Source: Planctomycetota bacterium
GTDB taxonomy: Bacteria > Planctomycetota > GCA-002687715 > DRQF01
Length of the DNA stretch: 64,000 nucleotides
Assembly (NCBI GenBank): GCA_041402125.1
Contig: JAWKSY010000022.1
Coordinates: 8,122 to 72,121, forward strand
Direction of reading: 5' to 3'
In this document: piece by piece, positions 1-64,000 of the stretch
How the letters are laid out: every line of letters begins with the position of its first letter
Numbering within the stretch: position 1 is the first letter of the stretch
Program-made: the position numbers and the translations under genes
The notes under the pieces: model-generated
The model's input: the letters and a program-made list of their open reading frames with translations, nothing else
What the model was told of the DNA's origin: nothing
The model's database searches: none

Positions 1-960
1 GCGGTCGATGGCGGCGAGGATCTTCTCGCGAACGGCGTCCGCGTAGCTGCGGCAGGTGATCTCGAGCTTCACGCGCTCGGGGATGATGTTGTGCTTCGTG
101 CCGCCGTGGATGGAGCCGACGGTGACGACGGCGGGATCGGTCGGCGCGATCTCCCGGCTGACGATCGTCTGGAGCGAGGTGACGATCTCGGCCGCGGCGA
201 CGATCGGGTCCTTCGTGGTGTGCGGGTAGGCGCCGTGTCCGCCCTCGCCGAGGATCTCGAGATCGACCATGTCGACGTTGGCGAGCGCGTAGCCCTCGCA
301 GAAAGCGACCTCGCCCGCCGGCAGCGCGGCGTTCATGTGCAGGGCGAGGGCATGGTCGGGGCGGCCGAAGCGCGCGAGGACGCCGTCCGCGATCATGGCG
401 CGCGCGCCCGCGCCGCGCTCCTCCGCCGGCTGCGCGACCATGAGCAGCGTGCCGCGCCAGTCGGCCTTCCGGGCCGCGAGGGCGCGGGCGGTGGCGACGA
501 AGACCGTCATGTGCATGTCGTGGCCGCAGGCGTGCATGACGCCGACCGTCTGGCCGGCATCGTCCTTCGTCGTCACCCGGCTCGCCCAGGGCAGGGCGGT
601 GGCCTCGGTGATCGGGAGCGCGTCCATGTCGGTGCGGATGAGGACGGTCGGGCCGGCGCCGTTCTTCAGCACGCCCACGAGACCCTCGCCGCCGAGGCCG
701 CGCGTGACCTCGTAGCCGGCCGCCTCGAGCTCGGCGCCGATCCGCTTCGCGGTCTCCACCTCGTGGAAGGAGAGCTCGGGGTTGCGGTGGAGGTGCTCGA
801 AGAGGGCGGTGAACTCGTCGAGGTGCTCCGCGAGGTAGGCCTCGACCGCGTCGCGACGTCGTGATTCGGGATCGGCATCGCCGGAGGCCGCGTCCGTGAA
901 GCCGCCGACCAGGAGGATCGGGACGAGGGCGAGGAGGAGGAGGGCGGCGGTCGGACGCAT
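1..960 (-). CDS. M20/M20D-family amidohydrolase (hippurate-hydrolase-like metallopeptidase); N-terminus with signal peptide is in the window, C-terminal end runs off the window start
   Basis: The minus-strand translation starts MRPTAALLLLALVPILLVGG (ATG = rc of 958-960) and reads through HACGHDMH, GGHGAYPHTTKDP and IHGGTKHNIIPERVKLEITCRSYADAVREKILAAIDR. These are classic M20D motifs, and GC3 bias is strong. The ORF is absent from the six-frame track only because its stop lies outside the window. Confidence 0.8.
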   Translation of the reverse strand, partial: MRPTAALLLLALVPILLVGGFTDAASGDADPESRRRDAVEAYLAEHLDEFTALFEHLHRNPELSFHEVETAKRIGAELEAAGYEVTRGLGGEGLVGVLKNGAGPTVLIRTDMDALPITEATALPWASRVTTKDDAGQTVGVMHACGHDMHMTVFVATARALAARKADWRGTLLMVAQPAEERGAGARAMIADGVLARFGRPDHALALHMNAALPAGEVAFCEGYALANVDMVDLEILGEGGHGAYPHTTKDPIVAAAEIVTSLQTIVSREIAPTDPAVVTVGSIHGGTKHNIIPERVKLEITCRSYADAVREKILAAIDR

Positions 961-1265
961 GGGCGAATCCTCGGGGAGTGGGGCGAGGTCGCATCATGCC
1001 ACGGCCGGCGGGGGCGGGTCGACGCAAGGAGGGGAGGGGGCGGAGCTTCCACCCGCGCCGAGGGGAACGCGCCCCACCCCGGGGGGCCCAGACGAACCTC
1101 GTCGCCCGGGGTGTCGCCACCCCCGGATTTCCCGGTCCGGGCGACACGAGCGACCCGGGGCGATAGAAGGAAGGGCCCTCGTCCGCGGCGGTCGCCAAAT
1201 CGGCTCGCCCCCGGATAACGGCCGGGGGTGCGGCCCGTGAGACCGGCGTCCGACCGGAGATTCAG

Positions 1266-1793
1266 GTGGGATCCGACCGACTCAGCGGCAACGAGGCCGC
1301 GACCCGAGCGATGGAGCACTGGCCGGAAGCCTTCGGGCTCGCGCTCCAGCTCACGGGTCGTCGGGCCGAGGCCGAGGACGTGGCGCAGGAGGCCTTCCTG
1401 CGCCTGTCCCGCCACGCCGGCGAGGTCGACGGTTCCCGTCCTCTGCGGGGCCTCGTGCTCCGGATCGTCCGCAACCTCGTCATCGACCGGGCCCGACGTG
1501 GGCGGGCCGGGTCCCTCGACGAGGCCGGGCCCGCCGATGGGCGAGCGACGGACCCCTTCGAGGCCGCCGCGCGCAGCGAGGAACGCTCCGTGCTGCGCGC
1601 GGCCCTCGAGGGTCTTTCGCCCCGCTGGCGGAGCGTTCTCTACCTGCGCGACGGACTCGATCTCTCCTACCGCGAGATCGGCGAGGTCGTCGGGATCACC
1701 GAGGACGTCGTTCGCGTCACCCTGCATCGCGCCCGCCGGCGCCTGCGCGACCACATGTCGGAGCGACTCTCCGACGACCGGGAGGAATCCTGA
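1266..1793 (+). CDS. ECF-type RNA polymerase sigma-70 factor
   Basis: Region 2 (EDVAQEAFLRLSRHAGE) and region 4 (LSYREIGEVVGITEDVVRVTLHRARRRLR) signatures are present. The start is either GTG at 1266 or ATG at 1311. The stop overlaps the start of the downstream anti-sigma gene. Confidence 0.85.
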   Translation: MGSDRLSGNEAATRAMEHWPEAFGLALQLTGRRAEAEDVAQEAFLRLSRHAGEVDGSRPLRGLVLRIVRNLVIDRARRGRAGSLDEAGPADGRATDPFEAAARSEERSVLRAALEGLSPRWRSVLYLRDGLDLSYREIGEVVGITEDVVRVTLHRARRRLRDHMSERLSDDREES

Positions 1794-2803
1794 TGCGCGA
1801 TGAAGCCCTGATCAGCGCCTACATCGACGGCGAACTCGACGAGCGCGAGCGCGCCGAGGTCGCGGCCTGGATCACGAGCGATCCCGAGACCGCGCGCCTC
1901 CACGCCGACCTCGTCGCGACGCGGCGGAACCTCCGCGCGCTCTACGACGAGGATCTCCGCGAGGCGCCGCGACCCCGCCGGCCCTTCCTTCGGCGTCCCG
2001 GGGTGCTGGCCTTCCTCGCCACGGCCGCGGCGGTGGTGGCGACGACGGTGTTCTTCCTCTTCGGGGCGGACCGCGCCGAGGCGAGCCCGGGCGCGCTCCT
2101 CGAGCGCGCCGCGAAGCGCTACGCCGAGCGCGACCAGATCGAACTCTGGGTGCGGTTCGACGTCGACTCCGCCGCGGAGTCGCCCCTCGGCGCCCAGGGC
2201 CAGCAGGCCCTCGCCCGGTTCGCGGCCGCGAACTCCCTGCGCGTCCTCTTCGGCCGCGGCAATCGCTTCCTCGTCATGCCGACCGCGGATCCCTCCTCGG
2301 ACTGGACGCTCGTGGACGGTCTCGCCGGCTTCGACGGCGACGAGGCCTGGCGCTACGACGGGCGTCGCGAACGCGTCGTCGTCCGCGACGGCGAGACGAT
2401 CGACAGCGCGCTCACGGCGCGCCTCGGCGGGACCGACCTCGTCGGCATCTTCTCCTGGGACCTGGCCCGCGACCTCGCGCGACCTGACCTCGTCATCCGC
2501 GAGGTCACCTGGCCCGCGGACCGGCGCACGCGGCGCCGCGTCTTCGACGTGATGCCGCCGCCGGTCGCCCCGGACGCTCCCGCGGAGGAGAAGCGGTGCC
2601 GCTGGACCTCGCTGCGGGTGACGATCGACCCGGAGGAGGGCCTCATCGAGCGGATCGAGACCGACGTGCGCCTGATGGGCATGGTGACGCTCCACGTCTC
2701 GGCGGACGTGGCCTCGGCCGATGCCCCGGTCGACACCCGGCTCTTCCGCCGCGACCGCCACGTCCCGGCCGGGACCGCGGTCGAGACGCGTCCTGGCAAG
2801 TGA
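1793..2803 (+). CDS. Putative anti-sigma factor (N-terminal anti-sigma domain, one TM segment, periplasmic C-terminal domain)
   Basis: The protein starts MRDEALISAYIDGELDERERAEVAAWI, a typical anti-sigma N-terminal motif. A hydrophobic segment LAFLATAAAVVATTVFFLF follows. The gene is translationally coupled (TGATG) to the ECF sigma gene upstream. Confidence 0.6.
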   Translation: MRDEALISAYIDGELDERERAEVAAWITSDPETARLHADLVATRRNLRALYDEDLREAPRPRRPFLRRPGVLAFLATAAAVVATTVFFLFGADRAEASPGALLERAAKRYAERDQIELWVRFDVDSAAESPLGAQGQQALARFAAANSLRVLFGRGNRFLVMPTADPSSDWTLVDGLAGFDGDEAWRYDGRRERVVVRDGETIDSALTARLGGTDLVGIFSWDLARDLARPDLVIREVTWPADRRTRRRVFDVMPPPVAPDAPAEEKRCRWTSLRVTIDPEEGLIERIETDVRLMGMVTLHVSADVASADAPVDTRLFRRDRHVPAGTAVETRPGK

Positions 2804-2843
2804 AACGATCGTGGGTTATCCTTTCATCTGAAAGGAGCCCCCG

Positions 2844-3224
2844 ATGGCCGTTCGTCGCGGAGTCGAGATCCCCCGGCCTGATCCGGCCGCCGTCCTGACC
2901 AAGGCCACCCTCGAGGCCTCGGACCGGCTCGGCGTGTCCCGACGCATCCTCGCCCGGGTGATCGGGGTCAGCGAGGCGACGCTCTCGCGTTCGGGCTCCG
3001 GCCGGCTCATCGACCCGGCGAGCAAGGAAGGGGAGCTCGCTCTCCTCTTCGTGCGGCTCTTCCGCGGGCTCGACGCGCTTGTCGGCGGCGACGAGGCCAA
3101 GGCTGCGGCCTGGCTCGCCGCGCCCCACGCGAGTCTCGCCGCCGTGCCCCTCGAACTCATCCAGTCCGCGTCCGGACTCGTCCATGTCGTCGATCATCTG
3201 GACGCGCTGCGCGGGACCGTCTAG
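2844..3224 (+). CDS. Xre-family antitoxin with DUF2384-type (MbcA/ParS) toxin-binding domain
   Basis: The 126-aa product reads RLGVSRRILARVIGVSEATLSR ... AAAWLAAPHASLAAVPLELIQSASGLVHVVDHLDAL. The size, HTH placement and adjacency to the RES gene all fit the family. Confidence 0.75.
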   Translation: MAVRRGVEIPRPDPAAVLTKATLEASDRLGVSRRILARVIGVSEATLSRSGSGRLIDPASKEGELALLFVRLFRGLDALVGGDEAKAAAWLAAPHASLAAVPLELIQSASGLVHVVDHLDALRGTV

Positions 3225-3255
3225 GGTCGCGCCCCTCGCGGCGCGGGCCTTCCGC

Positions 3256-3978
3256 ATGGTCGAGGCGCAGCACCGCGTCTCCACCATCAAGCTGGTCGAC
3301 ACCCTCGCCGAGCAGGAGGTCCTCGAGACGCTCCTCGAGGCCTCGAAGCCGCCGGTCCCGCCGGACCGGTCGTTCCAGCGCCTCCACTACCTGCTCGCGA
3401 CGCCCTTCCGCTACCCGCCGCTGCGGCACGGATCGCGATTCGGGCGGCGCCGCGAGCGGGGCATCTGGTACGGATCCGAGCACGAGCGCACCGTCATGGC
3501 CGAGGTCGCCTACTGGCGCTTCCGCTTCCTCGACGACACCGCGGCCGATCTCGGCACCGTCGAGACCGAGCACTCCCTCTTCCACGTGCCCGTTCGCACC
3601 GAGCTCGGCGTCGACCTCGCGGTGGAGCCCTTCCTCGCCGAGCGCGCCCGCATCGCGTCCCCGACGAGCTATCGCTGGTCCCAGCCCCTCGGCACCGCGA
3701 TGCGCGAACACGGGGTCCAGGCCTTCCGCGCTCCCTCGGCTCGCGACCTCGAGGGGGGGAACAACCTCGGCGTCTTCGATCCCGCCGCCTTCGCGCGCAA
3801 GACGCCGGGGCCGCGCGTGCCGCAGATCTGGAAGTGCCTCGCCTCGCGGCGGGACGTCGTCTTCCACCGCATCGACCTCCTCGGACGCAAGCGCTACTGG
3901 TTCGATCGCGCGATCACCGGCGGTCGCGAGCCCCTCGGGGACCGCGCTCCCGTCGAGGCCCCGGAGACCGGCTCGTGA
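3256..3978 (+). CDS. RES-domain toxin (NAD-targeting RES family, MbcT/ParT-like)
   Basis: The product has the RES-domain layout: LLATPFRYPPLRHGSRFGRRRERGIWYGSEHERTVMAEVAYWRF, QAFRAPSARDLEGGNNLGVFDPAAF and RIDLLGRKRYWFD. The ATG at 3256 lies 32 nt after the antitoxin stop. The longer track ORF starting at 3079 is an upstream in-frame artefact. Confidence 0.8.
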   Translation: MVEAQHRVSTIKLVDTLAEQEVLETLLEASKPPVPPDRSFQRLHYLLATPFRYPPLRHGSRFGRRRERGIWYGSEHERTVMAEVAYWRFRFLDDTAADLGTVETEHSLFHVPVRTELGVDLAVEPFLAERARIASPTSYRWSQPLGTAMREHGVQAFRAPSARDLEGGNNLGVFDPAAFARKTPGPRVPQIWKCLASRRDVVFHRIDLLGRKRYWFDRAITGGREPLGDRAPVEAPETGS

Positions 3979-4460
3979 AGCTCCACCTCGTCCGCCACGG
4001 CACCGCCGCGACCCGCCGCGAGGGCCGCGATCATCCCGACCGGCCGCTCGTTCCGAAAGGGCGTCTCCAGCTCGAGACGCTCGGCGCCTGGTATCGCTCC
4101 CGCGGCTTCCGCCCGGATCGCGTCGCCACGAGCCCCTTCCGTCGCGCGCGCGAATCGGCCGAGGTCTTCCTGGCCGCGGCTGGACTCGAGCCCTCCGTGC
4201 CGCTCGAGGTCGTCGACGCGCTCGTTCCCGCGGGCGAGGTCGAGAAGGCCCTGGCCGCGCTTCTCGCCCCGAGTGCGGAGACGCTCCTCGTCTTCGGCCA
4301 TCAGCCCCTCCTCGGCGCCCTGGCGGCGAGCCTGCTCGGAGCCGACGGACTTCCTCTCGACCTCAGCAAGGGCGGCTTCATCGAGCTCGACGTCGAGGAC
4401 CTTCCCGCCCGGCGCGCCGCGCGCCTGCGCGGTCTCATCCGCCCCGGCCACCTGCGCTGA
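3975..4460 (+). CDS. sixA: Phosphohistidine phosphatase SixA (histidine-phosphatase superfamily)
   Basis: The GTG start overlaps the RES stop as GTGA. The N-terminal motif is LHLVRHGTA, and the rest reads RPLVPKGRLQLETLGAWYRSRGFRPDRVATSPFRRARESAEVF ... LLVFGHQPLLG. Confidence 0.75.
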   Translation: MKLHLVRHGTAATRREGRDHPDRPLVPKGRLQLETLGAWYRSRGFRPDRVATSPFRRARESAEVFLAAAGLEPSVPLEVVDALVPAGEVEKALAALLAPSAETLLVFGHQPLLGALAASLLGADGLPLDLSKGGFIELDVEDLPARRAARLRGLIRPGHLR

Positions 4461-4500
4461 TTCGCGAGACCTCTCGCCGCGACTCCCTCCCGGAAACGGA

Positions 4501-4553
4501 GACGGCCCCCGTCGCATCCCCGCCGTCGACGGAGGGGATGCGAGGGGGCCGTC
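4501..4553. terminator. 20/21-bp inverted repeat (GACGGCCCCCGTCGCATCCCC ... GGGGATGCGAGGGGGCCGTC) between convergent sixA and abgT; candidate bidirectional terminator
   Basis: A near-perfect long palindrome was read directly in the 111-bp convergent intergenic region. The U-tracts are weak. Confidence 0.4.
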
Positions 4554-4571
4554 GCGCGGCGTCCTCCGGAG

Positions 4572-6437
4572 CTACTTCACCGAGTAGACGTAGGAGGCGT
4601 CGATGCCGAGCGGGATCCCGAGCTTCCAGTAGAGGATGAGGAAGGCGGTCCAGATCACGAGGAAGGAGATCGAGAAGGGCAGCATCAGGGAGATCAGGGT
4701 GCCGATGCCGGTGTTCTTCACGTAGCGCTGGCAGAAGGCCACCACGAGCGGGAAGTAGGGCATGAGCGGCGTGATGATGTTCGTCGTCGAGTCGCCGACG
4801 CGGTAGGCCGCCTGCGTGAACTCCGGCGAGATGCCGAGGGCCATGAGCATCGGCACGAAGATCGGCGCGAGGAGCGCCCACTTCGCCGACGCCGAACCCA
4901 CGACGAGGTTGACGGTGCCGCAGAGGAGGATGATTCCGACGATGGTGACCCAGGCCGGGAGCCCGGCGCGCTCGATGCCCTCGGCGCCACGCACGGCGAG
5001 CCAGGCGCCCACGTTCGAGTCGCTGAAGGCCTTGATGAAGAGGGCGGCGAAGAAGGCCATCACGAGGTAGTAGCCCATCGTGCTCATCGAGCGGCTCATG
5101 CCCTTGATGACGTCGCGGTGGTCGGAAGGTCCCCGCGACGTGCGCCGTGGACGATGCCTGGGGATGAGGAAGAGCAGGAAGATGAGCGGCACGATCATCC
5201 GCATGATCGGGGCCGCGAAGCTCGTGAGCGAGGGCGGGACGGTCTCGGTCGTGCCGATCGCCGAGCTGGCCACGAGGCGCGTCGCGCCGCCGCGGCGCGA
5301 CTCCTTGATCACGACGGAGTCCGGATGTCGGAGGCGCGGAAGTCCTGGCCGGCCTTGAGGCCGCTTCGGCGAGAGGTCGTAGGTGCGGATGCCCGTTCCC
5401 GTGTCGAGGACGAGGACGGCGTCCCGCGAGGATGCTCGGGTCGCCCTGGTAGGCCAGCGCCGCAGCGCCGTGAGGCGCGCACGGCCACTGCGTCCTTCAC
5501 GACTGTGCTCGATGGTCTCGCCGCTCTTCAGCACGAGGCGCGTCGAGGGCTTGGAGCGGAGTTCGGAGTCCTCCGGCCAGGAGACGAGGGCGAGGACGGC
5601 GCAGCCGATGAAGAAGGCGACGAGGCCCCAGCGCAGGCCGCGGGCCTCGGCCGGGGTGAGCGGCTCCATCTTCGGCATGTCGGCGGGGTCGCCGTCGATC
5701 TTCGTGTTCGCGAGGCGCGGCTCGATGATGCGGTCGGTGAGGAACCAGCCGACGAGCACGATGAGCAGCGAGGAGAAGCTGGTGAAGAGCCAGTTGCAGA
5801 GCGGGTTCACGACCACCGTCGGGTCGGTGACGTTCGCGCCGGCCTGGGTGATGCCCTGCAGGAGCGGATCGATGCCGGAGGGCACGAAATTCGCGCCGAA
5901 CCCGCCGGAGACGCCGGCGAAGGCGGCCGCGATGCCCGCGAGGGGGTGTCGTCCCGCCGCGTAGAAGAGGACGCCGCCGAGCGGGATGACGAGCACGTAG
6001 CCGGCGTCCGCCGCGGTGTGGCTGACGATGGCGACGAGGATGAGCATCGGGGTCAGCAGCGCCTTCGGCGTGAAGGAGAGCAGGCGCTTCAGGACCGCGT
6101 TGATGAAGCCCGACTCCTCGGCGACGCCGACGCCCAGCAGCGCGACGAGCACGACGCCGAGCGGATGGAATCCGGTGAAGGTCTCGACCATGTGCGCGAG
6201 GAAGTGCGCGAGCGAGGCCCCCGTGAGCTGGTTGGCGATGGTCTGGGTGCGCGTGCCGCCGCCGAGCTGCGGCACCTCGAACTCGGTCCCGCTCATCAGC
6301 CAGGAGACGACCCAGATCGCGCCGAGCGCGAAGACGAAGAGGAGGGCCGGGTCGGGCAGCTTGTTGCCGACGCGCTCGACGAGATTCAGGAAGCGGGTGA
6401 TGCCGCCGCTGGAGTCGGACTTGGGCGTTCCGGCCAT
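4572..6437 (-). CDS. AbgT-family transporter (p-aminobenzoyl-glutamate / antimetabolite exporter family) carrying an aberrant ~115-codon central segment
   Basis: Flanks match AbgT strongly. The N-terminal part reads RFLNLVERVGNKLPDPALLFV ... HPLAGIAAAFAGVSGGFGANF. The C-terminal part reads KGMSRSMSTMGYYLVMAFFAALF ... GSASAKWALLAPIFVPMLMALGISPEFTQAAYRVGDSTTNIITPLMPYFP. The middle, about 5214-5560, is Arg-rich, has poor GC3 and shows signs of compensating frameshifts. Confidence 0.8.
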   Translation of the reverse strand: MAGTPKSDSSGGITRFLNLVERVGNKLPDPALLFVFALGAIWVVSWLMSGTEFEVPQLGGGTRTQTIANQLTGASLAHFLAHMVETFTGFHPLGVVLVALLGVGVAEESGFINAVLKRLLSFTPKALLTPMLILVAIVSHTAADAGYVLVIPLGGVLFYAAGRHPLAGIAAAFAGVSGGFGANFVPSGIDPLLQGITQAGANVTDPTVVVNPLCNWLFTSFSSLLIVLVGWFLTDRIIEPRLANTKIDGDPADMPKMEPLTPAEARGLRWGLVAFFIGCAVLALVSWPEDSELRSKPSTRLVLKSGETIEHSREGRSGRARLTALRRWPTRATRASSRDAVLVLDTGTGIRTYDLSPKRPQGRPGLPRLRHPDSVVIKESRRGGATRLVASSAIGTTETVPPSLTSFAAPIMRMIVPLIFLLFLIPRHRPRRTSRGPSDHRDVIKGMSRSMSTMGYYLVMAFFAALFIKAFSDSNVGAWLAVRGAEGIERAGLPAWVTIVGIILLCGTVNLVVGSASAKWALLAPIFVPMLMALGISPEFTQAAYRVGDSTTNIITPLMPYFPLVVAFCQRYVKNTGIGTLISLMLPFSISFLVIWTAFLILYWKLGIPLGIDASYVYSVK

Positions 6438-6541
6438 GGAGATCCTCGGATTCGCGGTCGCTGATCGCCGTCGCCGGTGCGCCCGGCGTCGGGTGAGGAC
6501 GGGAGGACCGCGCGGCGCGGATCCCGTCTCGAGCCGAGAGT

Positions 6542-7900
6542 CTACCGGTCCCGGCCGACGCGGACAGCCCCGGGGGCGGGGGGATTCCCCCCGACCTCGC
6601 CCCCCGCCGCGTCACGGTGGAGCCGGGCCGCGCGCCAGGCGGCGCCGGCCCAGAGGAATCCGACCGGCACCATCGCGAGCGCCGTGCCCGCGACGCCGAC
6701 GCCGGCCGCGATCACGCGGCCGCAGAGGTTGCCCGAGACGACGTCGACGAGGCGGAAGAGCGCGGTGTCGATGAGACTCTTCGCCTTGTACTTTTCCTCC
6801 CGCGTGAGCGTGGTGAAGAGGACCTGGCGGGAAGGGCTGTCCAGGCCGTAGCCGAAGCCGCGGCGGACGGCGTCGAAGACGACCGCGACGAGGAGCGTGG
6901 GAAAGACGGCGAGCGCGGAGAAGCCGACGAGATTCACGACGACGAACCCGGCCAGGCCGGCGATCACGCCAAAGCGCCGGAGGAGTCGTCCCGTCACCAC
7001 GACCTCGAGGAGGAGGGCGATCGTCTGGGCGCCGAAGTTGGCGTCCGCGAAGAGCGCCGTGCGGGCGGCCCGATCGAGCGAGGACCGGCCGACGAGATCC
7101 AGGACCTGGAAGTAGAGAAAGGACGCCGCGGTCTTCTCGAAGACGACGAGGACCGCGATCGAGAGGAGCAGCGGCGAGCGCGCCACCTCGCGGAAGGCGC
7201 CGAGCGCGCCGCCTCCGATCGCCCGGTCGCCCCGCGGCGTCTCGCCGCGCGCCCGAGCGTTCCCGTCGTCCCAGCGGCCGAGGGCGAGGACCAGGCCGGC
7301 GACGACGACCAGCGAGACGATCGGAAGGAAGAGGAGATCGTCGACGGAGAGGGCGCGATCGTCGCCGATGACGCGACTCGCCAGGATCGATGTGGCGGCG
7401 GAGCCCGCGACCGCGCCCGCGGTGCCGCCGGCGGCGATCACGGCGAAGAGACGCCGCGCGTCGCGCTCGCCGAAGACGTCGGCCATGAAGCTCCAGAAGA
7501 CGGAGATCGCGAAGACGTTGAAGACGCTCACCCAGACGTAGAAGGTCCGGGCAAGCGCCTTCTCCGCGCCGAGGTCGAAGCGGAAGAGGGTCCAGAAGAC
7601 CGCGAGGTTGGCGGCGAAGAAGAGGTAGAGCGCGGGAAGGCATCGCCGCCGCGGCACCCGCGAGATCAGCCAGGAGTAGGCCGGCACCGAGGCGAGCGTG
7701 ACGAGGAAGGTCGCGATCCAGAGGTTCGGGAGATTCTTCACGCCGCCGGCGGCGCCCATCTCCTCCCGGAGCGGTCGGATCACGAAGTAGCCGAAGAGCA
7801 GCAGGAAGAAGTAGCTGAAGGCGAGGAGGACGGGACGGAGCTCCCGGGGGTCGATCCCCAGGAGCCCCGCGAGGGCCGCGCTCGCCTTGCCGAGGTTCAC
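6542..7900 (-). CDS. Npt1/Npt2 (TLC, ATP/ADP-translocase-like) family nucleotide transporter, about 12 TM segments
   Basis: The N-terminal pattern PRELRPVLLAFSYFFLLLFGYFVIRPLREEMG ... LPNLWIATFLVTLASVPAYSWLISR matches the TLC family N-terminus. The start is GTG at 7900. The family call is tentative; the protein may simply be a generic MFS-like transporter. Confidence 0.5.
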   Translation of the reverse strand: MNLGKASAALAGLLGIDPRELRPVLLAFSYFFLLLFGYFVIRPLREEMGAAGGVKNLPNLWIATFLVTLASVPAYSWLISRVPRRRCLPALYLFFAANLAVFWTLFRFDLGAEKALARTFYVWVSVFNVFAISVFWSFMADVFGERDARRLFAVIAAGGTAGAVAGSAATSILASRVIGDDRALSVDDLLFLPIVSLVVVAGLVLALGRWDDGNARARGETPRGDRAIGGGALGAFREVARSPLLLSIAVLVVFEKTAASFLYFQVLDLVGRSSLDRAARTALFADANFGAQTIALLLEVVVTGRLLRRFGVIAGLAGFVVVNLVGFSALAVFPTLLVAVVFDAVRRGFGYGLDSPSRQVLFTTLTREEKYKAKSLIDTALFRLVDVVSGNLCGRVIAAGVGVAGTALAMVPVGFLWAGAAWRAARLHRDAAGGEVGGNPPAPGAVRVGRDR

Positions 7901-7904
7901 GAGG

Positions 7905-9047
7905 TCACTTCGCCTCGGACTTCGCCTTCCGCGAGGCGTGCCAGGCCTCGAGGAGTTCGCGCTCGCGATCAGGGCCGATCGCCGCGGTGCGGCGACGTCC
8001 CGCGGGTCGGACGCGTTCCCACTCGATCACGTCCTTGATCGTGTCCTCGAGCGGGCGGAAGGTCAGGCCGGCCTTCACCGCCTTCTCGTTCGAGCAGATC
8101 ACCGGCCGGTCCTTGCCCTTCGGCGGCGGCGACCAGGAGGGAAGCTCGACCCAGGGGCGCAGCTCGTTCTTCTCGAGGAAGGGCAGATCGACCCAGGTGA
8201 AGCGGGCGTCGCTGCCCGAGACCTTCTTCGAGGTCTCGAGGAGCGTCTTCATCGGCGTCGGCGCGACGGGGCCCAGCGCGTTGAAGGTGCCGGCGAGCTT
8301 CCGCTCGATCGCGTCGACGATGAAGCGGGCGAGATCCTTCACGTCGATGTACTGCTGGCCCCACTGCGGCTCGCCGGGCGCCAGGACCTCGCCGCCCTTC
8401 GCGACGCGGAGCGGCCAGTGGGAGAAGCGCTCGGTCGTGTCGCGGTAGCCGACGATGAGTCCGGGGCGGATGTTCGCGACGCGACCCGGCATCGCCTTCT
8501 CGGCCGCCTGCTCGCAGAGCGCCTTCAGCGGACCGTAGGACTCGTTCGTCACCTTCTCGGTCGTCGGGTCCTCGAGCGTGCCGACCGGGGTGGACTCGTC
8601 GGTGTCCTTCGAATCGAGGTCGGGGTAGACCGAGATCGAGGACACGAAGGCGTAGAAGCCGCTCGTCTTCAGCGCCTCGGCCGACAGCGCGACGTGGCGC
8701 GGGACGTAGCCCGAGGTGTCGATGACGCCGTCGAAGACGCGGTCGGCGAGCGCTTCGAGCTTGCCGTTGCGGTCGCCCTTGAGCTTCTCGAGATCGGGAA
8801 ACAGATCGGTGTTCGTGCGTCCGCGGTTGAAGAGCGTCATCTCGTGTCCGCGGGCGAGCGCCTCCTCGACGACGGCCGGGCCGAGGAAGCCCGTGCCGCC
8901 GAGGATCAAGAGCTTCAGCTTCTTCCTCGGGGCGGCGGGGGGAGCCGGCTTCTCGTCCTGGGGCCGGGGCCAGCCCGCGGAGCCGCCCAGCCCGAAGGCC
9001 AGGGACAGGGATGCGCTGCGTCGCAGGAACTCTCTTCGGTCGCTCAT
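7905..9047 (-). CDS. Tat-exported NAD(P)-binding NmrA-like / SDR epimerase-dehydratase family protein
   Basis: A twin-arginine signal is present (MSDRREFLRRSASLSLAFGLGG). The Rossmann motif LLILGGTGFLGPAVVEEALARGHEM is followed by an extended SDR-type fold. Confidence 0.7.
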   Translation of the reverse strand: MSDRREFLRRSASLSLAFGLGGSAGWPRPQDEKPAPPAAPRKKLKLLILGGTGFLGPAVVEEALARGHEMTLFNRGRTNTDLFPDLEKLKGDRNGKLEALADRVFDGVIDTSGYVPRHVALSAEALKTSGFYAFVSSISVYPDLDSKDTDESTPVGTLEDPTTEKVTNESYGPLKALCEQAAEKAMPGRVANIRPGLIVGYRDTTERFSHWPLRVAKGGEVLAPGEPQWGQQYIDVKDLARFIVDAIERKLAGTFNALGPVAPTPMKTLLETSKKVSGSDARFTWVDLPFLEKNELRPWVELPSWSPPPKGKDRPVICSNEKAVKAGLTFRPLEDTIKDVIEWERVRPAGRRRTAAIGPDRERELLEAWHASRKAKSEAK

Positions 9048-9192
9048 CGGTTCGCTCCAGTCGTGGCGTCGAAGGGGATGCTAACCGACACGGGGCTTCG
9101 GAGGGCCGGTCGGGTCCGCTTCGGATCGTCAGGACTGGAACGCGCGAGGCGCCGGCGGCTTTCGCTCTTGAAAGGGCCGGCGCCGAGGATCT

Positions 9193-10038
9193 TCAGTCGA
9201 GGTCGAAGAATCCGAGGAGGAGCTCGCCCAGGAACTCGATCGTGAGCGCCGAGGCGGGCACCGCGGCGGACCGGCGGCCGGGATGCCGCGTCGGGGGGAG
9301 GTCGCGACCGTAGTCGAGCTTGGCCGGGGCGGCGGGGGCGTCGCCGGCGGCGTTGCGATCCTGGGCGAAGCGGAGGACCGCCTGGTACTCGCCGTGATCG
9401 AACCAGATGCCGTGCTCGCGGCAGACGTCGATCATGATCCCGGAGGTCGTGGCGAAGTTGCGGGGCGTCATCCGGTCGCGGCAGATCGGACAGGCGAGAT
9501 ACCGGAAGGCATGTTTCGCGAGCGCGACCTCGCCCTCGGGGTGCGACGCGATCGGATCGACGTGGCGGCTCCGCGCGCGGTGAACGGCGTTCTTGAAGAC
9601 GTCGGGGCTCAGCCAGATCCCGGCGCAGGACGTGCACTCGCCGATCGAGATCTCCTCGTCCAGCAGGCGCACGCGCATCTCGCTCTCGCAGCGCGGGCAG
9701 GGCGAGTCGTGGGGGAGGGCGATCAGCACCTGGGGGCGGATCTCGAGTCCGCACTCCATGCAGAAGTGCGCCCGGTCGCTCATCCGCGCGCCGCAGCCCG
9801 GACAGACCGACGCGAGATGTCGCTCCTCGATGGTCACGCCCGAGTAACAGTAGCCGCAGCTCGAGGCGTCCGCCTCGAGGCCGGCGCCGCAGCTCGAACA
9901 GCGGACCGCGCGGGGCGAGTGGGGCGGCGGTTCGACGACGGGGACGCCCTCGCCGCAGAGGCAGCGGAGGATCTCGCCCTCCTCGAGATGACGCGCGTCG
10001 TACTGACGGTGACAGGCCTTGCACATGACCAGTCGCAT
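9193..10038 (-). CDS. Cys-rich multi-zinc-ribbon protein (five CxxC...CxxC modules, zf-TFIIB / double-zinc-ribbon like)
   Basis: The 281-aa product starts MRLVMCKACHRQY and carries CSSCGAG..CGYC, CPGCGARM..CMEC, CPRCESEM..CTSC and CPICRDRM. The ATG at 10038 is preceded by GGAGGA. It lies 36 nt downstream of GH95 on the same strand. The 733-aa track ORF is an upstream artefact. Confidence 0.65.
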   Translation of the reverse strand: MRLVMCKACHRQYDARHLEEGEILRCLCGEGVPVVEPPPHSPRAVRCSSCGAGLEADASSCGYCYSGVTIEERHLASVCPGCGARMSDRAHFCMECGLEIRPQVLIALPHDSPCPRCESEMRVRLLDEEISIGECTSCAGIWLSPDVFKNAVHRARSRHVDPIASHPEGEVALAKHAFRYLACPICRDRMTPRNFATTSGIMIDVCREHGIWFDHGEYQAVLRFAQDRNAAGDAPAAPAKLDYGRDLPPTRHPGRRSAAVPASALTIEFLGELLLGFFDLD

Positions 10039-10073
10039 CGTCGTGTCCTCCGTCCGTACCCGTCCCGGCCGCC

Positions 10074-12914
10074 TCACTCCGCCCGGCGCACCTTGAATGC
10101 CATCGACTCCTTCGTCGCCTCGGCTGGAGATTTCGGCCGCGCGGTCGTCAGCCCCGCGGCGTCGTGGGTGATCTCCCAGCTTTCCGGCGCCTCGAGGACG
10201 AGTCCCTCGCCGAGGCGGATCCGGAGGGGTCCCGCGCCGTTCGTCGTGATGTCGGCGTCGAGCAGGCGGCCCTCGCGCCAGCGGAGCGAGACCTCGAAAC
10301 CGCCGCGCGCCCGCAGGCCGTGGATCTCGCCGAAGGGCCACTCCGCGGGGAGCGCGGGCAGGAGCTCGAGCACGCCGCCGCCGGAGTGCAGCAGCATCTC
10401 GGCCACGCCTGCCGTCAGGCCGAAGTTGCCGTCGATCTGGAAGGGCGGGTGCAGATCGAAGAGGTTCGTCGCGAGCGAACGACGCGCGAACTCGAGCAGG
10501 TGCTCGTGGGCCGCGACGCCGTCGTGGAGCCGCGCGAAGAAGGAGATCGTCCAGGCGCGGCTCCAGCCCGTGCCCGCGCCCCCCGCGGTGAGCCGGGCCT
10601 CGAGGGTCCGCCGGGCGGCGGCGGCGAGGGCGGGGTTCACGGCGGGATCGATCGCCTCGCCGGGATGGAGGCCGTAGAGCGGGGAGACGTGCCGGTGGCC
10701 GGGCTCGGCCTCCGGCCGCGGGCGATCCCATTCGCGGAGCCGCCCGTCCGCCTCGACGAGGTAACCCGGCGCGAGTCGGGGTCGCGCCCGCGCGACCTCG
10801 AGGATGAAGTCGCGCTCCGCGGGATCGGCGTCGAGTCCGAGCGTCTCGGCCGCGGCGAGCGTCCAGGCGAAGAGGTCGTCGGCGAGCTGCTGATCGAGGG
10901 CGGGTCCCATCACGAGGCTCGCCGACCGGCCGGCGTCGTCGAGGAAGGAGTTCTCGGGCGAGGTCGAGGGGCCGGACACGAGTCGCCCCGTGTCGGGATC
11001 CTCGACGAGCCAGTCGAGCCAGAAGCGCGCCGCGCCCCGCAGGATCGGCCAGGCCCGTTCGCGGAGGAAGGTCTCGTCGCGACCGAAGTCCCAGTGCTCG
11101 AAGAGATGCCGGCAGAGCCAGGCGTTGCTCGCGTGCCAGAAACCCCAGTAGGGCTCCGTCGCGCGCGTGAAAACGGGAGCCCAGGCGTCCGTCGCGTGCG
11201 GCGCGACCCAGCCGCGACAGCCGAAGCTGCGCCAGGCGCGTCGCTCGCCGCGTTCGGCGAGGCGGTCGACGAGATCGAAGAGGGGCTCGTGGCAATCCGC
11301 GAGGTTGGTGACCTCGGCGGGCCAGTAGTTCATCTGGAGGTTGATGTTCAGGTGGTAGTCGGCGTTCCAGGGCGCGGCGAGATGCTCGTTCCACAGCCCC
11401 TGGAGGTTCGCGGGCAGGGTGCCCGGTCGCGAGGAGCAGACGAGGAGGTAGCGGCCGTACTGGAAGAGGAGGGCGGCGAGATCCGGATCGAGAACGGGCC
11501 GGCGACGGACCTCGGCGAGGCGCGCGTCCGTGGCGCGAGCGCTGCCCTTCGACTTCGGCAGCTCGAGCCAGCAGCGCGCCATCAGGGAGCGATGGTCCTC
11601 GACCGCGGCCGCGATCCGCGACTCCGCGTCCGCGCCGGGGGTCGGGCGCCGATCGGAGGCGGCGGCGGGACGGGGGAAGTCGGTGTCGATCCGGACGACG
11701 AGCACGACGCGATCCGCGCCGGCGATGACGAGGCGCTCGCCCTCGGCGCGGACCGTGCCGCCCTCGACGTGGGGAGCGGCCTCGACGCGGAAGGACGTGC
11801 CGGGGGCGGCGTCTCCGAAGAGCGCGGTCTCGGGCTGTCGGGCCCGCCCCGTCATGAGGAGACGAGGAGCGAGCTCGCCGCCGTCGCGGACGACGCGCGT
11901 CTCCGCGGTGGGGCCTCGCGCGTCCGCCGGACGATCGAGTCCAACGGCAAGTGAGATCGCACCCGGTCGATCGGCCTCCAGCACGACGAGAAGGACCTCC
12001 TCGGGGCGGCTCGCCACCACGCGGCGTCGGTGGCGGACGCCGTCGAGCAAGAAGCTCGTCTCGGCGACTCCCGTCGCGAGGTCGAGGCGGCGTCGGAAGT
12101 CGGTCACGCGTCCCGCCGGCAGGTCGAAGTCCAGCCGAAGGTCGCCGGCCGTCTGGTGGCTGCGCACGATCGACCCGGCCGAGAACTCCGCCATCACGCG
12201 GCGGCTCGCCTCGGCGTGGCGGCCCGCGAAGAGGTCACCCCGCAGCTCGGCGAGGCGGATCGGGTCGCCGCGTTCGAGTGCGGTGTCCGGGCCACCGGCC
12301 CAGATCGAGTCCTCGTCGAGCTGGATGCGTTCGTCCTCGAGGCGTCCGAAGACCATCGCGCCGAGCCGGCCGTTGCCCACGGGGAGGGCCTCGAGGAAGG
12401 TCGACGCCGGCTGGGGGTACCAGAGGATCCGTCGTCCCTCGCCGCCGGTCCGCGCACCCAGCACGAGCCGTTCGGGGCCGGTGGCTCCGACCTCCAGGTA
12501 CTCGTCGCCGCCGGCGTCGTGGTAGTCGAGGCGGAAGAGATAGCGGCCGGGGGCGAGGGGGATCGTGCCCTCGCGCCGCCGTCTCGCGTGATTCCCGCCG
12601 TTGTCGACGACGAGCTGGCCGCCGATCCAGAGCCGGCTCCCGTCGTCCGACTCGGTGAAGAATCGCCAGAGGCCGGCCTCGGAGACCTCGATCTCGCCCT
12701 CGAATCGCAGCGCGTAGCGGTCCGGTCGCGGCCGGCGATCGAGCGAGACGAGGTCCGTGATCCCCGTCTTCACCGGCGTCAGGGGCTCGAGATCCGGCAG
12801 CTCGTTCCAGTTTCCCTCGAAGGCCGACCAGGCGATCTCGGGGAGGAATCGCACGCCCTCCGACTGGGCCGGGGCGAGCGCGGCGAGGAGGAGCAGCAGC
12901 AAGGCGATACGCAT
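10074..12914 (-). CDS. Glycoside hydrolase family 95 alpha-L-fucosidase with N-terminal PA14-like domain, signal peptide
   Basis: The signal peptide is MRIALLLLLLAALAPAQS. A PA14-like block (GNWNELPDLEPL ... RFFTESDDGSRLWIGGQLVVDNGG) precedes the GH95 core. The core reads RILWYPQPASTFLEALPVGNGRLGAMVFG, LPANLQGLWNEHLAAPWNADYHLNINLQMNYWPAEV, GWSRAWTISFFARL and FQIDGNFG. Confidence 0.85.
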   Translation of the reverse strand: MRIALLLLLLAALAPAQSEGVRFLPEIAWSAFEGNWNELPDLEPLTPVKTGITDLVSLDRRPRPDRYALRFEGEIEVSEAGLWRFFTESDDGSRLWIGGQLVVDNGGNHARRRREGTIPLAPGRYLFRLDYHDAGGDEYLEVGATGPERLVLGARTGGEGRRILWYPQPASTFLEALPVGNGRLGAMVFGRLEDERIQLDEDSIWAGGPDTALERGDPIRLAELRGDLFAGRHAEASRRVMAEFSAGSIVRSHQTAGDLRLDFDLPAGRVTDFRRRLDLATGVAETSFLLDGVRHRRRVVASRPEEVLLVVLEADRPGAISLAVGLDRPADARGPTAETRVVRDGGELAPRLLMTGRARQPETALFGDAAPGTSFRVEAAPHVEGGTVRAEGERLVIAGADRVVLVVRIDTDFPRPAAASDRRPTPGADAESRIAAAVEDHRSLMARCWLELPKSKGSARATDARLAEVRRRPVLDPDLAALLFQYGRYLLVCSSRPGTLPANLQGLWNEHLAAPWNADYHLNINLQMNYWPAEVTNLADCHEPLFDLVDRLAERGERRAWRSFGCRGWVAPHATDAWAPVFTRATEPYWGFWHASNAWLCRHLFEHWDFGRDETFLRERAWPILRGAARFWLDWLVEDPDTGRLVSGPSTSPENSFLDDAGRSASLVMGPALDQQLADDLFAWTLAAAETLGLDADPAERDFILEVARARPRLAPGYLVEADGRLREWDRPRPEAEPGHRHVSPLYGLHPGEAIDPAVNPALAAAARRTLEARLTAGGAGTGWSRAWTISFFARLHDGVAAHEHLLEFARRSLATNLFDLHPPFQIDGNFGLTAGVAEMLLHSGGGVLELLPALPAEWPFGEIHGLRARGGFEVSLRWREGRLLDADITTNGAGPLRIRLGEGLVLEAPESWEITHDAAGLTTARPKSPAEATKESMAFKVRRAE

Positions 12915-13054
12915 GGGGGGCTCCTTCGACGCCGGTGGCGCTCCGCCCGGCCCGGGCCGGCGGGGTCGACCGAATCCTCGCCCCCGGAGCGCCGTCTGTC
13001 GAGCATCGTCACCGCGGCCGGGAGGGCGCCTCCGCGGTCCGGGGGAGCATTTTC

Positions 13055-14122
13055 ATGCCCTCTCCTTGGCGTCGCCGGTCCGCGTTCGATAGATCCGGGG
13101 GGAGAGCGCGGACGGTGTTCCAGAACCACATCCACAACCTGCGGGGGCTGGCGATCCTGGGCATCGTCGGCGCGCACTCGATCCACGCCTTCGACTGGTC
13201 GGCGCGGCCGACCTGGTATCGCGTCTTCGACACGATCTGCAACCAGAGTTCGATCCTCTTCTTCTTCATCGCCGGCTACCTCTTCCAGCACCTCTCGGCG
13301 AAGTTCGGCTACGGGAGGTACCTCCAGCGGAAGCTGACGACGGTCATCGTTCCCTACCTCATCCTCTCGCTGCCGGCCTTGATCGTCTCGACCGGATGGT
13401 CCGGGCCGCCGATGATCCCGCAGGACAGCGTCTGGGCCGGCTTCTACGACATGCCGGCCTGGCAGCAGGTGCTGGCCTTCTACGCGACGGGCAAGCACCT
13501 CGCGCCCTTCTGGTTCGTGCCGACGATCGCGCTCTTCTACGTCGCGGCGCCGCTCCTCCTCGCGCTCGATCGCAACCGTCTCGTCTACTGGCTCCTGCCC
13601 GCCTTCATGGCCTACTCGGCCTGGGCCGGGCGCGACTTCCTCTTCGGGCCCTTCGGGAAGGGCGCCTACCTCTTCTCGATCTACCTGCTCGGGATGTTCT
13701 TCAGCCGCTACAAGGCGGAGACCCTGCTCTGGGCCGACCGGCTCCGCTGGCCGCTCATCGTCGCGGCGGGCACGCTCTTCTGGCTCAACGTGCGCGAGGC
13801 GCACCCGCACCACGGCATCCTCTACGGCCTGAAGCTCTGCCTCTGCCCGATCTCGGTGCACTACCTGAAGAAGTGGGATCCCTTCCTGAAGAAGCGCTTC
13901 GACCACCTCGCTCACGTCAGCTTCGGGCTCTTCTTCGTGCACGGCTACTTCATCTCGGGCGGTCGGCTCCTCTACGAGCACTTCACCGAGCAGCCGCTCC
14001 CCGAGGGGACGGTTCCGCGCTACCTCGCCTTCGCGGCCCTGATCCTCGCCCTTTCTCTCGGGACCCTCGCCGCCGCCCGACGGGTCCTCGGCGCCCGGAG
14101 CCGCCTCCTCGTCGGCTGCTGA
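13055..14122 (+). CDS. Acyltransferase family 3 (OafA/YrhL-like membrane O-acyltransferase)
   Basis: The motif NLRGLAILGIVGAHSIHAF sits at the N-terminus of about 10 hydrophobic segments. The start is either ATG at 13055 or GTG near 13115. The track ORF starting at 12935 has an upstream extension with poor coding character. Confidence 0.7.
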   Translation: MPSPWRRRSAFDRSGGRARTVFQNHIHNLRGLAILGIVGAHSIHAFDWSARPTWYRVFDTICNQSSILFFFIAGYLFQHLSAKFGYGRYLQRKLTTVIVPYLILSLPALIVSTGWSGPPMIPQDSVWAGFYDMPAWQQVLAFYATGKHLAPFWFVPTIALFYVAAPLLLALDRNRLVYWLLPAFMAYSAWAGRDFLFGPFGKGAYLFSIYLLGMFFSRYKAETLLWADRLRWPLIVAAGTLFWLNVREAHPHHGILYGLKLCLCPISVHYLKKWDPFLKKRFDHLAHVSFGLFFVHGYFISGGRLLYEHFTEQPLPEGTVPRYLAFAALILALSLGTLAAARRVLGARSRLLVGC

Positions 14123-14183
14123 TCTTCCCGGTAGGATCGGGGGAGACCGCGGCCCGCGACGCCGCGGCCGGATCGGAGCAGGC

Positions 14184-14843
14184 ATGGTCGTCCCGGAACG
14201 CCTCGACACGCGTCAGAACCTCCTCGAGGCCGCGCGCGAGGTCTTCGTCGAGCACGGATACCACAAGGCCGGCGTGCGCGAGATCGCGCGGCGGGCCGAC
14301 GCCAACGTCGCGGCCGTCAACTACCACTTCGGCTCCAAGGCCGAGCTCTACCGGCAGGTCCTGACGACCGTCTTCGAGTCGATCCCCGCCTCGCTCGCGA
14401 TGCCCCGCCTCGCCGACGACCCCGAGAACCCGGAGGCGCTCGTCGCCCGATTCGTCCGCTGGCACGCCGAGCGCGTCCTCGGACGCCGGGCGGGGGACTT
14501 CACGCGGCTCTTCCTCCGGGAGATGCAGGAGCCGAGTCCGGTCTTCGCGACCTTCATCGATCTCTCGATCCGGCCGATCTTCAACACGCTGACGGAGATC
14601 GTCGCCGCGATCCTCGAGATCGAGCCCTTCGCGGTCGAGGCCCGGCAGGCGGCGGTGTCGATCGTCGGTCAGTACGTGATCTACAAGCACAACGAGGCGA
14701 TGCTGCCGCAGTTCTTCCCCGAGGTCGGCTTCGACGACGACGAGGTCGCGGCGCTCGCCGAGCGCATCGCTGCCTTCTCGATCGGCGGTCTGCGCGAGCT
14801 CAAGGCGCGGATCCACGGCGAGGGAGGAGGGGAGGCGCGATGA
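14184..14843 (+). CDS. TetR/AcrR family transcriptional regulator
   Basis: The N-terminal HTH reads RQNLLEAAREVFVEHGYHKAGVREIARRADANVAAVNYHFGSKAELY. Confidence 0.85.
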   Translation: MVVPERLDTRQNLLEAAREVFVEHGYHKAGVREIARRADANVAAVNYHFGSKAELYRQVLTTVFESIPASLAMPRLADDPENPEALVARFVRWHAERVLGRRAGDFTRLFLREMQEPSPVFATFIDLSIRPIFNTLTEIVAAILEIEPFAVEARQAAVSIVGQYVIYKHNEAMLPQFFPEVGFDDDEVAALAERIAAFSIGGLRELKARIHGEGGGEAR

Positions 14844-15715
14844 GCGACGGGAGCGGAGCCGAGCTCGAGGCGGTCGCGGCGCCGAGGCCCTGCGACCTCT
14901 GCGGGGGCACGCGGCACGAGCCGCTTCTTCACAAGCGCGGAGCGAACTACCTGCTCTGCGCGGACTGCGGTCTCATCCAGTCCGACCTGGACGTCTCCGC
15001 GGCCGGCGAGGAGAACCTCGACTACTTCGGCGACGCGCTCGACAAGTACTCGCGACGGCACTACGCCCCGAAGCACCAGTTCCGGCTCTCGAAGCGGCTG
15101 CGGAAGTTCGCGCCCTACCGGAAGCTGAACCGCATCCTCGAGGTGGGGGCGAACGTCGGCGGCTTCGTCCATCGCGCCCGCGAGGAGGGCTGGGAGGCCG
15201 TCGGCGTCGAGCCGGTCGCCGCCTGTTGCGAGGTGGCGCGCGAGCGCCACGGCGTCGAGCTGGTCTGCGCGCTCCTCGAGGAGGCCGGGCTGCCCGAGGC
15301 CTCCTTCGACGCGGTCTTCACCAACGCCGTCTTCGAGCACCTGCCCTCGCCGCGCGTCATCCTCGCCGAGATCGTCCGGCTGCTCCGGCCGGGCGGCGTC
15401 GTCTTCATCGACACCGTGAACTGGGACTCCTACACCCGACGGAACCTCGGCGCGGACTGGAAGCTCATCGATCCGAGCCACCACGTGGTCCTCTTCACGC
15501 CCGAGACGCTCCGTCGCTACTGCGAGGACGCCGGCCTCGAGGTCGTCGCGCTCGACACGCGCGGCGTGCGCTTCCTCCCCAACGAATCCGAGCGACCGCG
15601 CGGTCTCGCGAAGCTGCGGGACGAGCTCCGCAAGGCTCCGCTCAGCCTCGCGACGCGCTTCAACGGCAAGGGCGACAGCGTCGAGATCCTCGCGCGCAAG
15701 CCCGAGCGCGGCTGA
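14840..15715 (+). CDS. Class I SAM-dependent methyltransferase (Methyltransf_23-like) with N-terminal Cys4 zinc ribbon
   Basis: The Cys4 ribbon is CDLCGG...CADCG. Motif I (ILEVGANVGGFV) and the post-I motif (LLRPGGVVFIDTVN) follow. Its start overlaps the TetR stop as ATGA. Confidence 0.8.
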   Translation: MSDGSGAELEAVAAPRPCDLCGGTRHEPLLHKRGANYLLCADCGLIQSDLDVSAAGEENLDYFGDALDKYSRRHYAPKHQFRLSKRLRKFAPYRKLNRILEVGANVGGFVHRAREEGWEAVGVEPVAACCEVARERHGVELVCALLEEAGLPEASFDAVFTNAVFEHLPSPRVILAEIVRLLRPGGVVFIDTVNWDSYTRRNLGADWKLIDPSHHVVLFTPETLRRYCEDAGLEVVALDTRGVRFLPNESERPRGLAKLRDELRKAPLSLATRFNGKGDSVEILARKPERG

Positions 15716-15720
15716 ACCGT

Positions 15721-16737
15721 TCAGTCCGAGGTCTTCGGCAGGGGACGGTAGCCCTCGCGGTCGCGGATCCAGCGCAGGAAGCGCTTGGGGTCGATGCCGC
15801 TCTCGAAGGGACTCGGCAGGTAGCGGATGCGGTGTCCGCGGTAGGGCTCGATCCGCACGCCGCGCAGCGGACGGAGGTCTCCGGTCGGCGAGATCCGTTC
15901 ATCGCCGATGACGGCCGGATCGCGCGGCACCCGCGCCATGAACCCGTCGCTGAAGAGCTCGAGGTAGTCGAGCTCCCGTTCGAGCTCCGCGTCGCCCCGG
16001 GCGAGACCCGCCGCCGTGACGTGCTCGGCCGAACCTTCCGGGCGGAAGCGCATCGGGCCCGCCGGCGGCGCGGTCACATGGTCGACCCAGACGCGCCCCT
16101 CGGCGACGTAGACGCTGCGCCAGAGGAGCAGGCTCAGAGGCATCGGCAGGGAGCGCGCGCGCTCGATCCGGTGGCCCCGGCTCGCCGCGATCTCGGCCTG
16201 CGCCCCGGCGACCCGCTCGTGCTGGATCACCCCGAGGCCGCAGTAGAGGACGAAGGCGAGCAGCGCGAGGACCGCGGGGCGCCGTCGCCCGCGGCGGTGC
16301 GAGAGCACCACGCCGACCAGCAGCGACAGCGTGGGGATCGGATCGATGATCGGGAGGCAGTCCCAGGCCGTGCGCGCGTCGCTGAAGGGCCAGAGGAGAT
16401 GCGTTCCGTAGCTCGTGCAGGCGTCCATGAGGCCGTGCGTCGCGTAGGCCGCCAGCGAGGCGCCGAGCACCGCCCGCCAGCGCTCGCGGAAGCGTGGGGA
16501 GGCGAGGAAGGGCAGGGCGGCGATGAGGGCCCCGACGGGGATGAAGGCGAGACAGTGCGTGAAGTGGCGGTGGAGGATCTCGGGGAAGGGATGGTCCACC
16601 GCCCGCACGATCAGGACGTCCACGTCGGCGAGGGCGCCGGAGACGGCCCCGATCCAGGTCGCGGAGCGCTCGAGCGATCGCGAGTAGAGGGCGCGGGCGG
16701 CCGCCGCGCCCAGCAAGGCCTGGCTCAGGTTGTCCAT
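15721..16737 (-). CDS. Membrane-bound metal-dependent hydrolase, YdjM/DUF457 family
   Basis: The product starts MDNLSQALLGAAAARAL and carries His-rich motifs (HRHFTHCLAF, HGLMDACTSYGTHLLWPF). The hydrophobic N-terminal half fits the family. Confidence 0.7.
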   Translation of the reverse strand: MDNLSQALLGAAAARALYSRSLERSATWIGAVSGALADVDVLIVRAVDHPFPEILHRHFTHCLAFIPVGALIAALPFLASPRFRERWRAVLGASLAAYATHGLMDACTSYGTHLLWPFSDARTAWDCLPIIDPIPTLSLLVGVVLSHRRGRRRPAVLALLAFVLYCGLGVIQHERVAGAQAEIAASRGHRIERARSLPMPLSLLLWRSVYVAEGRVWVDHVTAPPAGPMRFRPEGSAEHVTAAGLARGDAELERELDYLELFSDGFMARVPRDPAVIGDERISPTGDLRPLRGVRIEPYRGHRIRYLPSPFESGIDPKRFLRWIRDREGYRPLPKTSD

Positions 16738-16908
16738 CGTCCGCGCGTGCGCTCCCGTCTCCGCGTGCCGACCGCCGCAATCCCGGGCGCGCGGTCGAAG
16801 TCGCTGTCAGAGGATGTCACCCTTGCGGCGGCGGCGCTCGCCGGAGTCCCGCCCCGTGAGGCCCATACGCCTACGCGCCCCGGGGCGCGAGGTTCCGGAG
16901 AGAACGCC

Positions 16909-17259
16909 ATGAATCGCACCGCTCGCCTCGTCCTCGCCTTCATCGCCGTCCTGATCCTGATCGGCGTCGTCGGGGTCGCCGTCAAGGGGACACACGCCCT
17001 GACGGGGCTCTACGTCGGCGCCGGGCTCTCGCTGCTCCTCCTCGTGCCCTTCTTCCGGGCGAAGGCGGGCCACGCGGGCGCGCGGACGCTCGCCTTCTGG
17101 ATGAGCATCGTCTTCTTCGTGCTCGTGCTCGGTCGCGCGGTCCCGGCCTGGATGAAGATCGCGAACGGCAGTTCGGACAAGGTCTTCGCCGCCGTCCTGA
17201 TCTCCTCGATGGGCGCCGCCTGCGCCCTCTTCGCCGCCCTCTTCCGCGCTCGTGAATAA
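16909..17259 (+). CDS. Small membrane protein of unknown function (116 aa, 3-4 TM)
   Basis: The ATG is preceded by GGAGAG, and GC3 bias is strong. The product MNRTARLVLAFIAVLILIGVVGV... is hydrophobic. Its stop, TAA, lies inside palindromic repeat copy A1. The 677-aa track ORF upstream is an artefact. Confidence 0.5.
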   Translation: MNRTARLVLAFIAVLILIGVVGVAVKGTHALTGLYVGAGLSLLLLVPFFRAKAGHAGARTLAFWMSIVFFVLVLGRAVPAWMKIANGSSDKVFAAVLISSMGAACALFAALFRARE

Positions 17260-17329
17260 AAGGGGTCAGACCCCATTTATTCAATTTGGGCCCCATTTTG
17301 AATAAATGGGGTCTGACCCAATTTATTCA
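17253..17329. repeat. Two inverted copies of a 31-bp AT-rich palindromic element (TGAATAAAAGGGGTCAGACCCCATTTATTCA at 17253-17283, TGAATAAATGGGGTCTGACCCAATTTATTCA at 17299-17329) filling the convergent intergenic gap
   Basis: Read directly from the sequence. Each copy is a GC stem flanked by A/T-rich arms on both sides, so it looks like a bidirectional intrinsic terminator. The same element recurs at 26096 and 29488-29564. Confidence 0.6.
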
Positions 17330-17331
17330 TT

Positions 17332-18795
17332 TCACTCGGGGAGCGGGACGGGGAAGACCTCGTTCGGCTCTCGGTCCTCGCGCGCGATGGTCTTGAGGCG
17401 CGCGACGATGTCCGGATGGGCGTCCGCGACGTTCGTCGACTCCGCGGGATCGGTCTCGAGGTCGTAGAGCTGGACGGCCTTCGGGCGCTTGGTCTTCAGC
17501 CCGGCCCAGATCGCCTTCCAGCGGCCCTCGATGACGGCGATCTGGCCGCCGTACTCGGGGAACTCCCAGTGGAGGAAGGCGTGCTTCGGCTGCTCCTTCC
17601 GCCCGAGGAGGGTGGGGAGGTAGCTGAGGCCCTGGCCTCCGGCCGGGACCTCGTATCCGCAGAGCTCGCCCAGCGTCGGCATCAGGTCCTGGAAGCCGGA
17701 GACGTGATCGGTGACGGTCCCCGGCGCGACGCGGCCCGTCCAGCGCGCGATCGTCGGCACGCGGAGTCCGCCCTCGTAGACGGATCCCTTGCGACCGCGC
17801 AGGTCGCCGGCGCTGCGGAAGAAGGTGGTGTCGACACCGCCGACGTCGTGCGTCGGACCGTTGTCGCTCGTGAAGAGGACGAGCGTGTCCGGACCGAGTC
17901 CGAGCTCGTCGATCAGGCCCACCACCCGTCCCACGTGATCGTCGAGGTGGCTGATCATCGCCGCGTAGCCGGCGCGGGGACGCGGGTGGAGATAGCCGCG
18001 GCCGCCGAGATAGGGCGCCTCGTCCCACTCCTTCGGGTAGCGGTCCACCCAGCTCTGCGGCGGTTGCATCGCGAGGTGCGGCTCGACGAGAGGCAGGTAG
18101 AGGAAGAAGGGGCGATCGGCGTGGCGACGCACGAAGCCGAGCGCGGCCTCGATCATCAGGTCCGGCGCGTACTGATTGCCGCGGAAACGGCTCCAGTCTT
18201 CGGGCGCTTCCGCGAGCTTCTGGTGCGGCCGGAACGAAGGGTTGTCGAGGGGGAACTTCTCGCGGTTCAGCCAGAGATGCTCGGGGTAGAAGTTGTGGGC
18301 CTGACGCTGGCAGTTGTAGCCGAAGAAGAGGTCGAAGCCCTGGCCCACGGGATCGGAGTCCGTTCCGGGCGGGCCGAGGCCCCACTTCCCCATGCCGCCG
18401 GTCGCGTAGCCTCGCGAACGCATGAGCTCGGCGACGGTGACGACGTCGCCGCCCATCGGGTGCTGGCCCTCCGGCTTGAACTCCTTGTTCCCCCGGATCC
18501 TCGCGTGAGGGAGCGAGCGGCCGCTCATGAGGACGCAGCGCGAAGGCGCGCAGACCGGGGCGCCGGCGTAGTGCCGCGTGAAGCGCATCCCCTGGGTCGC
18601 GAGGCGATCGAGGTTCGGCGTCGCGATCTTCTCCTGCCCGTAGCAGCCGAGCTCTCCGTAGCCGAGATCGTCGGCGAGGATGACCACGACGTTCGGGAGG
18701 CGGGGCGCGGGGGCAGGTGCCGGATCCTGCGCGGGAAGGCCCGCTGCGAGGAGGAAGAGTCCGATCCCGATGGCGAGGAAGATCTTGTGACACAT
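17332..18795 (-). CDS. Formylglycine-dependent sulfatase (arylsulfatase A family), signal peptide
   Basis: The core reads [19 protein letters not shown] ... [12 protein letters not shown] (CxPxR motif) ... GKWGLG ... LFTSDNGP. Confidence 0.9.
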
Positions 18796-18913
18796 GGGGC
18801 GGGTTCGCTCCGAGGGGCCAGGGGCGGTATCCTACCCCGTTCCGCCGCGGCCGTCCCGGGATCGGGCGGCGGGGAGGCAGCGACGCAAGCCCCTGGGGCA
18901 AAGCGGCTTCGGC

Positions 18914-18938
18914 GCGCCGGTCCTCCGGCGCCTTTTTT
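18914..18938 (+). terminator. Terminator-like hairpin (GCGCCGG tcct CCGGCGC) followed by TTTTTT in the sulfatase/rpsN divergent intergenic region; possible leader attenuator or sRNA 3' end
   Basis: A 7-bp GC stem with a 4-nt loop and a T6 run was read on the plus strand, 130 nt upstream of rpsN. No upstream plus-strand CDS explains it. Confidence 0.3.
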
Positions 18939-19068
18939 GTCCGGGCCGGTGGAAGCCGGCCCCGGGCCTCGATACATTGTCGGGCCGCGGATGGTCCGAG
19001 AGGGCCCCAGGGGAACCGGATGGCCCCGGACGACCGCGGGAACCGATCACGAGACCGGACAGGGACTC

Positions 19069-19374
19069 ATGGCGAAGAAGTCGAAGCTCGAGAAGAAGAA
19101 GGAGCAGGAGCGGCTCATCGCGAAGTTCGCGGAGCGCCGTCGCCAGCTCAACGCCATCATGAAGAACTACTCGCTCCCGGTGGAGGAGCGAGAGGAAGCG
19201 CGCGCCAAGCTGCTCAAGATGCCGCGTGACTCCCACCCGAACCGGATCCGCCTGCGCTGCAGCCTGACCGGCCGCCCGCGCGCCTACTACCGCAAGTTCG
19301 GTCTCTCCCGCATCAAGTTCCGCGAGCTCGCGCACGACGGCGCCCTTCCGGGCGTCCGCAAGGCGAGCTGGTAG
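19069..19374 (+). CDS. rpsN: 30S ribosomal protein S14, long zinc-independent (C-minus) form
   Basis: The 101-aa product reads [101 protein letters not shown]. It has no CxxC pairs. Confidence 0.85.
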
Positions 19375-19386
19375 GAGATCAGCGCG

Positions 19387-19644
19387 ATGAAGAAAGACAC
19401 GCATCCGAACTACCGTCTGGTGTGCTTCCACGACGTGGGCGCCGACGAGAAGTTCATCGTCGGATCGACGATCGACACCAAGGACAAGATCGAGGTCGAA
19501 GGCGTCGAGTACCCGCTCGTCCGCGTCGAAATCTCGAGTGCCTCTCACCCCTTCTTCACGGGCAAGCAGAAGTTCGTCGACACGGCCGGCCGCGTCGAGA
19601 AGTTCCGCCGCCGCTACGCCTCGTCGAGCACGAAGGCGAAGTAG
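19387..19644 (+). CDS. rpmE2: 50S ribosomal protein L31 type B (zinc-independent paralog, YkgM-like)
   Basis: The product reads [63 protein letters not shown]. It is type-B-like and lacks the CxxC zinc motifs. Confidence 0.85.
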
Positions 19645-19670
19645 CCGCCCCGGAAACGGGATTCGCTGAA

Positions 19671-19704
19671 GGCCGGCGCCCCCCGAGGGCGCCGGCTTTC
19701 TTTC
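19671..19704 (+). terminator. Rho-independent terminator after rpmE2 (GGCCGGCGCCC cccgag GGGCGCCGGC TTTCTTTC)
   Basis: A 10-bp GC stem plus T-rich tract lies 27 nt after the L31 stop. Confidence 0.6.
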
Positions 19705-19784
19705 ATTCCCGCCCGCGGATCCGCCGCGTTGCATAAAGATGCGGTCCCTCCAGCCCCCGGCGCGCGCCCGCCGATGAGAAGGGC

Positions 19785-19988
19785 ATGCGACTCACCGGAA
19801 TCGGCCTCCAGGGCTATCAGAACGCGCAGGGGCGTCTCGAAGGCGCCGCCACGAAGATCGTCCGCGACGGTCCCGACGTGGATGCGATCGTCGAACTGAA
19901 GCAGTCCGAGCAGGCCGGCAAGCTCAGCACCGAGATCATCAAGCGCGGGATCGAGCTCGAGGACTCGCTGCTCGACATCCTCGCCTGA
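19785..19988 (+). CDS. Small hypothetical protein (67 aa), weakly YjfB-like (putative motility protein family)
   Basis: GC3 bias is strong. The product is MRLTGIGLQGYQNAQGRLEGAATKIVRDGPDVDAIVELKQSEQAGKLSTEIIKRGIELEDSLLDILA. The family resemblance is weak. Confidence 0.4.
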   Translation: MRLTGIGLQGYQNAQGRLEGAATKIVRDGPDVDAIVELKQSEQAGKLSTEIIKRGIELEDSLLDILA

Positions 19989-20045
19989 TCCCGGCGATCG
20001 GCGCCGGAGCGAGCCTCCCGCGCATCAGGAACTGACGATCGACCT

Positions 20046-21092
20046 TCAGCGCGGTCGTCGCCGGGCCACGTCCAGCTCCGGATCGAGCGCCGCGCCCTCG
20101 AACAGATGTTCGGCCAGCCGTCGCGCGCAGCCCGGGGCGTAGAGCGCGCCCTTCGAACCGAGACCGCCGAGGATCGCGATCTCCGATCGGTCCGCCGCGC
20201 GGCCGAGGTAGGGCCGCCAGTCGATCCCGCCGGCGCGCGCCCCGGCGCGGTGGTCGACGACCTCGAAGTCCGACGCGCCGATCGCGCGCCCCGCCGTCTC
20301 CAGCTCCCGTCGCCCCTTCTCCGTCGGTCCGGCCTCGGCGTCGTCCCAGGCGTAGATCGCGCCGATCTGCGCGCGATCGTCCTCGAGCGGCAGCAGCCAC
20401 TTCTCACGGTTCAGGATCGTCCGGGGCGGCGTCGAGAGGAGTCGCACGTCGAGCCGTTCGCCGCGCGAGACGCGCCAGGGCAGGCGACGGAAGGGGCCGG
20501 CGCTCGCCGCGTGGTGTCCGGTGCAGAGCACCGTCGTGTCCGGACGCGTGCCGTCGCCGAGCGGGTCCCCGTCCGCGCCCTCGACGGCGACCGCCACGGG
20601 GCGGAAGGCGCCCCGCGCCAACAGCTCCGCGCGTGTCGCCCGGAGCAGGGCCGGCACGTCGAGCGCGAAGGCCCCGAGGATCTCGAAGCCGCCGTGTTCG
20701 TCCGCCAGTTCGGGCGCGAGCGTTCCCGGCGCGTGGATCTCGCCGAGGTGGGGCGCGAGCGCGTCGTGGTCGTCGCGGGCGAGGAAGCGCTCGCGGTCCT
20801 CGGCCGACCGGAAGGCGAAGTGGATCGCGCGTTCGCGGACGAGCCGGATCCCGAAGCGGCGCTCGAGGGAAGCGTAGCGCGCACGCGCCTCGCCGGCGAA
20901 GGGGTCCCAGGCCCAGGGTCGGTTGTGCTTCGGGCCCGCGATGGGATTCACCATCCCGGCCGAGACCGGCGAGGCCGCGTGGGGGCGATCGGCGTCGACG
21001 ACGAGCACCCGGCGACCGCGGTCGAGGAGTTCGAGCGCGAGCAGGCTGCCGGCGAGTCCCTGGCCGACCACGAGCACTTCGGGGGGTGACAT
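20046..21092 (-). CDS. FAD-dependent oxidoreductase (DAO / glycine-oxidase ThiO-like)
   Basis: The dinucleotide-binding N-terminus reads VLVVGQGLAGSLLALELLDRGRRVLVVD, and the C-terminal part contains GRAADRSEIAILGGLGSKGALYAPGCARRLAE. Confidence 0.75.
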   Translation of the reverse strand: MSPPEVLVVGQGLAGSLLALELLDRGRRVLVVDADRPHAASPVSAGMVNPIAGPKHNRPWAWDPFAGEARARYASLERRFGIRLVRERAIHFAFRSAEDRERFLARDDHDALAPHLGEIHAPGTLAPELADEHGGFEILGAFALDVPALLRATRAELLARGAFRPVAVAVEGADGDPLGDGTRPDTTVLCTGHHAASAGPFRRLPWRVSRGERLDVRLLSTPPRTILNREKWLLPLEDDRAQIGAIYAWDDAEAGPTEKGRRELETAGRAIGASDFEVVDHRAGARAGGIDWRPYLGRAADRSEIAILGGLGSKGALYAPGCARRLAEHLFEGAALDPELDVARRRPR

Positions 21093-21150
21093 GCCTTCCT
21101 TGTGCGGCGCGGCGCCGCCCGAGGCAAGGGGCGGCTGCTATCCTGCGCCC

Positions 21151-22002
21151 ATGGACGCCGTGCTCGCCTCTCTCCTATGTGATCCCGCTCTCGTCGAACG
21201 GGCGGCCGACGACTGGAAGGAACTGTCCGTCGTCGGCGCGGCGAATCGCGTGTGGGCCACGTCCGACGGCGGAGGCGCGGTGCTGAAGCTCGTCGACGAT
21301 CCGGCCAAGGCGCGGCGTGAACGGCGCGGACTCGGGGTCTGGGCTCCGGCCGCGGGCGTCGCGGCGCCGCGCCTGCTCGCGTCGGAGCTCGAGCGCGAAC
21401 CCCGTGCCCTCCTGATGACGCGCCTCGTCGGAGGTCCGGTCGAGACGCGCGCCCTCACGGCGGGCGAACGCGCGGACCTTCACCGAGCGATGGGAGCGTC
21501 GTTGCGGCGCCTGCACGAGCTCCCGCTCGCGGACGAGGATCCGCTGCCGCTCGCGGAGGCGCTCCGCCGCCGGACCGAGGCGGCGCTCGCCGGCGGACCA
21601 CCGCCGGGATGCCCCGCGTCCCTCTTCGCGCGCGCCGAGCGGCGGCTCCTCGATCACGTCTGGACCGCGGGTCCGCGTCGCGCGGCGCATCGCGACTTCC
21701 GGGAACGCAACTGGTGGATCGGCGACGACGGCTCGCTCGCGGTGTTCGATTTCGAGCACGCGCGACCCGACGATCCGATGGTGGATCTCGTCCGGCTGCG
21801 CGAGACGGACTGGCGCGCCGAGCCGGCGCTCGAAGCGGCATTCCGCGAGGGCTACGGCGGTCCGGATGCGACGGAGGAGGCGCGCCTCGAGATCCTCGAG
21901 ATCGTGCACGCGCTCGGCACCTTGCGCCGACCCGCGGGCGTCGGAGGCGTCACCTTCGTCGATGCGGCGCGCGCCGTCCTCGAGCGCCGGCTCGGGGGCT
22001 GA
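21151..22002 (+). CDS. Phosphotransferase-enzyme-family (APH-like) small-molecule kinase
   Basis: The catalytic-loop motif is HRDFRERNW, and DFEHARPDDPMVDL follows. The ATG at 21151 is used. The track ORF starting at 20923 has a non-coding-looking N-terminal extension. Confidence 0.7.
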   Translation: MDAVLASLLCDPALVERAADDWKELSVVGAANRVWATSDGGGAVLKLVDDPAKARRERRGLGVWAPAAGVAAPRLLASELEREPRALLMTRLVGGPVETRALTAGERADLHRAMGASLRRLHELPLADEDPLPLAEALRRRTEAALAGGPPPGCPASLFARAERRLLDHVWTAGPRRAAHRDFRERNWWIGDDGSLAVFDFEHARPDDPMVDLVRLRETDWRAEPALEAAFREGYGGPDATEEARLEILEIVHALGTLRRPAGVGGVTFVDAARAVLERRLGG

Positions 22003-22065
22003 GACGGGGGGCGACAGCGGCCGGCGGCTGGGGTAGAACGGGCCCTCGCCCCCCAGGAGTCCAGC

Positions 22066-25000
22066 ATGTCGATCCCTCCCCGCGTCCTCTCGATCCTCCT
22101 CGGCGTCATCCTCCTCGCGACGGTCCTCCGCGCCCAGGACGAGGGCGACGCGCGCCTGCTCCGATTCCCGCACGTCCAGGGCGACCGCGTCGCCTTCGTC
22201 CGCGGCGGCGACATCTGGACGGTGCCTCTCGCCGGCGGCGTCGCGCGGCGCGTCACGAGCTTCGACGAGGGCTTCGAACTGTTCCCGCGGATCTCGCCCG
22301 ATGGGAGCACGATCGCGTTCTCGGCCGAGTACGCGGGGTCGCGACAGATCTACGTCGTCCCCTACGAGGGCGGCGTGCCGCGCCAGCTCACCTGGTATCC
22401 CGACGTCGGTCCGATGCCGCCGCGCGGCGGATACGACAACCTGCCGCTCGACTGGACGCCGGACGGGAAGAAGATCCTCGTGCGGATGAACCGCACGCCC
22501 TACGGACAGCGCGTCGGCCGCTACTTTCTCGTCGACCCCGGCGGGGTCGGTCTCGAGACGCCGCTCGAGATCCCCGAGGGCGCGGCCGCGACCTTCTCGC
22601 CGGACGGCCGCCGACTCGCCTACAGCGTGATCAGCCGCGAGTGGCGGACCTGGAAGCGCTACCGCGCCGGCCGGGCGCAGGACGTCTGGATCTACGACCT
22701 CGATCGTCACGAGGCGACGCGTCTCACCGACTTCGCGGGCACCGACAACCAGGCGATGTGGCTGGGCGACCGCATCTACTTCACGAGCGACCGCAACGGC
22801 ACGCTCAACCTCTGGTGCCATGACCTCGCCACCGGCAAGCAGCGCGCGGTCACGAAGTACGCGGACTACGACGTCCTCTTCCCCTCGCGCGGAGCGAACG
22901 GGATCGCCTTCGAACGCGGAGGACGCCTCTGGTTCATGCACGCCGGGACGGAGGAGGTGCGCGAGATCCCGGTGCGCATCGCCGACGATCGCCCCTTCCA
23001 GCGCCCGGTCTGGCACGAGGGCGCGAAGAACCCGGGTGAGCACGCGCTCGGTCCGAAGGGCAAGTCGGCGCTCGTCGAGTTCCGCGGCGAGATCTTCGAG
23101 GTCCCGACCGCGGAGGGGGAGGCTCGCTGCCTCACGAACTCGCCGGATCGCCGCGAGCGGTCGCCCGGCTGGTCGCCGGACGGCCGCTGGATGAGCTGGC
23201 TCGCGGAGGCCGGTGACGACTACGAACTCTTCCTGCGGGATCGCGCGACGGGTGAGGAGCGACAGCTCACGCGGGACAGCGGCGCCTGGATCCTCGGCTA
23301 CTCCTGGTCGCCGGACGCGAAGTGGCTGGCGGTGTGGGACAAGGCCAACCGGCTGCGCGCGCTCGAGGTGGAGACCGGCGCGTGGCGCGAGATCGACCGT
23401 GCGGACGAGGGCGGGCTCGGCTCGGTCCGCTGGTCCGCGACCTCCGACTGGCTCGCCTGGTGCAAGACGGGCGAGAACCGTCTGCGCGACGTCTGGCTCG
23501 CGCGACTCGAGGATCCCCGTCCGGTCCGCGTGACGAGCCCGCGCTGGTCGGACGATGCCGTCGCCTTCGATCCCGAGGGACGCTACCTCTACTTCAGCTC
23601 GGCGCGCGACTTCGTGTACGGAGACCTCGGATTCGAGGAGCGGATCTACGCGCTGCTCCTCCGGCCCGATGTCGTCTCGCCGCTCGCGCCGCGTCGCGAG
23701 GTCGAGCCGCTCCCCGGGGAGGGAGAGAAGAAGGGGAAGAAGGGCGAGGAGACGGACAAGGGCGACGCGGATGCGACCGCCCGGCTCGAGATCGAACTCG
23801 AGGGCCTCGCCGACCGCCTCGTCGCGCTGCCGATGTCGAGCGGGCGCTACGGGGGCCTCCTCGCGACGGCGGCCGGTCCGCTCGTCGTCGTCGACGGCAA
23901 GCTCCAGCGCTACTCGCTCGAGGAGCGCAAGGCGGAGACCGTACTCGAGGGCGTTCGCGGCTACACGCCCGACGCGACGGTCACGCGATTCCTCTACCGC
24001 CACCAGGGCGGGATCGCGATGGCGGAGACGAAGCCCGGACAGAAGGCGGGCAAGAACGCGCTCGATCTGTCGGAGCTGCGCGTCCGCGTCGAGCCGCCCG
24101 TCGAGTGGAGCCAGATGTATCGCGACGCCTGGCGCATCATGCGGGACTGGTTCTACGACCCGAAGATGCACCGCGTCGACTGGGTCGCGAAGCGGGAGCG
24201 CTATGCGCCTCTCCTCGCGCACATGTCTCACCGCTCCGATCTCGATTTCCTGCTCGGGGAACTCGTCGGCGAGCTCAACGCGGGCCACACCTACATCCAG
24301 CCGGGCGACGGCCCCTCGGTGGCGCGCGTCCGCAACGGAGCGCTCGGGTGCGAGCTCGAGGTCGCGGACGGGCGATACCGCATCGCGAGGCTCTTCCGCG
24401 GCGAGAACTGGAACGCCGATGCGCGCAATCCGCTCACCGAGCCCGGCGTCGACGCGCGCGAGGGCGAGTTCCTCCTCGCGATCGACGGCGTCCCCCTCGC
24501 GGCGAACGAGAACCCCTACCGCCGGCTCGAGGGGCGGGCCGACCGCCCGGTGCGCCTGACGCTCGGCCCGGGGCCGGGCGAGGAGGGGGCGCGCGAGGTC
24601 GTCGTGCGACCGATCGCGAGCGAGGTCCAGCTCCGCTACGTCGACTGGGTCGAGCGCAACCGCCGTCTCGTCGACGAGCTGTCCGGCGGGAAGATCGGCT
24701 ACGTCCACGTGCCGAACACCTCCGTCGAGGGTCACCGACGGCTCTTCGAGGGCGTGCGCGCGCTCGCGCGGGAGAAGCAGGCCATCCTCGTCGACGACCG
24801 CTACAACGGCGGCGGATTCATCCCGGATCGGATGGTCCAGGCGCTCGGGAGCCGCGTGCTCAACTACTGGTCGCGGCGCGACGCCGAGCTCTACGCGACA
24901 CCGGAGTTCGGCTTCAACGGGCCGATGTGCATGCTCATCAACGGGTACTCCTCGTCGGGAGGCGATGCCTTCCCGTACTACTTCCGGAAGTCCGGTCTCG

Positions 25001-25299
25001 GGCCGCTCATCGGCCAGACGACCTGGGGTGGTCTCGTCGGCTACTCGGGATCGCCTCGCCTCGTCGACGGCGGCGGTCTCGCGGTCCCGTCCTTCGCCTT
25101 CGTCAACGACGACGGCGCCTGGGACGTCGAGGCGGTCGGGGTCGCGCCCGACATCGAGGTGCTCGACGATCCCGGAGCGATCGTCGCCGGGCGCGAACCG
25201 ATGATCGAACGCGGCGTCGCCCACCTCCTCGAGGAGATCGCGCGCCGCGCGAAGATCGTCCGGCCGCCGGTGCCGGACGGTCCCGACCGCGATCGTTGA
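22066..25299 (+). CDS. Tricorn protease homolog (S41B), signal peptide, beta-propeller + PDZ + S41 catalytic domains
   Basis: The 1077-aa product has an AGGAG RBS. Tricorn-typical blocks are RFPHVQGDRVAFVRGGDIWTVP, WYPDVGPMPPRGGYDNLPLDWTPDGKKILVR and VLVDDRYNGGGFIPDRMV ... LINGYSSSGGDAFPYYFR. Confidence 0.9.
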   Translation: MSIPPRVLSILLGVILLATVLRAQDEGDARLLRFPHVQGDRVAFVRGGDIWTVPLAGGVARRVTSFDEGFELFPRISPDGSTIAFSAEYAGSRQIYVVPYEGGVPRQLTWYPDVGPMPPRGGYDNLPLDWTPDGKKILVRMNRTPYGQRVGRYFLVDPGGVGLETPLEIPEGAAATFSPDGRRLAYSVISREWRTWKRYRAGRAQDVWIYDLDRHEATRLTDFAGTDNQAMWLGDRIYFTSDRNGTLNLWCHDLATGKQRAVTKYADYDVLFPSRGANGIAFERGGRLWFMHAGTEEVREIPVRIADDRPFQRPVWHEGAKNPGEHALGPKGKSALVEFRGEIFEVPTAEGEARCLTNSPDRRERSPGWSPDGRWMSWLAEAGDDYELFLRDRATGEERQLTRDSGAWILGYSWSPDAKWLAVWDKANRLRALEVETGAWREIDRADEGGLGSVRWSATSDWLAWCKTGENRLRDVWLARLEDPRPVRVTSPRWSDDAVAFDPEGRYLYFSSARDFVYGDLGFEERIYALLLRPDVVSPLAPRREVEPLPGEGEKKGKKGEETDKGDADATARLEIELEGLADRLVALPMSSGRYGGLLATAAGPLVVVDGKLQRYSLEERKAETVLEGVRGYTPDATVTRFLYRHQGGIAMAETKPGQKAGKNALDLSELRVRVEPPVEWSQMYRDAWRIMRDWFYDPKMHRVDWVAKRERYAPLLAHMSHRSDLDFLLGELVGELNAGHTYIQPGDGPSVARVRNGALGCELEVADGRYRIARLFRGENWNADARNPLTEPGVDAREGEFLLAIDGVPLAANENPYRRLEGRADRPVRLTLGPGPGEEGAREVVVRPIASEVQLRYVDWVERNRRLVDELSGGKIGYVHVPNTSVEGHRRLFEGVRALAREKQAILVDDRYNGGGFIPDRMVQALGSRVLNYWSRRDAELYATPEFGFNGPMCMLINGYSSSGGDAFPYYFRKSGLGPLIGQTTWGGLVGYSGSPRLVDGGGLAVPSFAFVNDDGAWDVEAVGVAPDIEVLDDPGAIVAGREPMIERGVAHLLEEIARRAKIVRPPVPDGPDRDR

Positions 25300-25361
25300 C
25301 GCGCCCCCGATCGGTGTCCTAGGATCGGGGGACGGGAGCACGACGCAACGGGAGGCCGGAC

Positions 25362-26087
25362 ATGGACGGACGGGTCGTCTTCATCACGGGCGTGAGTTCG
25401 GGCCTGGGCGCGGGCCTCGCCCTCGAGCACCTCGATCGCGGTGACCGCGTCTTCGGCACAAGCCGGCGCGAGCCGCCCTGCGAACTCCTCGAGCACGCGC
25501 GCTTCCGCGACGCGCGGGGCGACCTGCGCGATCCGGAGCAGGCGGCGGAGATCGTCGCCACGCTCCTGGGCAAGGAGGGACGGGTCGATCTCGCCTGGCT
25601 CAACGCCGGCGTGCTCGGCGAGATCGTCGACATGCAGGACGCGACGCTCGACGAGCTCCGCGCGACGATGGAAACGAACGTCTGGGCCAACAAGTCGGTG
25701 CTCGACGCGCTCTTCGCGCTCGAGGTGCCGGTGCACCAGATCCTCACGATCTCCTCCGGCGCGGCCGTCAACGGCAACCGCGGCTGGGGCGGTTACGCGA
25801 TCTCGAAGGCCGCCCTGAACATGCTCACGCAGCTCTACGCGGCCGAGTGCGAGGACACGCACTTCTGTGCGCTCGCACCGGGCCTCGTCGACACCGCGAT
25901 GCAGGAGTCGATCCGGCTCATGCCGCCGGACCCGCGCTTTCCCTCGCTCGACAAGCTCCGCGCCGCCGGCGGCACGGACTTCATGCCCGGTCCCCGCGAG
26001 GCCGCGCGGCGTCTCGTCGACCGCGTCGACTTCATCCGCTCCCGCGTCCCCAGCGGCTCCTTCGCCGACATCCGCCTCCTCGCCTGA
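25362..26087 (+). CDS. SDR-family NAD(P)-dependent oxidoreductase
   Basis: The protein carries VVFITGVSSGLGAGLA, NAGV and the catalytic YAISKAAL motif. Confidence 0.85.
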   Translation: MDGRVVFITGVSSGLGAGLALEHLDRGDRVFGTSRREPPCELLEHARFRDARGDLRDPEQAAEIVATLLGKEGRVDLAWLNAGVLGEIVDMQDATLDELRATMETNVWANKSVLDALFALEVPVHQILTISSGAAVNGNRGWGGYAISKAALNMLTQLYAAECEDTHFCALAPGLVDTAMQESIRLMPPDPRFPSLDKLRAAGGTDFMPGPREAARRLVDRVDFIRSRVPSGSFADIRLLA

Positions 26088-26095
26088 CGCGAAAG

Positions 26096-26126
26096 TGAAT
26101 AAATCGGGTCAGACCCAATTTATTCA
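26096..26126. repeat. Single copy of the 31-bp palindromic element (TGAATAAATCGGGTCAGACCCAATTTATTCA) between convergent SDR and metallophosphoesterase genes
   Basis: Read directly from the sequence. It lies 9 nt after the SDR stop and 13 nt before the stop of the minus-strand gene. Confidence 0.55.
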
Positions 26127-26138
26127 AAATGGGACGCC

Positions 26139-26951
26139 CTACTCGGGCGTGAAGGTGCCGCGGCTGTCGAGGAAGGTGCGCTCGGGCCAGCGCCAGGCGA
26201 CGAGCGGGCGGCCGTAGGCGACGCCCCAGTCGACGCAGATGGCGTTCCGGCCGGGGCCGAGGGTGCGGGGGCCGGTCTTCATCGAGTAGTGACCGAAGGC
26301 GAGGTCGGGCGCGCCGGCCGGATGGTCCTTCCACCAGTGGACGCGCCGCCGCGTGCGGCGGAAGCCCTCCGAGTCCCGGTAGGGGGCCGATTCCTCCTCG
26401 GGGCCCCGCAGGACGTGATCGGCGGCGGGGGAGAGCTCGGCGTCGGGCGCGATGGCGGCCCAGTCCTCGAGCGTCGCGAGGCGCGGCGGGAGCGCCGCGA
26501 GGTGATCGTCGTCCCAGGCGGCGTGCACGACGCGGAGGCGATCGCCGGCCAGCTTCAGCGCGAAGGGCAGACGTGAGAGGAAGGCGAAGCAGCGCTCCCA
26601 GCGGTCGCGATCGGCGCGGATCTGCGCCATCGAGTTCTTCGCCTGCTTGCGGCGGTGGGGCCGCGTCGCGAGCTCGAGGACGAGGTGGACCAGGTTCACC
26701 TCGTGGTTGCCGAGAACGGCGAGACCGACGCCGTCCTCGATCAGCGCCTCCGTGAGCTCGAGGCAACCCAGAGGGTCGGGACCCCGGTCGACGAGGTCGC
26801 CGACCGAGACGAGGACCCGACCCTCCGGATGGGACCAGCGCCCCTCGACGTGCCGGTAGCCGAGCGCGTCGAGGAGGGACCGGTAGGGGGCGATCATCCC
26901 GTGGACGTCGCCGACGATGTCGAAGCGCTCGGCGTCGAGCGCCCCGGTCAC
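26139..26951 (-). CDS. Calcineurin-like metallophosphoesterase (ApaH/PrpE-like Ser/Thr or bis-nucleosyl-tetraphosphate phosphatase family)
   Basis: The motifs are FDIVGDVHGMIAPYRSLLDALGY, GDLVDRGPDPLGCLE and LGNHEVNLVH. The GTG start overlaps the M28 stop as GTGA. It runs in frame with the upstream junk in the 1102-aa track ORF. Confidence 0.7.
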   Translation of the reverse strand: MTGALDAERFDIVGDVHGMIAPYRSLLDALGYRHVEGRWSHPEGRVLVSVGDLVDRGPDPLGCLELTEALIEDGVGLAVLGNHEVNLVHLVLELATRPHRRKQAKNSMAQIRADRDRWERCFAFLSRLPFALKLAGDRLRVVHAAWDDDHLAALPPRLATLEDWAAIAPDAELSPAADHVLRGPEEESAPYRDSEGFRRTRRRVHWWKDHPAGAPDLAFGHYSMKTGPRTLGPGRNAICVDWGVAYGRPLVAWRWPERTFLDSRGTFTPE

Positions 26952-29447
26952 TCGCGCGAGCCCGGGACGAGGTCGAAGGTCTTGCGCTCCGAGCCGCGGA
27001 GGACCGTGATCGTCGTCTTCACGCCGACCTTCAGCTTCTCGAGGGCCGCGGTGTACTCGTAGATGTCGGCGATCGCGTCGCCGCCGATGCCGACGATGAT
27101 GTCGCCGCCGCGCACGCCCGCCGTCCAGGCCGGCCCACCCTTGGCGACACCGTCCAGCGGCACACCGGGCACGTCGGCGCCGGCGTAGTCGGGGATCGTG
27201 CCGAGGTAGGGGCGGGCGCCTCCGGTCGTCTTCGGCTTCGACTCCTCGTGCATGATGAAGTCGGGCTCGTCGGCGTTCACGGCGAGCGAGCGCAGCATCA
27301 GGCCCATGAACTGGGTGATCTTCTCCATCTCGGCGAAGTCGAGCTTCTCGACGGTGTCGGTCGGACGGTGGTAGTCCTCGTGGGCGCCGGTGAAGGCGTT
27401 GAGGATCGGGACGCCGTTGAGGAAGAAGGGCGTGGTGTCGGTCGGCAGGTTGCAGTCCTGCACGATCGCCAGCGCGAAGGCCGACCGGTGCGTTGCGGCG
27501 CTCGATCTCACGCTCCCAGATCGAGCTCGATCCGACGCCCGAGATGATTACCTTCTGGTTGAAGCGTCCGATCATGTCCATGTTGAGGTAGGCGGCGACC
27601 TGTCCGGAGAGGTTCTCCGTGCCGGCCTTCTCCATCATCTGGCGGGCGAAGTGCTTCGAGCCGAAGAGGCCGAGCTCCTCGCCGGACCAGAGCGCGAAGA
27701 TCACGTCGCGCTTCAGCTTCAGGCGACCCGACTTCATCTGGTGGGCGAAGTATTCGGCGATCTCGAGGACGCCCGCGACGCCGGAGGCGTTGTCGTCGGC
27801 GCCGAGGTGGGGGAGGAGCTTGTCCTCGCCGCGGGCGTTGCTGTAGCGACCGCCCTCGTGTCCGAGGTGGTCGATGTGGGCGCCGATGATCACCGGCGGC
27901 TTGCCGCGACCCTCCTCGCCGGCCGGGAGCACGCCGATGACGTTGCGGCCGGTGATGGCGAGGTTCTCGCCGTCCATCGTGAGGCGGTTGGCGCGGAAGT
28001 TCTGGAAGTAGCCGCCGTCGTCACCGCCCGGGGGGATGTGCAGGGCCTTCAGGACGTCGGCCGCGTAGGCCGTCGCGAGGCGCTCGCCCTCGGTGCCCGT
28101 GAGTCGACCGTCGAGCTCCTTCGAGGCGAGGAAGACGACGTGCTTCGCGAGGTCGCCGGCCGCGACCTCGGGACCGGTCTTCTCCGAGACCTTCGGCATC
28201 GACGGCTCGTCGGCATGGGCCGCGGCCGGCGCGTCGGAGCGCTTCGGCGCCGCCCGGACGGCGGCCAGCGCGGCGGCGTGATCCCAGCGCGCGACGTAGA
28301 TCTGCGACTGCTTGTCGGCGCCGCGGTTCGAGGTCCAGGCGATCGTCTTGCCGTCGGGCGTGAAGGTCGGGAGGCCGTCGAAGCCCTCGACGTTGGTCAC
28401 GCGGACCGGCTCCTTCTCACCGGCCGCGTCGACGAGGTAGAGCTCGAAGTTGGCGAAGCCGTGGCGGTTCGTCGTGAAGATCAGGTACTCGCCGCTGGGG
28501 TGGAAGTAGGGCGCCCAGCTCATGGCCTTGATGTGCGTCAGGCGGCGCTGGTCGCTGCCGTCGACGTTCATCGTGTAGATCTCGGCCGTCAGGCCGTCCT
28601 CCGAGAAGCGGCGCCAGCAGACCTTCTTGCCGTCGGCGGAGAAGAAGGGGCCGCCGTCGTAGCCGCGGCTGAAGGTGAGGCGGCGGACGTCGCTGCCGTC
28701 CGCGCGCATCATGTAGATCTCCATGAAGAGCGCCTTGTCGAGCTCGAAGCGCTTGCGGTCCTCCTCGCTCATCGGCTCCAGGTAGGCGGAGCGGTTCGAG
28801 GCGAAGCAGATCCACTTCCCGTCGGGCGAGTAGCTGCCCTCGGCGTCGTAGCCGCGTGCATAGGTGAGGCGGCGATCCTTCCCCGTCTCACGATCGTGGG
28901 CGAAGAGGTCGAAGTTCTCGTCGTAGTCCCACTCGTAGCGGCGGGCCTTGCCGCTCGCGCGCAGCTCGAGCTCCTCCTTCTGGTGCTCGACGGAGCGCTC
29001 GTCCAGGTGGGTCGAGGCGTAGAGGACGTGGCGGTCGTCCGGGTGGACCCACGCGCAAGTCGTCTTGCCCTGGCCGGGCGAGATGCGCTCGAGGTCGCCC
29101 GTCTCCAGGTCCATCAGGAAGATCTGGTAGAAGGGATTCGCCGGGTCACGCTCGCTCTGGAAGACGATCTTCGTGCCGTCGTGGTTGTAGTAGCCCTCAC
29201 CGGCGCGGCGGCCGTCGAAGGTGAGCTGACGCACTCCCTCGGTGAAGCGCATCCCCGGTTCCATCTCGTCCTGAGCGCGCGCCCCGACGAGGGGCAGGCC
29301 GAGGACGAGCAGGGCGAGGGCGAGCGTGCGGCGCGCGCCGGGCGTCGAGAAGAAGGGCAGCATGCGTGGGTCTCCCGGGTTCCTTGATCCCCGGGGACGG
29401 GCAGCTCCCGGGCCCCCTATTCTCGGGGGAGCCGGGCTCCGTCTCAA
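26948..29447 (-). CDS. PD40/TolB-like beta-propeller + M28-family aminopeptidase + C-terminal PDZ domain, with an apparent frameshift near 27485-27495 (possible pseudogene or 1-nt sequence error)
   Basis: The N-terminal 650 aa (signal peptide, PD40 repeats, M28 core with HIDHLGHEGG and DDNASGVAGVLE) read in one frame. After ...SIWEREIERRNAPVGL the coding signal moves to another frame. There it continues through a typical M28 C-terminus (FTGAHEDYHRPTDT) and a PDZ domain (GVRGGDIIVGIGGDAIADIYEY), ending at 26948. Confidence 0.75.
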
Positions 29448-29487
29448 GTCGAGCCGCCGGGCCCCGTTCCGGCCCTTTCCGCCTGGA

Positions 29488-29564
29488 TGAATAAGAGGGG
29501 TCAGACCCCATTTATTCAGAAAGGGGGTGAAAGTGAATAAAGGGGGTCTGACCCCTTTTATTCA
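29488..29564. repeat. Two copies of the 31-bp palindromic element (TGAATAAGAGGGGTCAGACCCCATTTATTCA at 29488-29518; TGAATAAAGGGGGTCTGACCCCTTTTATTCA at 29534-29564) between two same-strand genes
   Basis: Read directly from the sequence. Copy C2 contains the stop codon of the upstream minus-strand gene (29562-29564). Copy C1 lies 41 nt upstream of the M28 start codon. Confidence 0.6.
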
Positions 29565-31346
29565 CTTTTCGGCGTCGGTGGTGCGGTCGAGGACTTCGCG
29601 GGCCTTGCGGAGGGCCGTCGTCTCGCGCTCGCCCCAGGGAATCGACAGCACGGACCCGCCGGGCTCCGCCACGAAGGGGTAAGGGCCGGCGTGGAGAGGC
29701 TGCCGGACGGGCCCGGTGAAGCGGAGGCGGTGGAGGAAAATCGAGGCGGACCAGCGCCCCGTCGAGGAGAGGATGATCTCGGACTCGCCTCCGGCCGGGA
29801 AGTCGATCTCGCGCCTCGAGCTCCGCCGATCCGACACGAGGACGATCCGGAGCGAATCGCCGGACTCGAGCGGTGGGGGGGCGCCGAGGGACCGGACACG
29901 GAGCGTGGGACCGGCGGACAGCGCGATCTCCGTATCGCCGGGCTGGACGTCGACCCATCGGTCCAGGCATCCGATCGCGGAGACGCGCATCCGGATCGTC
30001 TCGCGAGCGCTGGCGAATCGCACGTTCCCATCCGTCGTCGCGGCTTCGATCGGAGAGGTCGTCGTGGGACTCGGCTCCTCGATCGCGAACTCCTCAAGCC
30101 TGCGCCCCTCGCCGTCCGTGGCGGTCAGGGAGTAGACGCGAAGCGCCGTCGGAACCAGCCGGCCGAGATCGAGGGCGGACCCGGCCGAGATCGGGAAGGC
30201 GGACGTCGAACCCGCGACGAGGCGGTCTCGGGTGACCAGAAAGAAACGCCAGGTGCCGACATCGACGGGATGATCTTCGATGCGTCCGTCGGCAGGGAGA
30301 GGACGGAGCTTCCGATCCGGAGGGCGCCCGTCGGGCTCCTCCACGGAATCCGGAGACTCGAGTCCGAATCGCAGCTCGCCAGGCGGGAGGCCATCCGGCA
30401 AGACGACGGTGACGGTGATGCGGCCGCGGCGCGCGGCCACGATCTCGAGGTCGGAATCGCCGATCCGGAAGCTCGTCCACGTCGCGGCGTGGGCGTTGTC
30501 GTCGACCGCGATCTCGAGCGCGGTCGGGGCGCGGTCGCGCTCCTCCCGCGTGAGCCGCGGGTCGACCACGTGTCCCCGGATCACGAAGTTCCCGTTCTCG
30601 GGGACGAGGCGGCCCTGGAGCCACTCGCCGAGGATGGGGGGCGAACCGCCCGGCGTCGTCGGGTCCGGTCGGCGGAGCATCAGGCTCACCCCGCCCACCG
30701 GTTCGCCGCGCTCGTCGACGACGCGGCCCGAGGCGATGACGGGGCGGTAGGGCACGGTGGCGACGCCGAGGTCCCAGACGTCCGGACGCGGCTCGAGGCG
30801 CGTCGCGATGTCGCCGACGAAGGCGCAGCGCTCGACGAGGTCGGTCGGGCCCCGCGCCTCGACGAAGACCTCGCGGAGCGAGCTCACCTCGGCGTCGTCC
30901 GGCAGCAGGAACTCGGCGACGCCGTCGGCGTCCGTCGTCACGCCGAGGCGCAGCGCCGAGCCGAGGATCTCGAAAACGTAGGGCGAGCCCCCGCGATCGA
31001 AGCGGAGGTGGCCCCAGACCGAATGCTCGGCGAGCGGCAGGTCGCCCTCGTCCACGAGGCGCAGGCGGAGCCGCGAGCGGCGTCGCTCCGGTCGTGATCG
31101 GGACTCCGGAGAGGACTCCGCCGTCTCCTCCGTCGTCGGGGCGTCCGACCTCGCCTCGTCGGTGGTCCGGCGGCCCTCGAGGTCCTCGAGCCGGGAACGG
31201 CGCGCGCCCGCATCCCGCCCCGCGCTCCCCTTCGCGCTCGCGTCGTCGAACCTGACGTCGGCGCCCCCGCCGCCGAAGAGGGCGACGAGGAACCAGACGA
31301 GCGCGCCGAGAGCGAGCAGGGTGGTGGCGGCGACGAGCGGCTTCAT
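29562..31346 (-). CDS. Hypothetical membrane-anchored or secreted protein (594 aa) with low-complexity linker and carboxypeptidase-regulatory-like beta-sandwich segments
   Basis: The N-terminal TM/signal segment is MKPLVAATTLLALGALVWFLVALFG. GC3 bias is strong throughout. No recognisable catalytic motif was found. Confidence 0.55.
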   Translation of the reverse strand: MKPLVAATTLLALGALVWFLVALFGGGGADVRFDDASAKGSAGRDAGARRSRLEDLEGRRTTDEARSDAPTTEETAESSPESRSRPERRRSRLRLRLVDEGDLPLAEHSVWGHLRFDRGGSPYVFEILGSALRLGVTTDADGVAEFLLPDDAEVSSLREVFVEARGPTDLVERCAFVGDIATRLEPRPDVWDLGVATVPYRPVIASGRVVDERGEPVGGVSLMLRRPDPTTPGGSPPILGEWLQGRLVPENGNFVIRGHVVDPRLTREERDRAPTALEIAVDDNAHAATWTSFRIGDSDLEIVAARRGRITVTVVLPDGLPPGELRFGLESPDSVEEPDGRPPDRKLRPLPADGRIEDHPVDVGTWRFFLVTRDRLVAGSTSAFPISAGSALDLGRLVPTALRVYSLTATDGEGRRLEEFAIEEPSPTTTSPIEAATTDGNVRFASARETIRMRVSAIGCLDRWVDVQPGDTEIALSAGPTLRVRSLGAPPPLESGDSLRIVLVSDRRSSRREIDFPAGGESEIILSSTGRWSASIFLHRLRFTGPVRQPLHAGPYPFVAEPGGSVLSIPWGERETTALRKAREVLDRTTDAEK

Positions 31347-31355
31347 GCGCCCATC

Positions 31356-32333
31356 CTACCGATCCGCGCCTCCGATCGCGGTTTCGAAGAGGTCGCACTC
31401 GAGGATCGGGTCCTCGACCAGCTCTTCGGGCTCGGGTTCTTCCTCTTCCGGTTCCTCTTCCGGTTCCTCGTCCCCGTAGAGGTCCTCCTCGATGGGGCCG
31501 CAGTGCAGCATTCCGACCTCGGGGGGGCCGATCGCGTCCGCGATTTCCTGTTCGTGGAACCGCTGGCGAGCGGCGGCCAGGACCTCGTCCTCCGCCGGGC
31601 CCCAGTCGAGCCCGAGGACGTCCTCCGTGCCGCCGTTCCCGCGGTAGGGAATGCGGTGCAGGACCTCGCGGAATCGTTGCCGCGACTCGAGGACGAGCTC
31701 GATGGTGAAGGACCCCGCGAAACGATGGAAGGCGAGGAGGTCCTCGGACCAGGTCAGATCGTCGGAGCGCCAGCACTCGTCTCCGTTCGCATCGAGGGCG
31801 CGCAGGTGGAGCCGTTCCGACGAATGCAGGCGCGGGCCGAGGCCGACGGACCAGACGGTCAGCGTGGGGGCCCGGACCAACCGCACGTGCACGAGGCGTT
31901 TGTCCGAGCGGACGGGCTGATCGAGGAATCCCTCGGCGCAGATGCGACCGACGACCGGTCCGGTCGGGACGTAGTAGCGCGTATATTCGAGGAAGCGGAC
32001 GCGCCGCAGCGGCACGTCGTTCGTGCGGGTGTCCAGCACGAGGTCGCAATCGGTCACGGGCCGACCGTGAGGGTCCGTCGCGAGGACCTCGAAGATGCGC
32101 ATGGGCGGGGACGCCGTACGATCGGAACCGATGACCGGGGCGCGACGGCGCGGCGCGAGGGGAACGAGGCGGCGCGTCTCGCGCACCCTCGTCCGCTCCG
32201 GTCCGGCGCCGACCTCCCCGGAGGAGAGATCCTCGCTCCACGGCGACAGCCGATCGACGTCCTCGCCCGGACGCCCGAGCGCGATCGCGATCCCGCCGAG
32301 CGTGAAGGTCACCAGGGCGACGAGCATCCGCAT
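31356..32333 (-). CDS. Hypothetical secreted protein (325 aa) with acidic Glu/Pro-rich C-terminal tail
   Basis: The ATG at 32333 is preceded by GGAGGA. The signal-like N-terminus is MRMLVALVTFTLGGIAIALG, and GC3 bias is strong. It ends 10 nt before the start of the downstream gene. The C-terminus reads EEPEEEPEEEEPEPEE. Confidence 0.55.
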   Translation of the reverse strand: MRMLVALVTFTLGGIAIALGRPGEDVDRLSPWSEDLSSGEVGAGPERTRVRETRRLVPLAPRRRAPVIGSDRTASPPMRIFEVLATDPHGRPVTDCDLVLDTRTNDVPLRRVRFLEYTRYYVPTGPVVGRICAEGFLDQPVRSDKRLVHVRLVRAPTLTVWSVGLGPRLHSSERLHLRALDANGDECWRSDDLTWSEDLLAFHRFAGSFTIELVLESRQRFREVLHRIPYRGNGGTEDVLGLDWGPAEDEVLAAARQRFHEQEIADAIGPPEVGMLHCGPIEEDLYGDEEPEEEPEEEEPEPEELVEDPILECDLFETAIGGADR

Positions 32334-32509
32334 GGGCGTGTCCTCCGTCTTCCCGTTCCGGGCTCCGAGGGCGCGGGAGAAAGGAGGGAGCACCGCTCCT
32401 TCCCGTTCCGTCCTCTGGGCGGGGCGCCGCCCACGTTTTTCGCGAACCTCGGGCGCGGGGCGCCGAATGAGAGGCGTCCCGATGGCCCCGGAACGACGGA
32501 GGGAGGCAG

Positions 32510-32929
32510 ATGTTCGGATTCGGCCGGAAAGAACGCGACCTGGCGGAGCACGCCTACCGGGAGACGGCCGAGCACGTCGGCCCCGCGGAGGTCGACGAGG
32601 CGGGAGCCGGAGCGGCGGAGAAGGTCGAGCGGCTCGGGCGCGCCCCGGGCCCGCTCGCGGCGGTGTGGGAGGACATCAAGACGATGATCCGCATGCTGCG
32701 CGACTACGCCGCCGGCCGGCACCGCGACCTGCCCTGGTCCACCGTGGCCTCGGTGGCGGCGGCGCTGCTCTACTTCGTCTCGCCGATCGACGTCATCCCC
32801 GATCTCATCCCCGGGCTCGGCTTCGCCGACGACGCGGCGGTGATCGGCATGTGCCTCAAGGCGGTTCGCACGGATCTCGAGGCCTATCGCCGCGCCACCG
32901 CGGGACCGAAGGTCATCACCGTCGGCTGA
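32510..32929 (+). CDS. DUF1232 (YkvA-like) membrane protein
   Basis: The product reads WSTVASVAAALLYFVSPIDVIPDLIPGLGFADDAAVIGMCL. Confidence 0.7.
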   Translation: MFGFGRKERDLAEHAYRETAEHVGPAEVDEAGAGAAEKVERLGRAPGPLAAVWEDIKTMIRMLRDYAAGRHRDLPWSTVASVAAALLYFVSPIDVIPDLIPGLGFADDAAVIGMCLKAVRTDLEAYRRATAGPKVITVG

Positions 32930-33013
32930 CGAACCGTTCGCGGTCCGTAACGAAGGAGGGGCTCCGTCGCCGACGGAGCCCCTCCTGCGTCACGGCCGGT
33001 CGATCCTCTCCGA

Positions 33014-34057
33014 TCAGAGGCCGGAGATCGCGATGACCGAGCCCTCGGTGGAATCGAACTTCGCGCCGAGCTGCGCGACGTAGAGTCGCTCATCCGGGCC
33101 GAAGCAGCAGGCGACCGGGCCGCGGAGCTTCGTGGCGAGGACCTTCACGTCGGCGGCCTCGCCGTCACCCAGGGTGACGCGCGCGAGGCGCCCCGACTTC
33201 ACCTCGGTGAGCGCCCAGTTGTTGTCGACGACGGCGAGCGCCTTCGAGCCGGGGAAGAAGGCCATGCCCATCGGATCGGTGAGCCCCGGCAGGGTCCAGG
33301 TCTTGACCGGCTTGCGGCTGGCGATGTTCCAGCGCGCGATGAGTCCGTCGTCCTTGCCGCCCGCGCCGGAGTAGAGCACGAGCAGGTGCTGATCGTCCTC
33401 GGCGAGGATCTGCATCGGCGAGTTGATCGCGATGCCCTCGTCGTCGGAGCTGGCCCAGGGCTCGAGCGTGCGACGGTCGACGTCGCAGCGGAGGATCCAG
33501 GTCTTCGCGTCGGTGCCCTGGCCGCAGGCCCAGACGACGCCGCCCTTGCCCAGCGCGAAGCCGGTCGGGTTGCCCTCGCCGAGGTCGCCCTCGGCGCCGG
33601 TCGTCGAGGCGACCCCGTTCGTGTACTTCCCCTGGTCAGCGGCGCCGGAGCCGTCGAAGACGCCGAGGCGGTCCTCGCCGTCCTTCTTGCCCGAATCCGA
33701 CACGACCAGCTGGCCGTTCGGCATCCAGATCGCGTTCAGCGGGCCGAGCTTGAACCGCTCGTCGCCGGTCTTGGCGTCGATCTTCCAGTACTCGGTGTCG
33801 AAGCCGGTCAGCCAGTCCTTCGGCTTGCCGTTCTCCACGACGAGCACGCGGCCGTGGCCCGAATCGCAGACCGTGAGCCGACCCTTCGCGTCGAAGGTGA
33901 CGCCGCTCGGGTTCATGAGACCGTCGACGACGATCTCCGCCTGCGGGCCCTCGGCGGCGAAGCCGAGATCGACGGCGGGGGACTTCTCGTCCGCCTCCGG
34001 GCCGGAACAGGCGAGGGCGATCAGGGCGAGGGGCAACAGGAGGGCGGGGGACTTCAT
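33014..34057 (-). CDS. Lipoprotein with NHL / SMP-30-like beta-propeller repeats
   Basis: The lipobox is LIALACSG. Repeated G.V.D..G / DSG motifs follow, for example LTVCDSGHGRVLVV and LVVSDSGKKDGEDRLGVF. Confidence 0.7.
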   Translation of the reverse strand: MKSPALLLPLALIALACSGPEADEKSPAVDLGFAAEGPQAEIVVDGLMNPSGVTFDAKGRLTVCDSGHGRVLVVENGKPKDWLTGFDTEYWKIDAKTGDERFKLGPLNAIWMPNGQLVVSDSGKKDGEDRLGVFDGSGAADQGKYTNGVASTTGAEGDLGEGNPTGFALGKGGVVWACGQGTDAKTWILRCDVDRRTLEPWASSDDEGIAINSPMQILAEDDQHLLVLYSGAGGKDDGLIARWNIASRKPVKTWTLPGLTDPMGMAFFPGSKALAVVDNNWALTEVKSGRLARVTLGDGEAADVKVLATKLRGPVACCFGPDERLYVAQLGAKFDSTEGSVIAISGL

Positions 34058-34151
34058 CGACGTTCTCTCCAGCGGGGCCGTCGCGACGGCGCGGTCAGGG
34101 ACGGGGATTGTGTCACCCCCGCGCGACGCGCGCCACTCGGTCCCCGCGGGA

Positions 34152-34952
34152 TCAGTCGAGGGTGTAGGGCGGCCGGTGCAGGCCCCGCGGCGACAGCGTG
34201 AAGATCTCGCAGCCGTCGTCGGTGACGCCGATCGAGTGCTCGAACTGGGCCGAGAGCTTCCCGTCGATCGTGATCGCCGTCCAGTTGTCGGCGAGGACCC
34301 GCGTCTTGTGCCGGCCGAGATTGATCATCGGCTCGATCGTGAAGAACATCCCCTTCGCCAGGACCTGGCCGTGCCCCGCGCGGCCGTAGTGCTCGATCTG
34401 CGGCGCGGCGTGGAAGGTCCGGCCGAGGCCGTGGCCGCAGAACTCGGTGACGACGGAGTAGCCGCGACCCTCGGCGATGGTCTGGATGGCGTGGCCGATG
34501 TCGCCCGTCGTCGCGCCGGGGCGCACGACCTCGATGCCGGCCATCATGCACTCGTAGGTCGTGTCGACGAGCGCGCGCGCCTCCTCGCTCACCTCTCCGA
34601 CGTAGTACATGCGGCTCGTGTCGCCGTACCAGCCGTCGACGATCGGGGTGACGTCGATGTTGATGATGTCGCCGTCGCGGAGGATGTCCTTCTTCGACGG
34701 GATGCCGTGGCAGACGACGTGGTTGATCGAGGTGCAGATCGACTTGGGGAAGCCGTGGTAGCCGAGCGGCGCCGGCACCGCGTCGCGCTCGACGATCCAC
34801 TCGTGGCAGAGCCGGTCGAGGTACTCGGTGTGGGTGCCGGGCTTGACGAAGGGCGTGATCCAGTCGAGCAGTTCGGCCGCCATGCGCCCGGCGGCGCGCA
34901 TGCCCTCGAACTCGGCCTCGTTGTGGATGACGATGCGTTCCTTCGCTCTCAC
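34152..34952 (-). CDS. map: Methionine aminopeptidase type I
   Basis: The core reads ICTSINHVVCHGIPS ... DIINIDVTPIVDGWYGDTSRMYYVG ... SVVTEFCGHGLGRTFHAAP ... FTIEPMIN. The GTG start at 34952 has an AGGAG RBS. The longer 706-aa track ORF is an antisense artefact of cysS. Confidence 0.9.
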   Translation of the reverse strand: MRAKERIVIHNEAEFEGMRAAGRMAAELLDWITPFVKPGTHTEYLDRLCHEWIVERDAVPAPLGYHGFPKSICTSINHVVCHGIPSKKDILRDGDIINIDVTPIVDGWYGDTSRMYYVGEVSEEARALVDTTYECMMAGIEVVRPGATTGDIGHAIQTIAEGRGYSVVTEFCGHGLGRTFHAAPQIEHYGRAGHGQVLAKGMFFTIEPMINLGRHKTRVLADNWTAITIDGKLSAQFEHSIGVTDDGCEIFTLSPRGLHRPPYTLD

Positions 34953-35033
34953 GCTCGCGGGCTCCTCGTCGGGTGCGTCGGACCGGGATATACTCGCCGG
35001 CGTCCCCGGGGGAACAAGTCGCCGACGGAGGGA

Positions 35034-36521
35034 ATGATGGCCGCCCCGTTTCGCCTCTATAGCACCTTGAGCCGCTCGACCGAGGCCTTTCAGCCGATAA
35101 CCCCGGGGAAAGTCTCGATTTATGCCTGCGGCATGACCCTGAACGGGAACGTCCACGTCGGTCACGCCCGCGCCTTCGCGGTCTTCGACGCCTTCGTGCG
35201 CTACCTGCGGCACCGCGGCTGGGACGTCACCTACGTCCGGAACTTCACCGACGTCGACGACAAGATCATCCTGCGGGCGAACGAGCTCGGCGAGGATCCG
35301 GCGGTGACGGCCGAGCGCTACATCGCCGACTTCCACCGCGACACCCACGCCCTGGGGCTGGCCGATCCCGATCGCGAGCCGCGCGTCACCGAGTCGATCC
35401 CCGAGATCATCGCGATGATCGCGACCCTCGTCGAGAAGGGGCACGCCTACCCGAGCGAGGGCTCGGTCTGGTTCGACGTCACCAGCCACCCGAGCTACGG
35501 CAAGCTCTCGGGCCAGAAGGTGGCCGAGCTCCGCAGCGCCGACGAGCAGGCCGGCAAGCGCCACGCGGCCGACTTCGCGCTCTGGAAGGCGGTCAAGCCT
35601 GGGGAGCCCTCCTGGGAGAGTCCCTGGGGATCCGGCCGGCCGGGCTGGCACATCGAGTGCTCGGCGATGGTCAAGGCGACGGTCGGCCCGACGGTGGACA
35701 TCCACGCCGGCGGACTCGATCTCGTCTTCCCGCACCACGAGAACGAGGTCGCGCAGTCCGAGTGCGCCAACGGCACGCACTACGCGCGCTACTGGATGCA
35801 CAACGGTCTCCTGACGATGTCCGGCGGCCAGAAGATGGGGAAGAGCCTCGGCAACGTCATCAACCTGAAGGAGCTGCTTGAGCAGTTCCCCGCCGAGGCG
35901 ATGCGCACCTACTACCTCCAGAACCACTACCGCTCGCCGCTGCCCTGGAGTCCCCAGGCGCTGCCCGACGCGCTCGGCATGCTCGCCCGCCTCTACGACG
36001 CGCGCGAGAAGGCCGAGGCGATGGGCGGGAGCGAGGACGCGGAGCGCGTGGCGAAGGACCTCGGCGAGGACGCGCAGCGCGTCCTCGATCTCTCGGCCGG
36101 ATTCGCCGATCGCTTCCACGCCGCGCTCGACGAGGACTTCAGCTCGCCGCAGGCCCTCGGCCTCGTCTTCGAGCTCGCCCGCGCCGTCAACCGATTCGCC
36201 AACCACAAGAAGGCGAAGGCGCGGGGCGGTCCGGTCGTGGCGCCGGCGCTGGCGGCCTTCGAACTCGTTCACCGCGCGACGGGACTGCTCGGCATGGACA
36301 CCGCCTCCTTCCAGGAGGAGGTCAAGGAGAAGCGCCTCGCCGCGCTCGGTCTCACGCGGGCCGACGTCGAGGCGCGGCTCGCCGATCGCGGCGCGGCGCG
36401 CGAGGCGAAGGACTGGGCGCGTTCCGACGCGATCCGCGACGAGCTGATCGCGGCGGGGATCACGGTCATGGACGGCGCCGAGGGCGTCGAGTGGCGCGTC
36501 AGCGTCGCCGCGGACGACTGA
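35034..36521 (+). CDS. cysS: Cysteine--tRNA ligase
   Basis: The class-I motifs are MYACGMTLNGNVHVGHARA (HIGH) and KMGKSLGN (KMSKS). The Cys-binding region is intact. It is transcribed divergently from map. Confidence 0.9.
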   Translation: MMAAPFRLYSTLSRSTEAFQPITPGKVSIYACGMTLNGNVHVGHARAFAVFDAFVRYLRHRGWDVTYVRNFTDVDDKIILRANELGEDPAVTAERYIADFHRDTHALGLADPDREPRVTESIPEIIAMIATLVEKGHAYPSEGSVWFDVTSHPSYGKLSGQKVAELRSADEQAGKRHAADFALWKAVKPGEPSWESPWGSGRPGWHIECSAMVKATVGPTVDIHAGGLDLVFPHHENEVAQSECANGTHYARYWMHNGLLTMSGGQKMGKSLGNVINLKELLEQFPAEAMRTYYLQNHYRSPLPWSPQALPDALGMLARLYDAREKAEAMGGSEDAERVAKDLGEDAQRVLDLSAGFADRFHAALDEDFSSPQALGLVFELARAVNRFANHKKAKARGGPVVAPALAAFELVHRATGLLGMDTASFQEEVKEKRLAALGLTRADVEARLADRGAAREAKDWARSDAIRDELIAAGITVMDGAEGVEWRVSVAADD

Positions 36522-36527
36522 TCCGGC

Positions 36528-39092
36528 TCAGCGCAGCTCGAGCCTTTCCGCCGCCGCGTCCGGCGCCGCCGGCCGCCGATCCCCGATCTCCGCGCGCCGG
36601 CCGGTCTCCGGCTCGACGACGACGAGGTCGTAGGCGCCGTCCTCGGGCACCGGCACCCGCAGGACCGGCGTCTTCGCGTCGAGGACGAAGCGACGCGCGA
36701 AGAGGAGCTCGTCCCGCCCGGCGCGCCGGACTTCGACGAGAGGACGCGTGACCCGCGCGAGCGCGAAGGGGCCGAGGACGCCGGCGGGACCGTCGATCTC
36801 GCCCGGCACGACGCGACGCGGCCAGCCCTCGTACTGGGGGCCCTTTGCCGGATCGGCGAGGCGCGGCCAGCACCCGAACTCGACCTCGCCCGTGTCGCGG
36901 AAGAAGGTCACCGTGCCCCAGCCCGGCATGCCGTCGTGGAGGAGGGGGTTCTCGGGATGCGAGGGCCCGCCGGGGTTCGCCGCGGCGTAGACGCTGACCA
37001 GGTTCCCGAAGCCGTCGAGGCGATCGCCGCCGAACTCCTCGAAACTCGGCTTCCGGTAGGCCTCCGCGTGTCCGGGGAACCAGGCCCGCGGGTAGAAGTT
37101 CGCGGAGGCCGGAGCGCAGAAGCCCCAGATCGCGTCGCGATGCCGGTCGAGCCCGTGGCGGACGAGGCTCGCGAGATGCTGGTCGCCGCAGACATGGACG
37201 GCGGACGCCCGGCGGAGGGCCTCCACCGCGCGCCGCCGGCCGGACTGCGGCCAGCCGTTGGAGTCGAGGTCGGCGAGGAGGAAGCCGAGCTTGCCGCCGT
37301 GGTGCGTCGCGAGGTTGGCGAGCGGCGTCTGGGAGAGCGCGACCTTGAAGTCGACGCCGTTCCAGTCGCGCGCCCAGCCGTCGAGGAAGGCGAGCTGGCG
37401 CTCGCCGAGAAGCGTGAGTCCCGGCCGGTCGAGACGGCCGCGGTCGAACTCCGGATCGTTGAAGTGATCCGGTCGACCGGTGCCGCTCGGCGGCATGCCC
37501 TCGCGGGCGCAGCCCGACTTGAACTTGCGGTCCTCGAGGATCGCGAAGGACACGCGGCCCCAGCGGAGCTCGGTGAAGTAGACCCCGATGTCCTGGTCGA
37601 TGGGGCGGGCATCGACCGGCGGCGGCAGGTGCGAGGTCTGCGTGCGCTCGACGAGACGGACGAACCAGGCCGGATGGACGTAGCCGCCGAAGTGGTCGCG
37701 CTTCGCGGATCGACCGCCCTCGCCCCAGAGATTGCCCTGGTAGACGTCGTGGTCGTCGGGGATGACGACGGCCGGCGTACGCTGCGTCAGCTCGCGCCAG
37801 GTGAGGCACCAGAGCGACCACTTGTAGAGGTAGTCGAGGCGGAGCTCGCGGCGATCCGCGAAGGTCGGGCTCGCGCCCTCGTAGATCTGGTCGCCGGCGA
37901 AGAAGAGGAGGTCGGGCTCCTGCGCCGCGACGCGAGCGACGAGGTCCGCGTGCGGGAACCAGACCTGCTTCGTCCAGTCCGTCCTCGGCCCGCCGAGGAG
38001 GTGGGCGTTCTGGTGGAGGCAGTTCGTCGCGACGAGGCGCAGCTCGCGCCGGCCGGCCGGATCGGACGCGATGGAGGCGGTGCGGGAGCAGGAGTAACCG
38101 TCGGTCGCGTCGCGACGGTAGACGAGCCGGACGTTGCGGCGACGCGTGTCGTCCCAGTCTTCGAGGCGGAACGTCGCGGTGCAGCTCGCCGGTTCGATCC
38201 CGGTGCGCGCCCGCTCGACGTAGCCCTTCTCGCCCTCGACCTCGAAGGCGACCGAACTGTCGGGCCCGAAGGCGTCCGGGAAGAGCTGGGCCGTGAGGGT
38301 GAGCGTGCCGCGACTGAGCGTGTACTGCGTCGCGAAGAGGGCGTGGAGCTGCCGGCCGCGGTCGAGGATGATCCCGTCCCCGCTCGGGTCGAGCTCGTCG
38401 AACCAGTGACGGACGGCGCGCTTCTTCGGGCCCGGGTGGCTCGCGAGGGCGAGGTTCCCGACGAGGCGCGAGGCGGGGATCGCCTTCTCGGCCGCCGGCG
38501 GCGCCGGGTCACCCTCGCCGCTTGCGGCCGGAAGTCGACTGACCCGGAGGACCCCCCGGGCGGCGTCGTACCGGACCTCGATCCGCGCGGACGAGGGGAA
38601 GGCCTCACCGCGCGAGGGCGGTTCCTCGCCGAGGGCGCCGTTCGGGTCGAGGTCGCGGATCACGGGACGGCCGTCCGCGTCGAGCCCGGCGAAGATCCCG
38701 GTGCCGGGCCCGGTCCAGGCGTGGACGAGACAGGCCTCGAGGCCCGACCGCTCGGCCCCTCCGCAGCCGAGCAGGAGACCGGCGAAGGCGCCGGCCGCGT
38801 GTTCCGGGTCCCCCTGGCGACGGCCGAGCTCGATCCGGACGCGGAAGTCGCCCCTCGTCGCGTCGAGACGACCCGAGACGAGATGCGCCGTGCGCAGCGG
38901 CAGCCCCCGGTCATCGACGCAGGCCCGGCGTCCGTTCTCGACGGCCCAGTCCTGGAGCCGGTTGGCCCAGAGGTCCGGGCCGAGCCAGACCCGATCCGGG
39001 ACCGGCTTCCGGTCGGGCGTCTGGCCGGGGAGGAGGGCGCCCAGGGCGAGCAGGGCGGCGAGGACGGAGAGGGCGAGGCGAGCGGCAGTCAT
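36528..39092 (-). CDS. PhoD-like alkaline phosphatase / metallophosphoesterase with long N-terminal domain, signal peptide
   Basis: The ATG at 39092 begins MTAARLALSVLAALLALGALLPG. The PhoD-like core reads LLFFAGDQIYEGASP ... VIPDDHDVYQGNLWGEGG ... VHVCGDQHLASLVRHG. Confidence 0.8.
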   Translation of the reverse strand: MTAARLALSVLAALLALGALLPGQTPDRKPVPDRVWLGPDLWANRLQDWAVENGRRACVDDRGLPLRTAHLVSGRLDATRGDFRVRIELGRRQGDPEHAAGAFAGLLLGCGGAERSGLEACLVHAWTGPGTGIFAGLDADGRPVIRDLDPNGALGEEPPSRGEAFPSSARIEVRYDAARGVLRVSRLPAASGEGDPAPPAAEKAIPASRLVGNLALASHPGPKKRAVRHWFDELDPSGDGIILDRGRQLHALFATQYTLSRGTLTLTAQLFPDAFGPDSSVAFEVEGEKGYVERARTGIEPASCTATFRLEDWDDTRRRNVRLVYRRDATDGYSCSRTASIASDPAGRRELRLVATNCLHQNAHLLGGPRTDWTKQVWFPHADLVARVAAQEPDLLFFAGDQIYEGASPTFADRRELRLDYLYKWSLWCLTWRELTQRTPAVVIPDDHDVYQGNLWGEGGRSAKRDHFGGYVHPAWFVRLVERTQTSHLPPPVDARPIDQDIGVYFTELRWGRVSFAILEDRKFKSGCAREGMPPSGTGRPDHFNDPEFDRGRLDRPGLTLLGERQLAFLDGWARDWNGVDFKVALSQTPLANLATHHGGKLGFLLADLDSNGWPQSGRRRAVEALRRASAVHVCGDQHLASLVRHGLDRHRDAIWGFCAPASANFYPRAWFPGHAEAYRKPSFEEFGGDRLDGFGNLVSVYAAANPGGPSHPENPLLHDGMPGWGTVTFFRDTGEVEFGCWPRLADPAKGPQYEGWPRRVVPGEIDGPAGVLGPFALARVTRPLVEVRRAGRDELLFARRFVLDAKTPVLRVPVPEDGAYDLVVVEPETGRRAEIGDRRPAAPDAAAERLELR

Positions 39093-39476
39093 GGTCGGGG
39101 GCTCCGGACGGCGGTGCGGGCGGGACCGGTGCCGCGGACGATACCCGGAATCGGGGGCCCTCGATCGGGCCTCCGGGACGCTCGAGGGGGCCCCGGAGGC
39201 GAAAGGAGGGCGCCGAGGAATAATCCTAAGCCTCATTTCGGCAGATCTTTAGGGTCCAGCGCCGTGCTTTCCGGGGCGGGGAGTGGGGTCAAGGGATGAT
39301 AGACATCCGCCGAAAATCAGACGGTCGAGGCCCTCCGGCGCCACGGTTCGTGGCGTCGCCGGGGCGGCCGGTCGCGGAGATTTCTCGCGACGGACACCAT
39401 TTCCGGCGAATCGGTTGACACTTTCGCGATGTCGCCCGTATGTTCCTCGACCCGGCGCGCCGTCGGGAGGGAAGGA

Positions 39477-39509
39477 CACACAAGTCTTTACCGAAAGGTG
39501 ACTTGTGTG
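39477..39509. promoter_or_regulatory. Perfect 10-bp inverted repeat CACACAAGTC-N13-GACTTGTGTG, 42 bp upstream of the dksA-like start; candidate operator or leader hairpin
   Basis: Read directly in the 458-bp AT-richer phoD/dksA-like divergent intergenic region. Confidence 0.3.
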
Positions 39510-39550
39510 GAGAAACGGGCCGCCGGCGACGACTTGAGGACCCAGGCACC

Positions 39551-39934
39551 ATGCGCACCACCGAGCTCAACAAGTACAAGAAACTGCTCCTCGCCCAGCG
39601 GGACGAGCTCTCGGGGGCCGTCAACTCGATGGCCTCCGAGGCCCTGAAGCCCAACGGCGGCGGACGCGACGTCGAGGACAGCGCCGACTTCGGCAGCGAC
39701 CAGTTCGAACAGGAGTTCACGCTGGGCCTGATGGAGAACGAGCAGAAGGTGATCCGCGAGATCGATCACGCCCTGAGCAAGATCGAGGACGGCTCCTTCG
39801 GCGTCTGCGAGGGCAGCGGGGAGAAGATCCCCAAGGCCCGTCTCGACGCCATCCCCTGGTGCCGCTACACGGTCGTCTACCAGGAGAAGCTCGAGCGCGG
39901 CGAGATCGTCCTCGACGACGACGACGACAACTGA
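39551..39934 (+). CDS. DksA/TraR-family protein with degenerate C4 zinc finger, poly-Asp C-terminus
   Basis: The 127-aa product starts MRTTELNKYKKLLLAQRDELSG and contains EQKVIREIDHALSKIEDGSFGVCEGSGEKIPKARLDAIPWCRYTVVYQEK. Confidence 0.7.
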   Translation: MRTTELNKYKKLLLAQRDELSGAVNSMASEALKPNGGGRDVEDSADFGSDQFEQEFTLGLMENEQKVIREIDHALSKIEDGSFGVCEGSGEKIPKARLDAIPWCRYTVVYQEKLERGEIVLDDDDDN

Positions 39935-39972
39935 CGCAGCCACCTCACGGTGGTCCCGAGAAGGCGGGGGCG

Positions 39973-40010
39973 CTCCGGCGCTCCCGCCTTCGTCATTTCC
40001 GGACGCCGAT
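39973..40010 (+). terminator. Terminator-like hairpin (GGCGGGGGCGC tccg GCGCTCCCGCC) + TTCGTCATTTCC after the dksA-like gene
   Basis: A GC stem with one mismatch and a T-rich tail was read directly from the sequence. Confidence 0.4.
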
Positions 40011-40020
40011 CCGCGGCGCT

Positions 40021-41352
40021 TCAGACCAGGATGCCGTCCGCGGGACGGTCGGCGTCGCCGAGTTGCGCGGTGGGGACGCCGAGCGCCTCGAGGAGCGCCA
40101 GGTGCAGGCCGCACAGCTTGCGGTCGCGGCCGAAGACGAGGTGGCGGCCGCTCGCGAGTCGCCCGCCGAGTCCGCCGGCCACGAGCACGGGAAGGCTCTT
40201 CGGGTCGTGGGCGTTTCCGTCGCCGAGACCCGAGGCGAAGAGGATCGCGGAGTTCTCGAAGAGGGTGGAGTCGCCCTCGGGGATCTCCTTCATCGCCTGG
40301 ATCATCCGCGCGAGCTGCTCGACGTGCCAGCGGTTGATGAGCGCGTACTGCGCCGTCTTCTCCGGCCGGTTCTCGTGGTGGGAGAGCTCGTGGAATCCGC
40401 CCGCGACGCCTTCGAGGAAGCTGAAGTTGAGTCCCGAGACCGCGTTCCCGAACATGAAGCTCGCGACGCGGGTGAGGTCGGCGCGGAAGGCGGCGACGAC
40501 GAGGTCGAGCATCAGCCGCGTCCGCGTGGGGAAGTCGCGCGCGTCCAGTTCGTCCCGTCGCGCCTCCGGCAGGACGGCGTCGGCCGCCAGGCCGAGCCGG
40601 CGACGCTCCTCGGCCTCGTCGCCGGCGCGACGGCGCGCGAAGTCGTCGATGCGACCCTCGAGGGCGTGGACGGAGTCGAGATACTCGTCGACCTTGGCGC
40701 GGTCGCGGCCCGAGAGCGCGCGGGAGAGCGCGCGCGCCTCCTCGAGCACGAGATCGACCACGCGGCGATCTCGCGGTCGCGCGCCGGCCCGCGAGCCGCG
40801 CACCAGGCGTTCGAAGACGAGGCGCGGACGGATCTCCTTCGCGGCGGGGAGGGTGGGGCTGCGCCAGGAGACGTGGGCGCCGTAGACGGTGCTGTAGCCC
40901 ATGTCCACGACGTTGCGCACCGGTTCGGTCCCGAGCTCGAGCGAGGGGATCGGCGTGTCCCGGCCGAGGACCGCCGCGGCGATCTGGTCCATCGTCGTGC
41001 CGCAACGCACGTCGTGTCCGCCGGTCCGCTTGACCCTCGCGCCCGAGAGCAGCGAGGTCGTCTTGACGTAGTGCCCCTCGCCCTCGAAGGCGTTGCGGTT
41101 CCGGAGGCCGGACAGCACGAGGACGCGATCGCGGTGGGGACGCAGCGGCTCGAGCGTCGGCGTGAGCCGGTAGGCGGCGCCCGTCTCCTTCGGCGTCCAG
41201 CTCGGAACGTGCACGCCGTTCGGCATGAAGAGCACCGCCAGCCGTCGCGGCGCGGGGGCGGCGTCCTCGCGGAAGGTCTCGAGACGCGGGAGCGCGAGGG
41301 CGACGCCGGCCGCGCGAAGGAATCGACGTCGGTCCATCGGCGCGCGCATCAT
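40021..41352 (-). CDS. DUF1552-domain protein, Tat signal
   Basis: The product starts MMRAPMDRRRFLRAAGVALALP. Conserved DUF1552 blocks are LAVLFMPNGV, LVLSGLRNR and FMFGNAVSGLNFSFL. The start overlaps the stop of the upstream DUF1592 gene as ATGA. Confidence 0.8.
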   Translation of the reverse strand: MMRAPMDRRRFLRAAGVALALPRLETFREDAAPAPRRLAVLFMPNGVHVPSWTPKETGAAYRLTPTLEPLRPHRDRVLVLSGLRNRNAFEGEGHYVKTTSLLSGARVKRTGGHDVRCGTTMDQIAAAVLGRDTPIPSLELGTEPVRNVVDMGYSTVYGAHVSWRSPTLPAAKEIRPRLVFERLVRGSRAGARPRDRRVVDLVLEEARALSRALSGRDRAKVDEYLDSVHALEGRIDDFARRRAGDEAEERRRLGLAADAVLPEARRDELDARDFPTRTRLMLDLVVAAFRADLTRVASFMFGNAVSGLNFSFLEGVAGGFHELSHHENRPEKTAQYALINRWHVEQLARMIQAMKEIPEGDSTLFENSAILFASGLGDGNAHDPKSLPVLVAGGLGGRLASGRHLVFGRDRKLCGLHLALLEALGVPTAQLGDADRPADGILV

Positions 41353-43220
41353 CGCTTCTCCTCCGCCCGGGGCCGCGTCGTCTCGCGGCGCCGGAAGGTC
41401 TCGCTCGTCACCACCGCGCGCACCAGCGCGCGATAGCCGCCTCCCGCGTCCGCCGTGCGCGCGAGCACGTCGCGCACGGCGGCCTCGTCGGCGAGTCCGA
41501 GCTCGCGTCCGAGGGCGTAGGTCATCATCGCCTTCGCCGCCGCCCGGCGGAAGTCCCCGGCGCGCTCGAGGAGCGCGGCCTTCAGCGCCGCGGGACCCCG
41601 GATCTCGCGACCGTCGGGGAGCGTGGCGCGGTCGTCCACGGGGCGCCCCTGGTCCTCCTCCCGCGCGCGTCCGACCCCGTCGAAGCCCTCGAGCGCGAAT
41701 CCCAGGGGGTCGATGCGGGCGTGGCACGAGGCGCAGGCCGGATCCGCCCGGTGCTTCTCGAGTCGTTGACGCAGCGTGAGCCCGTCCTTCTGGACGTCGT
41801 CCTCGGGCAGCGTTCCGGCATTCGGGGGCGGCGGCGGGGGCGGCGCGTCGAGCAGGGTCTCCAGGATCCAGCGGCCGCGGAGGACGGGGCTCGTGCGCAG
41901 GGGGTAGGAGGTGAGGGTCAGCACCGCGCCCATCCCGAGGACGCCGCCGCGTCGGCGGTCGGTGAGCGCGACCGGACGCAGGGGCCATCCCTCGACGCCC
42001 GCGATCCCGTAGTGCTTCGCGAGCCGCTCGTTCAGCATCGCGAAGTCGGCGTCGAGGATCGTCTCGAGGGGCAGGTCCTCGGTCGCGAGTCGCTGGAAGA
42101 ACCGGACCCCCTCCTCGAAGAGGAGATCCTTCAGGGTCTGGTCGAAGCCCGAGTAACGGCGGAAGTCGACGGCCCGCCGCCGGATCTCGCGAAAGCCGAT
42201 CCACTGGCCGGCGAAGTTCTCGGCGAAGGCGCGCGAACGCGGGGCGGCGAGCAGGCGATCGACCTCGGCCGCCAGGACGGCCTCGTCGCGGAGGCGTCCC
42301 GCGTCCGCGAGGTCGCGGAGGCGGGAGTCCGGCATGGTGGAGGTGAGGAAGTAGGACAGCCGCACCGCGAGCTCGTGGTCATCGAGCGGGCGCGAGTCCG
42401 CCTCCGACTCCGCCGGCGCGTCGCGCTCCACGCGGTAGAGGAAGTGGGGTGAGAGGAGGGCGCTCTGGAGGGCCGCGCGCCGGCCGGCGCGCGGCGAGGG
42501 ATCCTCGGGCCGGACGGCGCAGAGCGCGACCCGGGAGGCGATCTCGCCGCTCGTGGGCGGCCGGCGGAAGGCGCGTCGCAGGAAGGACGCGACGAAGGCC
42601 GCGTCGTCGAGGTCCGGGAGGTAGGCCTTCCTCGCCAGCCCCTCGTCGGCATCGAGCGCGTCGAGGATCTCGACCGTGGCGTCGAAGTACTTCTCGACGA
42701 GGGTGGGGCTCGCGAAGAGGGTGTCGCCGAGGTTGTCGAACCCGCCCGTGGCCGCCTCGGCCGGGAAGCGCTCCGCAGCGTCGAACGTCACCCCGAGCAG
42801 GTCGCGGATCGTCCGGGCGTACTCGTCGGGCGACAGGCGCCGGAGGGTGGGGCGGCCGGGAGAGGCCGGCCCGGACCGCGCCGCCGCGATCCGCTCGAGG
42901 TCCCGGACGAAGGCCTCCACGGCGGCGGCCTCGGGACGGTCCTTCCGGGACGCGGGCGGCATCTCGCCCCGCCCGACGAGCTCGGCCGCCCGGGCGAGGA
43001 GTTCCGGATCACCTTGCGCCGCTTCGAGATCCGTCAGGCCGGCGAAGTCGACGCCGCCCCGGACCCGCCGTCCCGAGTCGTGGCAGTCCGCGCAGTGGCG
43101 ATCGAGGAAGGGACGGACGCGTCCCCAGGCGGCGGCCGGATCCTGCGCCGGGGCGAGCCCGCCGAGCCCGGCGAGGGCGGCGGAAAGAAGGAACAGAAGC
43201 GTCGTCCGGGGGTTGTACAT
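41349..43220 (-). CDS. DUF1592/DUF1595/DUF1587/DUF1588-family protein with N-terminal cytochrome-c-like CxxCH motif (PSD1-like), signal peptide
   Basis: The signal peptide is MYNPRTTLLFLLSAALAGLGG. The heme motif is RHCADCHD. The C-terminal conserved region reads LGMGAVLTLTSYPLRTSPVLRGRWILETLL ... CASCHARIDPLGFALEGFD. The 924-aa track ORF extends upstream through antisense junk. Confidence 0.8.
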   Translation of the reverse strand: MYNPRTTLLFLLSAALAGLGGLAPAQDPAAAWGRVRPFLDRHCADCHDSGRRVRGGVDFAGLTDLEAAQGDPELLARAAELVGRGEMPPASRKDRPEAAAVEAFVRDLERIAAARSGPASPGRPTLRRLSPDEYARTIRDLLGVTFDAAERFPAEAATGGFDNLGDTLFASPTLVEKYFDATVEILDALDADEGLARKAYLPDLDDAAFVASFLRRAFRRPPTSGEIASRVALCAVRPEDPSPRAGRRAALQSALLSPHFLYRVERDAPAESEADSRPLDDHELAVRLSYFLTSTMPDSRLRDLADAGRLRDEAVLAAEVDRLLAAPRSRAFAENFAGQWIGFREIRRRAVDFRRYSGFDQTLKDLLFEEGVRFFQRLATEDLPLETILDADFAMLNERLAKHYGIAGVEGWPLRPVALTDRRRGGVLGMGAVLTLTSYPLRTSPVLRGRWILETLLDAPPPPPPPNAGTLPEDDVQKDGLTLRQRLEKHRADPACASCHARIDPLGFALEGFDGVGRAREEDQGRPVDDRATLPDGREIRGPAALKAALLERAGDFRRAAAKAMMTYALGRELGLADEAAVRDVLARTADAGGGYRALVRAVVTSETFRRRETTRPRAEEKR

Positions 43221-43352
43221 GTATGGCCCTCCCGGCCCTCCGTCCGTCCCCGTAGCTTCTGGAAGAGGCCGGGCCGGTCGGCGACCGGGCCGCGCCGGAC
43301 CGTTCGCGGTGCTATGCTCCGCTCCCGCGCATCCTGAAGGAGACCTCAGCCC

Positions 43353-44129
43353 ATGTCGATCAGATTCCTCGCGCTCGCCGCGCTCCTCGCCTTCGCGTCC
43401 ACGTCCGCCTTCGCCCAGGTCGAGCCCAAGCCGACCCCGGTGAAGCCCGGAGTCGAGAAACCCACCGGCGACGCGCCGGTCAAGCCGGACGCGGCGAAGA
43501 AGGAGGTCACGATCCCCTTCGTCGGCAACGAGAAGTGCCCGCTGACCGGCGAGAAGGTCAACTCGAAGTACTACGCCGAGAAGGACGGCGAGCGCATCTA
43601 CACCTGCTGCGGCGACTGCGCGGCGAAGGTGGAGGCCGACTTCGAGGCCGCCAAGAAGAAGGCCTACCCCGAGGACAAGGTCGTCGAGATCAAGACCGAG
43701 AAGTGCATGATCATGACCCGCAAGGACGTGAAGTCGAACCACTCGGTCACGTTCCAGGGCCACAAGATCAGCTTCTGCTGCAAGCGCTGCGTGAAGACCT
43801 TCAAGTCCGCGCCGCAGAAGTACCTCACCCTCGCGCTCCATCCCGAGCTCGTCGACGCGAAGAACAAGACCTGCCCGGTGATGGACAAGGAGGAGGTCGA
43901 CGCCGACCGCTTCGTCGTCTACGACGGCTTCCTGATCAACCTCTGCTGCAAGAAGTGCCAGGGCGCGTTCAAGAAGGACCCGGAGAAGTACGTCGAGGCG
44001 ATGGGCCTGCGCAAGATGAAGGCGAAGGCGAAGAGCAAGGACGACGACGACGATGATGATGACGACGATCATCACGAGCGTCGTCGCAAGCCGGCCGCGG
44101 GCAAGCCGGCGTCCGGCGATCACGACTGA
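43353..44129 (+). CDS. Secreted protein with three tandem YHS-like metal-binding domains and Asp10-His C-terminal tail
   Basis: The signal peptide is MSIRFLALAALLAFASTSAFAQ. Three repeats of C-P-x-x-G-x-x-V ... CC-x-x-C-x-x-x-F-x-x-x-P-x-K-Y are present: CPLTGEKV..CCGDCAAKV, CMIMTRKDV..CCKRCVKTF and CPVMDKEEV..CCKKCQGAF. The tail reads DDDDDDDDDDHHERRRK. GC3 bias is excellent and the protein is Lys-rich. Confidence 0.7.
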   Translation: MSIRFLALAALLAFASTSAFAQVEPKPTPVKPGVEKPTGDAPVKPDAAKKEVTIPFVGNEKCPLTGEKVNSKYYAEKDGERIYTCCGDCAAKVEADFEAAKKKAYPEDKVVEIKTEKCMIMTRKDVKSNHSVTFQGHKISFCCKRCVKTFKSAPQKYLTLALHPELVDAKNKTCPVMDKEEVDADRFVVYDGFLINLCCKKCQGAFKKDPEKYVEAMGLRKMKAKAKSKDDDDDDDDDDHHERRRKPAAGKPASGDHD

Positions 44130-44236
44130 CGTCGACGCCTGAACTTCCTCTTGCGAAGGAGCCCGTCGGTCCCTTGGGCGGCGGGCTCCTTTCGCGTCTC
44201 GGTCGTCTCCTGCCGCCCCGTTCCGGAGTGCGTCCC

Positions 44237-44599
44237 ATGCCGATCACCCGCCTCGCGCCCATCCTCCCCGTCCGCGACATGTCCGCCGCCGTCGAGTTCT
44301 ACGAGAAGCTGGGCTTCGAGCTCGTGAAGCGCGTCGACGCCTGGAACTGGGCGATGCTCGCCCGCGGCGAGGCGCGGATCATGGTCGATCAGTCGACGAA
44401 TCCGCATCCGGGGACCCGCCGCACCGGCGTCATCTACCTCTACGCCTCGGATCTCATCGCTTTCCATCGCGAGGCGACGGCGCGTGGTCTCGAGCTGCCG
44501 GAGCCGGAACCGACATTCTACGGAATGATCGAGATCCGGATCGAGGATCCCGACGGCAACCGGCTCTGGATCGGCGAGGAGCCGGCGACGGTCGGTTGA
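44237..44599 (+). CDS. VOC-family (glyoxalase/bleomycin-resistance fold) protein
   Basis: The product reads MPITRLAPILPVRDMSAAVEFYEKLGFEL ... YGMIEIRIEDPDGNRLWIGE. The ATG is at 44237. Confidence 0.75.
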   Translation: MPITRLAPILPVRDMSAAVEFYEKLGFELVKRVDAWNWAMLARGEARIMVDQSTNPHPGTRRTGVIYLYASDLIAFHREATARGLELPEPEPTFYGMIEIRIEDPDGNRLWIGEEPATVG

Positions 44600-44747
44600 G
44601 AGTCCGCGAAGATACCCCCGCTGGCTTCGACCGGCTGCAACGGCGCCGGGCTTCGTCATGCCTCCTTGCCCGGCGCCGATTCGCACGGTCTCGGGCCGAC
44701 GCGGGGATATCTTCACGGACTCCGATCCCGACCGGCGCCGACCCGCC

Positions 44748-47468
44748 TCACTCCAGTCCGAGTCGCCGGAGCCCGCTCGCGACGTGGAGGTCGCGGGCGT
44801 GCCCGAGATTCGCCTCGTCGACGACGCCCTCGATGCGGACTGCGTGCCAGTGGACCTGCAGGTCGGTGTGCGTCCGCAGGAACACGCGCCCTCCCTGCGT
44901 CGTGGCGCCGCTCAGGGCCGCCACCGGAGCGTCGTCGACCGAGCAGGCGACGCGTCCCTTCTCGTCCCGCACCATCGAGACCCGGTAGCTCCGATCGAAC
45001 TCGAGGGCGAGATCGCCGCCGACGAGCTCGGCGAGCATCCCCTTGCGCAGCGATCCGAGGCAGCTCACCAGCGACGAGATGATGAAACTGCGGCCGCCGT
45101 CGTCGGCGAAGGCGACCCCGAAGTCGAAGGTGTCGGCGCGAGTGCGGTCGCGACCCGAGCTGTCGACCGAGATCGTGTACTCGATCGCGATCCGACCGGT
45201 CAGCGGCAGTCGCCAGATGGCCGCGGCCGACCCGCTCATCACGAGTCCGGACTCGTTGATCTCGAAGGTCGGCTTGCGGCCGAGGATGGCGGTGGCGAGA
45301 TCCTGCTCGGGGCCGAGGTTGCCCGGGTAGGCGGCGTCCACCGTGAAGTCCGCGAGCTGCGCCGGGTCCTTGAAGTCGTAGTCCACGCGGAGGCGCTTTT
45401 TACCCAGGTCCTCGACCTTGCCCCGGAGGCCCCATCCGGCCGACGGATCGGCATCGAAGGTCATCGCGAGGAGATGCCGGGCGAAGCCCCGTCGCGCCTC
45501 GGCATCGGGAAGGTCCGCGATCTTCTCGCCCTCCGCGAGGCGTTCCATGGCATCGAGCCGCGCGCGGGCCTGCGCGGCGTCGGTGACGGGGGCGTGGTCG
45601 AAGGCGGAGAGGAAGTCGGCCAGGCGACGTCCGTCGGCGAGATCGCGGCGGATCGCCGGCGCCGCCTTCGCGAGGCCGTGGCCGCCGGGACCGATCTCGC
45701 GCTCCTTCCCCGGATCGGTGAGGAGGAGGAGGTAGGCCTCGATCCACTCCCGATCGTCCCGCATCATCTTGCGCCGGCGGGCCAGCTTCATGAGTCCGTC
45801 GACGCCGAGGTCGGACCAGGAGAGGAACTCGCCCTTGTCGAGCTCGATCCCCTCGTCGGTCCTCCCCGCCGCGCGACGACTGACGGTCTTGCCGCTCTCC
45901 GCGTCCGTGACCCGGAAGAACCAGCGCTCCTCGACGGCCCGCTCGCCGAACTCGCGCCGGAAGGCGAGCAGCTCCTCGAGGCGGGCCTTCTCCGCCGTGG
46001 CGGCGGCATCGGCCGGCGCGGCGAGCATCGCGAGGGCGTCGCGGATGGAGCCGCGCGCCGCCGCCTGACGCGCCGCGGTCAGGCGGTGGGCGGCGAGCTT
46101 CTCCGCCGGGACCAGCTTCGAGACGTCGTAGCCGCCGACCTCCTCGAGACCGCGCGGTCCGGAGCGTTTCGGTCCCTCGGTGACGAGCGACTTGAGGTCG
46201 GCGCGCGTCACCTCGCCGACGACCTCTCCGTTGCCGAGACGGAGCTTCACGAGCGCGTCGGTCGGTCGGCCCGCCAGGCGGGCGACGTGGGTCAGGAAAC
46301 GGCGCTCGAGCTGCACGAGATCGATCTCGCCGAGCGTGCTGAAGAACGCGTCCTTGGGCGCGAGACCGGACTGCGCGGCCGTGACGTAGCGGTGGAAGAC
46401 GTCGCGGTAGGCGCCGTCCTCGCCCTCCTCCAGGAACTGCACGAGGAGGAAGGACTGCGTGTAGAGGAACTCCAGCGAGGCCGACACCGCGAGCGGATTC
46501 GAGGAACGCTTCAGGGCCCGCAGGGCGGACTGCTGGTAGCTGTCGATCTCGACGAGATCCCGGATGGGGTGGATGAGCGGACGCATCGCATCCGATTCCA
46601 GCGCCTCGACGAACCGCTGGATGCGCGTGCGGTGATAGTCCGATCGGGCCAGGTCGCGGGGCGGTTCGGAACCCAGGTAGTCGGCCATTCCCTCCGCGTA
46701 CCAGATCGGCTTCGGCATCGCGTCGTCGCCCTGGCACCAGGCGTGCTGGAGCTGGTGCGCGAACTCGTGGAGGATGGCCGAGCGCTTCTCCTCGTCGAGG
46801 AACTGACGGTCCGTCGTCGAGAAGCTCCGCTCCCAGGTCACCGCGAGCCGGTTCTTGAACTGGTAGTGCGCGCGCGAGGACATCCCCTCGTAGCCCTGCG
46901 CCGTCATGTAGTCGTCGTAGGCGCCCTTCGAGGAGAGGATCGCGAGGCAGTAGTAGCCGAAGCCCTCGCGCAGCTTCAGTCCGAGCGGCTCGGCGTAGCG
47001 CTCGCGGAAGCCCTTCTCGAGACGGGTGAGCAGTTCGGCGTAGCCCTTCGCCAGCTCGTCGTAGTACGCGTCCTCGTCCTTCGGCGGCCGCTGGACGATG
47101 AAGAAGAAGGGCAGGGCCTCGACCTCCCGGTAGTCGACCGCCTTCAGGTAGGGATCCCGGTGGAGGGCGCGACGCACCTCGAAGTGACCGAGCCGCTTCG
47201 GATCGGAACGGATGAACTCGATCCTCGCCTTGACCTCCTTCACGTGGCTCGCCCAGGCCTCTCGTTCGGCGGCGAGCGCCCTGGCGTCGAGCTTCTTGCC
47301 CTCGATCTCCTTCCACCGCTTCGTGTCGAAGAGGATGGACCAGGTGCCGAGGTCGGCCTTGTCGAAGTCCTCGAGGTGCTCGTAGGGATCGAAGGTGACC
47401 GAGCGTTGCGCACGGAGCCCCGTCGAGGTCACGGCGATCACGAGGATCGCGATAGCGATGCGGATCAT
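44748..47468 (-). CDS. Large secreted protein (906 aa) with HExxH...E putative zinc-metallopeptidase motif; paralog A of a divergent pair
   Basis: The signal peptide is MIRIAIAILVIAVTSTGLRAQ. The HExxH motif is ILHEFAHQLQHAW, followed by WYAEGMADYLGS. It is paralogous over its whole length to 47709-50423. The 1942-aa track ORF is an artefact. Confidence 0.7.
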   Translation of the reverse strand: MIRIAIAILVIAVTSTGLRAQRSVTFDPYEHLEDFDKADLGTWSILFDTKRWKEIEGKKLDARALAAEREAWASHVKEVKARIEFIRSDPKRLGHFEVRRALHRDPYLKAVDYREVEALPFFFIVQRPPKDEDAYYDELAKGYAELLTRLEKGFRERYAEPLGLKLREGFGYYCLAILSSKGAYDDYMTAQGYEGMSSRAHYQFKNRLAVTWERSFSTTDRQFLDEEKRSAILHEFAHQLQHAWCQGDDAMPKPIWYAEGMADYLGSEPPRDLARSDYHRTRIQRFVEALESDAMRPLIHPIRDLVEIDSYQQSALRALKRSSNPLAVSASLEFLYTQSFLLVQFLEEGEDGAYRDVFHRYVTAAQSGLAPKDAFFSTLGEIDLVQLERRFLTHVARLAGRPTDALVKLRLGNGEVVGEVTRADLKSLVTEGPKRSGPRGLEEVGGYDVSKLVPAEKLAAHRLTAARQAAARGSIRDALAMLAAPADAAATAEKARLEELLAFRREFGERAVEERWFFRVTDAESGKTVSRRAAGRTDEGIELDKGEFLSWSDLGVDGLMKLARRRKMMRDDREWIEAYLLLLTDPGKEREIGPGGHGLAKAAPAIRRDLADGRRLADFLSAFDHAPVTDAAQARARLDAMERLAEGEKIADLPDAEARRGFARHLLAMTFDADPSAGWGLRGKVEDLGKKRLRVDYDFKDPAQLADFTVDAAYPGNLGPEQDLATAILGRKPTFEINESGLVMSGSAAAIWRLPLTGRIAIEYTISVDSSGRDRTRADTFDFGVAFADDGGRSFIISSLVSCLGSLRKGMLAELVGGDLALEFDRSYRVSMVRDEKGRVACSVDDAPVAALSGATTQGGRVFLRTHTDLQVHWHAVRIEGVVDEANLGHARDLHVASGLRRLGLE

Positions 47469-47708
47469 GGTCTTCGTCCGTGTCGGGCCCGATGCTGATG
47501 CGCATCCGGCCGGCCTGAATCCGGCCCCATGATAGCGGCGTCGACCGTCGGGAGTCGACCCGTCGACTCCCGACCCCGGTCGCCGGCGGGATCGTCCCCT
47601 CGCCTCCGGCCGAAATTGGACCGGTCCGCCCGGAGTCCGATAGAATCCGCGCCGTTCAGGCCGTCGCGGGCCGGGCCCCGCGCATTCCCACCGACTCCGG
47701 GGTCCCCG

Positions 47709-50423
47709 ATGTTCCGTCTCGCCCTTCTGGCCCTCCTGCTGACGACCGCCGGCTCGGTCGTCGCCCAGACGCGCTCCTTCGACCCCTGGAAGGACCTCAC
47801 CGGCTACGAGGAGGCGACGCGCGGCGAGTGGCAGTCCTTCTGCGACGTCGAGAAGTGGCGGGCGCGGCTCGGACTCGAGGTGGACGCGGCCGGGCTGGCG
47901 CGCCTCCGGGAGGAATGGACGGCGGAGAAGAAGGCGATCGACGAGAAGATCGTCGCGATCCTCGCCGACCCCCACGGGCGCTCGCGATTCCACCTCCGTC
48001 GGGTGCTCGAGTCCGACCCCTACCTGAAGGCGGTCGATTACCGCGAGATCGAGATCGCTCCCTTCTGCTTCGTCATCCAGCGTCCGCCGAAGGACGATCC
48101 GGAGTACTACCAGGACGTGGCGGATGCCTACGCCGGGGTGCTCCGCGACGTGGAGAAGGACTTCCGTCGGCTCCTGGTGGAACCCCTGAAGCTGACCCTG
48201 CGGCCGAAGCACGGTTTCTTCGGACTCGTCATCCTCGCCTCGGAGGGGAGCTACGTCGACTTCCTGAAGGCGCACCGGATCGCGACCGTGGCGAGCCGGG
48301 CGCACTACGATCCCGCGACGCGGCTGTCCGTGAGCTGGGAGCGGAGTTTCGGGCGCGGCTCCGCGAAGCACCTCGACGAGGAGAAGCGGATCGCCCTGCG
48401 CCACGAGCTGGTCCACGCGCTGCAATGGGCCTACATCGCGCGCCCGGCCGGAAAGCGACTCCCGGTCTGGCTCTCGGAAGGACTGGCCGAGTTCTTCGCG
48501 TACGGCCCGGGCGCGGATCCCGCCCCGGATTCGCTGGCGGCGCTTCGGATCCGCAACGTGCTCGACCTGCTCGCGTCCGAGACGGGTCAGCGTTACCTCC
48601 ATCCGATCCCGGATCTCGTCGAGATCCAGAGCTACGCCCAGTCGACGGACTTCGCGAAGCGACGGACCCAGGACCCCCGGGCGGAAGGGCGAGAGGTCGG
48701 CGGGCTCTACGGGCTCTCCTATCTCCTCGTCGAGTTCCTGCACGAGGCCCGGGGCGGCGCCTACCGCCCGCGCTTGCTCGACCTCGTCCGTCGGCTGGGC
48801 GCGGGGGAGGAGGCGGCGGCCGCCTTCTCGGGCGCCTTCGAGGGCATCTCGCCGGAGACGCTCGAGGCCGAGCTCATCGAGCGCGCCGCGCGCCTCGGGA
48901 GACGCGATCTCGCCGAGTTCGAGCACCGCAGTCTCGGCGGCGGCGTCCGCGTCGGATCGACCGCCCGGCCCGACGCCGCGGTGGCGGAGACGGCGCCGGC
49001 GGGGAAGCGTCGTCCGCCGCTCGGCCTGACGCCGGCCGAGCCCGTCGATTTCCGCTTCTTCGGCTCGATCTACACCTCGCCGGATTCCGGACGGATCGCG
49101 GTGCGCAAGATGCTCGCCGCCTTCGACATCGAGGGGGCGGAGCGGTTGCTCGCGCCCGTCAAGATCCAGCGGGCCTACGAGATCGGGCGGGAGGCCGCCC
49201 GACTCGCCAAGCTCAAGCGGGCCTTCGACGTGGTCGGGACCCGCGCGATCGAGGAGCGCTGGCTGGTTCCGGTCGAGGTCGACGGGAAGCGCGTGCATCG
49301 AAGGGTGCAGGCGGTGCACGACGACGGGCTCGAGCTCGATCGCGTCGGGCGCATCCGCTGGTCCGATCTCGGCGCGGCCGAGTTCCAGAAGCTCGGTCGC
49401 AAGAAGAAGATCTTCACCGGCGCCCTCGCCGAGCTCGACGACTACCTGCGGCTCCTGTCGGATCCGGAGGGCGCGAGGATCGCGGACGACGCCGAGAAGG
49501 AGATCAGGCAGGACGCGGAGAGGATCCGGGCCGACGTCCTCGATCCCCGCCCCTGGCTCGCCTACCGGCGCCTCTCCGCGGCGGTCTTCATCGACGACCC
49601 CGAGGTCGCCCGGCGGCGCCTCGCCGATCTCGAGGAGGTCTGCCGCGACGAGGTCCTCGTCGCGACCGTCGATCGCGAGAAGCTGGTCGAGTACGCGACC
49701 GCGCTCCTGAAGCTCGCCTTCCGGTGCGACGCCGGAACCAACTACGGTCTCGTCCGTCCGGTCGAGACGACGCCCGAGGGGCGCCTCCGCGTGAGCTACG
49801 ACTTCGCCGACGAGGCCCAGCTCGCCGACTTCCACTTCGGTTCCTATCCCCATGCGCTCTCGGACGAGGTCGACCTCTCGATCGGAGGCGGCGCGGTCCC
49901 TCGGATCCGGGCCCTCGCCAACGGCGGGCTCGAGGTGTCGGGCTCGGCGACCGGGCTCTGGCGTCTGCCGCTGAAGGGGAGGGTCATGGTGAGCTACCGC
50001 GTCGCCATCATCGAGGTGGCGAAGGGGAAGCTGGGTCGCCTCGACTTCGGCGCCGGGCTCGCGGACGACGGCGGCAAGAGCTTCCTCCTCGCCTCGCTCA
50101 ACGGTTCGCTCGCGGAGTTCCGCGGCGGCGTGATGACGAAGGTCGCCTCGACGACGTTCGCCCATCCGCGCGTCCTCGAGGACTACCAGGTGACGGTCGT
50201 TCGCGCGCCCGAGGGCGGGATCACCGCCCACGTCGACGGCGAGCTCGCGTCCGAGATCGAGAACACCACGGCGGACGGCGGCCGGATCTTCCTGCGCGCG
50301 CACACCGCCGCCCGGATCCGCTGGCTCGGGCTCGTCATCGAGGGCGAGCTCGACCGGGAGAACCTCGGGCACGCGCGCGACGCCTGGGTGGCGGCCGGCC
50401 TGCGACGACTGGGTCTGAACTGA
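47709..50423 (+). CDS. Large secreted protein (904 aa) with HExxH...E putative zinc-metallopeptidase motif; paralog B of a divergent pair
   Basis: The signal peptide is MFRLALLALLLTTAGSVVAQ. The HExxH motif is LRHELVHALQWAY, followed by WLSEGLAEFFAYG. Blocks shared with paralog A include DPYLKAVDYRE, FVIQRPPKD, SWERSF and the C-terminal GGRIFLRAHT ... ENLGHARD ... GLRRLGL. Confidence 0.7.
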   Translation: MFRLALLALLLTTAGSVVAQTRSFDPWKDLTGYEEATRGEWQSFCDVEKWRARLGLEVDAAGLARLREEWTAEKKAIDEKIVAILADPHGRSRFHLRRVLESDPYLKAVDYREIEIAPFCFVIQRPPKDDPEYYQDVADAYAGVLRDVEKDFRRLLVEPLKLTLRPKHGFFGLVILASEGSYVDFLKAHRIATVASRAHYDPATRLSVSWERSFGRGSAKHLDEEKRIALRHELVHALQWAYIARPAGKRLPVWLSEGLAEFFAYGPGADPAPDSLAALRIRNVLDLLASETGQRYLHPIPDLVEIQSYAQSTDFAKRRTQDPRAEGREVGGLYGLSYLLVEFLHEARGGAYRPRLLDLVRRLGAGEEAAAAFSGAFEGISPETLEAELIERAARLGRRDLAEFEHRSLGGGVRVGSTARPDAAVAETAPAGKRRPPLGLTPAEPVDFRFFGSIYTSPDSGRIAVRKMLAAFDIEGAERLLAPVKIQRAYEIGREAARLAKLKRAFDVVGTRAIEERWLVPVEVDGKRVHRRVQAVHDDGLELDRVGRIRWSDLGAAEFQKLGRKKKIFTGALAELDDYLRLLSDPEGARIADDAEKEIRQDAERIRADVLDPRPWLAYRRLSAAVFIDDPEVARRRLADLEEVCRDEVLVATVDREKLVEYATALLKLAFRCDAGTNYGLVRPVETTPEGRLRVSYDFADEAQLADFHFGSYPHALSDEVDLSIGGGAVPRIRALANGGLEVSGSATGLWRLPLKGRVMVSYRVAIIEVAKGKLGRLDFGAGLADDGGKSFLLASLNGSLAEFRGGVMTKVASTTFAHPRVLEDYQVTVVRAPEGGITAHVDGELASEIENTTADGGRIFLRAHTAARIRWLGLVIEGELDRENLGHARDAWVAAGLRRLGLN

Positions 50424-50454
50424 ATCGCCCCCTCGCGGAGGAGGAGAGCCGCCC

Positions 50455-50952
50455 ATGGAATCCATCGAGCTGATCCGCGGGAACCTCCGGAAGAGCCGCG
50501 ACATCGTTCTCTCGAAGATCGAGGCGATGCGGGAGCACGGTCTCGTCTTCCCGACGCCGCGGGGCGGATCCCACACGATCTGGGTCCTCGGCCACCTCGC
50601 CTACATCGAGGGGCTCGTCGTCACGCGATTCGCGATGGGGGAGGACCATCCCCGCCCCGAGTGGAAGGAGATCTTCGACGGCGGCGAGGTCCCGGCGGAC
50701 CCGACCGCGTTCCCGGGCTTCGACGAGACGCTCGCGGTCTGTCGCGCCGCCCGCGAGGAGACGATCGCGCGCCTGGACGGTTTTTCTGAGGCCGATCTCG
50801 ACCGGCCGAGCCCCGGCTGCCCCGCGGGCGTCGAGGACACCTTCGGCACCTGGCGACACTGCTTCCAGTTCGTCGCCGACCACTGGTACATGCACCGCGG
50901 CCAGCTCGCCGACGCCCGCCGGGCCGCCGCGATCGACCGCATGTGGTTCTGA
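50455..50952 (+). CDS. DinB-family (DinB_2 / YfiT-like) metal-dependent hydrolase-fold protein
   Basis: The product reads IWVLGHLAYIEGLVV ... VADHWYMHRGQLADARR. Confidence 0.8.
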   Translation: MESIELIRGNLRKSRDIVLSKIEAMREHGLVFPTPRGGSHTIWVLGHLAYIEGLVVTRFAMGEDHPRPEWKEIFDGGEVPADPTAFPGFDETLAVCRAAREETIARLDGFSEADLDRPSPGCPAGVEDTFGTWRHCFQFVADHWYMHRGQLADARRAAAIDRMWF

Positions 50953-51048
50953 TCCGCCCCCGGCGACCCCGCGCGCGCCGACCTTGACGGGAGCGCGTCG
51001 CGGAGGGTCTGCTGGTCTCGTTGCTCGGCCCCCCCTCCGGAGTCCGCG

Positions 51049-53151
51049 ATGAAGCGCGCCGCCCTGGCCCTCGTCCTCGTCGTCATCAGCCCCGCCCTGC
51101 ATGCGCAGGACCCCGCCCCCGGGAGCCGGATGGTTCCGGAGGGAGCCTCCGTCGAGGAGGTCGTCCGCGCGGCGGCGGAGGTGCGGCCGCACCTGCGGCA
51201 GGTGGTGTGGCAGGAGATGGGGTTCACCGCCTTCGTCCACTTCGGGATGAACACCTTCACCGATCGAGAGTGGGGGGAGGGGAACGAGGATCCGGCTCTC
51301 TTCGACCCGAAGGAATTCGACGCGGACCAGTGGGTCGCGAGCTTCCGCGCCGCGGGGATGAAGGGGCTCGTGCTGACGGCGAAGCACCACGACGGCTTCT
51401 GTCTCTGGCCGACGAGGACGACGCCGCACTCGGTCGCGGCGAGCCCCTTCCGCGACGGGAAGGGGGACGTCGTCGGCGAGGTGGCGGCGGCCTGCCGTCG
51501 CGCCGGGCTGCGCTTCGGGATCTACCTCTCGCCCTGGGACCGGAACGCGAAGAGCTTCGGGACGAAGGAATACGACGAGCTCTTCCACGCCCAGCTCCGC
51601 GAGCTGATGACGGACTACGGACCGCTCTACGACGTCTGGTTCGACGGGGCGCACGCGCCGGCGGACCGACCCGAGATCTTCGACTGGGCGCGCCACTTCG
51701 CGCTGGTGCGGAAGCTCCAGCCCATGGCCTGCCTCTCGATCGTCGGGCCCGACGTCCGCTGGTGCGGCAACGAGGCCGGGCGGACGCGGGCCGAGGAGTG
51801 GAGCGTCGTGCCCCTGCCGACCGACCTTTCGGCGGCGGCGGAGGAGGACTGGCGCGTCGCGGCCGCCTACCGGTCGGTGGACGTCCAGGCCGCGGATCTC
51901 GGCTCGCGGGCGCGGCTCGCGGGCGCGCGGCGGCTCGTCTGGTGGCCGGCGGTGACGAATACCTCGATCCGGCCGGGCTGGTTCCACCATCCGGCCGAGG
52001 ACGGGAGCCTGAAGGGGCTCCTCGAGCTCTTCGACCTCTGGGTCGCGGCGGTGGGGGGGAACGGACACCTCCTGCTGAACGTCCCGCCGGACCGGCGGGG
52101 ACGCATCGCCGAGGGAGACGCGGCGCGTCTCGCCGAGCTGGGCGCGCTGCTCGACGCGACCTTCGGGCGTGACCTCGCCGCGGACGCGACGCGCAAGAAC
52201 TACGGGGGCCGCGTCCTCGAGGTGATCTTTCCCGAGGCGCGCGCGGCGAGCTTCCTCGACGTGCGCGAGGACGTGGAGTCGTCCAGCCAGCGCGTCGAGA
52301 GCTTCCGCCTCGACGCCTTCGACGGGAACGCCTGGCGCGAGGTCTCGCGCGGGTCGACGATCGGCATGCGCCGGATCCTGCGGTTGCCGACGACGCCCGC
52401 GCGCGGCTGGCGAGTCTGGGTGACCTCGTCCCGCGGGGCGCCGGCGCTTGCCGCGTTGAGCGTCCACCGCACTCCCGATCTGCTCGACGCCCCCCGCATC
52501 GATCGCGATCGCGAGGGGCGGGTGAGCCTCACCGCGCCGGGCGCGGGGTCCATCCTCTTCACCGTGGACGGGAGCGAGCCGGGGGAGGGGTCGAGCGTCT
52601 ACCTCGGGCCCTTCCCGCTGCCGGAGGGAGGGCGCGTCCGCGCGCGGGCGGTGCCGAAGGCGGGAGCGGCGGTCTTCGCGGCCGCGGGCGCCTCGCAGTC
52701 GGAGCGCCGTTTCGGCCTCGCCAAGGGCGGCTGGCGCATCCACGCCGTGAGCAGCGAGCAGGCGCCCGCGGAAGCGGCGGCGCTCGCGATCGACGAGGAC
52801 CCCGACACGCTCTGGCACACGCGCTACTCGCCCGACACCCCGAAGCACCCGCACTCCATCACCCTCGATCTCGGGGCCGAACGCGCGGTGGGCTCGGTCC
52901 TCTACACCCCGCGGCGCGGGCAGGGGAACGGCACGATCCTCCGCCTCGCCATCGAGGTCTCGCGCGACGGAAAGACCTGGGAGACGGCGGTCCCGGCCCG
53001 GGAGCTCGAGAACATGAAGGCCTCGCCGACGCCCCGGGAGATCCCGTTCGACGCTCCCCGGCGGGTTCGTTACCTTCGCCTCGTGGCGCTCGAGGAGATC
53101 GCCGGGCGGCCCTGGGCCAGCGCGGCGGAGATCGACGTCTTCGCCCCCTGA
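51049..53151 (+). CDS. GH29 alpha-L-fucosidase with C-terminal F5/8 type C (discoidin) domain, signal peptide
   Basis: The GH29 core reads GMKGLVLTAKHHDGFCLWPT, FGIYLSPWDRN and YGPLYDVWFDGA. The C-terminal F5/8-C-like region reads AIDEDPDTLWHTRYSPD ... LRLVALEEIAGRPWASAAEIDVF. Confidence 0.9.
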   Translation: MKRAALALVLVVISPALHAQDPAPGSRMVPEGASVEEVVRAAAEVRPHLRQVVWQEMGFTAFVHFGMNTFTDREWGEGNEDPALFDPKEFDADQWVASFRAAGMKGLVLTAKHHDGFCLWPTRTTPHSVAASPFRDGKGDVVGEVAAACRRAGLRFGIYLSPWDRNAKSFGTKEYDELFHAQLRELMTDYGPLYDVWFDGAHAPADRPEIFDWARHFALVRKLQPMACLSIVGPDVRWCGNEAGRTRAEEWSVVPLPTDLSAAAEEDWRVAAAYRSVDVQAADLGSRARLAGARRLVWWPAVTNTSIRPGWFHHPAEDGSLKGLLELFDLWVAAVGGNGHLLLNVPPDRRGRIAEGDAARLAELGALLDATFGRDLAADATRKNYGGRVLEVIFPEARAASFLDVREDVESSSQRVESFRLDAFDGNAWREVSRGSTIGMRRILRLPTTPARGWRVWVTSSRGAPALAALSVHRTPDLLDAPRIDRDREGRVSLTAPGAGSILFTVDGSEPGEGSSVYLGPFPLPEGGRVRARAVPKAGAAVFAAAGASQSERRFGLAKGGWRIHAVSSEQAPAEAAALAIDEDPDTLWHTRYSPDTPKHPHSITLDLGAERAVGSVLYTPRRGQGNGTILRLAIEVSRDGKTWETAVPARELENMKASPTPREIPFDAPRRVRYLRLVALEEIAGRPWASAAEIDVFAP

Positions 53152-53218
53152 GATCGGCGCGGAGACCCCGCGCGCCCGCGAACGGACCCCTCGCGATCCC
53201 TGCGCCCCGGAACCCGAG

Positions 53219-54214
53219 ATGCGCCTCTTCGTCTGGATGTTCGCCCTCGGAGTCACGGGAGCCGTCGTGGCCCTCGTGCTCGGGGCCTTGCGCGCCGAGC
53301 GGCGCCCGCCGACCCTGCCTCGCGTGGAGGCGGAGGGAGCGGCCCGCCGCGTGATCTCGAGCGACGGCGTCACGCTCGAGTTCGCGCGACCGCCGCGCCT
53401 GATCCTGCCCACGAACGCGAGCGTCGTCGACCTGCTCGATGCCCTGGTGGGCCCCGAGCGCATCGCGGCGCTGCCCGAACAGGCCTTCCGCTGGTCGCGC
53501 CTCGCGCGCGACCGGGCCGGCTACGAGAAGCACCCCGTCTTCGCCCAGTACGAGGCCGAGACGGTCCTGGACCTCGCGCCCGATCTCGTCATCGCCTCGG
53601 CCTTCAACAACCCCGACACCCACGCGCGGCTCCGCGAGCGCGGCGTCGCGGTGCTGCGACTCGACGTCCGCAACTCCCTCGACGACGTCATGAAGGCGCT
53701 GCGGATGCTGGGATCCTTGCTCGGCGTCGAGGAGCGCGCGGAGACGGTCTGCGCGGAGATCGAGGCCCGGCGGGAGCGGTTGTGCGCCGACGCGGCCGAC
53801 CTCGACGGCATCACCGCCGTCTCCTACTCGAACGTCGGGAGCGGCGGCTGGAGCTTCGGCGCCGACTCCACGATCGACGAGGTCTTCCGCCTCGCCGGCC
53901 TCCGCAACGCGGCGGCGCGGGGCGGGCGCACGGGGTCGATCACGATGAGCTTCGAACAACTCGTCGATCTCGATCCGGACCTGGTCGTGATGGGCGGGGA
54001 CGAGGGGCAGTCGACGAGCGCCGAGGTGCTGCGCGGCGAGGCCGCGCTCGACGGTCTGCGCGCGCGGCGCCGGGACGCCTTCGTCATCCTGCCGCCCGAG
54101 CTCGCCTCGACGAGCTCGCAGGAGATGCTGACCGCGGCGGAGTTCCTCGTCGGCGAGGTGCGGCGGCTGCGGGAGGCGGGCCGGATCGAGCGGAGGCCCG
54201 GCGATGGCCGCTGA
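53219..54214 (+). CDS. ABC transporter periplasmic substrate-binding protein, iron-siderophore/cobalamin (FecB/BtuF) class
   Basis: The product has class-III SBP architecture, with PDLVIASAFNNP and VDLDPDLVVMGG. It is followed by FecCD and FecE genes. Confidence 0.75.
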   Translation: MRLFVWMFALGVTGAVVALVLGALRAERRPPTLPRVEAEGAARRVISSDGVTLEFARPPRLILPTNASVVDLLDALVGPERIAALPEQAFRWSRLARDRAGYEKHPVFAQYEAETVLDLAPDLVIASAFNNPDTHARLRERGVAVLRLDVRNSLDDVMKALRMLGSLLGVEERAETVCAEIEARRERLCADAADLDGITAVSYSNVGSGGWSFGADSTIDEVFRLAGLRNAAARGGRTGSITMSFEQLVDLDPDLVVMGGDEGQSTSAEVLRGEAALDGLRARRRDAFVILPPELASTSSQEMLTAAEFLVGEVRRLREAGRIERRPGDGR

Positions 54215-63700: not shown

Positions 63701-63904
63701 GCCGGCCTCGCGGTCTCGGACCGGATCGCCCTGCGGGTGACCCCGCCGGAGTCCGCCCGGACGGCCCTCGAGACCTTCGCGGGCTTCGTCTCCGAGCAGG
63801 TCCTCGCCGGCTCCTTCGAGCTCGTCCCCGCCGCCGCGGGCGCCCACCGGGCCGAGCACGAGCTCGCGGGCGGCGCCTGCGTCATCGCCTTCGATCGGGC
63901 CTGA
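60740..63904 (+). CDS. ileS: Isoleucine--tRNA ligase, type 2 (eukaryote/actinobacterial-like, no C-terminal zinc finger)
   Basis: The HIGH-class motif is [20 protein letters not shown], the CP1 editing domain is present and the KMSKS-class motif is [12 protein letters not shown]. The RBS is AGGAAGGAG. The 1138-aa track ORF starts at an upstream in-frame site. Confidence 0.9.
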   Translation: [1054 protein letters not shown]

Positions 63905-64000
63905 TCCGCCCGCCGATTCTCTCCGCGTCGTTTCATCCGGGAACAGCGCGCCGCGGAAGATGCACGTACGGTGCCAGTCACCGGATGTGCATTTCCGTTC

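Follow-up and report, generated by a model that had tools for sequence, protein, structure and literature searches.

A 31-bp palindrome, probably of REP type, at gene ends in Planctomycetota and Actinomycetota MAGs and its associated RAYT

Five AT-rich palindromes in a 64-kb stretch of a Planctomycetota MAG (the whole stretch analysed, here called the window) most probably represent a REP-type miniature mobile repeat (probability about 0.8). This repeat is non-autonomous and RAYT-associated, and was presumably moved in trans by the RAYT. The original prediction had favored a dispersed REP/MITE-like element over independent terminators. This view is strengthened by a cognate RAYT gene between the same palindromes, covariation of the palindrome core with the RAYT, an empty site and the lack of target duplications. 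In our opinion, the most interesting point is that one repeat is common to two phyla, the Planctomycetota MAG and Actinomycetota MAGs. The element is also notable as a supplier of stop codons to abutting genes.

The five copies, TGAATAA[AG]NNGGGTCWGACCCNNTTTATTCA, start at 17253, 17299, 26096, 29488 and 29534, exactly where they had been predicted. They differ from the predicted pattern by 0–2 mismatches, while 100 dinucleotide-preserving shuffles yielded 0 matches. The core GGGTCWGACCC occurs 5 times in the window (0.05 expected) and the arm TGAATAAA 9 times (0.03 expected). The G+C content of the window is 68–76%. The term perfect palindrome, however, was an overstatement, since each of the five copies is imperfect, with a mismatch at positions 9/23, 10/22 or 8/24. 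The elements (listed unstranded) and their neighboring genes are as follows.

16909–17259, plus strand: gene for a 116-aa predicted membrane protein, no Pfam match, GC3 0.87–0.97
17253–17329: doublet 1, 77 bp, REPIN-like, inverted
17253–17283: REP unit 1, centre A, TGAATAAAAGGGGTCAGACCCCATTTATTCA; positions 5–7 are TAA 17257–17259
17284–17298: doublet-1 spacer, 15 bp, ATTTGGGCCCCATTT, loop of the long hairpin
17299–17329: REP unit 2, centre T, inverted relative to unit 1
17332–18795, minus strand: sulfatase gene, stop 2 nt past copy 2
25362–26087, plus strand: SDR gene, stop 8 nt ahead of copy 3
26096–26126: single REP unit (copy 3), centre A, most degenerate copy
26139–29447, minus strand: M28/PD40 peptidase gene, stop 12 nt past copy 3
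29488–29564: doublet 2, 77 bp, REPIN-like
29488–29518: REP unit 4, centre A
29519–29533: doublet-2 spacer, 15 bp, GAAAGGGGGTGAAAG
29534–29564: REP unit 5, centre T, ends in TCA 29562–29564
29562–31346, minus strand: gene for a 594-aa protein, no Pfam match

Both doublets have a pitch of 46 bp with a 15-bp spacer. The first unit is centred on A and the second on T, hence the units within each doublet are inverted. In reverse complement, doublet 2 is identical to doublet 1 at 67 of 77 positions, and its spacer matches that of doublet 1 at 9 of 15. The family thus appears in the window mostly in the REPIN form, i.e. as 77-bp inverted doublets. No two of the five copies are identical, and this mutual divergence is more in line with a population that is old or in decay than with active spread. 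REP activity in the window's own genome may be presumed.

The TAA at positions 5–7 of unit 1 is the stop codon of the gene at 16909–17259, whose final 1.3 codons and stop are supplied by the element. Doublet 1 takes up nearly the entire spacer between this gene and the convergent sulfatase gene, leaving 2 nt before the sulfatase stop. Similarly, the TCA at positions 29–31 of unit 5 is the TGA stop of the minus-strand gene at 29562–31346. Together with the short distances to the sulfatase, SDR and M28 stops, this agrees with the proposal that copies contain or abut stop codons. The predicted contexts were also found: loci 1 (17253–17329) and 2 (26096–26126) lie between convergent genes, and locus 3 (29488–29564) has a minus-strand gene on either side and is located upstream of the M28 start. 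Past the upstream gene's stop comes doublet 2 and then, at 29447–29419 on the minus strand, a promoter-like site that would serve the M28 gene.

A search of other genomes was performed by scanning species-representative genomes with an exact core pattern, in which 22 of the 31 positions were fixed and nine were free. The same 31-mer was found at at least 92 further loci, nearly all of them in Gaiellales-like Actinomycetota MAGs. The matches listed fall in eight Actinomycetota MAGs, four of which hold at least 25, 19, 12 and 11 loci, and 82 of 109 copies among these matches carry the exact consensus. Singlets dominate in the Actinomycetota MAGs; doublets are rare and have a pitch of 67–68 (L022 and L053). 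The boundaries of the element are sharp, with the information content falling from above 2.6 bits to roughly 0.1 bit right at positions −1 and +32. Conservation within the palindrome is highest at the paired termini TGAATA/TATTCA. A C·T mismatch in the stem is present in 47 of 111 copies, the commonest copy type, and pair 8/24 is changed from A-T to C-G in 4 copies of the family. No mention of the 31-mer was found in the literature searched.

Among the matches listed, 46 copies lie between convergent genes, 18 between tandem genes and 0 between divergent genes. Of the inward-running genes in the same matches, 94 of 138 end at the element's own stop (TGA 45, TAA 49), and the element is often the whole spacer between convergent genes. 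The gene-end placement is real and non-random. On either strand, the termini TGAATAA/TTATTCA provide stops in two of the three frames, thus the element can abut or replace a native stop codon.

Alternatively, the 31-mer could serve as an operator or as a nucleoid-organising site that a dimeric protein binds in double-stranded form and that is kept by binding selection. Candidate binders would be a regulator, the HTH of the RAYT described below or an IHF/gyrase-like factor. Factors of the latter kind have been described for E. coli BIMEs. Dyad symmetry across 31 bp, termini that remain constant even where the core changes and the C-terminal HTH of the associated RAYT are in line with such a site. 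Promoter regions, however, are wholly avoided, with 0 divergent contexts among the matches listed, which is the opposite of what operators do. Nothing supports the operator reading of the original prediction. Furthermore, no regulator gene is linked to the repeat, and the C·T mismatch of the commonest copy type is relevant to a folded single strand, not to a duplex dyad. We therefore consider a binding site very unlikely as the explanation of the repeat; an additional binding role may nevertheless exist.

The decisive evidence for a REP-type repeat includes its association with a transposase gene. At seven loci on different contigs (L004, L007, L033, L059, L093, L175 and L176), two inverted copies bracket one ORF of 237 aa, with centre A upstream and centre T downstream. 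These ORFs are from uncultured soil bacteria other than the MAG of the window. The ORF matches the NCBIfam model NF047646 (REP_Tyr_transpos, "REP-associated tyrosine transposase") with 83.3 bits (cut-off 80, E 1.5e-23) and Pfam Y1_Tnp with 27.6 (cut-off 23). A C-terminal HTH was located at residues 204–232, with 26.7 bits for HTH_23 (cut-off 24.6) at 206–232; PF13384 is annotated on many homologues. His60, His62 and Tyr120 are invariant across 25 homologues. A single-sequence search with the RAYT for the E. coli TnpA-REP structure (PDB 4ER8) found nothing, while the profile of the 25 homologues reached it with an E-value of 2.3e-7 and aligned the HUH and YIxxNP motifs. The RAYT is thus only remotely similar to 4ER8. 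Judged by its motifs (NHFH, GHVFQGRF, RYIALNP and WRWSS), the putative enzyme matches the HUH/Y1 enzymes of TnpA-REP subclass 2.1, or TIRYT type, with a C-terminal HTH. The 64-kb window contains no RAYT gene according to tblastn; for the window's own genome it is solely the identity of the element that points to this transposase.

Synteny was inspected at four loci that were fetched with gene tables (L174–L177). Here, the RAYT, with 50% to 59% identity to that of L059, lies between an M20 peptidase gene and either metH or DUF4389-atpC-atpD. The metH gene follows the RAYT in L033 and L059, too. At the loci examined, the RAYT is thus single-copy at a conserved chromosomal position. As the RAYT diverges, the core of the flanking 31-mer shifts from GGGGTC.GACCCC to GGGCC.GGCCC (L177) and GGTGCC.GGCACC (L174), whereas the termini are kept; in both L177 and L174, the RAYT is bracketed by these variant-core repeats. 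More distant RAYT relatives from metagenomes possess flanking inverted repeats with GGGGTCAGACCCC, GGTGTCAGACACC, GTGCCWGGCAC or GGGGTCAGGCC cores. Hence, the palindrome core covaries with the RAYT.

Mobility is indicated by one clean filled/empty orthologous pair, in which a copy is present at L020:2482 but absent from the orthologous site of L057. A target-site duplication was not found; direct-repeat counts in the flanks for k = 2–5 were at or below the permutation mean. At orthologous sites, the nine positions left free by the search pattern show 91% identity compared to 88% for the flanks. As the pattern itself dictated the other 22 positions, high identity at these sites is not readable as selection or recent movement.

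A MITE originating from an insertion sequence with a DDE transposase, whose terminal inverted repeats are read as double-stranded DNA, would likewise be short, dispersed, palindromic and able to occur in doublets. Such an origin is extremely unlikely, considering that target-site duplications are missing, that the palindrome runs through all 31 bp without internal unique sequence and that the sole gene observed between copies codes for an enzyme of the HUH/Y1 rather than the DDE type. The original prediction had also mentioned a DNA-uptake or recombination signal, whose high copy number would result from biased uptake or gene conversion. A certain resemblance exists to the uptake sequences of Neisseria and Haemophilus, which are frequently found as inverted pairs within terminators. 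Known uptake signals, however, comprise 9–12 nt and occur inside genes, too, whereas our element is a 31-bp unit that is confined to gene ends, is linked to the RAYT and varies along with it. Nothing supports the uptake and recombination readings, and we consider them extremely improbable.

For the REP-type repeat we propose the following mechanism, in which cleavage and rejoining are modelled on IS200/IS605 and TnpA-REP. The palindrome would fold into a hairpin on single-stranded DNA, and the enzyme would recognise this hairpin by its GGGGTCAG core, the C·T mismatch at 9/23 and the conserved termini TGAATA/TATTCA. By analogy, the RAYT would be the catalyst that cuts and then rejoins the DNA without target duplication. 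Copies may persist where they are least harmful, namely directly after genes, and the built-in stops would let the element butt against or replace the native stop codon. A secondary effect on the host may arise from the shape of the element, i.e. bidirectional transcription termination and/or protection of mRNA 3'-ends.

The shape consists of a 5-bp GC stem, A/U arms that lengthen it and a subsequent UUUAUU. Predicted RNA hairpins of single units have energies of −14 to −18 kcal/mol, and those of 96-nt stretches with doublets reach −52 to −55 kcal/mol; the hairpin z-scores range from −3.9 to −10.9. For doublet 1, the 96-nt stretch 17245–17340 yields −53.3/−52.1 kcal/mol as RNA, and the 77 bp yield −31.7 as ssDNA. 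A terminator consensus scan flags units 1, 4 and 5 on both strands (5–7-bp stem, 5 T in 8), but the predicted fold pairs the U-tract with the A-tract. The bidirectional-terminator architecture of the original prediction is retained as a description of shape, but it fails to account for the identity of the copies. Predicted terminator activity as a secondary effect of the REP is plausible, with roughly even odds.

A different matter is whether the copies could be host-selected bidirectional intrinsic terminators, with their similarity due to selection or to copying of a "terminator module" without a transposase. The terminator-like hairpins and U-rich tails on both strands, their folding energies, the strict placement at gene 3'-ends with 0 divergent contexts, and the position of the locus 3 doublet past the upstream stop and ahead of a promoter-like site would all suit this explanation. 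Selection for termination, however, would not fix 28 of 31 bases over more than 100 sites in two phyla. It also leaves unexplained the inverted copies around the RAYT gene in several species and the change of the core alongside RAYT divergence. In addition, the GC stem has just 5 pairs and the U-tract is engaged with the A-tract in the predicted fold. Consequently, terminator selection is unlikely as the origin of the family, and we regard this explanation as a whole as highly improbable. Common bidirectional Rho-independent terminators resemble the element in that, between convergent genes, an A-tract and a U-tract enclose a GC stem, but they are neither sequence-identical across loci and phyla nor transposase-linked.

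Among known mobile systems, a close comparison is with the TIRYT or "TIRtron" systems (Di Nocera et al. 2013, PMC3733652), which correspond to TnpA-REP subclass 2.1 (PMC6006769, 2018) and to RAYT group 1 of Bertels. Subclass 2.1 has the motifs NHVH or NH[YF]H, W[EQ] or FQ, YIELNP or Y[IV]HLNP (also given as Y[IV]xLNP) and SS, a median length of 238 aa (PMC6006769, Table 1) and a C-terminal HTH-type domain, Bac_DnaA_C, HTH_23 or HTH_28 (PMC6006769). The RAYT described here is alike with NHFH, FQ, YIALNP, SS, 237 aa and an HTH_23-type C-terminus. Repeats flanking TIRYT genes share GGGGWSAS, and some are self-complementary and dispersed (PMC3733652); GGGGTCAG, present in every copy and in the flanks of the more distant relatives, fits this motif. 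Among the published TIRYT cases, some self-complementary flanking repeats likewise belong to dispersed families of moderate abundance, in dimers or clusters (PMC3733652). Subclass 2.1 is listed as "REP: no", with no REP-like sequences found beside the gene (PMC6006769). In contrast, we found a compact 31-bp palindrome beside the gene and at least 19–25 copies per MAG. Our repeat differs further by AT-rich arms in a 71% G+C genome, by built-in stop codons and by its hosts, Gaiellales-like Actinomycetota and a Planctomycetota MAG, which are outside the taxa stressed in PMC3733652 and PMC6006769.

Classical REP/REPIN-RAYT systems (E. coli, Pseudomonas and Stenotrophomonas; RAYT groups 2 and 3; 4ER8) share with ours numerous extragenic copies of a short imperfect palindrome, a single-copy, syntenic and vertically inherited RAYT between inverted copies, inverted doublets that form long hairpins and a preference for convergent and tandem gene ends. 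Unlike these, the present element lacks the GTAG or CGTC tag of classical REPs, and the flanking positions of its copies are without conservation; its orientation can be read only from the centre base and the 9/23 mismatch. Moreover, singlets rather than doublets dominate in the Actinomycetota MAGs, and the RAYT has an extra HTH domain. With IS200/IS605 elements (IS608, ISDra2) the system would share, by analogy, HUH/Y1 chemistry, subterminal hairpins on single-stranded DNA and the lack of target duplication. Those transposases, however, move their own gene and exist in several identical copies, whereas at the loci examined the RAYT is single-copy at a fixed position, and only the 31-bp hairpins are dispersed. 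The supply of stop codons by REP termini is already known from GTAG REPs, which provide a TAG stop (PMC3733652).

A search of the window for the predicted 31-bp palindrome, allowing up to three mismatches, returned matches at 17253, 17299, 26096, 29488 and 29534 (0, 1, 2, 1 and 0 mismatches, respectively) and none in shuffled sequence, which bears out the original prediction of five copies at three loci. The core GGGTCWGACCC was seen five times (0.05 expected) and the arm TGAATAAA nine times (0.03 expected). Both occur nowhere in the window but at the five element sites, and a relaxed search for TGAATA-N15-23-TATTCA gave no further copy there. G+C content ranges from 68% to 76% across the window (71% overall). 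The description of the copies as perfect palindromes had to be abandoned, since pairing is broken in all of them, at positions 9/23, 10/22 or 8/24, and each sequence is distinct.

In the window the element is mostly present as a doublet (REPIN). The doublets at locus 1 (17253-17329) and locus 3 (29488-29564) both have a pitch of 46 bp and a spacer of 15 bp. In both pairs the central base is A in the first unit and T in the second; hence the units are inverted. Judged by their sequences, which are identical at 67 of 77 positions in opposite orientation with spacers of equal length, the two doublets are homologous as entire units. The singlet at 26096 (locus 2) was considered as a truncated doublet, but the spacer match is weak (9/15) and we do not claim this origin. 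Single units fold with -14 to -18 kcal/mol as RNA and -8 to -14 kcal/mol as ssDNA. The 77-bp doublets form one long hairpin with -52 to -55 kcal/mol as RNA (96-nt stretches) and -28 to -32 kcal/mol as ssDNA (77 bp), at z-scores of about -10. Rfam at gathering thresholds gave nothing at the element loci and a single tRNA elsewhere:

57456-57515: tRNA gene (Rfam, 46.4 bits)

Hairpins at 18914-18931 and 19668-19700 resemble canonical GC-rich terminators and have nothing to do with the element; thus, the window genome has ordinary terminator shapes too.

Gene calls at the element loci were settled by Pfam and codon-position G+C:

16909-17259, plus strand: gene for a 116-aa membrane protein at locus 1; its stop is the TAA of the element
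17332-18795, minus strand: sulfatase gene at locus 1; its stop lies 2 nt past the doublet
25362-26087, plus strand: SDR gene at locus 2, convergent with the M28/PD40 peptidase gene
26139-29447, minus strand: M28/PD40 peptidase gene at locus 2, convergent with the SDR gene
29562-31346, minus strand: gene at locus 3; its stop is the terminal TCA of unit 5, the last of the five copies

The two genes at locus 1 are convergent, and at locus 3 a promoter-like site lies between the doublet and the M28 start. These calls agree with the earlier claims that copies contain or abut stop codons in the window, and that two loci lie between convergent genes and one between same-strand genes upstream of the M28 start. 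The ORF 15226-17259, which holds the stop codon originally named, is coding only in its final 351 nt, and YdjM on the opposite strand fills the remainder. The M28/PD40 peptidase ORF also carries a C-terminal Metallophos domain, whereas in a 70% identical relative (L173:10001-13230) peptidase and Metallophos are two adjoining genes (799 aa and 276 aa). This may be a gene fusion, or one of the assemblies may have a frameshift. The 594-aa gene at 29562-31346 is only 27% identical to its L173 counterpart, too little for the C-termini to be compared; other window genes include CysS, GH95, fucosidase and sulfatase.

Further copies in other genomes were found by scanning species-representative genomes with GAATAANNNGGGTCNGACCCNNNTTATTC, a pattern that fixes 22 of 31 positions. 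At least 92 stretches matched (loci with the element are numbered from L001 to L092, further RAYT or relative loci from L093 upward). Among the matches listed, 78 of 80 come from eight uncultured Actinomycetota MAGs, four of which hold at least 25, 19, 12 and 11 loci; NCBI lists the RAYT homologues of these genomes under Gaiellales. The same pattern gave no match in viral contigs. Comparing the window with the 92 loci, blastn found no similarity, and tblastx gave nothing beyond low-complexity high-GC noise (about 30% identity), which left no orthologous neighbourhoods to compare. The Actinomycetota copies are singlets nearly throughout. Right at the two ends of the 31 bp, conservation falls from above 2.6 bits to some 0.1 bit, and neither a conserved outside tag (GTAG, CGTC) nor a target-site duplication was found in the flanks. 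The commonest copy in centre-A orientation, TGAATAAACGGGGTCAGACCCCTTTTATTCA (47/111), has a C.T mismatch at 9/23, and the second commonest (28/111) is fully paired there as C.G. Conservation at orthologous sites was dropped as a sign of selection, being uninformative with a pattern that fixes so many positions; the nine free positions are 91% identical compared with 88% for the flanks, about the same pace.

In loci L004, L007, L033 and L059 a single ORF lies between two inverted copies about 775 bp apart, and the same layout is found in L093 (soil metagenome), L175 and L176. The 237-aa product scores 83.3 bits against NCBIfam NF047646 "REP-associated tyrosine transposase" (RAYT; cut-off 80), passes the curated cut-off of Pfam Y1_Tnp and has an HTH at its C-terminus. 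The HUH histidines and the RYIxLNP Tyr are the same in all 25 homologues aligned. While phmmer with a single RAYT found no match in the PDB, the 25-sequence profile found E. coli TnpA-REP (4ER8, E 2.3e-7) with both motifs aligned. The 31-mers flanking the RAYT keep TGAATA/TATTCA, and their core shifts with the protein: GGGGTC.GACCCC, GGGCC.GGCCC (L177) or GGTGCC.GGCACC (L174). Because the core covaries with the protein, RAYT and palindrome are regarded as a cognate pair; this covariation is the strongest evidence for it. Inverted repeats with related cores also often flank 80 more distant metagenome RAYT relatives. Hence, the reading as a dispersed REP-like element was right, its cognate RAYT being bracketed by the same palindrome in other genomes. 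The 64 kb of the window contain no RAYT.

In L174-L177 the RAYT, 50% to 59% identical to that of L059, lies between an M20 peptidase gene and metH or DUF4389-atpC-atpD; metH is also 3' of the RAYT in L033 and L059. The order M20 peptidase, RAYT, metH, DUF4389, atpC, atpD is kept in L174-L177 (about 8700-16700), with metH missing in L177, where the RAYT adjoins DUF4389. Such synteny is what a RAYT that is inherited vertically and does not jump would show. In L033 (4515-5202) the RAYT gene is broken into two frames at about 4711 with intact flanking REPs; it is a pseudogene, or else the long reads contain an indel error.

Good descriptions of REP-RAYT and REPIN biology exist already (PMC3116915, PMC5581495, PMC3733652). 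Motifs, length and HTH tail place the present RAYT in TnpA-REP subclass 2.1 (Bertels group 1), which a large survey (PMC6006769) equates with the "TIRYT" enzymes and scored without REPs. The repeats flanking TIRYTs have GGGGWSAS in common, the motif being GGGGTCAG in our element, and Di Nocera et al. (PMC3733652) reported moderately abundant, at times self-complementary repeat families for some TIRYTs. The element is best filed as a new member of the REP/TIR-repeat families tied to subclass-2.1 RAYTs. This links a high-copy REP family to a RAYT subclass surveyed as REP-free and brings uncultured Gaiellales-like Actinomycetota, as well as Planctomycetota, into the range of REP-RAYT biology. Our literature search found no paper joining REP/RAYT with Actinobacteria and none with the core sequence.

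The predicted non-random placement at gene ends was recovered in the other genomes. For 64 copies with both neighbours called, the context is convergent in 46, tandem in 18 and divergent in none. On either strand the TGAATAA/TTATTCA termini supply stops in two frames. Among 138 genes running into a copy (orthologous sites are included, so that not all are independent), 94 use a stop of the element, namely the TGA at positions 1-3 in 45 and the TAA at positions 5-7 in 49. About 40 have their own stop at most 46 nt upstream, and essentially none uses the third frame, which is stopless within the element. Stop-donating termini and a preference for convergent or tandem gene ends have already been reported for GTAG REPs (PMC3733652). 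Transcription termination would be a plausible by-product of the repeat rather than what gave rise to it. Many of the stop codons in these genomes, and entire convergent intergenic spacers, are repeat-derived, which matters for gene-end calling, assembly and binning of high-GC MAGs, and terminator prediction.

One filled/empty orthologous pair was found, with the element present in L020 and absent in L057; the TGA of the gene is that of the element, and protein length is the same. The terminal TGA/TCA of the element occupies the very position that the native stop has in relatives which retain a short spacer (L011/L014 vs L075; L086 vs L037). The enzyme may target TGA, or spacers may be lost later via microhomology deletion. 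Junction indels of 1 nt or 4 nt flip genes between TGA and TAA stops (L051 vs L019/L055; L058 vs L091), and the protein then differs by no more than a single Glu, in some cases by nothing. Orthologous loci (L034/L070, L079/L044, L078/L051-L052-L019-L055) also differ by 540-880-bp indels directly beside the REP, which suggests that REP copies mark hotspots of gene-content change.

Two products of window genes, the M28 peptidase and IleS, match NCBI proteins from a "Planctomycetota bacterium" MAG (MEZ6197587.1) at 100% identity, and the next-best named IleS matches are all Planctomycetota. In the nearest available relatives (L173, L178, L179) IleS is 82% and 75% identical and G+C is 63% and 59%, a big compositional shift from the window within one lineage. 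No copy of the element was found in 45 kb and 23 kb of the two nearest relatives (68 kb sampled), which is weak evidence because the window itself has only three loci in 64 kb. The REP is common to two phyla, Gaiellales-like Actinomycetota, with the RAYT at an old, syntenic locus, and the 71% G+C Planctomycetota MAG, with 28 of 31 positions fixed and both the termini and the GGGGTC-W-GACCCC core shared. Together with its absence from the sampled relatives, this points to cross-phylum transfer. We put the chance that a REP-RAYT pair was horizontally transferred and established across phyla, the family also being a portable gene-end module, at slightly under one in two. In the REPIN literature, establishment following horizontal transfer is considered "vanishingly" unlikely (bioRxiv 10.1101/2021.07.10.451892); if true, the transfer would be a concrete test case against vertical-only inheritance of REPIN-RAYT systems. 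The cross-phylum range and the two-frame stop termini set the family above a routine repeat.

Copies in two Burkholderiales MAG contigs of 62% G+C (L031:3229-3259 and L041:1395-1425) represent one orthologous site, AGAATAAATGGGGTCAGACCCCATTTATTCT / CGAATAAAT...TTCT. They were not counted as family members since their end bases differ (AGAATAAA...TTTATTCT); the site could have arisen by chance as a palindromic terminator, or it could be a stray family member in a third phylum.

A second palindromic repeat has 14 occurrences in the 92 Actinomycetota loci listed and none in the window:

CGGTGCCWGGCACCG-core repeat: L017, L042, L045, L049, L057, L076 and L084; e.g. L084:6577-6607 and L042:3813-4066

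Some of its copies have TGAAT...ATTCA-like arms, some are clustered, and several adjoin a copy of the first family. The core of this second repeat also flanks the RAYT in L174 and the metagenome RAYTs L097, L098, L103, L162, L169 and L172. MAG MFD05502.bin.3.96 has inverted doublets whose pitch is 67-68 bp (L022:6061-6158 and L053:6672-6771). Their units (e.g. GGGGTCAGTCGCC) are not self-complementary but mutual reverse complements, so that only the doublet can form a hairpin. In L037:915-963 a remnant, TGAATTCA, with fused ends and the interior gone, adjoins a 32-nt copy with a 1-nt insertion, and at about 5320-5358 of the same locus a variant palindrome, GCACCAACCGGGGTCAGACCCCTTTTGGTGC, with the same core and other but complementary arms, lies beside a standard copy.

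Follow-up and report, generated by a model that had tools for sequence, protein, structure and literature searches.

A Secreted Triple YHS/TRASH-Domain Protein with an Asp10-His2 Tail from a Planctomycetota Bacterium, a Putative Periplasmic Metal-Binding Protein

The Gene and Its Surroundings

The window analyzed here is a stretch of 64,000 nucleotides (64 kb, approximately 71% GC) from a Planctomycetota bacterium. The open reading frame of interest occupies positions 43353-44129 of the plus strand and encodes 258 amino acids. Its GC content by codon position (0.57/0.39/0.94) gives a clear coding signature, and the reading frame is a genuine gene. The databases contain an identical protein from a Planctomycetota MAG, R3F20_18035, which is annotated as hypothetical. 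A Shine-Dalgarno-like element, GAAGGAGA, can be read from the sequence on the same strand at 43336-43343, which is 9 nt 5′ of the ATG and within a divergent intergenic region of 132 bp (43221-43352). Neither a sigma-70 consensus promoter in 43150-44300 nor a plus-strand terminator around the gene was detected.

On the far side of this intergenic region, a PSD/DUF1592 gene containing two CxxCH motifs runs divergently on the minus strand (41349-43220), with a DUF1552 gene behind it. A long antisense reading frame covers 41349..44123, and past 43220 it is spurious as a gene. The triple-YHS gene is followed downstream by a glyoxalase-family gene (44237-44599), and two large, uncharacterized paralogous genes also flank it.

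Architecture of the Protein

All segments of the protein are encoded on the plus strand. The N-terminus, MSIRFLALAALLAFASTSAFA followed by Q, reads as a Sec-type signal peptide (aa 1-21; 43353-43415) with the typical n/h/c layout and an AxA site, placing cleavage after AFA; the AlphaFold2 model has a pLDDT below 50 in this part. A Pro/Lys-rich disordered linker (aa 22-54; 43416-43514; pLDDT 54-68) comes next, the length and sequence of which differ among the aligned homologues. Most of the remaining chain is taken up by three homologous Cys-rich domains of approximately 55 residues each. Domain 1 (aa 55-108; 43515-43676; pLDDT 95-98) contains PFxGN-x2-C62 and C85-C86-x2-C89, and its C-terminal end is the conserved AKAYP junction (A104, Y105). 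Domain 2 (aa 111-164; 43683-43844) contains C118 in the sequence CMIM, Q135-G136, and C142-C143-x2-C146, and domain 3 (aa 167-216; 43851-44000) contains N171-x2-C174, C198-C199-x2-C202, and the motif F-x3-P-x-K-Y. The 12 cysteines of the protein form three sets of the same kind (62/85/86/89, 118/142/143/146, and 174/198/199/202), and the pattern C-x19-25-CC-x2-C is found nowhere else when all six reading frames of the window are scanned. In the oxidizing periplasm, the four cysteines of each domain could form two disulfides instead of a metal site.

The third domain is followed by a Lys-rich helical segment, MGLRKMKAKAKSK (aa 217-229; 44001-44039), in which a helix is predicted for residues 219-232 with a pLDDT of approximately 82 dropping to 63. 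Thereafter comes the Asp10-His2 tract (aa 230-241; 44040-44075), consisting of D230-D239 and H240-H241 and encoded by a (GAC/GAT) trinucleotide array, for which TRF reports a period of 3 and 9.7 copies at 44040-44068. An earlier sequence-only reading of this locus had let the protein end at ...HHERRRK, which is incorrect, as the chain continues with PAAGKPASGDHD; the C-terminal end beyond the tract is the basic, disordered segment ERRRKPAAGKPASGDHD (aa 242-258; 44076-44129 with the stop codon; pLDDT approximately 58). The protein was also described as Lys-rich, in agreement with a Lys content of 39/258 residues (15%); the pI of the mature protein is 8.3.

Domain Identity and Predicted Structure

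The reading frame, the signal peptide, and the presence of three tandem repeats in the sequence-only reading are all confirmed. BLASTP comparison between the repeats gave E values of 8e-14 for the second against the third and 4e-6 for the first against the third, and hhalign comparison of the subfamily domain profiles gave probabilities of 98.8-99.4% (E 1e-16 to 2e-21) for all three pairs, with E values of 1e-17 and 1e-16 for domain 1 against domains 2 and 3; by these comparisons, the three domains are mutually homologous. The repeat patterns given earlier apply in part. The pattern C-P-x-x-G-x-x-V is found in repeat 1 and is missing from repeat 2 (CMIMTRKDV) and repeat 3 (CPVMDKEEV), and F-x3-P-x-K-Y is found in repeats 2 and 3 and is missing from repeat 1.

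The proposed YHS/TRASH-type identity of the repeats is borne out by the Pfam search. The whole protein matches YHS (PF04945) with 41.3 bits (E 1.5e-10, cutoff 30.3) over two stretches and TRASH_HVO_1752_C with 28.6 bits (cutoff 27) over three stretches, in addition to a score of 26.6 bits for Ta0938, and no unrelated disulfide-rich family was matched in the Pfam, NCBIfam, or PDB sequence searches. When the domains were scanned singly, domains 2 and 3 scored 27.8 and 23.5 bits against Pfam YHS, both below the cutoff of 30.3, and domain 1 gave no YHS match and only a Ta0938 score of 22.3 bits. None of the NCBIfam models scored above its cutoff for the protein; the YHS domain-containing (seleno)protein model NF041384 reached 14.2 bits (E 0.04), below its 70-bit cutoff. 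A sequence search of the PDB returned no relative, the only matches being low-complexity poly-Asp matches and marginal phenol hydroxylase matches at E of approximately 1.

Structure prediction with AlphaFold2, based on a 42-sequence alignment, gave a pLDDT of 92-98 over residues 51-220 and a pTM of 0.69. Each domain of the model is built of the same beta-hairpin and two helices, and the signal peptide, the linker, and the tail are predicted to be disordered. Fold searches yielded weak, domain-level matches to the YHS domains of phenol/toluene hydroxylase alpha subunits, to the TRASH domain of ribosomal L24e, to small zinc fingers, and to NosL, which are consistent with a predicted treble-clef-like module of the YHS/TRASH type. 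There is no metal-bound YHS structure among the sequence or fold matches, and no tandem-YHS structure has been solved.

The arrangement of the cysteines can be compared with that of known YHS/TRASH sites. The TRASH motif was reportedly given by Ettema et al. in 2003 as C-X19-22-C-X3-C. Domain 1 has the spacing C62-x22-C85-x3-C89, and the first spacing is x23 in domains 2 and 3, one residue past the TRASH range of 19-22. The ligand set of YHS/TRASH domains has been described as [D/C]-x2-C...C-x3-C (Linder 2015, PMC4626032). Each domain has the three cysteines of this set, at positions conserved in at least 90% of the subfamily, and the first position of the set is occupied by N59, T115, and N171 in place of D/C. 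Against a metal site, toluene monooxygenase holds no metal in its YHS region (PMC4626032).

The Subfamily and the Wider Secreted Tandem-YHS Family

The subfamily was defined by an alignment of 36 sequences, comprising the triple-YHS protein and 35 cluster representatives, to which it is 32-50% identical over 165-225 aa spanning the entire three-domain core. Its signatures are PF[FY]GN-x2-CP (or, in a looser form, PF[FVY]GN-x2-C), AKAYP between domains 1 and 2, Q-G ahead of the CC pair of domain 2, and N-x2-CP at domain 3. Like the protein studied here, the other members are composed of a signal peptide, a variable linker, three YHS/TRASH-like domains, and a variable tail, and the triple-YHS protein possesses all of the subfamily features, namely the signal peptide, the signature motifs, and collinear full-length similarity. 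It differs from the subfamily pattern in domain 2, where Thr replaces Asn ahead of C118 and CMIM takes the place of CPxM, and its gene neighborhood is different.

Eight residues (G58, N59, C62, Y105, C118, C142, C146, and C174) are invariant in the 36 sequences, and C85, C89, C143, N171, C198, and C202 are conserved in at least 90% of them. The second Cys of the CC pair (C86, C143, and C199) is present in 27/36, 34/36, and 32/36 sequences, respectively. Asn is found at the position equivalent to N59 in domain 2 of 32/36 sequences and in domain 3 of 34/36; in distant relatives, the residue three places ahead of the first Cys is Gln rather than the Asn of the subfamily. The subfamily core is also consistently basic, with a median pI of 8.7 and 12.9% Lys, so that the Lys-richness of the protein can be regarded as a family trait. 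As for phyletic distribution, all 11 subfamily matches among species-representative genomes are Planctomycetota MAGs, and the present analysis found no member of the subfamily, with its N-x2-C...CC-x2-C site pattern, outside this phylum.

An exhaustive HMMER search with a profile of four sequences against 1.84 billion cluster representatives gave 7328 matches at E≤1e-3, of which 1820 reached E≤1e-10 and 138 reached E≤1e-30. Approximately 100 proteins of 190-280 aa match all three domains in a single stretch. Among 259 relatives that were fetched, 235 have a signal-like N-terminus; two CCxxC-type repeats are present in 126 of them, three in 81, and four in 20, and a few have up to eight or nine (P0125 and P0122). 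The relatives with exactly three repeats are mostly of the same kind as the present protein (72/81 have 180-300 aa and a signal-like N-terminus). Given the 1820 matches at E≤1e-10 and the 81/259 relatives with exactly three repeats, stand-alone periplasmic triple arrays cannot be called unusual, contrary to the sequence-only reading. Several relatives bear the NCBI or JGI label 'YHS domain-containing protein', with no fuller annotation, and a literature search found no experimental characterization of secreted tandem-YHS proteins. Judged by sequence, the triple-YHS protein is an ordinary member of a large, already annotated, and uncharacterized secreted tandem-YHS family, and its sole unusual feature is the Asp10-His2 tail.

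Genomic Context

The triple-YHS gene is not embedded in an OEP/MFP/RND heavy-metal efflux operon, and tblastn found no homologue of RND, CusB/MFP, OEP, P1B-ATPase, MCO, CDF, or TBDR proteins in the 64 kb window. The sequence-only reading had drawn attention to the divergent DUF1592 gene with its heme-type motifs. Its position and its two CxxCH motifs are as described, and the significance attached to it is not supported: DUF1592 and DUF1552 proteins were found by tblastn in the window only and in 0/31 related loci, by which a functional link to this divergent pair was rejected.

Elsewhere in the subfamily, the neighborhoods form clade-specific synteny groups that are unrelated to one another, and most loci are without metal genes. 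A well-sampled clade shows the tight order AAA_2/ClpB_D2-small, YHS, an unknown protein of 295 aa, and TPR; a second group has a small lipoprotein and a kinase-like gene with a TonB-dependent receptor/TonB nearby; and a third has a divergent glutamate dehydrogenase (GluDH) gene. The remaining loci are singletons. No homologue of the conserved neighbors of these groups is present in the 64 kb window. Two independent subfamily loci connect the YHS gene to metal efflux. At L018, of which L037 is a near-identical copy, the YHS gene shares 4 nt with the end of an RND pump gene and is followed by a gene for a P1B ATPase bearing an HMBD domain. L029 has another RND gene immediately ahead of the YHS gene, with 35-37% identity to the one at L018.

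In more distant secreted tandem-YHS relatives, heavy-metal efflux genes are adjacent in 7/7 loci examined. An OEP gene is located directly upstream of the YHS gene in P0004, P0018, P0026, P0060, and P0071, and the order OEP-YHS-CusB(HMBD)-CusA, in which the YHS gene takes the cusF slot, is seen in P0018, P0060, and P0071, the last of these with a few extra genes before CusB. P0035 is found directly after OEP-CusB-CusA, and P0057 is one gene upstream of an OEP gene and a multicopper oxidase gene, with a CDF transporter nearby.

Comparison with Known Systems

A functional analogy is offered by CusF of E. coli, which chaperones Cu(I)/Ag(I) in the periplasm as part of cusCFBA and is likewise small, secreted, and soluble. 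The analogy extends to the distant tandem-YHS relatives, which are encoded between OEP and CusB/CusA-like genes or directly after them, but it is functional only: the two proteins share no sequence or fold similarity, CusF gave no match to the triple-YHS protein in sequence or fold searches, and the triple-YHS gene lies outside such an operon. CusF is an OB-fold protein with a Met2-His-Trp site, whereas the sites of the triple-YHS protein are predicted to be Cys-based, treble-clef-like modules in triplicate.

A second comparison is provided by archaeal CopM of the copTMA cluster, a stand-alone TRASH-domain putative copper chaperone for a P1B ATPase (PMC5328820). It resembles the present protein in being built of TRASH/YHS-type modules alone, and the subfamily locus L018 also adjoins a P1B ATPase. 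CopM is single-domain, cytoplasmic, and archaeal, whereas the triple-YHS protein is triple-domain, secreted, and bacterial, with no ATPase linkage in the window. By analogy, the triple-YHS protein may work like CusF or CopM, belonging to neither family.

The YHS domains of Cu-ATPases, of the Mycobacterium phlei adenylyl cyclase, and of toluene/phenol hydroxylase alpha subunits, as well as the TRASH domain of L24e, belong to the same superfamily by HMM and share the Cys...Cys-x3-Cys framework (PMC4626032). However, they are single, cytoplasmic, and appended to enzymes or transporters. Moreover, their first ligand is Asp/Cys, compared to Asn/Thr in the triple-YHS protein, and the extra adjacent Cys that creates the CC pair is a feature of the secreted triple-YHS family and not of these domains.

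Possible Functions of the Protein

It seems somewhat probable that the exported triple-YHS protein binds metal at three thiolate sites and buffers or chaperones soft metals in the periplasm. A buffer or chaperone had been proposed before, and a periplasmic metal-handling role appears to be the best reading, now on the basis of the operon context and domain fusions of the relatives. After Sec export, the protein would be soluble in the periplasm, with a flexible linker leading into a rigid rod of three treble-clef-like YHS/TRASH modules. Each module would form a cysteine-thiolate site from Cys(i) and the Cys-Cys-x2-Cys element 22-23 residues on, with Asn (Thr in module 2) occupying the canonical first Asp/Cys ligand position. 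We infer that soft, thiophilic metal ions could be bound reversibly at these sites, up to approximately three per protein, and then be either held or passed to envelope transporters. Since the relatives are associated with Cus, CopA, and MCO, Cu(I) is the best guess for the metal, and Zn, Cd, Ag, and Hg are also candidates. The main caveats to metal handling are that few subfamily loci are near metal genes and that Asn is at the first ligand position.

Alternatively, the Cys clusters might be structural zinc or disulfide knuckles within a basic, Lys-rich periplasmic adaptor that binds either an anionic polymer of the envelope or a partner protein; the acidic tail would then be a docking element, within the molecule or for the partner. 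This possibility is taken seriously but is considered unlikely. The TRASH domain of ribosomal L24e is a structural site (PMC4626032), and the consistently basic core of the subfamily would suit an adaptor. The absence of metal genes from most subfamily loci, the tightness of the clade with AAA_2 and TPR neighbors, and the predicted rigidity of the three-domain unit, whose domains are joined by conserved motifs (AKAYP and LALA-x2-P), point in the same direction. However, structural knuckles leave unexplained why distant relatives occupy the cusF slot of HME-RND operons, why RND and P1B-ATPase genes are linked to the YHS gene at L018 and L029, and why HMBD, His-rich, and Cys-rich tails recur.

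The protein could also be a periplasmic thiol-disulfide redox protein, in which the CC-x2-C clusters cycle, for example in Cu(II) reduction or disulfide exchange, and do not store metal. Each domain has four Cys, including a CxxC-like C-x2-C element, and the protein is exported to an oxidizing compartment; periplasmic Cys-rich copper proteins such as CopG are oxidoreductases. Nevertheless, this function appears improbable, because no thioredoxin-like or Dsb-family similarity emerged from sequence or fold searches, the replacement of C86 in 9/36 homologues leaves odd Cys counts, and the predicted fold is treble-clef/zinc-ribbon-like rather than a redox fold. It is more improbable still that the Asp10-His2 tail is the functional center and binds mainly hard cations (Ca2+, Mg2+, Fe3+, or Mn2+) or mineral surfaces: ten consecutive Asp with two His, and the still longer Asp-rich tail of P0150, would fit such a role, but the three Cys domains are conserved across the subfamily whereas the tail is missing in 34/36 members, its coding sequence is a trinucleotide array prone to slippage, and disorder is predicted for it.

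Within the metal-handling role favored here, the tail would be a lineage-specific accessory. It is rare among the subfamily and, given P0150, not unique. The tail position is hypervariable in the subfamily, being absent or short in many members, and the D10 tract may be a recent expansion because it is encoded by a (GAC/GAT) array. Other members carry His-rich tracts (P0133 and P0159) or a Cys-Gly-rich tail (P0160) at this position, and P0144 has a C-terminal HMBD domain (49 bits, cutoff 23.6). Such recurrent, presumably metal-binding appendages provide circumstantial backing for metal handling. The Asp10-His2 tail, at a position filled by other putative metal-capturing appendages in relatives, probably captures cations with low affinity or docks electrostatically onto the Lys-rich body.

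Conclusions and Perspectives

No new kind of system emerges from the triple-YHS gene. Its annotation can be improved from hypothetical protein to 'secreted triple YHS/TRASH-domain putative metal-binding protein', and the more interesting lead is the wider family, in particular the tandem-YHS proteins in the cusF slot of HME-RND operons, rather than the present gene. As a tentative and broader hypothesis, secreted tandem-YHS proteins might be a widespread and so far unrecognized class of Cys-based periplasmic metallochaperones, acting as CusF analogues for HME-RND and P1B systems chiefly in uncultured lineages, and the Planctomycetota subfamily might have been freed from the operons to become a stand-alone, three-site periplasmic buffer, with swappable appendages tuning the cations bound. 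If the proposed role is true, these proteins would represent a Cys-based alternative to CusF-type periplasmic copper chaperones, with a bearing on how Planctomycetota, Verrucomicrobiota, and further phyla with few cultured members resist metals.

Genomic surroundings of the YHS gene

The secreted triple-YHS protein carries, in its C-terminal tail, an Asp10 tract that is encoded by a near-perfect trinucleotide array of GAC/GAT (44040-44068; period 3, 9.7 copies), which is possibly a slippage-prone region of variable length. A PSD/DUF1592 and DUF1552/HXXSHH gene pair of the type typical of planctomycetes occupies positions 40021-43220 on the minus strand, and its PSD/DUF1592 protein of 623 aa carries the haem-type motifs CADCH and CASCH. 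No linkage between this pair and a YHS gene was found at any related locus.

Two large paralogous genes, each encoding a product of ~905 aa with 36-39% identity between the two, are divergently transcribed at 44748-47468 (minus strand) and 47709-50423 (plus strand). Both proteins have signal-peptide-like N-termini and an HExxH motif at an equivalent position (HEFAH at 234 and HELVH at 232, respectively), and neither has a match in Pfam. The pair may be secreted zinc metallopeptidases that belong to a new family.

Neighbourhoods of related YHS genes

In one soil Planctomycetota clade (loci L014, L016, L017, L025, L026, L030-L036, L042, and L044), the YHS gene is flanked on one side, across a 46-nt gap, by an AAA_2/ClpB_D2-small ATPase gene and on the other, across a 20-nt gap, by a conserved gene followed by a TPR gene. 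The product of the conserved gene (~295 aa) has no match in Pfam, and the four genes could form an operon. Another clade (L006, L011, L012, L013, L020, and L028) shows a small lipoprotein gene (~139-164 aa; lipobox L-x-x-C) directly upstream of the YHS gene on the same strand, together with a nearby TonB-dependent receptor gene, which in L011 lies directly downstream of the YHS gene. Some family members are secreted proteins with six to nine CCxxC-type YHS repeats (P0122, P0125, P0126, and P0169), of which P0122 and P0125 reach 2065 and 597 aa, respectively.

Distant relatives in heavy-metal efflux loci

Heavy-metal efflux genes adjoin the distant secreted tandem-YHS genes, those outside the window protein's own Planctomycetota subfamily, at all seven loci examined. 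An OEP gene lies next to the YHS gene or one gene off in L003, L007, and L023, and the YHS gene follows OEP-CusB-CusA in L009. The order in L021, L022, and L024 is OEP-YHS-CusB(HMBD)-CusA, in which the YHS gene takes the slot held in E. coli cusCFBA by cusF, the gene of a periplasmic Cu(I)/Ag(I) chaperone. This consistent neighbourhood suggests that the distant tandem-YHS proteins are a Cys-based, so far undescribed analogue of CusF.

Follow-up and report, generated by a model that had tools for sequence, protein, structure and literature searches.

Two divergently transcribed genes in the window (the whole 64,000-nt stretch of DNA analysed here) probably encode ancient duplicates of a multidomain zinc metallopeptidase that is exported by the Sec route, has a predicted M9-like peptidase domain and a predicted ConA-like C-terminal end, and belongs to a family not described before. 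These genes, termed A and B (Table 1), match two annotated hypothetical proteins of a Planctomycetota MAG (R3F20_18045 and R3F20_18050) with 100% identity and coverage, and the head-to-head pair with a 240-bp spacer described in the first-pass annotation is real and lies where that annotation had placed it. GC content at codon positions 1/2/3 (0.71/0.46/0.92 in A and 0.74/0.47/0.92 in B) reveals a coding signature common to both genes. A 1942-aa minus-strand ORF was rejected as one giant gene, because its upstream half is antisense to gene B, fails to match the A/B family and departs from the expected GC pattern over codon positions (0.90/0.48/0.74). Judged from sequence, the full-length paralogy of A and B is far beyond chance, with BLASTP aligning residues 25–906 of A to residues 23–904 of B over 892 columns (E = 1e-159). 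The paralogy proposed earlier thus extends from end to end, but at 36% identity rather than the 40–45% given there, and the C-terminal ~60 residues, described as nearly identical, share 30 of 60 residues (50%), with 17 identical among the last 25. Two of the four sequence blocks listed as shared, DPYLKAVDYRE (A105/B103) and GLRRLGL (A899/B897), occur in both proteins, whereas FVIQRPPKD and SWERSF are exact in B only, their counterparts in A being FIVQRPPKD and TWERSF.

Table 1 Features of the divergent gene pair, in window positions.
Feature	Position	Strand	Remarks
Gene A (NCBI R3F20_18045)	44748..47468	minus	906 aa; ORF and translation; exported multidomain HExxH protein (export predicted)
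Gene A C-terminal ConA-like/CBM66-like beta-sandwich, residues ~681-883	44820..45428	minus	predicted; followed by terminal helix 885-902
Gene A M9-like gluzincin catalytic domain, residues ~105-400	46269..47156	minus	predicted
Gene A E259, predicted third zinc ligand (W..EGMAD motif)	46692..46694	minus	translation; D263 second-shell acid
Gene A HEFAH (H234, E235, H238)	46755..46769	minus	translation; predicted two zinc ligands and catalytic base; then Q241 (HExxHxxQ)
Gene A predicted Sec signal peptide, residues 1-21 (MIRIAIAILVIAVTSTGLRAQ)	47406..47468	minus	heuristic only
Divergent intergenic region	47469..47708		exactly 240 bp
Sigma-70-like promoter match towards gene A, TCGACT-18-TATCAT	47529..47558	minus	consensus match only
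Perfect 10+2+10 palindrome GGGAGTCGACCCGTCGACTCCC	47550..47571		overlaps -35 of A-directed promoter match; candidate operator
Sigma-70-like promoter match towards gene B, TGGACC-18-TAGAAT	47617..47646	plus	consensus match only
Gene B (NCBI R3F20_18050)	47709..50423	plus	904 aa; paralogue of A
Gene B predicted signal peptide, residues 1-20 (MFRLALLALLLTTAGSVVAQ)	47709..47768	plus	heuristic only
Gene B M9-like gluzincin catalytic domain, residues ~103-400	48015..48908	plus	predicted
Gene B HELVH (H232, E233, H236)	48402..48416	plus	then Q239
Gene B E257, predicted third zinc ligand	48477..48479	plus	E261 second-shell acid
Gene B C-terminal ConA-like/CBM66-like beta-sandwich, residues ~681-881	49749..50351	plus	predicted

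Both HExxH/Glu motif pairs noted previously are present, namely HEFAHQLQH (A234) with YAEGMADY (A257) and HELVHALQW (B232) with LSEGLAEF (B255). In AlphaFold models of A (pLDDT 89.7, pTM 0.74) and B (pLDDT 89.1, pTM 0.70), which have the same secondary-structure layout, the HExxH motif lies on an alpha-helix (A HEFAH 234–238 on helix 226–244; B HELVH 232–236 on helix 224–242) and the predicted Glu ligand on the next helix (A E259 on 255–266; B E257 on 253–265), bearing out the gluzincin-like signature proposed in the first pass. The predicted structures have a thermolysin-like alpha/beta catalytic fold of clan MA(E), and the best structural matches of their catalytic domains are M9 peptidase domains. 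The catalytic domain is therefore predicted to be a thermolysin-type clan MA gluzincin with a fold closest to the M9 collagenase peptidase domain, an assignment resting on predicted rather than solved structures, with the zinc-site geometry derived from secondary structure and alignment only. We infer that both proteins bind zinc and act as peptidases: the metal would be coordinated by H234, H238 and E259 in A and by the HExxH His pair and E257 in B, with E235 (A) or E233 (B) acting as the general base.

Comparison of a catalytic-domain profile with the PDB returned M9 collagenases only, with weak E-values (0.04–0.5) and with HExxH and W..EG.AE[YF] aligned. HEFAH of A aligned with HEYVH/HEYTH of the collagenases and E259 with their SEGVAEY/DEGTAEF gluzincin helix, and E257 of B likewise aligned with the collagenase gluzincin Glu. 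Identity to M9 collagenases (Grimontia hollisae Ghcol 7wss, Clostridium tetani ColT 4ar8 and C. histolyticum ColG 2y3u) is 13–17%. ColG, ColH and ColT carry a Gln one helical turn past the motif and a Glu one turn past the gluzincin ligand (PMC3711286), and this second shell is matched by Q241/D263 in A and Q239/E261 in B, giving the HExxHxxQ plus ExxxE/D arrangement of M9. In contrast, 21 residues separate the second His from the Glu in both A (E259) and B (E257), compared with 28–30 residues between HExxH and the Glu ligand in clostridial M9 enzymes (PMC3711286) and 24 in the Ghcol alignment. In clostridial M9 enzymes a double-Gly motif precedes the edge strand, which ends with a Ca-binding Glu (PMC3711286). 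At the level of secondary structure, the putative edge strand of A (LAVTWE 208–213) is preceded by KNR, with no Gly-Gly visible there, and its E213 may be the counterpart of the Ca-binding Glu.

Sequence-model searches gave weaker indications, and every match of A and B in the Pfam and NCBIfam scans fell under its cut-off. The Pfam model Peptidase_M9 (PF01752) did not match A, scored 11.6 bits in B against a gathering cut-off of 26, and gave weak matches in 6 of 53 family members (best E = 1.2e-4). Residues 220–270 of B showed weak local matches to three families with the clan MA HExxH...E motif, DUF1570 (PF07607; score 14.0, gathering cut-off 22), Peptidase_MA_2 (PF13485; 12.8 vs 32.4) and BSP (PF04450; 17.9 vs 23.8), but these are far shorter (Pfam models of 129–207 positions) and span only the zinc-site region of a ~900-aa protein. 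The M30 hyicolysin-type peptidase lugdulysin (7bb8) scored below M9, with 11% identity and no sequence-level match. A phmmer search of A against PDB sequences returned no match, and the full-length family profile returned mostly low-complexity helical noise from the PDB (BRIL and designed proteins).

The mature proteins would comprise, in order, a short N-terminal helical region (merely ~80 residues ahead of the catalytic domain in the model), the catalytic domain, a helical middle with a small beta-barrel and a ConA-like/CBM66-like beta-sandwich. This differs from M9 collagenases, whose N-terminal activator, PKD and collagen-binding domains had no Pfam match in A or B at E ≤ 1; in their place A and B have the predicted helical/beta-barrel middle and ConA-like C-terminal domain. 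In the predicted structures the C-terminal domain is a beta-sandwich jelly-roll of the ConA-like lectin/glucanase superfamily, most similar, at 6–15% identity, to CBM66 (a Bacillus subtilis levanase module, 4b1m) and to DUF1080/3-keto-disaccharide-hydrolase-like proteins (3hbk, 3imm and 4jqt). It had no Pfam match in A or B; PF06439 (DUF1080) was matched in 1 of 53 family members scanned (E = 0.005). Fusion of a ConA-like domain to an M9-like peptidase was absent among the matched structures. Most plausibly, this domain would tether the enzyme to a glycan or glycoprotein.

We infer Sec export of A and B from their signal-peptide-like N-termini, which heuristically comprise a positive n-region, a hydrophobic core of 12–15 residues and an '..AQ' ending, followed by a conserved FDP of the predicted mature protein. 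The hydrophobic N-terminal segment of A is followed by no further TM-like segment, and such a segment was found by the same heuristic approach in 115 of 135 full-length family members. The '..AQ' ending is common to A and its relatives P0002, P0005 and P0007, with GQ or AQ in the other relatives displayed.

The family was recovered only by an exhaustive HMM search of 1.84 billion representatives, which yielded 957 family cluster representatives (~1,000 clusters at 50% identity). Word-indexed searches with A, B or a 135-sequence alignment missed it, finding nothing beyond A, B and P0002; pattern scans of genome and metagenome contigs gave no match with a 3-sequence alignment and six Planctomycetota loci with a further alignment (A7). 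All family members with an organism name are hypothetical proteins of Planctomycetota. Neither Pfam nor NCBIfam has a model for the family, which also lacks a functional name, and searches of the literature for DUF1570, gluzincins or peptidase M9 in Planctomycetes yielded no relevant report. Conservation of HExxH in homologues, set by the first-pass annotation as a check on its peptidase call, gave a divided result: HExxH and the Glu are kept in 63 of 135 full-length representatives and absent in 72, but the losses are clade-specific and the nearest relatives of A and B are all intact. The Glu at the E259 column itself occurs in 108 of the 135. Y184, H201, T211, Q241, Y311 and Y336/337 are conserved at 81–100% in the 63 intact members and at 14–50% in the other 72; among intact members, Q occupies position 241 in 51 and an acidic residue (E/D) position 263 in 57. 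A and B retain all six co-varying residues and the acid at position 263. As the motif losses coincide with loss of the six residues kept in A and B, both proteins look catalytically competent.

The window is syntenic with a locus in the only close relative (L001), following the order DUF1552, PSD, YHS, glyoxalase, A, B, DinB, GH29 fucosidase, Peripla_BP_2, FecCD and ABC; L001 lacks glyoxalase, B and DinB and has a single family copy at the syntenic site. Twelve further distinct loci are single-copy within 6–10 kb, and the one other adjacent pair (locus L014, in a distant genome and a different clade) is in tandem, with both members fully degenerate. The divergent arrangement was seen at none of these other loci (L001, the 12 distinct loci and L014), and the notion of a divergent pair as conserved architecture was not upheld. 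A neighbour-joining tree gave ((A,P0002),B), with P0002 as the orthologue of A, and B scored below both A and P0002 against P0004, P0005 and P0006. No B-type orthologue was found among the 1.84 billion representatives. A is nearer to B than to P0002 only in the ConA-like domain (36.5% vs 32.8% identity) and the C-terminal helix (73.9% vs 63.6%). Even in their best-matching stretches A and B are only 69–71% identical as DNA, and the ideas that they underwent gene conversion recently or form an inverted repeat at the DNA level were rejected on that ground. The pair would stem from a local inverted duplication at a locus with one copy in the only close relative, B being the more diverged copy, and on sequence grounds we read it as an old local duplication of an ordinary kind.

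In the spacer, two sigma-70-like sites were observed, with 0.0 expected from shuffles, and A and B are probably transcribed from separate back-to-back promoters. The perfect palindrome has no second copy in the window, with 0.02 expected by chance when up to three mismatches are allowed. An Rfam scan of the 240-bp spacer gave no match, and no conservation was found between it and the corresponding spacer of L001.

Three other explanations were weighed against exported peptidases produced by an old duplication. There is a small chance that A and B serve mainly for binding or as scaffolds in the cell envelope, without catalysis; the conserved role of the family would then lie in the whole 900-aa architecture with its helical region and lectin-like domain, the HExxH site being a dispensable relic. 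The 72 representatives lacking HExxH and the Glu keep every domain of the architecture, most positions that are nearly invariant across the family are found elsewhere than at the zinc site (L178, L346, G473, R496, R504, D707, F708, G746 and G860), and the tandem pair of L014 is fully degenerate. Because about half of the family lacks the catalytic residues with the architecture whole, its conserved core role may not be proteolysis. For A and B themselves, however, the joint conservation of six putative active-site residues in intact clades, all kept in both proteins, and the intact state of their nearest relatives form the pattern that would be expected if active enzymes had sister clades of pseudoenzymes.

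That A and B form an obligate pair, either a heterodimer or a two-step peptidase system with a divergent layout for co-regulation from one region, appears quite improbable. The adjacency of the genes, a spacer holding two back-to-back promoter matches with a unique perfect palindrome between them, the greater closeness of A to B than to P0002 in the two C-terminal segments and the adjacent family members of L014 speak for such a pair; the single copy in the only close relative, the lack of a B-type orthologue, the 12 single-copy loci and the tandem, degenerate, other-clade nature of the L014 pair speak against it. Very improbable is the proposal that both are true MEROPS M9 collagenases, able to unwind triple-helical collagen and cleave it. 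It would account for M9 peptidase domains being the best structural matches and for the aligned zinc-site motifs, but it is opposed by the sub-threshold Peptidase_M9 scores, the lack of Pfam matches to activator, PKD and collagen-binding domains, the shorter Glu spacing, the lack of a visible double-Gly motif and the low identity. To our knowledge, moreover, an M9 peptidase domain by itself leaves native collagen undegraded.

Assignment of an M9-like gluzincin domain and a ConA-like module gives an unnamed family of ~1,000 clusters a testable identity. The family also divides cleanly into enzyme and pseudoenzyme clades, and the co-variation of six residues with the zinc site yields a prediction of the make-up of the active site. 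Planctomycetota are degraders of complex glycoconjugates and have unusual envelopes, and an exported protease with a lectin-like tether could bear on either glycoconjugate degradation or the envelope. A bolder and unlikely extension is a new MEROPS-level exported family with a collagenase fold and a lectin-like fusion, so far confined to Planctomycetota and with repeated pseudoenzyme clades and local pairs, in which A and B (and the L014 pair) would interact physically and act together on a glycoprotein substrate, either in the envelope of Planctomycetota or in the extracellular matrix of algae or animals. The divergent pair itself contributes little apart from offering two paralogues for convenient tests, and gene neighbourhoods vary among family members.

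Genes A and B, separated by a 240-bp spacer, encode proteins that NCBI annotates as hypothetical in a Planctomycetota MAG (R3F20_18045 and R3F20_18050), with the same lengths and no sequence differences, and the two genes have a common codon-position G+C signature. The G+C content of the window is 70–75%, and many of its long ORFs are therefore spurious. A 1942-aa minus-strand ORF (44748–50576), which runs antisense through gene B, was rejected as a high-GC artefact: gene A corresponds to its last 906 codons only, and the 1036 codons upstream, including gene B in antisense, have a codon-position GC pattern of the non-coding type. The overlapping long ORFs at 44658–47498 (+), 45400–47505 (−) and 47828–50473 (+) are most likely also spurious. 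BLASTP aligned A and B end to end (E = 1e-159), confirming, together with the gene models and spacer, the divergent full-length paralogues described in the first-pass annotation, and the motifs quoted there are present in the proteins. Its identity estimates were too high, with 36% overall rather than 40–45% and 50% over the last 60 residues, which had been called nearly identical. The best A–B DNA stretches are 69–71% identical, indicating therefore no recent conversion. Both proteins carry a signal-peptide-like N-terminal segment ending AQ directly before a conserved FDP and no second stretch resembling a membrane segment; the N-terminal segment is likewise hydrophobic in 115 of 135 full-length relatives.

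No Pfam or NCBIfam model scored above threshold for A or B, with residues 220–270 of B giving weak local matches to BSP, DUF1570, Peptidase_MA_2 and Peptidase_M9 (Pfam) and to flagellinolysin (NCBIfam). Word-indexed homologue searches found a single relative, P0002. An exhaustive HMM search against 1.84 billion cluster representatives recovered 957 proteins at E ≤ 1e-3 (163 at E ≤ 1e-30), almost all of 800–950 aa and aligned over their full length. All source names seen were 'hypothetical protein', and the named organisms are all Planctomycetota, one Brocadiaceae MAG among them.

AlphaFold2 models built with an 80-sequence alignment were confident (A, pLDDT 89.7 and pTM 0.74; B, pLDDT 89.1 and pTM 0.70) and have the same domain layout. 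The sole matches of the catalytic-domain profile to PDB sequences were M9 collagenases, with weak E-values (0.04–0.5) and with HExxH and W..EG.AE[YF] in register. The second shell of ColG/H/T, with a Gln one turn past HExxH and a Glu one turn past the gluzincin ligand (PMC3711286), is mirrored in A (HEFAHQLQ, EGMAD) and B (HELVHALQ, EGLAE). A and B look like M9-type gluzincins, yet they score under the Pfam M9 threshold, have a Glu spacing of 21 rather than 28–30, show no double-Gly motif before the putative edge strand, and lack the collagenase activator, PKD and collagen-binding domains. We file them not as collagenases but as a new, distant family of clan MA whose domain architecture is likewise new, the novelty lying at family and architecture level inside a known superfamily.

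Features of the window, of the A and B proteins and of the tandem locus L014 (residues numbered as in A; conservation in intact-site members versus others)
Feature	Position	Strand	Remarks
GH95 with PA14 domain	10074–13052	−	exported-looking hydrolase
Tricorn-type S41 protease	22003–25299	+	exported-looking hydrolase
CysS	33393–36521		domain in second half of ORF
PhoD-like phosphatase	36528–39248	−	exported-looking hydrolase
DksA-like gene	39419–39934		
YHS/TRASH-domain gene	43353–44129	+	
Glyoxalase-fold gene	44174–44599	+	absent from L001
Gene A	47468→44748	−	906 aa
A–B spacer	47469–47708		240 bp
Palindrome	47550–47571		
Gene B	47709–50423	+	904 aa
DinB-family gene	50455–50952	+	31 bp after B; absent from L001
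GH29 fucosidase	51049–53151	+	exported-looking hydrolase
Ser/Thr kinase	59105–60565	−	
Class-I tRNA synthetase	60488–63904		tRNA-synt_1 family, possibly IleS
L014 tandem pair	7141–9939, 10001–12814		GCA_044229935.1, JBGASC010000011.1; 932 and 937 aa, 49% identical
Signal helix, short helical region	N-terminus		AlphaFold2
Alpha/beta domain	residues ~105–400		AlphaFold2; HExxH on helix 226–244, Glu on helix 255–266
Helical region with small beta-barrel	barrel ~517–550		AlphaFold2
Beta-sandwich, then terminal helix	residues ~681–883		AlphaFold2
Y184			100% vs 50%
H201			94% vs 15%
T211			95% vs 33%
Q241			81% vs 15%
Y311			90% vs 14%
Y336/337			94% vs 17%

Conservation of the motif in homologues, which the first-pass annotation set as a test of its peptidase call, is partial. 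Among 135 full-length representatives, H-E-H plus Glu is intact in 63 and degraded in the rest, clade by clade: in 18 the catalytic Glu is replaced, mostly by Ala or Gly, while the two His and the Glu ligand are still present, and the site is degenerate in the remaining 54. These states group by clade in a neighbour-joining tree, with A, B and P0002 inside intact-site clades; one clade retains both His and the Glu ligand with the catalytic Glu changed to Ala or Gly. Six further positions co-vary with the zinc site (63 intact-site members versus 72 others), and the acidic residue at position 263, present in 57/63 intact-site members, is lost together with the site elsewhere. This co-conservation is what would be expected for active enzymes with pseudoenzyme sister clades, the whole 900-aa architecture persisting without catalytic residues in about half of the family. 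Both A and B keep the zinc site and all co-varying residues (B with Ser at the T211 position), which argues that both are catalytically competent. Predicted structure and evolutionary pattern support the peptidase reading, with zinc binding and activity putative.

Judging from the predicted fold, motifs and co-conservation, the proteins would be exported zinc endopeptidases in which H234, H238 and E259 (A numbering) hold the zinc and E235 activates water. H201, Y311 and Y336 probably line the active site, and beta-strand 208–213 may be an edge strand that binds substrate, like that of M9 enzymes. Through the lectin-like module at its C-terminus the enzyme would be anchored to a substrate carrying glycans.

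Positions 40021–57054 of the window form a conserved synteny block with L001 (1–16817), the locus of P0002 in a second Planctomycetota genome. Gene order in the window is DUF1552, PSD-domain protein, YHS protein, glyoxalase, A, B, DinB, GH29 fucosidase (with an F5/8-C domain), Peripla_BP_2, FecCD and ABC ATPase; the glyoxalase, B and DinB genes are missing from L001, whose single family member occupies the place of A in the same orientation. Pairwise identities are A–P0002 43%, A–B 36% and B–P0002 32%, the neighbour-joining topology is ((A,P0002),B), and B scores below A and P0002 against the family members P0004, P0005 and P0006. Either the gene was duplicated before the two genomes diverged and B was then lost in the other lineage, or the duplication is later and B has evolved faster since. 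No B-type orthologue was found among the 1.84 billion cluster representatives. Only in its ConA-like domain (36.5% vs 32.8%) and C-terminal helix (73.9% vs 63.6%), at residues ~681–906 (window 44748–45428 and 49749–50423), does A resemble B more than P0002, and all other domains show the reverse; the cause may be a ligand or partner in common, partial conversion long ago, or noise.

The unusual architecture or heterodimer suggested earlier finds no support in the comparative data. The family member is single-copy in L001 and, within 6–10 kb, at 12 further distinct loci from other clades (a count leaving out two further contigs without DNA), and the divergent arrangement occurs at no other locus examined. 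The pair at L014 is tandem, and in both members the site is degenerate (YQxxK) and H201, Y311 and Y336 are gone, marking a predicted pseudoenzyme pair. The contig of the related P0038 ends just past the gene and has a truncated ORF 30 bp beyond it, and a conserved pair in this clade is possible. Adjacent paralogues recur sporadically across the family. The interest of the pair itself is moderate to low, and that of the family-wide enzyme/pseudoenzyme clade split somewhat higher.

The spacer contains two back-to-back sigma-70-like matches (none in shuffles), candidate promoters only. Between these divergent promoter-like sites lies a perfect 10+2+10 palindrome, GGGAGTCGACCCGTCGACTCCC, which occurs once in the 64-kb window (chance expectation, 0.02 matches) and is a candidate operator that a dimeric regulator could bind; palindrome and spacer had no Rfam match and did not resemble the spacer of L001. 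In a clade other than that of A and B, L002 and L007 (the loci of P0004 and P0007) share a neighbourhood, with a Cons_hypoth95 methyltransferase and a ~260-aa hypothetical before the family member and tRNA_bind, SMC_N/AAA_23-domain (~555 aa), pseudouridine synthase, T2SS K and secretin genes after it. This neighbourhood is conserved and housekeeping-like, so genomic context gives no consistent functional clue. The YHS/TRASH-domain gene, also present at the equivalent L001 position, has an extreme codon bias (GC3 about 0.92–1.00, GC2 about 0.31–0.37).
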